A stretch of 64,000 bases of DNA from Macrostomum lignano (lineage: Eukaryota): the NCBI GenBank assembly GCA_002269645.1, contig NIVC01001808.1, forward strand, positions 130,383 to 194,382, in the 5' to 3' direction. The translations under genes were made by a program, and so were the position numbers. A model generated the notes under the pieces. The model had not been told where the DNA came from, ran no database searches, and saw nothing but the letters and a program-made list of their open reading frames with translations. Of this stretch, positions 1 to 64,000 are shown one piece after another. The stretch's first letter is position 1, and every line of letters begins with the position of its first letter.

Positions 1-238
1 CTCACAACTAAGAGGTCCGATCGACTCCTTCGCCTCTTCCCCCTCCCAATGCCGGAAAACGAAAAACCCGCATAGTTGCGTTTGCCTAAGCAAAATTGGC
101 CAAGTTTGAAAAGCCAACAGCGGAGCGATCGAAAGACGGAAAAAGAAATTGCAACTCAAGGCAGCGAGGATCCTGCTGAGCCCGAGCTCAGCCTAAGAGC
201 AGACAATCGACCAAGAGTCTTCTGATGAGGAACTCGGC

Positions 239-1723
<1,485 letters not shown>

Positions 1724-1800
1724 GCTGCCGCTGACTTGGAATTGACTACATCTGGATTGTTTTTTGGGAAGATTTATCACCTTACTCAGTGGGATTGGCT

Positions 1801-3072
1801 GAGTGGAAGAGGGAGAATTATCCCCGAACTCAATGGGATGGGGAAAAGTGGAAGAGGGAGATTTATCCCCGAACTCAATGGGATGGGGAAAAGTGGAAGA
1901 GGGAGATTTATCCCCGAACTCAATGGGAAGGGGAAGAGTGGAAGAGGGAGATTTATCCCGAACTCAAAGGGAAGGGGAAAAGTGGAAGAGGGAGATTTAT
2001 CCCCGAACTCAATGGGAAGGGGAAGAGTGGAAGAGGGAGATTTATCCCCGAACTCAATGGGAAGGGGAAGAGTGGAAGAGGGAGATTTATCCCGAACTCA
2101 ATGGGAAGGGGAAGAGTGGAAGAGGGAGATTTATCCCGAACTCAATGGGAAGGGGAAAAGTGGAAGAGGGAGATTTATCCCCGAACTCAATGGGATGGGG
2201 AAAAGTGGAAGAGGGAGATTTATCCCCGAACTCAATGGGAAGGGGAAGAGTGGAAGAGGGAGATTTATCCCCGAACTCAATGGGAAGGGGAAAAGTGGAA
2301 GAGGGAGATTTATCCCCGAACTCAATGGGATGGGGAAAAGTGGAAGAGGGAGATTTATCCCCGAACTCAATGGGAAGGGGAAGAGTGGAAGAGGGAGATT
2401 TATCCCCGAACTCAATGGGAAGGGGAAGAGTGGAAGAGGGAGATTTATCCCCGAACTCAATGGGATGGGGAAAAGTGGAAGAGGGAGATTTATCCCCGAA
2501 CTCAATGGGAAGGGGAAGAGTGGAAGAGGGAGATTTATCCCCGAACTCAAAGGGAAGGGGAAAAGTGGAAGAGGGAGATTTATCCCCGAACTCAATGGGA
2601 AGGGGAAGAGTGGAAGAGGGAGATTTATCCCCGAACTCAATGGGAAGGGGAAGAGTGGAAGAGGGAGATTTATCCCCGAACTCAATGGGAAGGGAAGAGT
2701 GGAAGAGGGAGATTTATCCCCGAACTCAATGGGAAGGGGAAAAGTGGAAGAGGGAGATTTATCCCCGAACTCAATGGGATGGGGAAAAGTGGAAGAGGGA
2801 GATTTATCCCGAACTCAATGGGAAGGGAAGAGTGGAAGAGGGAGATTTATCCCGAACTCAATGGGAAGGGGAAAAGTGGAAGAGGGAGATTTATCCCCGA
2901 ACTCAATGGGATGGGGAAAAGTGGAAGAGGGAGATTTATCCCCGAACTCAATGGGAAGGGGAAGAGTGGAAGAGGGAGATTTATCCCCGAACTCAATGGG
3001 AAGGGGAAGAGTGGAAGAGGGAGATTTATCCCCGAACTCAATGGGATGGGGAAAAGTGGAAGAGGGAGATTT
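1801..3072 (+). repeat. 45-bp purine/G-rich minisatellite, ~28 units
   Basis: Unit AGTGGAAGAGGGAGATTTATCCCCGAACTCAATGGGAAGGGGAAA with 1-nt length variants. It explains the 15-aa periodic ORFs. Confidence 0.97.
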
Positions 3073-3648
3073 GTCTCCCAAATTAATGAGACCGGAAAGC
3101 AGAAAGGCAGCCAATGGACAAGATTATCCCATCGCCCGATTTAGATGTTTAGTAGAGGGATTTTCTTAAACAGTGTCGATTCGTTCCTTAGTTTTGCAAT
3201 TCATTACCTATCTGGAGTAGCAGGTAACTAAGACTTGCGATTGAACCATTGAACCGCCCTTTTATTGCCTCCGCCTACCTGTAGAATAACTTATTTTTGT
3301 TTGCTCAGTCCGAGACTAAATTTTTTACTTAAATAAGTAAACTTGCACGTACATCAATAGAAGTAGACTTTGAACTTTTCGTTTTTATGTCGAGAAAACC
3401 GATTATTATTATTATTAAGAAGCGTTTGTTCGGACAAAGATTCTTAGCTTAGATGCTAAGGTTCGATATGGATTGGCCGCTAAAATATCCGCTTATTGAG
3501 GCAAAAAACATCAGGGATAAGGCAAGGAAACAAGCAGAAAGGAATATTCTTGTACTCGTAGTTACGCTCTTATATAAGTCAGCGCAAGGCAACTCTGAAG
3601 TCTGGTTCGGGTTGTAAGTCATCTTGGTTGGGTCTGCGCAACCCAACC

Positions 3649-3819
3649 TCAGTGCTGCGAGCGCCGGTTCTGGCCTTCAAAGAACATGAAGTCCTGCAAT
3701 GATGTGGGTGCGATCTGTCTCACTGTCTGTCTGTCTGTCTGTCTGACTGTCTGACTGTCTGTCTGTCTGTCTGACTGTCTGACTGTCTGTCTGTCATGGA
3801 GCCTGTCTGTCTGTCTTAG

Positions 3820-3852
<33 letters not shown>

Positions 3853-3855
3853 TAG

Positions 3856-3915
<60 letters not shown>

Positions 3916-5881
3916 AGAGCTGCCATCTCACGATCAGAAAGCAGGCTGCCAGAACCACAGCTTTGATCTTGACGCTCAAATCTCGCGGAAAAGTGATGCC
4001 AAAGTTGTCAACGTCCGTGAAGTACTCCTGCAGCAGGTTGGTCCACTGCTTGGACACCCGGCCCACCTCCGTGCTGCCATCGTGCGACCTCAGCTGGAGT
4101 GAATTGTTGTTGACGAGGTGAAAATACAAAAGAATGGAATACCAAAAATGGAATATACCTGGTATCAATCAACGGAGTGATGCATATCAGTGCAGTGGAA
4201 AAAATAGAAACTGTGCATAGATCGAGACGGAGTGAAAATTTGTATTGAGTGGGAAGGAGGGTAGAGAATAGAATGCAGAGAGGGTGAATATTTTGGCGGG
4301 TGTGAAAGTACCAATAATGTGAATTATGTGAAGCTAATTGTTGCGAGAGACAAGAAGAGGCAGAAAATATCAATACGTACATGTATAGAGTGAAAATCTA
4401 CCCCTAGATAGAAGAAGGCAGGCACAAAGTGAAGACAACCAACATATAGAAAATTCCAGGGCAAAATATTCAATAAAGCAAATTGGTCTTTCACACTCTG
4501 ATACTCAAATAGCTGAAAGGGAACAGCTAGCAGCGCTTAACCGACGCACTGAGCGTTCCAGAAATAAGAGGAAAGCAGTTTTCACTTCAAAGCGGGGCCT
4601 TTCAAACCAACCCGATAGATGCACACTGTACCAACCCGACAGATGCACACTGCACCAACCCGATAGATGCACACTGCACCAACCCGACAGATGCACACTG
4701 CACCAACCCGATAGATGCACACTGCACCAACCCGATAGATGCACACTGCACCAAACCGATAGATGCACCAATCCGATAGATGCACCAACCCGATAGATGC
4801 ACCAACCCGATAGATTCACCAACCCGATAGATGTACCAACCCGATAGATCCACACTGCACCAAACCGATAGATGCACCAACCCGATAGATGCACACTGCA
4901 CCAAACCGATAGATGCACCAACCCGATAGATGCACCAACCCGATAGATTCACCAACCGATAGATGCACCAACCCGATAGATGTACCAAGCCGAAAGATGC
5001 ACACTGCACCAACCCGACAGATGCACCAACCCGATAGCTGCATACTGCATGTCATGTCAATCACACTACGTCATTGTTTCCTCAACGTGTTCTCTCCGAT
5101 CAAGCAGCTTCTGACAACTGCGTTCGCCAGTGCTGTGGACCGCAGCGCTCATTCGAGCTGTTTGTCGAGGACTACCAGGGCAACGAGGTGCTGCGCATCT
5201 CTAGGCCCTACAAGTGCGTCTGCTGTCACCAGGTCTGCTCCTGCGCCAACTGCTGCTTCGACGAAGTGTCAGTAGAGTCGCCGCCAGGCTGCTACATCGG
5301 ACGGGTTGTGCAGGCCTACGGCGGCTGCCGCCCGGTCTATCAAATCAAGGACGAGGCCGACGCTACTGTGCTGGTGGCGGAGGGGCCCATCTACACCAAG
5401 TGCTACTGCCCCGGAGACGATATACCTTTCACTGTGAGCTGAGAAGTGGGTGGGGAGTGTAGTGTGCATCTATCGGGTTGGTGCAGTGTGCATCTATCGG
5501 GTTGGTGCAGTGTGCATCTATCGGGTTGGTGCAGTGTGCATCTATCGGGTTGGTGCATCTATCGGGTTGGTGCATCTATCGGTTTGGTGCAGTGTGCATC
5601 TGTCGGGTTCAAAGCTACCAAATCAAATTAGGCTTGCCGCCGCGAAGCCTCAAGGAGCGCACTCACACTCTCTAGCGAAGAACACCTGCTGTCCAGTGGA
5701 GTTCTGCACGCTGTACCTGTTCTGCATCTCGAAGCCCGAAATGACTGCAAACAAAGGCGGCATGTTTCGGGTAAATGTTTGCTCATCAAAGCCAAAATTC
5801 AAGCCCAAAGGTCAGTCCGTTGGCGAATACGAACCCTCGAAAGTTTCCTTCTTCTGCTTGATGATGAGCTGGTCGAGCTGG
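3649..5881 (-). CDS. PLSCR: Phospholipid scramblase (PLSCR family). Minus-strand exons 5881-5835, 5744-5667, 4093-3932, 3693-3649; the central exon is on the plus strand; the N-terminal exon is not resolved
   Basis: Peptides QLDQLIIKQKKETFE|VISGFEMQNRYSVQNSTGQQVFFARE, LRSHDGSTEVGRVSKQWTNLLQEYFTDVDNFGITFPRDLSVKIKAVVLAACFLI|DFMFFE* match the scramblase consensus, including the FTDxDNFGIxF motif. All have GT-AG boundaries. Confidence 0.9.
3720..3912 (+). repeat. (GTCT)n microsatellite in the last scramblase intron
   Basis: Direct reading. Confidence 0.95.
4607..5037 (+). repeat. Minisatellite array A (24-bp ACCAACCCGATAGATGCACACTGC, with 17-bp variants)
   Basis: Direct reading; reverse complement of array B. 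Confidence 0.95.
5108..5433 (+). CDS. PLSCR: Central scramblase exon in inverted orientation
   Basis: CAG|CT TCT GAC AAC TGC...TTC ACT|GTGAGC encodes SDNCVRQCCGPQRSFELFVEDYQGNEVLRISRPYKCVCC...SPPGCYIGRVVQ...GDDIPFT. This is the segment missing between the minus-strand exons, and it is phase-compatible (1 and 0) at both ends. Confidence 0.92.
5458..5609 (-). repeat. Minisatellite array B, inverted copy of array A
   Basis: GCAGTGTGCATCTATCGGGTTGGT is the exact reverse complement of the array A unit. Confidence 0.95.
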
Positions 5882-6573
5882 CTATTTCCTATTGAATCTC
5901 TCTTGTGAAGACATTCCACCCTATTATATCGCTGCAGATTCAACTCCGCCTCACTGTGCGCAACGCTGGCCCAAGGAGATCTTATAGAATCTGGAGTAGC
6001 CACATCGGCTAACTAACTAAACTTCTACAGCTCATATTGGAGTCGCACTCCAGACTCTATTTATAGATGAAGATCGCCCTCGCCGAGCGGCCGGAGGGTC
6101 TGCTAGTCTTTTTTCACGATACAGAGAATGCAGCACAGACAATGTTCTTTCAATTTGTTTTTTTCATCTCTCTCTCTCTCTCTCTCCATATCCATCTCTA
6201 AACCTTTGCACCTGGCTACTCAAGAAAATAGCATTCGCTCAGCAGCTATTGTGTCTTTTGGAATCAACCGAGAGACGGAGGAGTGAAGGGGCGAGCAAAG
6301 AAGCTGCTCAACCAATTGAGGGTTGCCAGCCAGAGAAAAAATGCTTCTCTCCCTGCTGACGTCAAAGCTCAAATAGGCCAACGTGCCAAGCAAGCTGTTT
6401 AAGATATTTTCGCAACTAGCACGCTCTCTGCCAGTTCATTTTTCCCAAACTGACTGGTGCAAAAGTTGAATTTCGAACGTGTTGACCTTCTTTTACTTGG
6501 CTGATTCGGACACTGAATCCGAATGGCACCCAACGGAGTCAGTGACCGAAGCGCTAGGCTCCCGCGCTTGATC

Positions 6574-9500
6574 ATGATCAGAATTCTGCTGCTAGTTGCT
6601 ATGCAGGCCACTCTGTTCCCAGGTAAGAGTGCGCATCAAATTTCCGTATCCGCGTGCCTTTGTTGGTTGTTGATTTTTAACCAATTAATCTTAAGTAGAT
6701 GCTTGCGAACGCACTACGCTCGTATTGTCGAGAAAAGTTGAATTTTCTTGATGGATGGATTTAATGGAGGAAGTTTTCGGAGCAAGTGCGACCCCCTTTT
6801 TTCTGATTCTGTCGGGGATAATATGGATGGATTTAATGGGATTATGGAGGAGGTTAAAAAATTTGTCCCAAAAGCCCCCTCATGCCTTCTACTCAACAGA
6901 GTTCTGATGACTGCTCACCAAAAGTTTTTAAGAAGCAAAACTTTTCCATCTTCGATGCTGCTTCAAGGACCACTAGAAGTTACCATTATATCATTAAATC
7001 AGTTAGAAACCCTGGTCTGCTAAATTGTTGCAAGCTTTGATGAATATAGTAACTGTATGTACATATAAGCATGACAAGTTTTAAACGATCTGCAAGGACT
7101 TGCGTGTAATGACATAAATAAGTTTTACTTTAAATGTGCAGCTTTAACAGGTTAAAGCCTTAAAAATTACACACAAATCTATTTTGGAGCTAGTTCAGGT
7201 TTCCCAATCGAATCGAATATCAAATTGCCATCGATCTACTTTAAAAACAATATCGACACATTTCAGGTACTGCATTTGCCCAGCTAGCCTGGGATACATT
7301 CAGCCCAGCTCAGCAGACGTACCCAACCGCCACCGTCACGATAGACGAAAACATGGCGGCTACCACAACGGTGCTGACAATAACCACCACAGGGGCCACG
7401 GGCACCGTGACCTATTCGATTGCATCATCAACGACGGCTGCATTCACCATCGGGGCTTCCACAGGCGTGATTACGGTGAACGATGCGTCACTGCTTGACA
7501 GAGAAGCGATCTCCTTTATTGACTTGGTTCTGCAGGCGGTAGACACGTCTCCAGCAACGGTCTCAACTACAGTTCGGATCGATCTGAAAGATGTGAACGA
7601 GATTGCTCCAACTTTTTCGTCGACTTCAACTTACAGCGTTACCATCAGCGAAAGTGAGTCGAATTGGCGCAAATTCTATAAAAATATTTGGATATGAGTT
7701 ATACAAAGTAAACTTTGTCATTATTCCAGGTGCCACAGTGGGTACAACAATCCAAGCTCTAACGGTGACGGACACGGACAGCGCCGCGACAAACGTTGCG
7801 TGCACCATCAGCTCAGGTGACCCGGACGGCAAGTTCCAGTTTCGGTCGGACAATCAAACCATCGAGCTGAAGGCCGCCATCGAGCCGGACTCGCCGACAA
7901 ACAACAGCTTAACTTACACGCTCACCATCGTCTGCTATGACAATTTCAATGGTGTCTACAGCGGCGGCTCGCTCGCGTCGACTGGCACAGTGTCTGTCTC
8001 CGTGACGCCAGTGAATGACAACTCACCGACCTGGGGAACGTTCACTCCGGCTCTTGCTACTCCAATTACTACGATTGATGAGAATCTGGCCAGTGGAACC
8101 ATCTTTACCGCCGCTGCCTCGGATGTGGACTACGGAACTGACGGAGTCGTGACATTCAGCTTCTCGACAGTCAAGTTCAACACTGGAGCGGATGCCAGCG
8201 CTTTGTTCACGATTGGCTCCTCAAGTGGAGTAGTGTCCAGGACTGCAGCGACCACCCCGGCTCTCGACAGAGAGACATACAGCCACGTTGAGTTCGTTGT
8301 GCTAGCGATGGACAGCCCGACGGTTACAGCCGATCGGTTGACGATTACTCAGACAGTTCAAGTCAATCTCAAGGATGTAAACGAATTTACACCGGTATTC
8401 GACCCTTCAACTGGGCTATATAACGTTTCTTTCTCAGAGAGTGAGTGCTCATACTAGTTAACTATTCTTTTGGAAAACGCAACTCCTATGCATTTTATAA
8501 GACCATTTACAAATACCGGTGGTAGTAAAGGACGTGACATTTCAAAGTCATGAAATCTATAATGCATTAGCAAGAATTGGCCCTCCCACATAGAATAAAT
8601 CCAATATGCATATGATGAGTTTAATTGGGGATTGCTTTATGTACATGTACAAGGTTGTTCATTCTAGTTTTTTGTAGAATGCCAGGGACCTCTGTGATAC
8701 AGGATACCATTTCATGTATACCATAGATATCCATGATAAAAGGTATGCATAACATTAAATAAGATTTTACCACGCACAGCTATCATTATTTGTTTTCCAT
8801 TTTCAAGTGATATTTGGAATTCTTCTCAAAGGTGAGAAAATTGCCAATATTTTAAAGCGAAACACCTGGACCTTTAGATATGTTTTCCTTCATTAGAGGT
8901 GCTACTTCCACTTACTAACCAGTGGTTTCCGATAATTTAATCGTCCTTAATTTATTGACGCACAATCGTTATTCCTCAGCCGCTCCCGCCGGGACTCTGG
9001 TCCTAAACGTATCCGTGAGCGACCCGGACTTCTCGCGCACGGCCATATCCTGCACAATCACATCCGGGAACACGCTGGATCGATTTCAAATGCGCGCGGA
9101 TGGTACATCGTTGGAGCTGAAAACGCAGATCGAGCCGGATTCGCCCACCTCTGATCCTATAAACTATGTTCTTACCCTTTCCTGCGCGGATAATACTGCC
9201 GGTACTTACTCGGGCGGTCAGAAGTCCTCGACTGGAACGGTTACAGTTTGGGTCGAATATAACAATGACTACTCCCCAGTTTGGTCCACGTTTAGCCCGG
9301 CGTGGACATCGGCGACTACTCCGATTTCTACCATTCTGGAGAATCTGGCCGTGAATCAGACTGTATTTACAGCCAGCGCAACAGACGACGACGCTGGAGA
9401 CGATGGTCTAGTCGTCTACAGCATCTCAGGCGCAGTCGCGGAGAATGGGTCCTCAGTGATGGAGGCTTTCGCTATTAACGGTTCCAGTGGGGCAGTCAGC

Positions 9501-12500
9501 ATAGCTAATTCTACAGTGCTCGATCGCGAAGGCTACAGCTATGTTGATGTCACTGTAGAGGCTCGCGACTCGCCTGCATCTGGCACGACCTACACTATCA
9601 CGCAGACAGTTCGAATCGGAATATCGGATTATAACGAATTCCCGCCGGCTTTCACGCCTTCAACTGGACTTTACACACCTGCGATACCAGAAAGTGAGTA
9701 TAGCTACTGGTTTACAGACAGGTTTTCAACATCAGCTCTGCATCAAAAAGGGGTTTGTAGCTTAGTTAAGAGGTTGTAGCCTAGTGAAGGGGTTGTAGCC
9801 TTGTAGTGAAGGGATTGTAGCCTAGTAGTGAAAGGGTTGTAGCTTAGTGAAGGGGTTGTAGCCTTGTAGTGAAGGGATTGTAGCCTAGTAGTGAAAGGGT
9901 TGTAGCCTAGTGAAGGGGTTCTAGCCTAGTGAAGGGGTTGTAGCCTAGTGAAGGGGTTGTAGCCTAGTAGTGGAGGGGTTGTAGCCTAGTGAAGGGTTTG
10001 TAGCCTAGTGAAGGGGTTGTAGCCTAGTGAAGGGGTTGTATCCTAGTGAAGGGGTTGTAGCCTAGTGAAGGGGTTGTATCCTAGTGAAGGGGTTGTAGCC
10101 TAGTGAAGTTGTAGTCTAGTGAAGGGGTTGTAGCCTAGTGAAGGGGTTGTATCCTAGTGAAGGGGTTGTAGCCTAGTGAAGTTGTAGTCTAGTGAAGGGG
10201 TTGTAGCCTTGTAGTGAAGGGATTGTAACCTATTAGTGAAAGGGTTGTAGCCTAGTGAAGGGGTTGTAGCCTAGTGAAGGGGTTGTAGCCTAGTGAAGGG
10301 GTTGTATCCTAGTGAAGGGGTTGTAGCCTAGTGAAGTTGTAGTCTAGTGAAAGGGTTGTAGCCTAGTGAATGGGTTGTAGCCTAGTGAAGGGGTTGTAGC
10401 CTAGTGAAGTTGTAGTCTAGTGAAGGGGTTGTAGCCTAGTGAAGGGGTTGTATCCTAGTGAAGGGGTTGTAGCCTATTAGTGAAAGGGTTGTAGCCTAGT
10501 GAAGGGGTTGTAGCCTAGTGAAGGGGTTGTAGCCTAGTGAAGGGGTTGTATCCTAGTGAAGGGGTTGTAGCCTAGTGAAGGGGTTGTAGCCTTGTAGTGA
10601 AGGGATTGTAACCTATTAGTGAAAGGGTTGTAGCCTAGTGAAGGGGTTGTAGCCTAGTGAAGGGGTTGTAGCCTAGTGATGGGGTTGTATCCTAGTGAAG
10701 GGGTCGTAGCCTAGTGAAGGGGTTGTATCCTAGTGAAGGGGTTGTAGCCTAGTGAATGGGTTGTAGCCTAGTGAAGGGGTTGTAGCCTAGTGAAGGGGTT
10801 GTAGCCTAGTGAAGGGGTTGTAGCCTGGTGAAGGGGTTGTAGCCTAGTGAAGGGGTTGTAGCCTAGTAGTGGAGGGGTTGTAGCCTAGTGAAGCTGTAGC
10901 CTAGTGAAGGGGTTGTAGCCTTGTAGTGAAGGGATTGTAACCTATTAGTGAAGGGGTTGTAGCCTAGTGAAGGGGTTGTATCCTAGTGAAGGGGTTGTAG
11001 CCTAGTGAAGTTGTAGCCTAGTGAAGAGATTGTAGCCTTGTGGTTAGAGCGTTGGACTCTCAGCTTGTAGGTCAGGGGTTCGATTCCCGATCCAACTGAA
11101 ACAATTTGTGTCCTTGAGCAAGACACTTAACTCTGCATTGCTTCAGTTCACCCAGCTGTAAAATGGGTGCCAGCATTAGTTGAGGTAATTGAGGGTGGGT
11201 GTGGCGACCTCCCAGTCCTTGGACTGAACAGCTGTACGCAGCCTTCAGATGCGCCGCACAATAGCTGCGGCTGAGCTGTCGGTTGCACATCTGCTCATTA
11301 GGGCAGGTGTAATGTACAAGTACATATAGTATTATTCGTATATGTACCTGTGTGCGTAAATTAATTTGTATTTCTTTTAAACGTGTCCCAAATTCCAGCC
11401 ACGACAGCGGGCACCGCAGTGCAGACTATTGTTGCCACGGACCCGGACTACTCGAATACAGCAGTTGTGTGCGCCATTGCCGCTGGTAACAGTCTGAATC
11501 GGTTTGCAATCAACACGGCCGATAAGAAGCTTGTAGAGACCGCCTCCGTCATTCAGCCGGACAAGCCCACCCTCGATCCCACCATCTACCTTCTAACCGT
11601 GCACTGCGCCGATATGAACAACGGCACCCTGGGAACTCCAGTGCTGACATCGACAGCCTACATCACGGTCAATGTGACCCTCGTCAACGATTACGATCCG
11701 ACAATCACCCTGAACTCGACAACGATGGTGATCCCGGAAGACACCCCAGTATCCAGTTTCATTGTCAGTGTGACTGCGGACGACTTGGACTATGGAAATG
11801 ACGGTACTTTCACCATATCGCTGAGTCCAACAACACCGTTCGCGTATGTAGTACCATTATCTTGCTTCTACGTCGAAATCCTAAAATTTCTCCTTAGATT
11901 GAATTGAGTTATTACGCGTTCGATTAATTTCAGTTTAACCGGAGACCGAACAAAGCTTCTGCTGACAGAGGCTCTAGACAGGGAAACCAAGGATTCGTAC
12001 GTGATTGAAATGAGGGCACTGGATCAGGGGTCTCCAGCTAGGAGCAGCACCACAACGTTGACAGTCAGCATAACTGACGTCAATGATAACACACCTGTGT
12101 GCAGTCCCAACACGTACAATGTCAGCGTCACCGCGGACAGTGCAGCCACCCTAGTGGCAAGCATTCCTTGCACCGATGCCGATCTGGGTGACAACCAGCT
12201 ACTGGCCTATTCTTTTCTGTCGGGGGACACGCGAAATCTGACCCTTTCGTCTACCACTGGTAAGTCAGCGAGTTTTGCTTAAAAAAATATAACACAATCT
12301 ATATTCAACTCATATTGATAATTGGTCACATGACTTATCCAGGTGCCTTGACAACAACCTTTCTAACGTACGATTCCGCGGCGCCGTCCAAAACTCTGGT
12401 GATCACTGTGCGCGACAGCGCGACACCCGCCTCGGCGCAGCGCACAGCGACCGTCACAGTCACCGTGCACGTGCTGCCAAGAAACCTCGGCCCGCCAGTA

Positions 12501-15500
12501 TGGGGAACATTCAACCCGCCGTGGATAAGTGCCACTACCGCAATCAACTCGGTATCGGAGAATGCCGACGAAGGATTCGCAGTGTTCACCGCGGTTGCTA
12601 TTGACTACGACTCCGGGCCAGACGGTCAGGTGATCTACAGTCTGGCCTCAGTAACCGGTACGGACGGCACTACCAGCGTAGATCTCAGCTCCGTATTTAA
12701 TATCTCCAGCAGCTCTGGCCAGGTGCAGGTCAAGACTAAAGGCATCCTTGACCGAGAGGCGACGCCAGCCTACACCTACATCAACTTCGTTGTACAGGCG
12801 CGAGATAATCCCACCACTGGGACTCCAAACAGCATCATCCAGACTGTGCGGGTTGACGTTACGGACTTCAATGAGTTGGACCCAACGTTCACTGGCGATC
12901 CATTCTCTGCGACGCTTGTCGAAGGTAATTGGATAAATACAATGCAAAAAATTACTGTATGAAGACAAAAGTATTCATTTGTGCTTTTATTAAAAAATGA
13001 CTGAAATTTAATACCCGAAATTCAGATTCCGCCGCTGGAACTCTGGTGAAACAGATGGTTGTTTCGGATCCGGACAGCTCCAACACGATAATTACCTGCC
13101 AGATCACCAGTGGCAACGATCTAAGCCTGTTCCGCACAAACTCCGCCAACTCAACAATCATCGAACTGAACACAGCCATCGATCCGGACAGGCCGAAAAA
13201 TCATCCGCTTAGCTACCTGCTCATCGTCACGTGCTTGGATAATAATGGTGCTGGCAGTTACAGGACAGCAACAGCCAACCTCTCCGTAACCATCACTACA
13301 ACCAACGATCACACTCCAGTCGTATCGATACCGATTGGCAGTAGCATTACCTTGCCTGAAACCCAGGCTATCGGTGACGTTGCTGATATTAGCGTTGTTG
13401 ACCAAGACTACGGAACCGACGGCACAGTTGCGTGCTCGATAGCGCCTACTGGCACTTTTGGGTAAGTTTTGACAGGGAAAATTTTTTTGACTTCAATTTC
13501 CACCCATGAGGATCAACTCCGAAGGCAGAGTGTACATGTCTGACAAATAGAAAGTCAAGACCGCTGTACACCCTGTGGGAGCGTGTGTATAATTGCGTGC
13601 CTGAGTACAGTACACTTGTGCTCAGGAGTCAGCGGAATGTGCAGGATCGCATCACCGCTGGTCTTGGGGCGATTTAGCCAAAGATGTTATGTCAGAGTTT
13701 CCATATATATACACACATAGACGTATTGTATCACGCTTCGTATAATAAAAATAATTTAAAATTCATTAAACTATTGCAGGCTAACTGGCTGCACTAAGCT
13801 AACGCTCGTCTCAGGCTTGGACTATCCAACGGCCAGCTCCTACTCGCTAACTATCACGGCTGTCGATAGCGGGGCAACGCCGAGAACTGGCAGCGTCGTG
13901 GTGACAGTGACAGTGACCGACGTGAATCGCTACACGCCGTCCTGTTCGCCGGCGACTTACTCGGCTTCTGTATTGGAAACAGCAGCCAGCTTCCCAACGG
14001 CTCTGACGCCAGCCACAACCATCACCTGCACAGATGGGGATGGCAACGGGGTTTACTATCAGCTAGTAGACAGTTCTGTACCTTTCTCCGTAAACAACTT
14101 GACAGGTGTCCTGTCCCTCAACGGGCCAGTTGACTACGATAGCGCAGTACAAACGTATACGATACTTATTCGAGCGGTTGATCCGGCTGACTCATCCAAA
14201 TCGGGTCTGGCTACAGCAACTGTGGCTGTGACTGCCGCTAACGAGTTCACGCCGACGTTTCCTACGGCCACTGTCACGCTGTCGGTGTATGAGACCGTAG
14301 CCAGCTCCACGACGATAACGACATTCGCGGCGACCGATGCTGACTACTCACCGCATGCGATCACCAGCTACGCGATCGCATCAGGCAACACTGGCGGGAT
14401 GTTTGCAATCAGTAACGCTGGTGTCATCACGGTGGCTTCAGGCATGACGATCGATTACGAAGCTGTCTCCGGAAGTTCGCCCTATGTTTTGCAGATTGTG
14501 GCAACAGATGGTGGAGGCCTAACAGGTACAGGGACGATTAGTATCGTTATCCTGGACTCGAACGACCTGCCTCCAGTCTTTAGCCCAGCAAACTACTCCG
14601 CCAGTGTCCCCGAGGGCTCGGCTGCAGGTACCACCGTCACCACGGTAACCGCCACTGACGGCGACACGGCGCTGAACAATAACAACAAGATATTGTACTC
14701 CAAGCTAACTGGAGACTCGGCGGGCTATTTCAGTGTCAATTCTACCAATGGATTAATATTAACAACTGGTAATATACTGAACTACGACACCGTAACGCAA
14801 GTGGTCTTCACGGTGAGCATAACTATTTTTAATTTTTATAATTTCCGACGATACATTGTATTCATAAAGATTAGATGTTAAATTATAAACCATCAGACAT
14901 ACAGTTTATGTAGCTATTATACAAATAATCCAGTAGATTTATCTGAGGCCATATATTACTTATGTTAGAAACGATTCTACAGTAAGAATCGAGTTTAGGT
15001 ATTCTACAGAAAAGTGGTAAAAAAATCGAATTACAGGTCACAGCAGTGGATGGCAACGGTGCTGGACCACACACTGCCACAACTACAGTCACAGTCGCTG
15101 TTACGGATGTAAATTTACACGCACCAAGCTGCAGTCCAAGCACAGTCACGGTGAATAACATCCGTGAAGACGTTACAGTTGGTACTGCTCTCACCAGTCT
15201 GACTTCGCCGGTTGTGATTTGCACTGATGGCGATGCCAAAGACACCCTGACCTACACAATGAGTGCCAGTGCATCTGACAGCCACTTTGCAGTCAATCCG
15301 ACCAGCGGCGCAATCACTGTGTCCACTGCTCTGGACTTTGAAACCGCTAGAATCCATCAGTTTGAAGTAGTAGTCACTGACAGCGCTACTCCGGCCAAGT
15401 CGGTCAGTATGGCGGTGACCATCAATGTACTTGATGTTAACGAATTCAGCCCAACCTGCACAGTGCCAACAACCGCGTCCATGAATGAGGCTCAAGCAGT

Positions 15501-18500
15501 TGGTACCGCTGCCTACTCTGCAACTAGTTGCAGCGACTCAGACGGCACTGCAACAACGCTACAGTTCGCTCTAGTGCCCGGCACCCCGTTTCAAGTCAGC
15601 TCATCCGGAGCCGTCACTGCCAGCAGCGCACTGGATTATGATCCAGCCAGTGCCACCACCAGCTACTCAGTGCGTCTGATTGTGTCAGACAATGCACCCA
15701 CGATCAGCTCTCTCAGGTCCAGTACTTACACAACCGTTGTCTCGGTGACACCTGTTAATGAGTTTGCACCGGTGCTCACCTACACGGCTCTCACTGCTAG
15801 TCTAGCTGAGGATTCGGGAACAGGGACAGCACTAGCTTTGAAAACTATCGGTGGTACGAGCGTCTCAATGGCGGCAACTGACGCCGACCGAGGCCTGAAT
15901 CACGCCACCCTGACCTGGTCCATTGTTGGTGGAAATGACGCCGGTAAATTTTCGATCAATTCGGCTTCGGGAGCGCTACAAACAGCCGCGGCACTGGACA
16001 GAGAGACAGCCGCCAGCTACACGCTTCTGGTTAGCGTAACAGATGGAGGCGGCCTCTCTTCCACTGCTAACTGCACCGTGGCCGTCTCAGTGACTGACAT
16101 CAATGATAACACGCCAGTTTGCAATCCAGCTTCTCAGACCATCACCCTGTATGAGGGCGAAGCGGCCAAACAGCTGGTAGACTTCGGTGCATCGGGCAGA
16201 GTTACCGACGCTGACTCTGGAGTTAACGCGCAGCTGACCTTCAGTCTAAACAATGCGGGTAAGAAGAGCACTGTTTGATATTATTGCCATAATTATCCGC
16301 TATCATAATGAGTGAACTAACAAAAGAAACTCCACAATCTGATTTCAGCTGCTCTGAGCCCAGACTTCCAGCTTAGTGGCACTCGTCTCAGTAGCGTGCG
16401 CAGCTTCAGTTCGTCCGATACCCTATCAAACACGCTTTTAGTTGTAGCTACAGATGGTGGCAGCTCCGCTCGATCAGCCACTTGCTCTGTGACGGTTAAC
16501 ATAGCCGTCACAGCTAGGCCGCCTACATTTACAGTTGCAAACAGCGCTGTCACAGTGTCCGAGAGCTCTTCAGTGGGCACTCAGGTATTTCAATTTGTTC
16601 CCAACTTGGGCACTGGTGGAACAGGACCGCTTACAATGTCACTTGTCGACTTCTCTCCATCTGCGAATTCGAATCTGTTTGCGTTCGATGCCTCAACTGG
16701 CCGAGTTTCAGTAAACCAGGCGTTGGACTATGACTCAAGCTCAACAAGGGTCCCTTTGTCCTGATGGTAAAAGTAACCGACGCCACACCTCTAACTGCGT
16801 CGGGCACTCTGACCATCAGCCTGACTGACGTCAACGACAATGATCCACAGTTTGGATCTACTGTGGAGTTCACAAAAACTATAGACGAAAATGTTGGTTC
16901 CGCCTTTTTGACCCAAACCATCACCTGGACTGATGCTGATTCCGGCTTAAGCGGAATTGCAAACTGCTCGATTGTGGGGCAGTCCACGCCGGCGATTTTC
17001 ACCATCGACGCGACCAACTGTCAGCTGAAGACGACTGCCAATCCCGACCGAGAGAACTGCAGCCTGCACAATATCACTATCGCGCTTACCGACATGGGTA
17101 CCCCGCAGCGCACAACTCAAAGAAGCTTTTTCATCACGATTGCTGATCAAAACGACAACACTCCAGCTTTTGCTTCGGCCTCTTTTGCCGCCTCTGTAGC
17201 GGAGGAGTCAGCGCCGTCTACCACTGTTGGCACCTATGCTGCAACCGATGCAGACGCCGGTGTAAACGCCCAGCTAACGTACTCCCTCACGTCTCAGGAC
17301 GGCATTTCGGACGCGTCTAAGTTTACAGTATCTAGTGCCGGGGCTGTGACAACGGCGGCCACGCTCGACCGCGAACAGTTCGGCGTCTATCGCCTGTTGC
17401 TGCTTGCAAAAGATGGCGGGTCGCCACCACGCACGGGTACCACAACCCTTGTAATCACCGTTAATGATATCAACGAACACACGCCGTTGGTAAGACTTTT
17501 AAGTAGTACTCGTATATTTAAAAAATAACTGAATCTTTCGTTTGATCCAAATTAATTTTAAATGTATTGGACTGCTTAAAAAACAAATTTACTTACAACT
17601 CTTTCTATTGCAGTTCTCAGGCCTACCCGACACGGTGAAACTGGTGGAGAACTCCACGGCGGGCACGCTAGTGTACACCATCGCCGCTACTGACCGAGAC
17701 TCAACCTATGGCGCACTCACGTACAGCATCATTGACGGCAATAATAGCACCGCGTTCGCTATCGATGCCAGCACTGGCCAAGTGACCGTGGCCTCGCCTG
17801 TAACTCTCAATCGGGAGGCCATACCAGTTTACCAGCTTGTGGTGCAGGTTCAGGACAACGGTTCGCCAGCTAAATCGGCCACGTCAACTCTCACCGTGTC
17901 CGTGATGGATGTCAACGAGTTTGCACCTAGTTTTGCGTCCCCGACTGTTAGTTTCTCGGTAAGACGATTTATTGCCTTCATTCCTGTGTAGTACACATGT
18001 CTCTAAAAGACTCAACTTGACTATTTTGTTTTTCCTATCGTTCAGATTGCCGAAAACTCCCCGGTGGGCAGCACTCTAGGAACTGTAACTGCCACAGACA
18101 GTGACGGCCCGAGCCAGACAGTAAGCTATGCTGTTGCTGCCACTTTAGTGGGCACGGCCGGCCACTTTAGCGTCAACAGCGTCACTGGAGTGGTATACGT
18201 CAATCAGGCGGCTCTCGACCGAGAGACTCTGGCAACCTACGTGCTGCAAATTGCCGCCTACGACAATGGAGTTCCTTCTCTGACGTCTTCTCCGCTGTTG
18301 AATGTAACCATCTCTATCACGGACACCAACGACAACGATCCCGTCTTCAGTGCAGCCTACTACAACGCCTCAGTTAGTGAGAGTCTAGCTATTGGCTCGG
18401 TGGTGCTGACCGTGTCAGCGACGGATCAAGACGCCGGCAGCAACGCTGCGTTGACCTACTCGCTGCATTCGTCAGCAACGACAGCGAGTACATTTTTCTC

Positions 18501-19894
18501 GATCAATTCTGCCACAGGACAGCTAAGCACTATTGCAGCTCTGGACTACGAGACTAACACGGACTTTCTGTAAGCCAGTGCACATCTTTGTTACTCTACT
18601 TTGTTTTGAGTTAATTCCAATACATAATCCAACAGTACCATGCACTAAAAACCGTAACAACCGAATTGAATCACGCAGCTTCACCGTCATGGTCAAAGAC
18701 GCTGGAACGTCGCCTCAGCGCAGCTCCACAGCCAGCGTCTGGGTGTCTCTGAACAACGTGAACGAGCACCGGCCAGTGTTTGCCTCGACATTCTACAACT
18801 GCGAGGTGCCGTACAACGACGATACGCGAGCGATTCTGGCGACGCTGACCGCCACAGACGCCGACGCGGGGACTTTCGGTACGATAACGTCGTACAGTTG
18901 GAATAGTACAAACATCTACTTGTATCTGGGCGCAACTAGCGGTCAAGTGATTCGAAACTCCGATCAAGTCATGGAGCGCAACAAAAAGTACATCCAGTAC
19001 GCGATGGCCACCGACGGCGGAGGCCTAGTGTCCACGCAAAATGCCACAGTTCGCTGCGACTCCTTCCCGCCTGAGGACTACGTGGTGCTAATCTACACAG
19101 AGTTGTCAGAGAGCAGCTTCAACATGATGCTGACCAGCCTCACCGCCAGTCTGAACTCCACGCTGCAGGATGTCCACCCGGGCAGCTCAGTGAGGTTCTG
19201 GAAAAAGCAGAAGTCTGGAATCTACTGGGTTGGCTACTTCTATGCTCTAAGCAGCCTTAGCACTGATAGCATCTCCAATATTGGCCAGGACAAAGAATTC
19301 CTGACCCAGTCTCAACTGTTGGACAAGTGGCGACTTAAGTCAGACGGGACACCTACCAGCGTCCTCACGAGCAGCAGCTTCAGCAACTACCGGGTCAACA
19401 AAGTGGAGCCGTATCCAGACTCCGACAGTGACGCGTCAACAAACTGGTTGGATACGTGGTGGGGCAAACTCTGCCTGGCTCTGGGGGCCGCCGCCGGCGT
19501 TGCTTTGATTGGCGCCCTTGTCTACGGCTTGGTTAACGCATGCGGCGGCGCCGGGGCTGGCGCGTCTGCCGCTGCGCCGACGGCTGCAGCAGCCGGCCAG
19601 ACCACGGTAGCTCCGGCGGCTGGAGTCGGCGGCGGCAAAGCGACCAGTCAGCTGGCCCGGCAGCCCATGAACCAGCGGCACCTCCTGCCCAATTCGCAGC
19701 AGCAGCCGAAGCCGCCGCAACGATTCCAAGACACGCCGAGGCCGGACTTTAACGACAAGCAACAACAACAGCAGCAGCAGCAGCAGAAGCAGAACAACTC
19801 CAATAACAGGCAGAATCAGAACCAATCCAGGCAGAGTAACAACGATTCTGGCCGGGGCAGCGCCGCATCCGACGTTGTGATCTTTGAGCTTTGA
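6574..19894 (+). CDS. Large non-classical cadherin (~3,043 aa, ~25 EC repeats, membrane-proximal module, TM, Q/N-rich tail). 14 exons: 6574-6622, 7267-7653, 7730-8440, 8980-9693, 11399-11843, 11934-12259, 12343-12924, 13026-13461, 13780-14812, 15037-16258, 16349-17489, 17614-17958, 18046-18569, 18679-19894
   Basis: Signal peptide MIRILLLVAMQATLFPG; repeated DRE/DYE, DxD and DxNDN/DxNE-xP motifs; TM LCLALGAAAGVALIGALVYGLV. All introns are GT-AG and phase-consistent. The exons sum to 9131 nt, one short of a multiple of 3, which matches a frameshift near 16750. Confidence 0.92.
9750..11025 (+). repeat. 19-bp minisatellite (GTAGCCTAGTGAAGGGGTT), ~65 units, in cadherin intron 4
   Basis: Direct reading; runs directly into a SINE head. 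Confidence 0.96.
11026..11312 (+). mobile_element. tRNA-derived SINE, copy 1
   Basis: A-box-like TAGCCTTGTGG, B-box GGTTCGATTCC (11077-11087), central GTGTCCTTGAGCAAGACACTT...CAGCTGTAAAATGGGTGCC domain. Highly similar copy at 21000-21275. Confidence 0.85.
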
Positions 19895-20999
19895 ACTGCT
19901 GCCGCCAGGACTGACGAGGACACTCATAGAGCCCATAAAACTTGAGACTGCCACCTTGCTGTAGCAGCTGTAGCATCCATGGATAATAAAAACCTAGATT
20001 GGCCACCAATTGACAAAAAATTCCCATAACTATGGTTGAGGAAATAGCTGTAATCACAAGAGTATTTTATCTGAGACTCTCTGCAAGAAAATATTCACGA
20101 TATTCAAAATGCACTACCAACATGAAAATTGCGCATTAAACTTATCAAATGGTCAATATAGGCTTTCTATTATCTATTATCAGTTGAAATGTTATAAAAA
20201 GAGCTTCACCTCTTCATTGTTCGTCATTTTAAAGATATTATATACTGAAATTTTTGTTAAATTTATTCCAAGGATATACGTATTCAAGTGAGCACACTTT
20301 ACCCCCGATAATTATAGCGCCTTAAATGCCCGGTCCAAAAACCCTTCAACTGACTTATTTTTTGGTAGTTTAGCGGACAGAAGAAGCCTTATTTGTTGAT
20401 TGTTATATTTATTAAGTAGTATGAAATGTGTACATATTAATCGCTTTCTATTTCGAGTTTGTTTCACTCATTTCGCTCGCATTTTCAATAGATTTCTGTT
20501 TCTATTTTTAAACTAACGCGATTTTAGTTCGCTCGAATTAAATCAATTATTTCTCTTAAAAAATTCTATTTACGGAATTTTACAGTAATAAAAAGCCAAT
20601 TAATTTCTACTTTTGTACCGATCGCACTCATAATTATTGCTAGGATTTTGTTTTATTTCATAATTTACACTTCCTAAAAAGCTGCCAAAATGTTAGGTCA
20701 AAAGTTAGGCACGCAAGAAAGCAGTTTCATGGACGGTAAAATGTAATCAATGCAATTTACAGATGGCTGTTGGAATATTCGAGCACTTGTTAATACAAGT
20801 ATTGAGCTAAAAATTAAAATCACTTGGACAATGCGTAGCTAAAATCAAATTTACAATTTGATAGAAAAGTTGTGGCAGTGCAAATGCACTTTGACACAGG
20901 ACAGAAAATGTAAAATTTCAGGTCCGGGGCTCGAGCCCCAGCGATTTCATTTGCCTTCCCCTAGTCTGAAGCTAATTACTAGCTGGTTAATAATAATTG

Positions 21000-21275
21000 A
21001 CTACACTTGCTCTAATGAGCAGATATGCTACCGACAGCTCAGCCGCAGCTATTGCGCGGCGCATCTGAAGGCTGCGTACGGCTGTTCAGTCCAAGCACAC
21101 ACACCCTCAATTACCCCAACTAATCCTGGCACCCATTTTACAGCTCGGTGAACTGAAGCAATGCAGAGTTAAAGTGTCTTGCTCAAGGACACAAATTGTT
21201 CCGAATGGGTTTAGAATCGAACCCCCGACCTTTCAGTCGTGAGTCCGACGCTCTGACCACTAGGCTACAACCCCC
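21000..21275 (-). mobile_element. tRNA-derived SINE, copy 2 (full length)
   Basis: The reverse complement starts GGGGGTTGTAGCCTAGTGGTCAGAGCG...GGTTCGATTC and shares its body with copy 1. Confidence 0.85.
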
Positions 21276-21571
21276 TTAGAGCTTAGATTGGAACTTTTCA
21301 GGCTTTTCAAACACTAAATTACAAAGTACGAGCCGTCCAAGCTGTGTTTCGAATGAACATGGTAACCAGTGATATTATTGTGTTATTATTCGATTCGCAT
21401 TGCTTGAGTGGACTTTTACGAGCTTCGTAGCACAGACACACACTTGAAGTTATACTTAATTATTGCAAAGCAACTTTTTTAAACACAATACAATAAAACA
21501 CTCGCTAAATATTCTGCACTTGCTACTCCTCAGTAGGCAATCTCGTGAATTTAAAAAACGAACTTTAAGTC

Positions 21572-23710
21572 CTAGATCTTGCCAACGTCGGCAGCCTTCG
21601 CTGCGGGCGCCGCCTCACGCAGCCACCAGTCGGTGCCGGGCGGCGGAAAAGTCGGATCGGCTGCGCGAACAAAATCGGCCACGGCTGCTAGCAGGGCCCG
21701 CGGCCTGCGGTAGAACATGCAGTTCAGGGCGCAGCCAGACGGATCACAGCCGGTGAAGGCGTCCACAGCTGATGGATTGCAGGGGCAGAGAGGGGGCACG
21801 GTGAGGCCAAGATGCTGGCAGCGGCTGAGCAGCCACTGCCACTTCTGCGAGTCCCTGACGCTTGTGCAGTCCCGACTGTTAGTCTTGTCGGCGGCTGTGG
21901 TGATATCGTCCAGCGACGAGCCGGAAGATGTCGAAGAAGCATTGGACGCCTGCGCGGCCGGTGAAGGCTTTCGATGCCGCCTGGCGGAGGCTCCGTTGGA
22001 CGATTTCTGTAGCGGGGTTTGGTGTAGAGCGCTTGCACTGATATAGCCAGTGACCCTAATGATGCACTTTACCAGCCAGTTATAGCTGCGGGCACTCTGG
22101 CACAACACCTTCAGCAACACCGAAGACGGCTTAAGTAGGTCGGGAAATCTGGGTTTCTAAGAAAGATTAGCATCACACGAAAAATACACTAACGAGATTT
22201 GGGTGATTTTTTAAGTAGTTCAATAATTTCTATCTGAACATCAACTAGAATTATGAGAATTTCAATAAATTATTGCGTTTTCCGGTAAAACCGGTAAGCC
22301 ATGATAAAACAAAAGTTTACTTTTTGAGTATAGGCAACCATTTCTAAGAAAAAATCGGAGCCAGAAAAAGCTGACTGACCTGCAGGCTCTGCAGGAAAAG
22401 CAGTTGGTTTTTCGGTCGATCCGCATCTCCGTTCGTCGGTTCCTCCTCAGGCTGGTCAGCCGCGATGCCGTTCGGACAGTCCCGACCCGTGGTTGCCAGG
22501 GTGAGCACAGTGTGAGTCAGCTCAGTCACGCTGGCTATGGTCTCGTCTCCTCCTTCGTCTCCGTTGACTCTGCCGCCGTCGCCATCGCACTCCGGGTCCG
22601 AGGCGGTGGCGTTCGCCGGAACTGCGCAGTCCGCGGCCAGCCGGGCCGCCGCCATCGCCTCGCCCTCCGCTTTGACCCGGCGCGCCCTGGCGCTGGCCTC
22701 TCGACGACGGCGCCAACGACGCGCCGATTCGCGCTCAGACAGCGCCGACAGGGAGCGCTGGGCGGCGCGCTGGCGTCTCGCTGATTCGGCCGCGGCTGCC
22801 GCGTTGGCGGCGTCGAATTTTGCGGCGGCAACGACGGCCGACGTTGCCAGCGTGGCGGAGCCGCGCCGACCGCCTCCGCTGCCGCCCCTGCCATCGAAAG
22901 TCGAGGAGGCGGCGGAGACGGCCAGATGGTCTTGGCCAAGTTGCTGCTGTTGTGGGCTGCTGAAACAATGATTGACATCGACGAAGCTGTTTAACGGACC
23001 TGCCAACGGGCGCCGCAGCGAAGGCTCCGGCTGACGCCTGCCGACCAAGGCGCGTCGAGCAGCGAGGGTCTCCCGGTGGCAGCACTGGCGGAGCGTCTCC
23101 CAGTCTACAGGAGGAGGCTGCTGCGACCTCGGCGAAGCTGCTGACGATCCCGATGCTGATGCTGCCCGTCTAGCGGAGGCGGCGGCAGCGGAGCCGGCAT
23201 TGGCGGCTGCCTGCAGTCGGGCAAGTCGTCGATAGGCGCGAACTCGGGCCGCTTCGCGAGCCTGTGGTGAGCGCAGGTTTTTTTTATAAACTATAAATCA
23301 CAAAGAGCTCTTTAGTTATTAAGAGAGAAGTAAAAAAATCGATCGATCGAGACAATGACAAAATGTACACATAAAAGACCCGATGTCAACAAGGAGGCCC
23401 CCCGAGCAGGCACCGCAGACAGAGGGTGTACAGCGGCCCTGATACAAGCGTAACTGTAAATTCTCACTTGAAACTCCTGCAGCTGCCTCGCCTTCGCATC
23501 CGCCAGCCGCCGCATCCGGGCTGTCTCCAGCTCGGCCGCCTCGCACGCATCCGCTGGCGCTGGAAACTCTTCCTCATCTACAGTTGCCATGGAAACTACA
23601 GAAAAAACGCCGTCTTCTTCGCTAAAACCGTCAGCAGAAGGATCGGATGGGCTGCCCCATGATCCAGGCCAGTTCAAGGCTGTGTCATCGAATTCGAATT
23701 CGGCAATCAT
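21572..23710 (-). CDS. CCDC15: CCDC15-like centriolar coiled-coil protein. Exons ~23710(or 23590)-23468, 23261-22380, and a last exon ending at 21572 (acceptor uncertain)
   Basis: The C-terminal CQHLGLTVPPLCPCNPSAVDAFTGCDPSGCALNCMFYRRPRALLAAVADFV parallels the recalled CCDC15 motif ITLPPLCCCG...DTCANNCIFYKNHRAYTRALHSFI. N-terminal ARQLQEFQ|AREAARVRAYRR and ETLAARRAL are also similar. Phase-0 GT-AG joins. Confidence 0.7.
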
Positions 23711-23750
23711 TGCTGCAATTGGCAGTCCACAATTTAGTCTAGTTGATAAG

Positions 23751-24513
23751 TTAATCAAAATTTGCTCTGGTATGAAACTTGGAAAATTTAAAGTTGCCAG
23801 TCTAATTTTATTATGGTGATAGATAGCGACTGAATTTTGTAGAATAAAATATAGAGCTATAATATAAGTATAGCTTAGATTTAGATTAATAAAAATAATA
23901 CTAATATAATCATGACTATAATAATGAAAAGAATGTCTTTAAGTAATGACAAATAATATTATAAACTATATTACCAATATCAATTTATCAGCTTTTTAAC
24001 TATTTAAAAACTTTTATCATGTCAGGATAGTTGCTATTGTGAATAATTATATTATTGGAAACTCAAGGTTTTCTAAAACTTAGTTGCTTTCTAAAAATCT
24101 TAGTTTATTGTAGGATAATGAATAGGTCTATCCCAATAATAATAGTTAGGCCATTAATATATAAAAATTTTAATATTTTATAATAGATTATTACAAAAAA
24201 TGATAATTTGATAACTAGGCCTATAAAGCTATAGTATAAGTAATTTTGTTTATACTTGCATTAGAAGTAGGGATTGAGACTAGAGGCTAATTATAAACTT
24301 TGATTAACTCTAGAAGAATACTGAATAGGCCAAAGTCAACACTTGATAGCCATGCCCAGCTAATACTTTATAATGCTATTCACTTTAATTAAAATGCAAT
24401 TAATCAAAATTTGCTCTGGTATGAAACTTGGAAAATTTAAAGTCGCAAGTCTAATTTTATTATGGTGATAGATAGCGACTGAATTTTGTAGAATAAAATA
24501 TAGAGCTATAATA
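23751..24513 (+). repeat. ~117-bp direct repeat pair (23751-23867, 24401-24513) in AT-rich DNA
   Basis: TTAATCAAAATTTGCTCTGGTATGAAACTTGG...GAGCTATAATATA occurs twice, ~650 bp apart. Confidence 0.85.
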
Positions 24514-25948
24514 TAGCATTTTAAACCATTTAGTGAGCTCAGCGGACTATTGACTGCTATGGACTAACTTCTTTTAACTTATTGAGTTGATATTTTAACT
24601 CAAAATAATTTAACGCGGGAAACTAGGATTATATTAGCTGTAATAAAAAGTTAGAGAAATTAATGCAGCATCTTAATCTAAGTAAATTTATTATAGACTA
24701 TTATACATTGACACTTACAGGACTTGTGAAATTTGTGAAATTGAGGCTAAATACTTTCTATGTTCCCGTTCGCACAACTTGGACTTGATGGCATGCATGC
24801 AAGGCTCTGTAGTAAAAAATGCGGCGCTTTAATAAAAGTTAAATTTTAGGGGCCTTTTTTACAAGCAACTATGTACATACAAAGCCAAGAAATTATTTCT
24901 AAAATATAACTCAAATTATAGAGTTAGCTAACAAATTTACTTGTTATACCGAACATCTGAAGCACTTCAAGCTTTCATTTGTTAAAATGGGAGATTTGTT
25001 TCTTCAAAATGACGCAATTCAAAGGCCTTATAAGGACCGAGTTTTTACCAAGCTAATTAAGCAAGCTTAGGGTAGAGAAAGTCCTTGAGTTTTTTCTAAT
25101 TAAGACAATAAAATTCTTAACATTTTGAGCGAAATAAATTTCATACAAAATGCAGCTTTTCTTACAATCAGAAATTGGAATCAGAAAATCAAAGTACCAA
25201 TTTCTATGTAGACTTTTAAAACTCAATTTATGTACATATACATGTATTCGCCCACTGCATCTGTCACTATCAGGGGTTAAATTCATTGTTTGAAGCAGTG
25301 TTCCCTGAGATAAATCTATAGGATTCTTCATACATTTAAAAAAGCTAACACTCATGCTTCTTCGTACGAGTAATTTAAGGAGTAATTTAATTGTAAAATT
25401 TTACAAATATGTTGTAACCCCTTGAAAATGATTTTGCAACATTTTCACAGATTAGTGCAGTTAAAGAATAACAAACAAACAAGCTATCACTGCTTTATTT
25501 CACAGCTGCTAGGTAGCAACTACCAAAAGCTAATCTGACAGGTCTTTTGTCAGAACAAAATGCTTTAGTTATTTACTTTTATTATATAACCACCGGCTTA
25601 TATAAAAACAGCAAAGATTATTACCAGAGTGAATTTCTTATTAACTAACAATGACTATGACACAAAATTGGAGTAGAGAGTTATTTAGGTATTGAATGCT
25701 GAAACATCCGATGCCAGAATGTTGCTATCAAACTTATTTAAGTTAATCAGTCGCTAAGCCTACGGTTGATAATGCAAACAAACTTGAAGAAAAGAATTAC
25801 ATAATAGTCGTAAGAAGATTGACGCACTGTTTATTGATAAGAATTGCAAGCCAACAGTTTTAATAATTCAATCGTAAAACGAAAAAAATGTCAGTAGCAC
25901 AACACTAAACAGTCGTTCCACAAGCAAAATGTTGCAGAAAAAAGTCAA

Positions 25949-40796
<14,848 letters not shown>

Positions 40797-41860
40797 CTGG
40801 AATAGGGGAATGCGATTAAATATATTTCAGTTTGAGTCAGTTCATATAAAAAATGAACAAACTTTCTATACAAACTAATATTATTATGATTACTTAAAAA
40901 TGCTAATAATATCGTCTAAGCTAAGACAGCAAACTTGATGTTGATTGTTGTGAATTGTGAAATATCTTCACGAGGGGAGCCAGATACAGAGTCAGAGGCA
41001 ATACTATAGAGACAATCATAATATATATGGAATCTTGCCCACTAGATCTTTCAAACTAAAAACACATTAACAATGTACTGGTGCCATTTAAATTAGAGTT
41101 ATTTTGTAAATTAAATTCTTTTGCTATTTATTTAAATCCTTCTTTCATAAATAAAATATTATACAATATACTATTAGAAAAACTAGCAGAAAAGAATATA
41201 AATAAATAGGCCTAGAATTCTTAAAAAACACAAGATTATTGAAATCTTTTAAAACTTTGCAATAGGCCTAGGGTGGCCCATGGGCCACATGCAGCTTACA
41301 AAGCCTTTCTATATAGCCTTCAGTTCTTTTGAGGCTTAAAATTAATAATCTAGCCTATTCAATGTTTCTATCTTTTCTCTTCTTTCTTTCCCTTTTTTCT
41401 TTTTGTCTTATTTCTTCAGCTTTATTCCTTACTTTACATTTCTCCTATTTTTTCTTTATTCCCTTTCCTTTCGATTTCTCTATTCTACAATCATATATTA
41501 AGTTCTCTATTTAGCCTTTAAGATAAAAATTTGCTAATCCTTAGCTTAGGGCTAAGGGTTCAAATAAGATTTTAAAAGTTTTTTATACTATTTTGTATAT
41601 TACTATATATAAGTCCTATTTGCCTAAGTTTTTATAGTTTTTATATATAATAGATAAAAATAAATCTACTATAGCTAAAACAACTAAAACCTTTATAATA
41701 TTGCCTAAAATGTAGGTGCTAACAAAATTGTCAAATGGCTAGAGTCTGACTAAGATAGGAAAAATCTGGTTGGGCGAGATTGGGTGAGATTGGATTCATA
41801 AAATTCAGGACTTGGGATTGGTTGAGATTGGGATCAAGGTCTACCATTTGCATTTAGACT

Positions 41861-43916
41861 TACAAAGGTTATGTCATAAATTTGCTGACAAACTTACATA
41901 GTATCTGTTTCTTTTGTACTTTGGGACAGAATTTTTGTTACAGACTAAGGCTTTATCAATCTTATTGTCTATGGAAAATCTTTCCTCTGGCTTTTGAGAT
42001 AAGGCAGAAATTGAGTGGCATTCAAACCACCCTTCTAGCCAGTATGGAGAAAAGTGAAGCTACCAAGCGCACTGCCATTTGGTCATTGTGGAAGCAGCAG
42101 AAGAAGCAGGCTAATATTTACCGCGAGCGGCTGCAAATCTTTGGTGAAGATGCACCTTCGAAACAAACTGTGTCAAAGTGGGTGCAGCCCTTTGAGGATG
42201 GCTGGGAGACAGTTTATGATGCTCCCTGCACAGGTTCACTGCAGTCATCCACTTTCAGTGACAATATCTAGCGTGTGCAGCATGCCCTGAACAATGATTA
42301 TGGAGCAACCCTGAGGTAGTTAAAGGACTTGTTGGCAATACCAATGAAGAACATTCATCACATCATCTCTGACCATCTGCATATGACACGAGTTGTTGCA
42401 CAATGGGTCCCTAAACTGCTGACTCCTGTCCAACTGCAAGAAAGGGTCCAGATATGCCGCCACCTGCTCAATGCTAGTGATAGATCAAAATTTGATTTTG
42501 ATTTCGATATTCCAAATTTTGAAACTAATTTTGCATTGCAATAACTTTGATTTTGATTTCAAATTTCGACACCATTCATCAAAAATCATTTCAAAATATT
42601 GGTTATATTTTAACAATTTAGACATTGATGATCATGCTACACGATTAAGAAAATCTATAGGAAGTGAAAGGAAGCGCAGTTCAAAGACTCAGTGGGGAGG
42701 TGAGAATCACCTTTTCTATAAGAAAAGATTGTGCAGGGCACACACTGTTCCAGGCCTTGTGCTGCACCCACCTCAACCTCCACAAGCCCACTGGCTGAAC
42801 TCATTGGCGTGGATTTTAATTGGCTAAAGACTTAAAGCCTTAATGAAATGGATATAGGCTACTCATATCTAGATCTTCAGCTTAAACAGTGGTGAAGTAT
42901 AATACAACTTCTACTGTATTTTTATGTACGAGTTTATAATACATAATACACTAGCATTTTCTATTTTGTATTTTTAAAGTAAGTTAAATCTAAAGTATTC
43001 TGGTTTAAACATATTAAAGATACTTTTTATAAAACATATAAGCTCTACAGAGGCAAGGTGTTAACCTTTTTGCATGATTAGCGAAAAAGTAAAAATTTGT
43101 TAAGCTCTAAAAATTTCAATTTTGATTTCAATTTTGATTCTAAGGAACCAAAAATTTTGTTTTCGATTTTGATTTGAAAAATAATTTTGATCCATCATTA
43201 CTCAATGCCTATCAAAACAAGCCCAACTTTCTTGGCCGCCTGGTGACTAATAATGAAATGTGGTTTCACTTCTATGAACTGGAAACGAAACAGCAGAGCA
43301 GCATCTGGAAGGCTACTCACGAACTCCCACTGGTCAAGGCCAAGGTGGTGCAGTCAGCAGGTAAGCACATGGCCACGGTGTTCTGGGACAGAGAAGGCAT
43401 CTTGTTAATCGAGTGGCTACCTGAAGGCAGAACCATCAATGCCCAGTACTACTATGAAATATTGGAACGGCTGCATGAGAAGATCAAGAGTGAGTGCCGA
43501 GAAAGGATCACCAGGGGCACTGTGCTGCAGCAGGACAACGCTAGGCTGCATACTTGCAATGCAACTATAGATGTCATCAGGAGACTAGGCTTCGAGTTGC
43601 TGCCTTACCCTGCCTATTCTCCTAAACTGGCCCCTAGTGACTATTGGCTGTTCCTTAAAATGAAAGAGCCTCTTTGTGGCCATTGCTATGGAAGCCTTTT
43701 TGCATCCAGCTTGGCTATCAGCCAGTAGGTATGTGGGACCCCCACAGAATTCTTCACCTAGGGCATCAGCAAGCTCCCAGAGAGATGGCACAAATGTGTG
43801 CAGCTTGGGGATGACTATGTTGAGAAGTGCAATGTTGACAATTAGCTGTTCTTTATTTTGTTTCTTGTTTGTTTGCAGTTTGTAGTTTTTAGTGAATTTA
43901 TGACACAACCCTCGTA
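41861..43916 (+). mobile_element. Decayed mariner (Tc1/mariner) transposon, ~1.32 kb after removing a nested insertion
   Basis: Imperfect TIRs TACAAAGGTTATGTCATAAATT and AATTTATGACACAACCCTCGTA with TA ends. Transposase remnants WVPKLL, TNNEMW, QDNARLH, YSPKLAPSDYWLF, with stops and damaged catalytic Asp residues. Confidence 0.9.
42475..43200. mobile_element. hAT-like non-autonomous element (726 bp) nested in the mariner
   Basis: Perfect 8-bp TSD CTCAATGC (42467-42474, 43201-43208); TIRs TAGTGATAGATCAAAATT and AATTTTGATCCATCATTA. Confidence 0.85.
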
Positions 43917-43920
43917 TTTA

Positions 43921-46900
43921 GGTATAGGACTAGCAATCAGCGCCCCCCGTTGGGGAGCCAAAAAATACAGCACAAGTTTTTGAATAAACTACATATAAGC
44001 GTCTCTTTGCATTATACCTCAGCAACCCCTTGTAAGCCTTGACATGCCAGCAATTCCTCCCCCCCCCCACAAGCCTTAGCATATCAACTCCCCCTTGACA
44101 TCTTAGCAATTCCCCCCATAAGCCTTGAAATCTTAAAAAATCTGTTAACCTTCTAAACCTAACCCTAACCCTAACCCTAACCTTAAAGCATTGACATTTC
44201 AGTAATTCTCTCCGAGAGTCATTATAGCACTACAGCATTATAGCGATTCCCTGCAAGCCTCGACATCGTAGGGATTCCCAAATGAATCTCTTAACTTCGA
44301 CATGAAGCTTCTTTTATTTTTTACATTACACTTTATCTATCAGCGATCCTTCCCGTGAAGAGCCAACAAATAATGAAAACATTTTTCAATAAACTACATC
44401 ATCTACATGTAGCTTGTGAATTTAGCCTTGATATCTCGGTTATTCCCCCGTGAGCCTTGACATCTCAGCTATTCCCCCCGTAAGCCTTGACATGTTAGCG
44501 ATGCCCCCCATAAACCTTGATATCTGAAAAATCCCCTGTTAATCTTGAAACCCGCTAAAATCTAACCCTCAACCCAAACCTGACCTAAACCTAACTTTAA
44601 CCCAACCTAAAGCCTTGAATCTCAGCAATTCTTCTCCCCTAAGCCTTGACATTTTAGTGATTCCTTTTTTAAGAATCACAGCACCATAGCGATTCCCTCC
44701 AAGCCTTGGCATCGTAGCAATTCCCAAATGAATCTTTTAACTTTGACATAATGACTCTTCTTTTATGTACACATAGTGCTTCTTCTCTTTTTTACATGAC
44801 TCTTCTTCTATCAGCGCCCCCTCCCCCGTAGCGAGCCAACAAAGAATGTAATAAAAAATTGAGTAAACTACATGTACTTTGAAGTAGCTTCTGACGTTTG
44901 CTATTTTGCTTCTCTGGCATCTCAGAAACCCCCTCCCCATAATCTCAGTTATTCTCCGTGAGCCTTGACATCTTAGTAATTCTCCCCAGCACAGCACAAT
45001 AGCTTCTTTTAATTTTTACATGACACTTCTTTCATGTCTGACATGACGCTTCTATGATTTCTCAAATGACACTTCCATTAGTTTTTATATGAGGCTTCTA
45101 TGATCTTTTGATGACGCTTCTATGATTTTTTACATGACGCTTCTATGATTGTTTGCATGACGCTTTTATGATTTTTAAATGACGCTTCTATAATTGTTTA
45201 CATGACGCTTCTATGATTGTTTACATGACACTTCTATGATTATTTACAAGACACTTCTATGATTGTTTGCATGACGCTTCTATGATTTTTTCATGACGCT
45301 TTTATGATTTTTACATGACGCTTCTATGATTGTTTACATGACGCTTCTATGATTGTTTATATGACGCTTCTATGATTTTTTTAAATGACGCTTCAATGAT
45401 TGTTTATATGACGCTTTAGTGATTGTTTACATGTCGCTTCGATGATTTTTTACATGACGCTTCTATGATTGTTTACATGACACTTCTATGATTGTTTACA
45501 TGATGCTTCTATGATTGTTTACATGACGCTTCTATGATTTTTTACATGACGCTTCTATGATTTTTTACATGACGCTTCTATGATTGTTTGCATGACGCTT
45601 CTATGATTTTTTCATGACGCTTCTATGATTGTTTGCATGACGCTTCTATGATTTTTTCATGTCGCTTCTATGATTTTTATATGACGCTTCTATGATTGTT
45701 TACATGACGCTTCTATGATTGTTTACATGACACTTCTATGATTTTTATAAGACGCTTCTACGATTTTTTACATGACGCTTCTATGATTCTTTTCATGACA
45801 CTTCTATGATTTTTTACATGACGCTTCTATGATTTTTTCATGACGCTTCTATGATTTTTACATGATGCTTCTATGATTTTTTCATGACGCTTCTATGATT
45901 TTTTACATGACGCTTTTATTATTTTTACATGACGCTTCTATGATTTTTTAAATGACGCTTCTATGATTGTTTATATGACGCTTCTATGATTGTTTACATG
46001 ACGCTTCTATGTTTGTTTACATGACGCTTCAGTGATTGTTTACATGACGCTTCAGTGATTGTTTACATGACACTTCTATGATTGTTTATATGACGCTTCT
46101 ATGATTGTTTACATGACGCTTCTATGTTTGTTTACATGACGCTTCAGTGATTGTTTACATGACGCTTCTATGATTGTTTACATGACGCTTCTATGATTGT
46201 TTACATGACGCTTCTATGATTGTTTACATGACGCTTCAGTGATTGTTTACATGACGCTTCAGTGATTGTTTACATGACACTTCTATGATTGTTTACATGA
46301 CGCTTCTATGATTTTTTACATGACGCTTCTATGATTGTTTACATGATGCTTCTATGATTGTTTATATGACGCTTCTATGATTTTTTTAAAAGACGCTTCT
46401 ATGATTGTTTATATGACGCTTCTATGATTTTTTTAAATGACGCTTCAATGATTGTTTATATGACGCTTCAGTGATTGTTTACATGTCGCTTCAATGATTT
46501 TTTTACATGACGCTTCTATGATTGTTTACATGACACTTCTATGATTGTTTACATGACGCTTCAGTGATTGTTTACATGACGCTTCAGTGATTGTTTACAT
46601 GACACTTTTATGATTTTTACATGATGCTTCTATGATTGTTTACATGACACTTCTATGATTGTTTACATGACGCTTCTATGATTTTTTCATGATGCTTTTA
46701 TGATTTTTACATGACGCTTCAATGATTGTTTACATGACGCTTCTATGATTGTTTATATGACGCTTCTTTGATTTTTACATGACGCTTCTATGATTGTTTG
46801 CATGACGCTTCTATGATTTTTTACATGACGCTTCTATGATTGTTCTACGATTCTTTACATGACGCTTTTATGATTTTTGACATGACGCTTTTATGATTTT

Positions 46901-47520
46901 TACATGACGCTTCTTTTTAAAAAGTCTTTTAGTTTTCCTGACATTGAAAAGGTTTAATTAAAAAAATTCCACTCTATGAAAATTCGAACCACCGTCGCTG
47001 CATTTAGCAGTTCAGTTTGTTCACCTCTAGGCTAGCTCTCATCGTTTTGATAACATCAAATTTTGCACTTATATAATTCAACACTTTAAAATCCAAGCAT
47101 AGAGTAAATCACACGAAGCAGTTATGACATAATCAGTTTCTCAGTCAGTCAGTATCAGTTAACAATATGGTTACGCAATTTAAATCAAGTCTGGTGCTAC
47201 GCTTCCACACTGCATTTTCAATTCAAGTCGGAGTTACAATTCAGTTATGATGCAATCTATTTCAGAATCAGAATTCAACCAGTCAGTTTTTTCTCTAGCA
47301 TTCTTACAATGCATTTCAAGTCGAAAGAGCTGCTTGACCTTTGCAAAAAAGCATGTTTTTTGAATATTTAATGCCTTTAGCATCGAGCAATTTCTTAGCC
47401 ACGATGCATGTACAGTCACGGGAAAATTTCTGATCGAACAGTGCAAGTCTCATGAAAATCGGTCCAGCCATTTTTTTTTCTAATCGATTACAAGCAAGCA
47501 AGATTTTCATTTTTAGTATA
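43921..47520. mobile_element. Composite repeat element, copy 1 (GC-palindromic head, CCCTAA tract, 23-bp satellite, tRNA-like segment, conserved tail)
   Basis: Same module order as 47521-49515; 46915-47500 is near-identical to 48895-49490. Confidence 0.7.
45040..46915 (+). repeat. 22/23-bp satellite (CATGACGCTTCTATGATTGTTTA), ~80 units
   Basis: Direct reading. Confidence 0.96.
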
Positions 47521-49515
47521 TTGGACTAGCAATCTACGCCCCCCGTTGGGGCGCCAAAGAAATGCAATACACATTTTTTAATAAGCTACATATATCCTTG
47601 AAATCTTAAAAAATCTCCTGTCAAACCTTGTAAGCCTTGACATGTCAATAATTCCCCCCCCCCCCACAAGCTTTAACACATCAACTTCCCCCCCTTGACA
47701 TCTCAGCAATGCCCCCAATAAGCCTTGGAAATCTAAAAATATCTGTCAACCTTCTAACCCTAACCCTAGCCTAACCCTAACCCTACCCTAACCCTAACCC
47801 TAACCTAACCCTAAAGCATTGACATTTCAGTAATTCTCTCCGAGAGTCATTATAGCACTACAGCATTATAGCGATTCCCTGCAAGCCTCGACATCGTAGG
47901 GATTCCCAAATGAATCTCTTAACTTCGACATGAAGCTTCTTTTATTTTTTACATTACGCTTTTTTATCAGCGCCCCCCCCATGGCGAGCCAACAAAGAAT
48001 GCAATAAAAAATTGAGTAAAGTACATGAACTTTGAAGTAGCCTCTGACTTTTGCTTTGACATCTCAGAAACCCCCCGTAATCTCAGTTATTCTCTGAGAG
48101 CCTTGACGTCTCAGTAATTCTCCCCAGCACAGCATTATAGCTTCATTTAATTTTTACATGACACCCTTCATGTCTGACATGACGCTTCTTTTATTCTACC
48201 ATGATGCTTCTTAACATTTTAAATGACACTTTCATTACTTTTTAAATGAGGCTTCTATGATTTTTACATGACGCGTCTATGATTTTTTACATGACGCTTC
48301 TATGATTTTTTACATGACGCTTCTATGATTTTTTACATGACGCTTCTATGATTGTTTACATGACGCTTCCATGATTTTTATATGACGCTTCTACGATTTT
48401 TTACATGGCGCTTCTATGATTGTTTACATGACGCTTCTATGATTTTTAAATGAGGCTTCTATGATTTTTTAAATGACACTTCTATGATTGTTTACATGAT
48501 GCTTCTATGATTGTTTACATGACGCTTCTATGATTTTTTACATGACGCTTCTACGATTGTTTGCATGACGCTTCTATGATTTTTTACATGACGCTTCTAT
48601 GATTGTTTACATGACGCTTCTATGATTTTTTAAATGACGCTTCTATGATTTTTATATAACGCTTCTACAATTTTTTACATGTCGCTTCTATGATTGTTTA
48701 CATGATGCTTCTATGATTTTTTAAATGATGCTTCTATGATTGTTTACATGACGCTTCTACGATTCTTTACATGACGCTTCTATGATTGTTTACATGACGC
48801 TTCTATGATTTTTTAAATGACACTTCTATGATTGTTTACATGACGCTTCTATGATTTTTTACATGACGCTTCTACGATTTTTACATGACGCTTCTTTTTA
48901 AAAAGTCTTTTAGTTTTCCTGACATTGAAAAGGTTTAATTAAAAAAATTCCACTCTATGAAAATTCGAACCATCGTTTCTGCATTTAGCAGTTCAGTCTG
49001 TTTACCTCTAGGCTAGCTCTTATCGTTTTGATAACATCAAATTTTGCACTTATATAATTCAACACTTTAAAATCCAAGCATAGAGTAAATCACACAAAGC
49101 AGTTATGACATAATCAGTTTCTCAGTCAGTCAGTATCAGTTAACAATATGGTTACGCAATTTAAATCAAGTCTGGTGCTACACTTCCACACTGCATTTTC
49201 AATTCAAGTTGGAGTTACAATTCAGTTATGATGCAATCTATTTCAGAGTCAGAATTCAACCAGTCAGTTTTTTCTCTAGCATTCTTACAATGCATTTCAA
49301 ATCGAAAGAGCTGCTTGACCTTTGCAAAAAAGCATGTTTTTCGAATATTTAATGCCTTTAGCATCAAGCAATTTCTTAGCCACGATACATGTACAGTCAC
49401 GGGAAAATTTTTGATCGAACAGTGCAAGTTTGAACAAAATCGGTCCAGCCATTTTTTCTCTAATCGATCACATAGATAGATAGACACAGACAGACCATTT
49501 TTAGTATATAGGATG
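47521..49515. mobile_element. Composite repeat element, copy 2, head-to-tail with copy 1
   Basis: Starts GGACTAGCAATCTACGCCCCCCGTTGGGG like 43927; (CCCTAA)n at 47755-47813; ends TTTTAGTATATAGGAT. Confidence 0.7.
48250..48900 (+). repeat. The same 22/23-bp satellite, ~28 units
   Basis: Direct reading. Confidence 0.95.
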
Positions 49516-49586
49516 GCTAAGGATTATTTATAATAGTTGGCATGTATATCAATTAGTATTAGTAGTCATGATATTACTCCCACTAC

Positions 49587-50754
49587 TGTTTTTAAAGATT
49601 GCTTGGCAACACCCTGATTCAGCATCTCTTCAACATTTTCTGAAAATGATTCAATTTTTACATCCCATAAATGTGCCCCGTATCCCAAAAAGACAATGGA
49701 CTAACTCTTACGCATGTTTTAGCTGTAAAATGCCGCATCACGCGTCTAATAAAATACTTTACTTCCTAAATTATTTTCTTTTAAAGTGTGCTTGGCGATT
49801 TGCTTTTTTGAAGGCAAGTCAAGAAACAGCGCATATTTGCTGATGTCAGAACTCGATTTCGCTCTCAAATTAAATGAATTTATAGTTCCATTCTTGCGCA
49901 CATCCCAGCTTTAGAATGACACCATTGAAGCTGAAAAAGAAACAGTATTTCCTGAGATATTCGACTCTAAAGTGTGCTTTGCTTTTGAGTCAATAACGCT
50001 TGACGTTGTATATCAAAATATACGCAAAGAAATTGTGACACCATTTTTTGCTTACGAAACATAAAACTTAACTTGCTCTTTTACGCACGTCCCAGCTTTA
50101 AAATGACACCTTAGGCGTCGCCAAAGACGCTACCATTCGTGAGATATTCGACTCGAAACATTGCTCGGCGTGTATAGACATTTACCTTGAGAAGTCAATT
50201 GCAGTCAATCTTGGCGAAACTTTAATGAAGATATTTGATTTGAAACATTGCTCGCCATTTAGTTTGACAGGTGTGTAAACACAGGTGGAGCACATGCACA
50301 AAGATTGGGAATACATTTGATTTATAAGGTGAATGTCTGTACACGCCGAGCAATGTTTCGAGTCAAATATCTCACGAACGGTGGTGTCTTTGGCAATGCC
50401 TGAGGTGTCATTTTAAAGCTGGGACGTGCGTAAAAAAGCAAGTTAAGTTTTATGTTTTGTAAGCAAAAAATGGTGTCACAATTTCTTGGCATATATTTTG
50501 ACATACAACGTCAAGCATTATTGACTCAAAAGCACAAAAGCAAATTGCCAAGCACACTTTAAAAGAAAATAATTCAGGAAGTAAAGTATTTTATTAGACG
50601 CATGATGCGGCATTTTACAGCTGAAACATGCGTAAGAGTTAGTCCATTGTCTTTTTGGGATACGGGCACATTTATAGGATGTAAAAATTGAATCATTTTC
50701 AGAAAATGTTGAAGAGATGCTAAATCAGGGTGTTGCCAAGCAATCTTTGAAACA
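49587..50754. mobile_element. Foldback/MITE-like element with ~430-bp inverted arms
   Basis: 49590-49810 is the reverse complement of 50525-50754 and 49965-50185 is the reverse complement of 50333-50525; ~145-bp loop; no clear TSD. Confidence 0.8.
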
Positions 50755-52466
50755 ATGCACTTCGTAAAGTTTTTTATTTTATAAAACAAATTTGGGCTTA
50801 TTTGATTGCAAACACATGCGTAAACATCTGCCAAAAATATGGTTCCATTTGGTCCATTTTGTTAAAAGTAGTAGATGATTGTTTTGAATATCTGTCTGAA
50901 TATCTGTCGCAAAACCCTCACATAAATAGAATGAAAATGTAATAGTTAGAAAATTTCAAACCTCAACCTTGCTCTATTTGACTATTGATATATTTTTTGT
51001 ATTAAACTTTTTTTGTTAGTTTAATACTTCCAATAATTTAGCCTATAAATTCTCAAATGCCACCTTAAGTACAAAATCTTGCTTTTCAATTAATTTTTGT
51101 TTGAGTAAGTTAATTCATTTATTCAAGTGACCATTTTCTAGGAAATTAGAATAACCAAACCTCAAACTAAATAAACATTTAAAAAATCAATTTGGTATAT
51201 TTGCCTTATTTAGTCTTTTCATACTCACTTCTAAATGATGTTTATAGTATACTTAAAATGTAAAAACTTTTTATTAATCCTGCCCAACTTTTCCTAACTC
51301 CTGACATTTACTCTTGACATGGTCAAGAATCTGAAAAAAATACCCAGGTCCCAACCAAGTTAGGATCGCAATTAGAATCTTGGTCAGGCTCTAAAACTGG
51401 CCTAGTTGCATAGTAAATTTGTCAATAGGTAAATTTGTCAACTGGTAAATTTCTCAATACAGTACAATAATGTCACTATGTGAAGCTATTTCAGTGCATA
51501 GATAAAATAGATTCATAAAACCAGTGAGCAGAACTATGTCATTTTAATGGTTTTTAGACATTGGCCTAGGCCTATGACATAACAATTGTGACAATTATGA
51601 CAATGCTTTTACTGCTGCCAGATTTTTGCTGGAATGTCCTATTGCTAAGATTTATTGGATACGAGACAATAGGCCTACATATGTAACCCAATAGTTTCCT
51701 AGATGTACAAATGATTAAATATGAGATAGGCCTACAATTATAAAAATAATGAAACTGGGAATCTTCCATGGCAAAAACTAGGGATAGTAATCTTGGGATA
51801 TCTGCAATCTCTTAATCAATTTCAAATTTGATTAGTTTCAATCAATGTAAATCAATCAAAATCAACTCATTTATGCATATATAAATTAAAACTTTATTGG
51901 TTTTGCTTTTGTTTGTATCACTTACTTCTGGCCTATACACTTCATTATATTGCATATTAGTTATATGCTAAGTATCATTATCACTATCAATATCTCATCT
52001 CAATTCTTTCTAAAAAATCTCTTTACTTTCTGTCTCATGTTTTATTTCTTCGAGGAAGTTAAGTCGGCTGGCCGCTGTTAATTGGATCGGCGGCAGTTTA
52101 TCTGCAATTTTAAACGAGAGACTTTTTAAAGTAAAAAATAATACGATAATCAACTAAACAAAAATTAATAAGTAGTCAACGTTAGTTTTTGTTTAAAAAA
52201 ATAGTTAGTTTAAGTCTTAGTGTTGTGGATTTTAAACAATTATATTACCGTTTAATTTAAAGTTTTTAGCTGGAAAAACCGAATAGTAAACTGCCCAGGG
52301 AACTGGGGTAAATACCGGGTATCAAAAACGGGTGCCTCAGGAATAAGAATAATCTAGAGCTAGATTCATGGTGTCAAGTCTCGAAGTATCAGTATCTCAA
52401 CTCCATCTAAACGTCTCAGCATTTCAGTATTTGTAAATTTATATTAAGCTAGGATATTAAGTAATG

Positions 52467-53090
52467 GTCATGCAGTGTAACGTAGGACGTAAAAATCAAA
52501 GATCGAGTATTTTTGGGGGCTAATTTCCTGGATTTCACTGCATGCATGCAGGTACGATCTTAACCGTAAGTTGGGTCTTGGCCTAAAAAATGATAGTTTC
52601 CTAATGACTATAGGTCAACAACAATTTAATATGGGAAATGATATTAGTAAATAAACATTGTCTGCATTTTATTATTTAGACGCATTTTAGACAGTATAGC
52701 TACGCCTTGATGAAACAATATCTACATTAATGGTTTTACGATTACCTGCATGCAACATTTTATTACAATAATACTTGATTCAAGAAGGAAAAAAACTAAA
52801 AGTTCAGCTAATACCACTTGTGAGTAGTTCCAAACTCTGGGATTACGAAATAAAATAAAACAATGTAAAAATGAAACTTCAACTCAACAACCATATAAAA
52901 TATATAGAGTAACATGTTAAGCATGCTTAATTAAAAGAATGGTAATCTACTCTGCCCCAGATGAAATGCAATCATAGATTTTGAGATGAAAAAAATTTCT
53001 CATCTTCTCCAGTGTTATTTTTTTAGGAAATTGGCCTCCTAAAATCTACACGATCTTTGAGTTTACGTCCTGTTACAATACAGTGGTCCT
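52467..53090. mobile_element. Old MITE-like element with ~65-bp imperfect inverted ends
   Basis: AGGACGTAAAAATCAAAGATCG...CTAATTTCCT versus AGGAAATTGG...CGATCTTTGAGTTTACGTCCT. Confidence 0.5.
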
Positions 53091-53419
53091 TGAGTTAAAT
53101 TAGTATGAGAAATATAAAAATTAATAATTACTAGTTACTAATACATAGCTCGTAATTAGTAATGCAATACATGTAACTTTAAACTTATTAATAAAGAAGT
53201 ATTTTTTTTTTTTATGTACGCATTTGTTTTGTATCATACCAAAATCTATCATCTCGGCTCTGTGGTATTGAATTTATTAACAGCAATTTTACGTAGCATG
53301 CGCATATACTGTACACGTACATGTAACTGGTAAGGTGCTAATTCATCTAACGATGTTTAATCAATATTAACAAGCTATTGCAAAATTTAAGACAATGAGG
53401 GGACGTTATCGAAGTATAG

Positions 53420-53809
53420 TCAGAGCAGGGTACATTTATTGAGGCTATACTTCATATGAACGATCTGGTTGCTTCTCTTGTACTCGTCAATGACAAAAGT
53501 CAGCTCTCGGACCAGAACTTGCAGGTTCAGGTTGTCCCTGTACCCGTCAGGCAGTTCGATGGCAGAAAATATTAGCGTGCCGTTCATCTCGATTTCGAAA
53601 GCGTACCACAGGTCCATCTTGGATTCCATGTTAATGTAGAAGTCGCTCAGCAGCATGTGCTCACGGAGCATGCGATATATTTCAAAGTTTTTCTCATTCC
53701 TGATGCAGAATGACACAACAAGCTCGATCCGTTGTTGAGACACGTTTTTTTCTATTTTGAACGTGCTGTGGGTGAAGGAGCAGTAGTTATATAGATTTTT
53801 TGGACGCAT
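53420..53809 (-). CDS. Single-exon orphan ORF, 129 aa, unknown function
   Basis: ATG to TGA ORF that is more GC-rich and codon-like than its AT-rich flanks; AATAAA on minus at 53278-53273. No family recognised. Confidence 0.4.
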   Translation of the reverse strand: MRPKNLYNYCSFTHSTFKIEKNVSQQRIELVVSFCIRNEKNFEIYRMLREHMLLSDFYINMESKMDLWYAFEIEMNGTLIFSAIELPDGYRDNLNLQVLVRELTFVIDEYKRSNQIVHMKYSLNKCTLL

Positions 53810-54905
53810 GTAGGTGGATTTTCACAATTTCTGTTAGCCGTTCTATTTAGAAGATCAACCCAACTGACTCCCGAGAATGTGCTTTTAAGAATTAAATAAG
53901 CCTTATGCATGTAAGCTCAAAGTTATCAACTCTCTCACCGGCTTCTGATGCGAGACAGCACGTCCAACGTACCAAAAGAAAACCCGCCGAGTGGATTATT
54001 CATGACTGCAGATGCTAAAAGTATTTCAGTATTGCGTCTTGAGTGTTTCTGGTTTTCATGTTCGAAAACCTTACTGGGACTACTGTGTTACAGTGTGCTT
54101 TGCAATATTTCAGGCAAAATTCTATGGCTCAACTTCCCTTTTCCTGTGTACACGTAGAGAATTTTTATACAAAATACGAGCATAAAATGTTCAATAGTAA
54201 GTTTGTAAAAAATGACCTTTTAATGTCGCTTGTTATAAGTAATAAATACGTTCGCAGGCAGCATACCACCCAATAATGCGTTTTCACTGCTCTTCAAGCA
54301 ATACTCCTACACTTTACTGTATATATACATAGACGGCACTTTACCTTAGTAAAGTCGACCCCCTCAAATAAAAACGACTTGTTATAATTACGAGTATTTC
54401 AAACGAAGAAATAAAGAAGACTGCCTGATAGTCCCTTTGACATTCTCTGCGTCTGGCTTACAACGATCGTAGCAAAATAGTTGGTTTAACAAGTTTTCCT
54501 CTTGCTTAACAAGTAGAAAGCTGCGCTGCCAGCATATTCGACGTGACTGTGTGCTCGAAATGCTTTGAGTGAGTAAACCAAGCGAGAGTGACAAAGAGAG
54601 AACGGGCGAATGTAAGCAAATGACGGGCTTAGCAAACAATTCACTGTTCAACTGCCATGAGCTGCGCCACTCTAGGCGCATTCGTACATGTGGGCGCTTG
54701 CGCTCGGCTAAAGCTGACTTCTATAGTGCATCCTAACTTCCATCTAGCCCACTCTCCTCATATTATTTCCACCTGGACTCGAGACAGCCAAGCCAAGGCC
54801 TGCTGCTGCCAGTCTCAACTCCCGGGGCAACTAGGCGAATCCTGCCAAAGTAGAAAAAAAAATTGGCATCAAGGAGCTAAACCCGCAGCGCGGCTAGAAT
54901 AGTCG

Positions 54906-55041
54906 ATGGCTGCCGAGGCGACGGATGCGGCTTTGAGTCATCAAAGGCGCCGAGCATCAGCGCTGGTGCAGCCGCCACAAGCGGCAGGTCGCGGCAGAGT
55001 TGACATCAAAAGTCGCGACGGCGTGAGAAATTCACTTCGTG
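54906..55041 (+). CDS. Candidate nesprin alternative first exon a (45 aa, ...GVRNSLR)
   Basis: ATG, open frame, phase-1 donor G|GTGAGG giving SLR|DEQER. Confidence 0.55.
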
Positions 55042-55991
55042 GTGAGGCGACGAAGCGTAACCAAGTTTGCCCGTAGCAACTAAAATAGGTATAATTTTGC
55101 ATCGAGCAGTTATATTACTCAGACCGGAGACTCTAGAAAAATTGCAGGCAGTTATTCAGTCAATTTGTTGTTTTTCACTGGGGTTTTCAACTTCTTTTGA
55201 ATTGATTCACTTCGCCAATCACTCCGACAGCATGCTTTCAGACCAGAACTTCCTTTTTCCCATTTTTACGATCCAATGGCATTACGCCGTAAAAAGATAG
55301 GCTACAGTGGACGCCCATGAAACTGTATATGGAAAATATTTTTACTGCAACTTTATGACATTTGCATTGGGTGTTGCATTGTTTAGAATAATTAGCCGTA
55401 TGACAACTGAGGCATGAGGTGGATCCCCTGCCTACGCATGCCTAGTGCAGCTCAGGTCACGCTGAGGATGAAAAATCCTCGCGTACACCTGCCGTTTCCT
55501 GGTTCTCAACAGCCTCTGCAGTCCCATCCAATAAGGCATGGTGGTTGCCGGCAAGGGGACAATAACGTGCATTCTTTTTGGAAGCAATCGAAACAAAAAT
55601 CCAGCTCTCCCGTTTCCTATTTGATTGTTTTTTTACAATCCCCTCCCCTCTAGCTGAGGATGATGCATTGCTCAGCATCCCCGCTGCTCTTCAGTCAATG
55701 AAAAACGCCTTGGTTTAGCGCATCTTCCTTCCTCATCAATCCTAACCAATCCCATCATCCCGCACGCTCGGCTCAGCGCACCTCAGCTTACTCGCTTTGA
55801 TAGAAAAGGAAAGGCAAAGCGAAAGAACCATTGAAATGAAGTTATAGACGCTCTGGGATGCTATTGCTTCTGCAGTTCATTTATTGAGTTATCCGCCATC
55901 CCGGAAGTCCCACCGGTTGAGCGGGAAGTGCAGCCTGGCTGGATGAGCGGCTAACAACGTCGGTTATCGAATTCGGGCAGCCTCTGCAAGG

Positions 55992-56025
55992 ATGAACATC
56001 GGGCTGACTGTCTGGAAGCTTAAGA
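55992..56025 (+). CDS. Candidate nesprin alternative first exon b (MNIGLTVWKLK)
   Basis: Phase-1 consensus donor A|GTGAGT giving KLK|NEQER. Confidence 0.55.
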
Positions 56026-56169
56026 GTGAGTTTTATTTACAATTTGTAGTTGAGACCGAGACAACATTCTCTGTATCCTAGTTCTGTGGGTCGGCAACCA
56101 TTTGAACCTTAAGGGCAGACAATTCAGCTTATGGCTGCTGGTCAGCGCTGGTAGTCAGAGTATGTAGGA

Positions 56170-56340
56170 AAACAGATTAGAGGTGAGAGATGATGATAGA
56201 GAAGAGAAGGGAGAATAGAGGAGAGAAGAGAGAAGTGAGAGAAGAGGAGAGGAGAAGGGAGAGAAGAAGAGAAGAGAAGAGGGAGGAGAGGAGAAGAGGG
56301 AGAGGAGAGAGGAGGAGAGAGGAGAAGAGCGAATGAAAAA
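56170..56340 (+). repeat. GA-rich polypurine tract
   Basis: Direct reading. Confidence 0.85.
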
Positions 56341-56989
56341 AGATTAGGAAAGTTCGGGAGGACAGAGCAGGGCGGAGCAAGTGACACAAGTGAGCATGCT
56401 TTTTAAAGGAGTTTGCCGACCTTTGCATCCGTCAATTTGCTCTGAAGGTGGCTATTGTATGTGTAAGCGGTATACTGACTCAATAAACCGGGCGGGGCAT
56501 TTGGTGTTTACTATTAACGTTGTATTGAACTGCAGAACTAAATTAATATTCTTGGTTTATGCTTTAGAAGATTTAAAAAGGGTGCTGTAAGATGGCTGTC
56601 AGCTCCACCTTGTTATTGGGAGGAGTCGTATAGCGCAGAATCGAGGGCTGAATTATCCAGCTACGGCTTTAGATTTTGTGTTGAGCCTGAACGGAGAGAA
56701 GACAGATGGCAATTTTTTGCTAAGGAAAGGAAAGAGAAGGCGTCGCCATTACCAGTTTATCAATGATGCGCATGAAATTCTATACCAATACCCGTCCTTT
56801 TCATGAGATGCTGCAAGTTCCTTGCATGGAATCGGCAGGATCCAGAGACAGAAATTTGCGAGACAAATGCAGCCACATAAGAAAGAGAAATAGCTGAATG
56901 GGGTGTATGAAACTTGCGAGACGGAAGCAAAAAGCGTCCTTAGCTCACTTTTTCTGGCTTTTTGGCAGCCTCATCAGGTTTAGGAATCT

Positions 56990-58130
56990 GAAAGATTTGG
57001 CATATTGTGAAGGATTTGGTATATTGTGAAGGATTTGGTATATTGTGAAGGATTTGGTATATTGTGAAGGATTTTGTATATTTGTGAAGGATTTGGTATA
57101 ATGTGAAAGATTTGGTATAATGTGAAGGATTTGGTATATTGTGAAGGATTTTGTATATTTGTGAAGGATTTGGTATAATGTGAAGGATTTGGTATAATGT
57201 GAAGGATTTGGTATAATGTGAAGGATTTGGTATATTGTGAAGGATTTTGTATATTTGTGAAGGATTTGGTATAATGTGAAGGATTTGGTATAATGTGAAG
57301 GATTTGGTATATTGTGAAGGATTTTGTGTATTTGTGAAGGATTTGGTATATTGTGAAGGATTTTGTATATTTGTGAAGGATTTGGTATATTGTAAAGGAT
57401 TTGGTATATTGTGAAGGATTTGGTATATTGTGAAAGATTTGGTATATTGTGAAGGATTTGGTGTATTGTGAAGGATTTGGTATATTGTGAAGGATTTTGT
57501 ATATTGTGAAGGATTTTGTATATTGTGAAGGATTTGGCATATTGTGAAAGATTTGGTATATTGTGAAGGATTTGGTATATTGTGAAGGATTTGGTATATT
57601 GTGAAGGATTTGGTATATTGTGAAGGATTTGGTATATTGTGAAGGATTTGGTATATTGTGAAAGATTTGGTATATTGTGAAGGATTTGGTATATTGTGAA
57701 GGATTTGGTATATTGTGAAGGATTTTGTATATTGTGAAGGATTTTGTATATTGTGAAGGATTTTGTATATTGTGAAAGATTTGGTATATTGTGAAGGATT
57801 TGGTATATTGTGAAGGATTTTGTATATTGTGAAGGATTTTGTATATTGTGAAGGATTTGGTATATTGTGAAGGATTTGGTATATTGTGAAGGATTTGGTA
57901 TATTGTGAAGGATTTGGTATATTGTGAAGGATTTGGTATATTGTGAAGGATTTGGTATATTGGGAAGGATTTGGTATATTGTGAAGGATTTGGTATATTG
58001 TGAAGGATTTGGTATATTGTGAAGGATTTGGTATATTGTGAAGGATTTTGTATATTGTGAAGGATTTGGTATATTGTGAAAGATTTGGTATATTGGGAAG
58101 GATTTGGTATATTGGGAAGGATTTGGGTAG
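56990..58130 (+). repeat. 19-bp minisatellite (TGTGAAGGATTTGGTATAT), ~60 units
   Basis: Direct reading. Confidence 0.96.
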
Positions 58131-59080
58131 TTCAGAAGATTTTGGAGTCCACTTTAAAGTAGCTTGAGCGCTTCTAAGCAGAAGATCAGTTTAGACAGAC
58201 TGGGTGGAGCCAATCAGCTAGTGAGACTGCAGTGTTGAATGATGGCGATGCGCTCTCCCGACATTAATGAGCCTGCAATTTGGCTCGCGAATTTGAAATT
58301 GCCGTGCTTAAGCTCTCATTCATTGTGTAAAAAGGCATCATTTTTTGAGTAGCTTTTTTAAGGCCAATTTTATGGTTGATACGAAACGATTGAAGAAGTA
58401 CCTTAGTTACGAGCAAGAGGCTAGAGATAGGTAAAGAGATCAAGGTATTCTATACCCTATCCCGCTTTATCTTTTGTATATGGGATTCATCAACCCTGTT
58501 ACTTCGGTTCTGGCAAACTCTGCACTAAGCAGGAGATGCTGAACTGCCAATGAAACTGGATCACCTCTTCTTCATCTCGTCCCCCCTCTCTCTCTCAATC
58601 TTCCTGCGAAAGCCGCTTTCAACCGGGCAATTGCATAGCGACCCATTCACCCACCCAGTTTATACTTCCGGCCGCATCTCTCAGCCGCCTCCCCTAACTG
58701 AGCTGGCGCAAAATTGCTTTCAACAGCTGAGATCGGGGCGGCCATGAACTGACAGAGAGCTGAGATATAGAGACCTGGGCACTTTGGTTTGGCAAGAGAG
58801 AGAGAGAGAGAGAGAGAGACAGCGAGCAGTGACTGCGGTTGCTAAACGAAGGAAGAAAATCAGAATTGCAAATCAACTTGCCAAGCTTTTGGCACATCTG
58901 CTGTGGCGTTTATATTGCCAACGTGTGTAAGCCATGACACAGGTGTGCCTAATTTCTGGCTCCGTTAGTTCGGTGTTGCCTGACAGTGTCTTGTCAAGCA
59001 AAAGTCAAGCACTCCGCAACTCATTGGGGAGTAAAATAGCGATCGATACCAGCTCAAGCTTGATCCCGGACACACCTGCC

Positions 59081-59159
59081 ATGCAGCCTCACTGGCTGGC
59101 TAAGCAGCAGCAAGAGGGCAGCACCAGCCTTGTTGAGGCCCGGGCGCTCTTCTACCGAG
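59081..59159 (+). CDS. Candidate nesprin alternative first exon c (MQPHW...ARALFYR)
   Basis: Phase-1 donor G|GTGAGA giving FYR|DEQER. Confidence 0.55.
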
Positions 59160-59589
59160 GTGAGACCGGGCAACAGTTGTTCAACTGCATGTCTCCATTA
59201 GAGGGCATTGCTGCAAATTCTAAATTTAAACTGACTTCTATGACAGCCAGATTAATAGTACATAGTTCGACCTGTCTCCGTGTATGAGCGACATGCTGTT
59301 TTAGCCGAAACGGAGGTTCAATTAAAAACGCAGGAAAATTCATGGCTGAAATTGACACGTGCAGTGTAGATAGCTCGTTAAGTAGTTAGTTAGCAAGATT
59401 GCACCTTATCTATAGATTTCTGATCCAAACTAGACCTTTCGGTCAGTGGAAAGATAAAAGAATGTATATAAAATAGTAGGGTTAAATCAAAAATTAAAAA
59501 GAAACGACGTCTCAGCAAAGCGACTGAGTACGAGGGGCTTAGTACTAGCTATACGTATACAACATACCATACAATTGACTGGTGAAAGC

Positions 59590-59722
59590 ATGGCAGACAA
59601 TGAAGCTAACAGTTCAATTAGCAAAGAATCGCCTGAATCTCAAGATGCAGCAGCTAGCCAGAGCTGCACCAGTGCAGAGCCCAGGCGGAGCATTTTCGGG
59701 GAGAGAATTCTCGGCTTTAAAG
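59590..59722 (+). CDS. Candidate nesprin alternative first exon d (MADNE...ERILGFK)
   Basis: Phase-1 donor G|GTGAGA giving GFK|DEQER. Confidence 0.65.
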
Positions 59723-60116
59723 GTGAGAAAAAGATTTGGGATTTCGAGCAGAACTGCTACTAGTTGGGACTTTTTCGGCCCTGCTGTCTTCCTTACGTAT
59801 TTATTCACCCGCCTCTGATTCACCGCCCGGCAAAGCCAGCCATGCGGCCAGTCACTTCCAAACTCATCAAGTGCATCGAGGATTAATTATGCAGCATTTG
59901 GTGAGCACGTCACAATCCTTATACCGTACACCCGCACTGTCCAAAAACCCTGTACCGGACTGCCGCAGAATTAGAATGAAAGCGCGCGTTAGAACTGAGA
60001 AAGAGACATGCAGTGAAGAGAAAGGGAAAGAACTGAAGAGGCGTTGGTGTGAGTCGTAGTCAATGGTTGAAGGCTTCTGAGTCCGGAAGGCAAAATTCTA
60101 TGCCGCAAAAGAGGAA

Positions 60117-60651
60117 ATGACGCAACAACACAGACATGAGCGCCAACGTCCGCGAAGTAGATCGCTCGCTGAGCCCGTTGCCGAGCCCGCTGAGTCAAAT
60201 GCCCCCGTCAGCAGAGTCCTGGGTCGGTCTGCGGATGGCCGCACCGGGCTGGCCCTGTTCCAGGCCAGCTGGCTCAATGCCTTCGCGTGGGACGACACTC
60301 GGCGGCAGCATCGCCAAGAGTCAGATCACAGCCAGGAGCTGCTGACGCAACGTTCGCAGGAATCTCTTGCCGATTCTGACTCCATCGCTTTGGAGCTGTT
60401 TGACTTCCCCGAAGACGCGAGTCCTGCGGTAGCCGATGCCGATGAGGGCAAACATCGGGCAGAGTCTCAGTGGATTCTTCGACCGTCATTGGCGATGTCG
60501 CAGGTCAAGCTGCAACCAATGACACCGGTTAGCAAGGCTGTCCCTAAAGTAACGACGTCAGAGAATGCCTCAGAGGTTGCAGCCAACAGTTCGGATGCAG
60601 ACGGAGTCGACATCACGGATGTGATCGATGCAGCTATTGTTATTTTCCGGT
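60117..60651 (+). CDS. Candidate nesprin alternative first exon e (178 aa, ...DVIDAAIVIFR)
   Basis: Long ORF, phase-1 donor T|GTAAGA giving IFR|YEQER. Parallels the recalled plectin AERAVIRIA|DERDRVQKK junction. Confidence 0.65.
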
Positions 60652-61417
60652 GTAAGAAGGTTCATCGGCAGGATTTTTCGACTCTCTATTAAATACATAT
60701 ATAGTTGCTTAAGGTCTTATAGACCCTACTAAAAAGTGTCAGAATGTAAAATTTGATTATGTAATCCCCTTAGCCTCTCTGATGACTCGAAGAGTGTGCA
60801 CCGAGTGACCTTTACGACTAGTGAATTATAGATAAACATTTTCTGAAGAAATGTAAGTTTTGTATTAAAAAGTATGCTTAAATGATGAAAGAATATACTT
60901 TGTATTAAGTTCGAAGTGTAATGAAGACTGCCCTAATGAATATCGAATTAGAATTTGTGATGTTAAGAGTGAGCCAACCTTCCCCAGCAATTCGCTTTGC
61001 TCTTTCGCCCTGACCCGAATCTCTATCCACTCAGGTACTCTGCACAAATTAATAAATGAACGGGTTTGCGGCATTTTATTTGACAGTTTGTTGCCTTTTC
61101 TACTATGGGGAGGCTGCACTGCGGCCGAGCTGCTCACTGGATGGACCGTCTTGTCTTCTTTTGCTTTGCACCCTCCCCCTCGCTTGCTTTTAAAACTTTT
61201 GTTGTTATTGAATTAGAGTAAGCGACACCGAGAGGCCCCCGAGCTTCCGTAGCGGTTTCTCGCCCTCTCTCCGGATTTTATTTGTCTAACATTTTCTTGG
61301 AATTCGAATCTCCAAGCAACAGCTTATCAGGCACTTTAAAGACACAATTTTCCCAATTAATTTGCCTATTTCTTGACTTGAAGGGCCTTAAGAAAGGCCC
61401 AGCTCAGCTGCTCAGAC

Positions 61418-61460
61418 ATGAGGCGATCAAGCCTTATGACCAATGTGAAGAGTTTAAGAG
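61418..61460 (+). CDS. Candidate nesprin alternative first exon f (MRRSSLMTNVKSLR)
   Basis: Phase-1 donor G|GTATCA (weak) and a 74-nt intron, giving KSLR|DEQER. Confidence 0.55.
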
Positions 61461-61534
61461 GTATCAACTTATACTCAATTGCAAATTTAATGTGGCATGT
61501 CCTCCAATTCTGCCAACACCCAAAATCATTCCAG

Positions 61535-63553
61535 ATGAGCAGGAACGAGTTCAGAAGAAGACATTCACCAACTGGGTTAACACCTATCTCATCACTTGCC
61601 AGCCGCCCTGCAAGATCAGCGATCTGTTCACGGAGATCAAGGATGGCACCAGGCTGCTATTACTGCTGGAGGTGCTGTCTGGCAACAAGCTGCAGAAGGA
61701 GAACCGGGGCAATATGCAGCGGGTGCATTGCCTCAGCAATGTCAGAACTGCGCTTAGCTTCCTAGAGTCCAAGCAGGTGAGGCAGATTTGAGGCAGAGCC
61801 ATTCCTCAGCTAACTGCGTGAATTCCAAACTGATGGGTGCTCACAATCTGAGCAGGGTATACTCCAAAATAAAGAAATGAGCAGAGTAGAAGAGGCTTGG
61901 GCTTTCTGAGGTCCAATGAGTACCTATGCCCCCATACCTGCCCCGGCTCAATGGAGTAGGGACTCATTCTAGTTGCCTTGGCCCGTTGGGCTTGTTTGCT
62001 TAGAGCAAGTGAGCTCCTCTGCAGACCCCTTCAAGAAGAAAACAGACGGGCGACGAGAAGAGCAACAATAAGTGTATTATCTTCTGCCCTTCCTAAACTG
62101 GCAAGTTCAACCGATGCTAATCTTGCAGCTCGTTTGCCACACTGCGGCGTCATTTTAGTAGCCCATTTCCACTGCGGGTTTTACAAACTGCATGGTCTAA
62201 GCGGTATCAGGGGGCAGGGTTGAGCTATGCGGCGAAACTCGCTACGTCACGTCAGATGGCTCTACGCGCCTAGTGGCGTGGGCAGAGATATTGCTAGAGC
62301 TCAAGCAAAGTGCATCTCGTATGCCAGCGTGGTCTCTGCTCTCTCCGCAGTGAGACTTGGTAGTGAGACTGTTTCGGTCGCTCACACTTCTGTCTGAAAA
62401 GAATGTGCCCCAGAAAAGGAGCGCGCAATATACCTCAACATGCCTCTGGTTTTTGGCCCTAGTCGCCTCAGCCAAGGGCAGAAAGGGCGAATGGGATGCA
62501 ACTTTTCGTTAAAGTTTACTTAAAATATGAACACTATGATAGGAAGAGAAGGGATTCTAAGACAATAGCATCTTTGGATGCCACACTTTGAAGTCTTAAG
62601 GGCTTTTATCGAAAGTTTTCAATGGGTTACAACTATACAAACAAACAAACTGCTGAGACTACAATCTCACACAAATTCTCCCCTCAGATCAAACTGGTCA
62701 ACATCAACCCTGCCGACATTGTGGACGGCAAGCCAACCATCGTCCTTGGTCTCATGTGGACTATTATCTTGTACTTCCAGGTAATTGAAATTGTTATTTT
62801 TTATATTTAATGCAAACGTTCCCCAGAATCTACGCCCCAATTAGGAAGGCAACACAGAAAAAAAATTTGAATAAACTACATGCAGGTTTTGACCTTGTGC
62901 AGTCACTATTGTTACGATCCTGAAATATGATGTTTAAAGCAAAACGCATCAGCCCTGAAAGCTATCAGGCCTAAGATATCAGCATCCTTTGATCTTCGGC
63001 ATCAAAGCCCCCCTTTAGTCATGGCTTAACCCTAACGCTCTCTTTGATGCTTGGCCTACCAACAACTCCCAATTGACCCTTGGCATCTGAGCAACATCTC
63101 AAATTCCCCCATGAGCCTTGATATCACAGCAATTCTCCTCAAGAGTCACAGCACTTCAAAAATCCACGCATGACTCATGCCATGAAGCCATGGAGTAAAG
63201 CTACACGTATTCCGTGTCAAAAAACTCGCAGATCGAGGAGCAGGAGGACATGATTCGCAAGAGCCTGGAAGGCACAGAGCTCGCAGAGAGAGGCGAGCTG
63301 TTCAAAGGCTCGGCTAAGAAGGCCCTTCTAGCCTGGGCGCAGAACAATCTGGGCGACAAGTACGACGTCGATTTGAAAGACTTCGGCAGCAGCTGGCGCG
63401 ATGGAGCCGCATTCAACGCCATGGTGCACAACATCGACCCCAGCCTGGTTGACATGGACGCCTTGCGGAGCCGATCGAATAGGGAAAACCTGGAAGCCGC
63501 GTTTCAGGCGGCAGAGAACGGTCTCAATATTCCGCGGCTGTTGGACGCCGAGG
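61535..63553 (+). CDS. SYNE1: Nesprin (SYNE1/MSP-300/ANC-1-like) N-terminal tandem calponin-homology actin-binding domain. Common exons 61535-61776, 62688-62780, 63232-63553; continues beyond the window
   Basis: EQERVQKKTFTNWVN...LLEVLSG...IKLVNINPADIVDGKPTIVLGLMWTIILYFQ|IEE...SAKKALLAW...DFGSSWRDG...RSNRENLEAAF...IPRLLDAE. The MWTIILYFQIEE, AKKALL and RSNRENLE motifs are nesprin-1-like rather than spectrin-, actinin- or plectin-like. Confidence 0.85.
62826..63180 (+). mobile_element. Diverged fragment of the 43.9-49.5 kb composite repeat family in a nesprin intron
   Basis: AATCTACGCCCC...TTTGAATAAACTACAT, CTTAACCCTAAC and GAGCCTTGATATCACAGCAATTC are shared with 43935-44700 and 47530. Confidence 0.55.
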
Positions 63554-64000
63554 GTGAGAAAGTTTTCAGAGATGTGGTTTTGCTAGCTTGGTAAAAAGTG
63601 CGTGCAGCGTATCCGAGTTTGAATCACAGTGGGGCAGAACTGGTCGAAAACCCGAAACTATCCGGATTGAAAGCTGTTGGAGTGAGATGAACAGGTGTGG
63701 TAGCTGCGTCGCTTAAATGAGTTGCTAAAATTATTGTTGCAAAGAGTGCCAATACCTAAAAAATAATACCGATAAAAGGCCAAAAAGCTGAGTCAATAAA
63801 CATACCCAATCCATGTGATCTCTAATACAAAAAAGTAAATTTGTGCATTAAAAGTCCACCAAAATCCTTTATAAATGATAGTTTATCATTGGTGACTTGG
63901 CGGCCTTTCTTTGATGGATGTTTTTTTGTTCACTCATGCAATACGATTATTAGGGTTAGGCGTGAAGTTCTTGCAACCAGTGATAAGTGTTCATGTATAT

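What the first reader, a model, noticed from the sequence alone, without database searches (positions are those of the whole stretch)
3649..5881. Scramblase gene whose central exon sits on the opposite strand, bracketed by inverted minisatellite arrays
Four scramblase exons read on minus, but the exon that belongs between exons 2 and 3 (5108-5433, including the Cys-rich CVCCHQVCSCANCC motif) reads on plus. Its splice sites are intact and in phase with both neighbours: FFARE T|CT (phase 1) and PFT|LRSHD (phase 0). Array A (4607-5037) and array B (5458-5609) are reverse complements, the substrate for a flip by homologous recombination. Neither the flipped exon nor the others show coding decay. 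Possibilities: a recent or polymorphic knockout allele, a recurrent repeat-driven ON/OFF exon switch, trans-splicing from opposite strands as in Drosophila mod(mdg4), or a misassembly across the inverted arrays. The sequence alone cannot decide between these.
Basis: partly seen in the sequence, partly recalled or inferred. Interest (0 to 1): 0.88.

Follow-up and report, generated by a model that had tools for sequence, protein, structure and literature searches.

The report
Scramblase gene copy broken by inversion
One of several near-identical copies of a flatworm (Macrostomum lignano) scramblase gene has its central exon flipped by a sub-kilobase inversion and also lacks its 5' end, so it is most likely a young disabled duplicate in a recently polyploid genome rather than a switch or a trans-spliced gene.

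Summary
Four scramblase pieces read on the minus strand. The 326-nt central exon (5108-5433) reads on the plus strand with intact, in-phase splice sites. It lies between two reverse-complementary 17/24-nt minisatellite arrays (4606-5049 and 5457-5609).

The window is Macrostomum lignano, a neopolyploid whose genome is mostly present as three ~98% identical copies. Two gene models from this species (P0004, P0121) carry the same gene in collinear order, with only two amino-acid differences. So an intact-order sister copy exists.

The first 51 codons, including the start and the conserved GLEYL motif, are absent from the whole window. Homology stops at 5881/5882, 641 nt from a divergent cadherin gene.

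Skipping the flipped exon shifts the frame. One inversion with a breakpoint inside a single intronic array explains both the flipped exon and the inverted arrays, so the arrays may be the scar rather than the cause. The array geometry is wrong for eri-6/7-type trans-splicing.

Best reading: a structurally disabled duplicate. Misassembly and recurrent flipping are not excluded, because the sister copy's DNA and raw reads could not be reached.

The parts
5835..5881 (-). 3' remnant of scramblase exon 1 (…SQLDQLIIKQKKETFE). Homology to the paralogs and to the sister copy ends at 5881/5882.
   Evidence: in the paralogs exon 1 runs uninterrupted from the ATG through this stretch
5667..5744 (-). Scramblase exon 2 (VISGFEMQNRYSVQNSTGQQVFFARE), donor GTGAGT, ends in phase 1. 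The diagnostic codon ACT (T) at 5695-5697 is N in the collinear sister.
5610..5666 (-). 57 nt of unique intron between the exon 2 donor and array B
5457..5609 (-). Array B: 153 nt. In unit sense on the minus strand it reads one partial 24-mer, two 17-mers, four 24-mers.
5434..5456 (+). 23 nt flanking the donor of the flipped exon (GTGAGC…)
5108..5433 (+). Central scramblase exon X: 326 nt, 108 codons plus 2 nt, including the Cys-rich CVCCHQVCSCANCC stretch, on the opposite strand. All 108 aa are identical to the sister copy.
5050..5107 (+). 58 nt flanking the acceptor of the flipped exon (…gatcaagCAG)
4606..5049 (+). Array A: 444 nt. Six 24-mers, then a more degenerate stretch rich in 17-mers.
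4094..4605 (-). Unique AT-rich intron sequence (GC 0.40) between array A and the next exon
3932..4093 (-). Scramblase exon after X (LRSHDGSTEV…AACFLI), acceptor CAG in phase 0, donor GTGAGA. The diagnostic codon CGA (R) at 3983-3985 is Q in the sister.
3714..3912 (.). (TCTG)~50 microsatellite filling most of the last intron
3649..3693 (-). Last scramblase exon (DFMFFEGQNRRSQH, stop)
5882..6522 (.). 641-nt unique spacer where the missing 5' part of exon 1 and the promoter would be expected. It holds no scramblase coding sequence.
6523..19894 (+). Divergently oriented multi-exon cadherin-repeat gene. The putative ATG at 6523 is followed by a signal-peptide-like start.

Best explanation
This is one of the roughly three near-identical subgenomic copies of a phospholipid scramblase gene in the neopolyploid flatworm Macrostomum lignano, and this copy is structurally broken.

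A sub-kilobase inversion turned the 326-nt central exon onto the other strand. The inverted segment is either 4606-5456 or 5050-5609; the sequence alone cannot tell the two apart. One breakpoint fell inside an intronic 17/24-nt minisatellite. That split the array into two halves that now face each other, so the inverted arrays are most simply the scar of the inversion rather than a pre-existing recombination substrate.

The copy also lacks the first 51 or more codons, including the start codon and the conserved GLEYL motif.

Cis-splicing therefore cannot produce a scramblase. Skipping the flipped exon shifts the frame and gives a stop 27 codons later, and the antisense of the exon is full of stops. 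Function is presumably supplied by the collinear sister copies and by at least six other scramblase paralogs.

The exons show no point decay because the copies are too young for it to show, at ~1-2% divergence.

Shown: the anatomy, the collinear sister models, the frameshift, and the missing 5' end.
Inferred: that the inversion is real in the DNA, that it is fixed in this copy, and that it arose as a single event splitting one array.
For: - Anatomy and reading frame.
- Species and gene family: seven distinct M. lignano scramblase clusters.
- Collinear sister: P0004 and P0121 read exon 1-2-X-3 in order, with only T->N and R->Q differences. P0121 also maps to window 1564-1442 and 858-559, so it is a syntenic sister locus. 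It differs by 3 more substitutions in 41 residues there, so it is probably not the same DNA sequence.
- Genome context: ~85% of the DV1 genome is in 3 paralogous copies, with SNP rates of 2.2% overall and 1.1% in CDS. [quoted passage not shown] The two copies of paralog P0001 encode identical proteins but differ by a 3.9-kb intron indel.
- Second lesion: residues 1-51 of the sister, and any P-x-GLEYL motif, are absent from all 64 kb on both strands. Nucleotide homology to the paralogs' single exon 1 stops exactly at 5881. The 'acceptor' there is TAG, while the species consensus and the four clear acceptors of this gene are CAG. Only 641 nt separate it from a divergent cadherin gene.
- Loss of function: frameshift on skipping.
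- Single-array origin: the unit is found nowhere else in the window. Rejoining B's inner end to A's outer end restores a continuous run of ten 24-mers, in register to within 1-2 nt.
- Unlikely to be an artefact of short-read assembly: multi-kb minisatellite arrays are traversed throughout the window. The published assemblies of this species are PacBio-based.
Against: - No reads and no DNA of the sister copy could be obtained, so the orientation in real molecules is unverified.
- The collinear models come from an assembly of the same inbred line. Polyploid assemblies of this genome are described as error-prone.
- The window's source assembly could not be identified.
- The 5' truncation is inferred from absence. 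A lineage-specific intron longer than 58 kb, or an unrecognised alternative first exon, is not formally excluded.
- The two single-inversion variants and a recombination between pre-existing inverted arrays all predict the same present sequence.
- With only ~1% divergence between copies, the lack of point decay cannot discriminate a dead copy from a live one.
Confidence: 0.6

Rival explanations
1. Assembly artefact. In the real DNA the exon is collinear, and the orientation of the ~0.4-kb segment between the two arrays (or the arrays themselves) was mis-resolved in a difficult, triplicated, repeat-rich region.
For: Collinear gene models exist for a ~99% identical locus in an assembly of the same inbred line. 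The literature calls the assemblies of this polyploid error-prone, with collapsed or expanded copies. Tandem repeats make up 15% of the genome and hampered assembly.
Against: The whole structure is ~1 kb, far shorter than PacBio reads, and the window traverses arrays of up to 1.9 kb, so it is a long-read assembly. Long-read assemblers do not invert a segment unless reads carry the inversion. The structure is not the palindrome that a missed-adapter read would give, because the 407 nt between the arrays is unique. The collinear models differ by substitutions and keep the 5' exon that this copy lacks, so they most likely describe another copy.
Confidence: 0.13
2. Recurrent flip. The two inverted arrays pre-existed and act as substrates for homologous recombination, so the exon toggles between collinear and inverted states in the germ line or soma (a polymorphic or reversible state).
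For: The arrays are 153 and 444 nt, with arms up to 101 nt at 98% complementarity. The splice sites of the flipped exon are intact. A strong intramolecular stem is predicted for a single strand, MFE -543 kcal/mol over 1036 nt. Whatever created them, the arrays can now support re-inversion.
Against: This copy lacks its start codon and first 51 codons, so the 'ON' state would still not be a normal gene. Two inverted arrays of a locally unique unit need an earlier rearrangement anyway, so this model needs more events than a single array-splitting inversion. No orientation data are available. The one sister-copy pair examined at DNA level showed indels but no inversions.
Confidence: 0.15
3. Functional rescue by RNA. 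The plus-strand exon is transcribed separately and joined to the minus-strand exons by trans-splicing, as in eri-6/7 or mod(mdg4).
For: Splice sites are intact and in phase on both sides. M. lignano has very active spliced-leader trans-splicing machinery. A precedent exists for an inverted gene part rescued by trans-splicing (PMC11414722).
Against: An internal exon would need two trans-splicing events and its own plus-strand promoter. In eri-6/7, direct repeats give complementary RNAs; here the repeats are inverted, so the intron after exon 2 and the intron before exon X both carry unit-sense arrays and cannot pair, and the same holds for the second junction. The 5' end is missing. SL addition at 5881 would place the SL's ATG out of frame. 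A collinear sister copy makes rescue unnecessary.
Confidence: 0.03

Closest known systems
Gene-disrupting inversions between inverted repeats (e.g. F8 intron-22 inversion, IDS/IDS2 inversion in humans; own knowledge)
   Same: Part of a gene is turned round relative to the rest, and the inverted segment is bracketed by inverted repeats. The result is a null allele with no point mutations.
   Different: The scale here is ~0.5-0.9 kb rather than tens to hundreds of kb. The repeats are halves of a minisatellite, not segmental duplications, and may be the product of the inversion rather than its substrate.
C. elegans eri-6/7 (Sci Adv 2024, PMC11414722)
   Same: An ancestral single gene exists in both collinear and part-inverted configurations within one species. 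Repeats flank the inverted part.
   Different: In eri-6/7 the inverted part is the 5' module with its own promoter. It is flanked by direct repeats (ex-Polinton TIRs) that let opposite-strand RNAs pair, and only one trans-splice is needed. Here the inverted part is a single internal exon, the repeats are inverted and give no pairing, two junctions would be needed, and no transposon is involved.
Drosophila mod(mdg4) opposite-strand trans-splicing (own knowledge)
   Same: Exons of one protein are encoded on both DNA strands.
   Different: In mod(mdg4) the opposite-strand exons are alternative 3' terminal exons with their own transcription units. Here the exon is a constitutive internal one.
Post-polyploidy loss of redundant gene copies in M. 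lignano subgenomes (PMC10733133)
   Same: The species has three ~98% identical copies that differ mostly by structural changes, and this locus has a near-identical collinear sister.
   Different: That paper describes genome-wide statistics. A single-exon inversion that splits an intronic minisatellite is not described there.
Foldback-type elements with terminal inverted arrays of short subrepeats (own knowledge)
   Same: Two inverted arms are built of tandem short units of unequal length.
   Different: The 'loop' here is a conserved host exon with its own splice sites, at the position it holds in every paralog. The unit is not dispersed in the window.

Membership tests
Phospholipid scramblase (Pfam PF03803) | Significant match to the family profile over the whole domain | tested here: met
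   The joined exons score E 3.9e-65, 219.7 bits against a cut-off of 25.4, covering profile positions 20-220 of 221. The closest relatives are M. lignano scramblases at 72-74% and 99% identity.
Phospholipid scramblase (Pfam PF03803) | Complete gene: start codon and the N-terminal part of the domain (…CPxGLEYL…) present and collinear | tested here: not met
   Residues 1-51 of the sister model are absent from the window. There is no GLEYL-like motif on either strand. The central exon is on the opposite strand.
Invertible segment driven by recombination between inverted repeats | Inverted repeats of high identity bracket the segment | tested here: met
   Arms reach 101 nt at 98% complementarity, and the arrays are 444 and 153 nt.
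Invertible segment driven by recombination between inverted repeats | Both orientations occur at the same locus | not testable with these tools
   Only protein models of a collinear sister are available. No reads or sister DNA could be fetched.
Site-specific invertase switch (Hin/FimB/FLP type) | A dedicated recombinase and short specific recombination sites | tested here: not met
   No recombinase was found among the larger ORFs scanned. The only integrase is part of a Ty3/gypsy pol ORF 24 kb away. The repeats are ordinary minisatellite units.
eri-6/7-type trans-splicing rescue | Repeats are oriented so that the two opposite-strand pre-mRNAs carry complementary intron sequence next to the donor and acceptor to be joined | tested here: not met
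   The arrays are inverted in the DNA, so both RNAs carry same-sense units beside each pair of sites (geometry worked out from the sequence). eri-6/7 uses direct repeats.
eri-6/7-type trans-splicing rescue | The inverted part has its own promoter, and chimeric mRNA is detected | not testable with these tools
   No RNA data are available. No full-length protein of this gene was found in the protein collection.
Processed (retro-) pseudogene | Loss of introns, poly(A) tract | tested here: not met
   Introns sit at the same positions as in paralogs P0001/P0002.

The most novel reading that the evidence does not exclude
The inverted minisatellite halves make the exon a reversible element. Recombination or template switching between the arrays flips it back and forth in the germ line or soma, so copies of this scramblase toggle between coding and non-coding states. 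Alternatively, plus-strand transcripts of the exon, flanked by complementary arrays, are back-spliced into a circular RNA.
Probability: 0.06. Interest if true: 0.75.

Novelty: new member of a known kind. Interest (0 to 1): 0.3.

Why it matters
If the reading is right, this is a clean, base-resolved example of how redundant gene copies are lost soon after genome doubling. They are lost by small structural accidents in repeat-filled introns, before any point mutation accumulates.

It also carries a caution. Inverted repeats bracketing an inverted segment are usually read as the cause of the inversion, but here they may simply be the two halves of one array cut by it.

In practice, it warns annotators of M. 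lignano that homology-based gene models can miss or mis-join such copies. It also supplies two diagnostic codons for telling this copy from its intact sister in read or RNA data.

Tried and rejected
- Fetching the sister copy's DNA failed by every route. P0004 is not on record as a called gene. Its cluster holds only UniProt/UniParc entries without contigs. The cadherin neighbour returned only a 66% hit from another organism. The downstream part of P0121 returned only contig-less UniRef models.
- Exact look-ups of the exon-X ORF and of a SAP-domain ORF, meant to find independent assemblies or identify the source assembly, found nothing.
- I tested whether 5882-6526 or the unique intron part 4094-4605 is a dispersed repeat or transposon. 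Each matches only itself in the window and in three other M. lignano loci.
- I tested whether the minisatellite unit is a dispersed family that could have inserted twice. It occurs only in the two arrays.
- A dN/dS-style argument from the sister copy was rejected. Only 5 aa differences in 332 aligned residues is too little divergence to tell relaxed from maintained constraint (with rates).
- SL trans-splicing at 5881 as a way to supply a start codon was rejected. The SL's terminal ATG would be out of frame and would hit a stop in exon 2.
- I tried to decide between the two single-inversion variants from unit order. Joining B to A's outer end gives a continuous run of ten 24-mers, in register. 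The other variant is 2 nt off register. Both junctions are 24-mer to 24-mer, so this is a slight preference, not a decision.
- A processed pseudogene and a foldback-transposon insertion were considered and rejected (see the membership tests).

Full report
**1. What is in the sequence**

- On the minus strand lie four scramblase pieces: 5835-5881, 5667-5744, 3932-4093 and 3649-3693 (ending in a stop).
- The stretch that belongs between the second and third pieces, 5108-5433, is on the plus strand.
- Every junction is canonical. Exon 2 ends in phase 1 with donor GTGAGT. The plus-strand exon has acceptor …caagCAG and donor GTGAGC. The next minus exon starts in phase 0 after …ctcCAG.
- Joined in the order 1-2-X-3-4, the pieces give one open 220-residue frame. 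It matches Pfam Scramblase at E 3.9e-65, covering profile positions 20-220 of 221.
- tblastn of that protein against the window finds the central exon on the plus strand (E 1e-72) and no second scramblase copy.

The exon is bracketed by two arrays of a 17-nt unit (CCAACCCGATAGATGCA) and its 24-nt variant (the same unit plus CACTGCA).

- Array A is 4606-5049 in unit sense on the plus strand. Array B is 5457-5609 in the reverse complement.
- Inverted arms reach 101 nt at 98% complementarity.
- The unit occurs 21 + 6 times in the window, only in these two arrays, against 0 expected by chance.

**2. Whose genome, and is there a normal version?**

[quoted passage not shown] There are seven distinct scramblase clusters, with paralogs at 72-74% identity and one cluster at 99%.

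That 99% cluster holds two gene models:
- P0004 (UniProt A0A1I8GLT5, 160 aa).
- P0121 (a 1449-aa fused model).

Both read exon 1, exon 2 and the 'flipped' exon in one collinear chain, and P0121 continues through the following exon. They differ from the window by only two residues, T->N and R->Q.

P0121's non-scramblase continuation maps to window 1564-1442 and 858-559 on the minus strand, so it describes a syntenic locus. It carries three more substitutions in 41 residues there, so it is probably a sister copy and not the same sequence.

This fits what is published:
- About 85% of the DV1 genome is present as three paralogous copies. SNP divergence is 2.2% overall and 1.1% in CDS. [quoted passage not shown]
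- Both public assemblies are PacBio-based and built from the same inbred line. Tandem repeats make up 15% of the genome (PMC5730564).
- The paralog P0001 illustrates the pattern. Two contigs of GCA_002269645.1 encode the identical protein but differ by a 3.9-kb insertion in intron 2 and by array lengths.

**3.

In the paralogs, exon 1 runs without interruption from the ATG through …CPxGLEYLSxLDQxLIKQKKEFFE.

- In the window, nucleotide homology to that exon begins exactly at 5881.
- The 51 residues that precede it in the sister model (MDSNR…CPRGLEYL) are found nowhere in the 64 kb on either strand. Neither is any P-x-GLEYL-like motif.
- The AG in front of 5881 is TAG. The four clear acceptors of this gene, and the enriched M. 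lignano acceptor motif, are CAG.
- The next 641 nt are unique sequence. They run into the ATG (6523) of a divergently oriented, multi-exon cadherin gene.

So this copy most likely lacks its promoter, its start codon and the first part of the scramblase domain. An unrecognised alternative first exon cannot be formally excluded. Spliced-leader addition at 5881 would put the leader's terminal ATG out of frame.

**4. Consequences**

- If the minus-strand transcript skips the flipped exon, exon 2 (phase 1) meets the next exon (phase 0). The frame shifts and stops after 27 codons.
- The antisense of the exon has stops in all frames.
- In a single strand, array B is predicted to pair with the outer 24-mer run of array A as a ~150-bp stem (MFE -543 kcal/mol for 1036 nt; no shuffle control at this length).

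Cis-splicing therefore cannot give a scramblase from this copy.

**5. How it arose**

Tandem arrays grow in place. Two arrays of a locally unique unit, in opposite orientation on either side of a 407-nt segment, therefore already imply a rearrangement.

One inversion with a breakpoint inside a single intronic array and the other in the neighbouring intron yields exactly the present order. There are two variants:
- Segment 4606-5456 flipped. The array was originally in intron 2, which is the large, array-rich intron in the paralogs.
- Segment 5050-5609 flipped. The array was originally in intron 3, and intron 2 is restored to 57 + 58 = 115 nt.

The first variant rejoins B's four 24-mers to A's six 24-mers in register to within 1-2 nt. 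The second is 2 nt out of register. This is a slight preference only.

On this reading the inverted arrays are the scar of the inversion rather than its cause, although they could now mediate re-inversion. Recombination between pre-existing inverted arrays predicts the same present sequence but needs an extra earlier event. Only the sister copies' DNA can decide.

The absence of point decay is uninformative. With ~1% divergence between copies, only a handful of changes are expected in 615 coding nucleotides whether or not selection still acts.

**6. Rivals**

- **Misassembly.** This is the main technical rival, because collinear models exist from the same line and these assemblies are known to be error-prone. 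Several points argue against it. The ~1-kb structure is far shorter than long reads. The window traverses arrays of up to 1.9 kb. The structure is not a missed-adapter palindrome. The collinear models differ by substitutions and by having the 5' exon.
- **Recurrent flipping.** This is physically possible given the arrays, but the 'ON' state would still lack a 5' end.
- **Trans-splicing rescue.** The best precedent is C. elegans eri-6/7. There the inverted 5' module is joined through RNA pairing of direct repeats derived from Polinton TIRs (PMC11414722). Here the repeats are inverted. The intron after exon 2 and the intron before the flipped exon would therefore both carry unit-sense arrays and cannot pair, and the same holds at the second junction. 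Two trans-splices and a plus-strand promoter would also be needed.

**7. Verdict**

In the setting of a neopolyploid genome with three copies of nearly everything, a structurally disabled duplicate is an ordinary outcome. The array-splitting geometry and the untouched coding sequence make it a neat example but not a new kind of system.

Interest is 0.3. The most novel reading still open is reversible flipping, or circular-RNA formation from the array-flanked exon. I put that at about 6%.

Noticed in passing
L003 11342-12807 and 13432-13776 (paralog P0002, GCA_002269645.1 NIVC01000092.1): In a 72%-identical paralog, the homologous central exon (12981-13325) is also flanked on both sides by arrays of one 30-mer family. 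There the arrays are in direct orientation and the exon is collinear. Same-family arrays in both introns around this exon have therefore arisen more than once, and how is unexplained.
   Followed up: partly
window 6079-6093 (minus strand): A five-residue match, RPLGE, to residues 33-37 of the collinear sister model lies ~200 nt upstream of 5881 on the correct strand, but the flanks do not match. It could be chance or a relic of the lost part of exon 1.
   Followed up: partly
window 320-574, 1143-1428, 1801-3072, 3714-3912, 9748-11042, 36517-37964, 45002-46914, 56989-58144: The window is packed with micro- and minisatellites. They include a perfect (ACT)95, a 45-mer x28, (TCTG)~50 filling the last scramblase intron, and a 19-mer x67 inside the cadherin gene. 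This is consistent with the 15% tandem-repeat content reported for the species.
   Followed up: no
L001 10466-14382 vs L002 10466; L001 14757-15374: Two sister copies of paralog P0001 encode identical proteins but differ by a 3.9-kb insertion in intron 2. A single-exon ribosomal protein L18a gene sits antisense inside that intron.
   Followed up: partly
window 6523-19894 (+): A large multi-exon cadherin-repeat (FAT/CELSR-like) gene sits head-to-head with the scramblase remnant. No annotated M. lignano protein above 66% identity was found for its N-terminal part.
   Followed up: partly
window 29333-33331 (-): An uninterrupted 1332-aa Ty3/gypsy-type pol ORF (protease, RT, RNase H, integrase), probably a young LTR retrotransposon.
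   Followed up: no
window 46164-47492 and 48140-49472: A direct duplication of ~1.3 kb at 89.7% identity, next to a long minisatellite.
   Followed up: no

Follow-up and report, generated by a model that had tools for sequence, protein, structure and literature searches.

Upstream of the first actin-binding exon of a nesprin-type gene of the flatworm Macrostomum lignano there is probably a real layout of about six leader exons, and it is fairly likely that several of them, probably four to six, are alternative coding exons that each splice straight to the acceptor at position 61535 (positions are those of the window, i.e., the whole stretch of 64,000 nucleotides that was analysed). Each leader would carry its own ATG and phase-1 donor and would join the common CH1 acceptor, and the resulting proteins would have the same actin-binding domain (ABD), preceded by N-terminal extensions that vary in length from 11 to 178 residues. 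We infer the splicing of each donor, the number six, the mutually exclusive use of the leaders, their status as first exons, the existence of six promoters and any functional difference between the products. The features of the locus are as follows; coordinates of leaders run from the ATG to the last exon base, and a slash marks the exon border.

L1, 54906..55041, + strand: candidate leader MAAEATDAAL...DGVRNSLR/D, 45 aa plus 1 base, basic, pI 11.8; donor GTG/GTGAGG
L2, 55992..56025, + strand: candidate leader MNIGLTVWKLK/N, 11 aa; donor AGA/GTGAGT, which among the six comes nearest to a complete consensus
L3, 59081..59159, + strand: candidate leader MQPHWLAKQQQEGSTSLVEARALFYR/D, 26 aa; donor GAG/GTGAGA
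TATA box, 59465..59473, + strand: TATATAAAA, 117-125 nt 5' of the L4 ATG
L4, 59590..59722, + strand: candidate leader ...PRRSIFGERILGFK/D, 44 aa, acidic, Ser-rich; donor AAG/GTGAGA
L5, 60117..60651, + strand: candidate leader ...DVIDAAIVIFR/Y, 178 aa, mostly disordered, acidic; donor GGT/GTAAGA
L6, 61418..61460, + strand: candidate leader MRRSSLMTNVKSLR/D, 14 aa; donor GAG/GTATCA, followed by a 74-nt intron to the common exon
Common exon 2, 61535..61776, + strand: phase-1 start AT GAG CAG; CH1 begins here, with EQERVQKKTFTNW...FLESKQ as its first part
Exon 3, 62688..62780, + strand: IKLVNINPADIVDGKPTIVLGLMWTIILYFQ, end of CH1; donor GTAATT; placed by tblastn with P0001
Exon 4, 63232..63553, + strand: IEEQEDMIRK...IPRLLDAE, linker and most of CH2; placed by tblastn with P0001

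The first-pass annotation had described six ATG segments whose phase-1 GT donors fit the acceptor at 61535, and every coordinate proved exact, the length of all six segments being 1 mod 3. The junction residues that it gave (from L1 to L6 SLR/D, KLK/N, FYR/D, GFK/D, IFR/Y and SLR/D, followed by EQERVQKKTF) and the range of leader lengths were likewise reproduced exactly. The six candidates lie within 6.6 kb and differ strongly in charge and length, with a leader pI that spans 4.8 to 12.0. In M. lignano the donor is mainly GT[GA]AG and the acceptor CAG or [TC]TNCAG (PMC8629364); five of the six leader donors fit these motifs, as does the common acceptor (cattccag/AT GAG CAG, with TTCCAG at 61529-61534). 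The donor of L6 falls outside GTRAG, as does that of exon 3 of the same gene. The least secure leaders are L2, because it is short (11 aa), and L6, with its weaker GTATCA donor.

The gene was taken from the start for a nesprin, and its assignment to the nesprin type is supported by the similarity of the ABD. The ABD exons match best a CH-domain protein of M. lignano, the model P0001 (82% identity), and then proteins named SYNE1, nesprin-1 or Msp300 (45-59% identity; SYNE1/nesprin-1 50-59%), and there is no spectraplakin-named protein among the 101 ABD matches. Among solved structures those of beta-spectrin, plectin and MACF1 give nearly equal scores against the flatworm ABD, the plectin ABD being one of the nearest (E 1e-50), and the PDB contains no nesprin ABD. 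The label nesprin refers to ABD similarity only, since the spectrin-repeat rod and the KASH domain fall outside the window: the gene's 5' end lies inside it, the last exon seen is the CH2 exon 4 and the gene runs on past 64000. An Rfam scan of the whole window gave zero matches, exact look-up of the L5 ORF, of a SAP-domain ORF and of P0001 returned no record, and an exact 30-mer from exon 2 was absent from the metagenome contigs searched.

The combination of an ATG with a phase-1 donor is by itself not informative. On the + strand between 54500 and 61534 there are 20 GT[AG]AG sites, seven of which are phase-1 and ATG-compatible, and the rate of compatibility elsewhere in the window is about 27% (17/64, 20/77), so that about five would be expected in the region and compatibility alone is at chance level. 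Two of the compatible sites, absent from the first-pass annotation, end the segments 56396-56462 (GYCM/Y) and 59889-60048 (KRRW/Y). This chance rate is an argument for the reading in which one or two leaders, most likely L3 plus L6 or L5, are in use and the others are open ATG..GT segments that arose by chance within an extended 5' intron or a promoter region. In the scallop control the annotated exons are only three of nine such candidates, which also speaks for it. What chance leaves unaccounted for is the hydrophobic or aromatic residue followed by K or R at five of the seven GTRAG candidates. The ending [LFYIMVW][KR] compares with a dipeptide background of 4.3% (binomial P 2.8e-6) and with 1/37 sites elsewhere in the window (Fisher P 1.1e-4); since the motif was defined after inspection of the data, these P values are optimistic, and the enrichment is still large. 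Codon usage, scored as log-odds trained on the cadherin and ABD exons of the window, is too weak to discriminate and gives slightly negative values for L4 and L6; the motif-less candidates at 56396 and 59889 have the worst codon scores. The 191-codon ORF of L5, the TATA box of L4 and the long ATG-free stretches also find no explanation if most leaders are chance frames, and we hold that reading to be unlikely.

It was originally argued that convergence on such a junction pattern is unlikely by chance. The enrichment bears this out, but a structural constraint is a better explanation of the likeness than a convergence without known cause. The codons of the two SLR endings are unrelated (TCA CTT CGT and AGT TTA AGA) and no DNA repeats shared between leader exons were found, therefore the junction likeness is at the protein level, and recent duplication of the leaders is ruled out by the same absence of repeats. 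The splice-site consensus was ruled out as the source of K/R at -1, for the bases at -3/-2 are not MAG in most of the six. In an AlphaFold2 model of P0001 one helix (residues 15-53) spans the junction R34/D35 with pLDDT 83-85, which places the junction inside CH1 helix A and would explain the constraint on the final leader residues. These residues (hydrophobic at -5 and -2, K/R at -1) would prolong helix A N-terminally and hence be constrained, while leader sequence beyond the last few residues would be free to vary. Nesprin homologues commonly place a hydrophobic residue at -2, ahead of [DN]EQE. A further candidate upstream, at 43258-43489 and ending IK/N, was rejected because it sits in a mariner transposase fragment.

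Homology speaks for individual leaders unevenly, and the lack of detectable homologues for five of the six can be counted in favour of few functional leaders. The exception is L3, whose end aligns with the N-terminus of P0001 (MSWIRRE...ESRALFYR/DEQERVQ), mainly via the shared RALFYR; the tblastn match alone is weak (E 0.86), and the P0001 model begins at the L3-type ATG, the one indirect sign that a leader is used in transcripts. The six concatenated leaders gave zero homologues at E<=10 in a word-indexed search and zero among 1.8 billion representatives at E<=0.001. The homologue search gave proteins only up to about 720 aa, so that it would have passed over giant nesprin models bearing other leaders. 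The end of L6, NVKSLR/DEQE, aligns with beta-spectrin RIKALA/DERE and resembles RVRSLK/D of a scallop model (X3, see below).

The sequence in front of some leaders may reflect separate start sites. No ATG occurs in the 218, 147, 128 and 277 nt before L1, L3, L4 and L6, respectively (combined P 0.015). An in-frame stop lies directly upstream of L1, whose junction fits the hydrophobic-K/R motif and whose position coincides with a GC step from about 34% up to 46%. At L2 the upstream ATG 55943 begins a 3-codon uORF, and at L3 an alternative in-frame ATG at 58934 would lengthen the leader to 75 aa; the ATG-free interval there runs from 58934 to 59081, with another 190 nt before 58934. TATAAA occurs once in 54000-61535, 123 nt before the L4 ATG, and no ATG follows from the TATA box to 59590. 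The 277 nt before L6 are the longest such non-repeat stretch within the array.

The leaders could also be real coding exons of a long primary transcript driven by one or a few promoters, the leader being chosen by mutually exclusive splicing, cassette inclusion or spliced-leader trans-splicing to sites in front of it. Trans-splicing reaches 30-39% of Macrostomum genes (PMC5730564; PMC8629364), a core promoter element can be recognised at L4 alone, and in-phase CAGs at L2 and L6 would give 45-nt in-frame cassettes (55981-56025 and 61416-61460). These CAGs are not preceded by pyrimidine-rich tracts, however, and the chance of one such CAG is estimated at about 60%. A [TC]TNCAG acceptor within 300 nt upstream was found for L2 only (55870-55875, 116 nt upstream); splicing of L1 to 55876 would meet a stop codon, and no strong acceptor motif was seen over the same distance ahead of the other five, which fits first exons. 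That the P0001 model starts at the L3-type ATG also counts against this reading. According to work cited in PMC8629364, in C. elegans a 5' splice site placed upstream converts an outron into an intron, thus trans-splicing of an inner leader would still need a start site 3' of the preceding donor, and this too counts against the reading, which altogether seems unlikely. It is probable that the majority of leaders are genuine first exons, each with a start site of its own.

The longest leader deserves separate mention. No + strand ORF in the region is longer than that of L5, with 191 codons to the stop, and a Markov simulation gave P 0.0035 for such a length in the region and 0.0005 locally. No Pfam domain was matched in L5. 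Transposon remains are present near the array within the window. One might suppose that the L5 ORF, and perhaps others, is a small gene of its own or the remnant of a mobile element, lying in the 5' intron of the nesprin gene, and that its phase-1 GT is coincidental, given that L5 has neither homologues nor a domain and that transposon remains lie close by. L5 itself, however, contains no transposon signature or repeat and ends in a hydrophobic-R junction in the right phase with a GTAAG donor. Its C-terminal residues are moreover predicted to be helical, in agreement with an extension of helix A: a single-sequence AlphaFold model of the exon, of low confidence, places helices at 44-86 and at 166-177, the latter abutting the junction. 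We regard a separate origin of L5 as highly improbable.

The first-pass annotation had held such an array to be unusual for an invertebrate nesprin, which is contradicted by the scallop Pecten maximus. Three scallop models annotated as 'spectrin beta chain, erythrocytic-like' X1-X3 (XP_033734089/091/092, locus L001) have three ATG-containing first exons with phase-1 GTRAG donors, at 10001, 22333 and 29185 of the locus, and are identical after a common phase-1 acceptor at 39434. The phase-1 intron directly before the EQE(R/A/I)VQK(K/R)TF exon is thus present in both the flatworm and the scallop (ttttccag/AT GAA CAG), and the gene model next downstream in Pecten, of 10,435 aa, is presumably the remainder of a giant nesprin. 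The scallop junctions are QLA/N, HYQ/D and SLK/D before EQERVQKKTF, so that only one leader ends in K/R, and the three annotated exons extend over 29 kb, against six candidates in 6.6 kb in the flatworm. All three scallop models are predicted by RefSeq, while the candidate flatworm exons are read here from genomic sequence.

Vertebrate nesprins point in the same direction. Two nesprin-1 models of the kiwi Apteryx (P0048 and P0051) diverge only before the junction (...WRDL/Y versus LQ/H), fish nesprin models have D, N or Y as the junction residue, and this D/N/Y/H variation implies a phase-1 intron there in birds and fishes. Multiple start sites are known for nesprins (PMC3388047), and for Drosophila Msp300 start sites were postulated at exons 1, 3, 18 and 21 (PMC8616381). 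Publications on SYNE1 and Msp300 put the emphasis on internal promoters that give short isoforms without CH domains, and no description of a dense leader array directly before the nesprin CH1 was found in them.

The design as such is already known from scallop, kiwi, plectin, dystrophin and spectraplakins. In plectin many alternative first coding exons are spliced to a common exon at the CH1 start and give isoform-specific N-termini, and in dystrophin/utrophin, MACF1, dystonin and Drosophila shot short first exons with separate promoters are joined to the exon in which the tandem CH domains begin. Plectin is a plakin whose first exons, about twelve in number, are spread across tens of kb, whereas the flatworm gene is of the nesprin type; the targeting of plectin isoforms was shown by experiment, while the flatworm leaders have so far been read from DNA only. 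Dystrophin/utrophin and the spectraplakins belong to other gene families, with fewer leaders, far wider spacing and usually well-mapped tissue-specific promoters. Plectin isoforms are described in PMC4664173. Since related cytoskeletal genes, including the nesprin-type gene of scallop, already have it, the array is fairly ordinary.

By analogy with plectin, dystrophin/utrophin and spectraplakins, cell-type-specific N-termini could tune actin binding or targeting of the flatworm protein. It may be proposed further that all six packed start sites are used and that the leader classes are ancient in bilaterians, L6 and L1 belonging with scallop X3 and the beta-spectrin type V/I-K/R-x-L-x and L3 with the FFQYLR type of fish nesprin-1, so that the ancestral nesprin already swapped CH1 helix A extensions to tune actin binding or targeting by cell type; this is tentative and, as a whole, rather unlikely. 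If the array of alternative leaders is confirmed, leader diversity before the ABD, hitherto tied to plakins and dystrophin, would turn out to be both ancient and general among nesprins. It would also offer a compact system, with all promoters and leaders in less than 7 kb, for effects of the N-terminus on nesprin actin binding and targeting, in an animal that is amenable to transgenesis (PMC5730564). For annotation the array is a warning, as one gene model would lose most N-terminal isoforms. Apart from the nesprin-type gene, the window also holds a cadherin ORF, whose best match has 34% identity, and the SAP-domain ORF mentioned above.

The six ATG-initiated segments, each ending in a phase-1 donor that fits the acceptor at 61535, were read directly and translated joined to the common exon, and this reading bore out every coordinate and every junction residue of the first-pass annotation (a slash marks the splice junction).

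Leader array and downstream exons (window coordinates)
54906-55041, plus strand: candidate leader exon L1, SLR/D
55992-56025, plus strand: candidate leader exon L2, KLK/N
59081-59159, plus strand: candidate leader exon L3, FYR/D
59590-59722, plus strand: candidate leader exon L4, GFK/D
60117-60651, plus strand: candidate leader exon L5, IFR/Y
61418-61460, plus strand: candidate leader exon L6, SLR/D
61535-61776, plus strand: common exon, the first CH1 exon
62688-62780 and 63232-63553, plus strand: further exons, encoding with the common exon the tandem calponin-homology actin-binding domain (ABD); the gene extends beyond the window

Segment length is 1 mod 3 throughout; GT[GA]AG is the donor in five cases and GTATCA in the remaining one (L6). 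The common exon is preceded by its acceptor (cattccag/AT GAG CAG), and each joined product continues into EQERVQKKTFTNW. It is likely that this is an array of alternative leader exons, with a putative number of six and putative promoters. The best ABD match is the M. lignano CH-domain protein P0001 (82% identity), followed by tapeworm, mollusc and vertebrate proteins at 45-59% identity, mostly named nesprin-1/SYNE1. By sequence, this is a macrostomid flatworm gene with a nesprin-type ABD, typed by the ABD, the spectrin-repeat rod and the KASH domain, by which nesprins are defined, being outside the window. The homologue matches listed for the ABD and cadherin queries are all ≤~720 aa, so that giant nesprin models with possible other leaders fall outside this set. 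The searched database must contain nesprins and cadherins of giant size, and long proteins seemingly went unreported in both searches.

Given the content of the upstream DNA, the leaders are not part of a neighbouring plus-strand gene.

Features upstream of the array
About 1-20 kb, plus strand: giant FAT/dachsous-like cadherin gene, with GTGAGT/GTAAGT donors in phase 1 at the ends of its long exons
29333-33331, minus strand: uninterrupted Ty3/gypsy-type pol ORF of 1332 aa (protease, RT, RNase H, integrase)
About 36100-38300, minus strand: CCAR/DBC1-like gene, ORFs with SAP and DBC1 domains
43174-43728, plus strand: mariner/Tc1-type transposase fragment (Pfam Transposase_1), within an AT-rich 40-54 kb stretch

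The pol ORF is probably a young LTR retrotransposon, the SAP/DBC1 ORFs suggest a CCAR1/CCAR2-like gene, and the AT-rich stretch reaches to about 54 kb, upstream of the array. The mariner fragment accounts for the one hydrophobic-K ending that stands at a phase-1 donor upstream of the array.

Whether such an array could arise by chance was assessed by scanning every GT[GA]AG, the motif that predominates among cis donors of M. lignano (PMC8629364), on the plus strand from 54500 to 61534. Seven of the 20 sites found are in phase 1 with an in-frame ATG ahead of any stop; the background elsewhere in the window is about 27%, which predicts about five, so bare phase and ATG compatibility stands at chance level. 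Five of these seven are the GTRAG candidates already annotated, and the two omitted ones, 56396-56462 (GYCM/Y) and 59889-60048 (KRRW/Y), are probably chance, having the poorest codon scores and lacking the junction pattern. That pattern is a different matter: an [LFYIMVW][KR] ending is found in 5/7 candidates against a dipeptide background of 4.3% (binomial P 2.8e-6) and in 1/37 elsewhere in the window (Fisher P 1.1e-4), values that are optimistic because the motif was defined after the data had been seen, with an effect that is large nonetheless. The proposal that convergence on the junction pattern is unlikely by chance thus holds. Splice consensus is ruled out as the source of the pattern, the -3/-2 bases being mostly not MAG, and so is duplication, with no DNA repeats linking the exons; the two SLR endings (L1 and L6) use entirely different codons. 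Codon usage of the leaders was also tested, and the bias in this genome is too small to discriminate.

Support differs among the single leaders, and the six ATG-free gaps upstream of them are together longer than expected (combined P 0.015). L3 is real with high confidence: its last residues align with the P0001 N-terminus (MQPHWLAKQ...EARALFYR/D vs MSWIRRE...ESRALFYR/DEQERVQ, mainly the shared RALFYR; weak by tblastn alone, E 0.86), and the ATG-free stretch ahead of it measures 147 + 190 nt. L5 is very likely a leader as well, lying within a 191-codon ORF that no other plus-strand ORF of the region exceeds in length (P 0.0035 region-wide, 0.0005 locally). Pfam and homologue searches found neither a domain nor a homologue for it, and a low-confidence single-sequence model gives mostly disorder, a helix at 44-86, which is aromatic-rich, and a short C-terminal helix reaching the junction. 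Its ELFDFPED, after an acidic Ser/Asp tract, we take to be a weak resemblance to an FFAT-like VAP-binding motif, with L at position 2. L1, with 218 ATG-free nt directly upstream, is probably real, and L4 is an equally probable case: the sole TATAAA of these 7.5 kb stands 123 nt upstream of it, and the interval is free of ATG. L2 and L6 are the two weakest. For L6 the balance still tilts towards a real leader: 277 nt upstream are ATG-free, and its off-consensus donor is of a kind tolerated in this gene, since a neighbouring exon has GTAATT. L2 (11 aa, a small uORF, the best donor of the six, GTGAGT) is an even call. Basophilic kinase-type sequence patterns (RRxS / RxRxxS) occur in L1, L5 and L6, an RR-S-type being present in the M. 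lignano leader.

The segments could also be internal exons behind a common start. About a third of Macrostomum genes are trans-spliced (PMC5730564, PMC8629364), and for this reason acceptor motifs were sought ahead of the leaders. [TC]TNCAG, the motif of trans-splice and strong cis acceptors, occurs 11 times in the region and lies within 300 nt upstream of one leader in six (L2, at 55870); the common acceptor (61529-61534) is also of this form. L1 read into the 55876 acceptor runs into a stop codon. For L2 and L6 alike, an in-phase CAG would create a 45-nt in-frame cassette; these CAGs stand without pyrimidine tracts, and such a CAG is estimated to arise by chance more often than not. Taken together, the scarcity of acceptors, the stop after L1 and the weak CAGs favour true first exons, as far as sequence can tell, which would imply six promoters.

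What the leaders share may be structural. In the AlphaFold2 model of P0001 (29 homologues) a single continuous helix, 15-53, passes through the junction R34/D35 (pLDDT 83-85), which points to each leader end being an N-terminal continuation of CH1 helix A. All six leaders have K or R at -1 and a hydrophobic residue at -2 and -5 (-6 in L1; alanine at -5 in L3), and these hydrophobics would share a helical face with V, F and W of EQERVQKKTFTNW. The same rule is seen in homologues: MQRLQ/DEQE in mammals, FFQYLR/D in fish, NILR/S in Schistosoma and IQQLA/N in bivalves, while NVKSLR/DEQE of L6 aligns with RIKALA/DERE of beta-spectrin. In the complexes of beta-III-spectrin, utrophin and filamin with F-actin, the stretch directly ahead of CH1 touches the filament, which makes leader exchange a plausible means of tuning actin binding.

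Alternative first exons ahead of the CH1 domain are established for plectin, dystrophin/utrophin and spectraplakins. The plectin-style array had been regarded as unusual for an invertebrate nesprin; this view does not survive comparison with the scallop Pecten maximus, where the three RefSeq isoforms of a nesprin-type gene (X1, X2, X3) have the same sequence past the junction and differ in their leaders (IQQLA/N, IAHYQ/D, RVRSLK/D), joined in phase 1 at the same junction as in the flatworm.

Scallop locus L001
10001, 22333 and 29185: first exons, each with a phase-1 GTRAG donor
39434: start of the common exon, preceded by ttttccag, with the phase of the flatworm exon

The next gene model after this gene encodes 10,435 aa. 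An unbiased scan of the locus returned nine candidates, 3/9 of them annotated, which calibrates precision without a motif filter. At 33892-33934, 5.5 kb upstream of the common exon, an unannotated 14-aa ATG segment (GDKIFK/D) with a phase-1 donor (AAG/GTGAGA) may be a fourth first exon. Two kiwi nesprin-1 models differ solely ahead of the same junction, and fish models have D, N and Y variants at it. Many start sites were described for nesprins (PMC3388047), and for Drosophila Msp300 at exons 1, 3, 18 and 21 (PMC8616381). The design of alternative leaders in front of the ABD is therefore not new, being shared by scallop, kiwi and the classic CH1 genes; particular to the flatworm array are its number (up to six) and its compactness (6.6 kb).

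Other features lie among the leaders.

56196-56333: purine-only GA-rich tract of AGAGA type, about 130 nt
56989-58126: 19-bp minisatellite TGAAGGATTTGGTATATTG between L2 and L3, 59.6 copies, 94% matches
58795-58819: (AG)12 microsatellite

A spurious minus-strand 186-aa ORF and the strong GC skew of the 56989-58126 block are products of the minisatellite. At 55276-55288 there is a candidate seventh mini-leader, MALR/H, which ends in hydrophobic-R at a GTAAAA donor in phase 1 and is too short for judgement.
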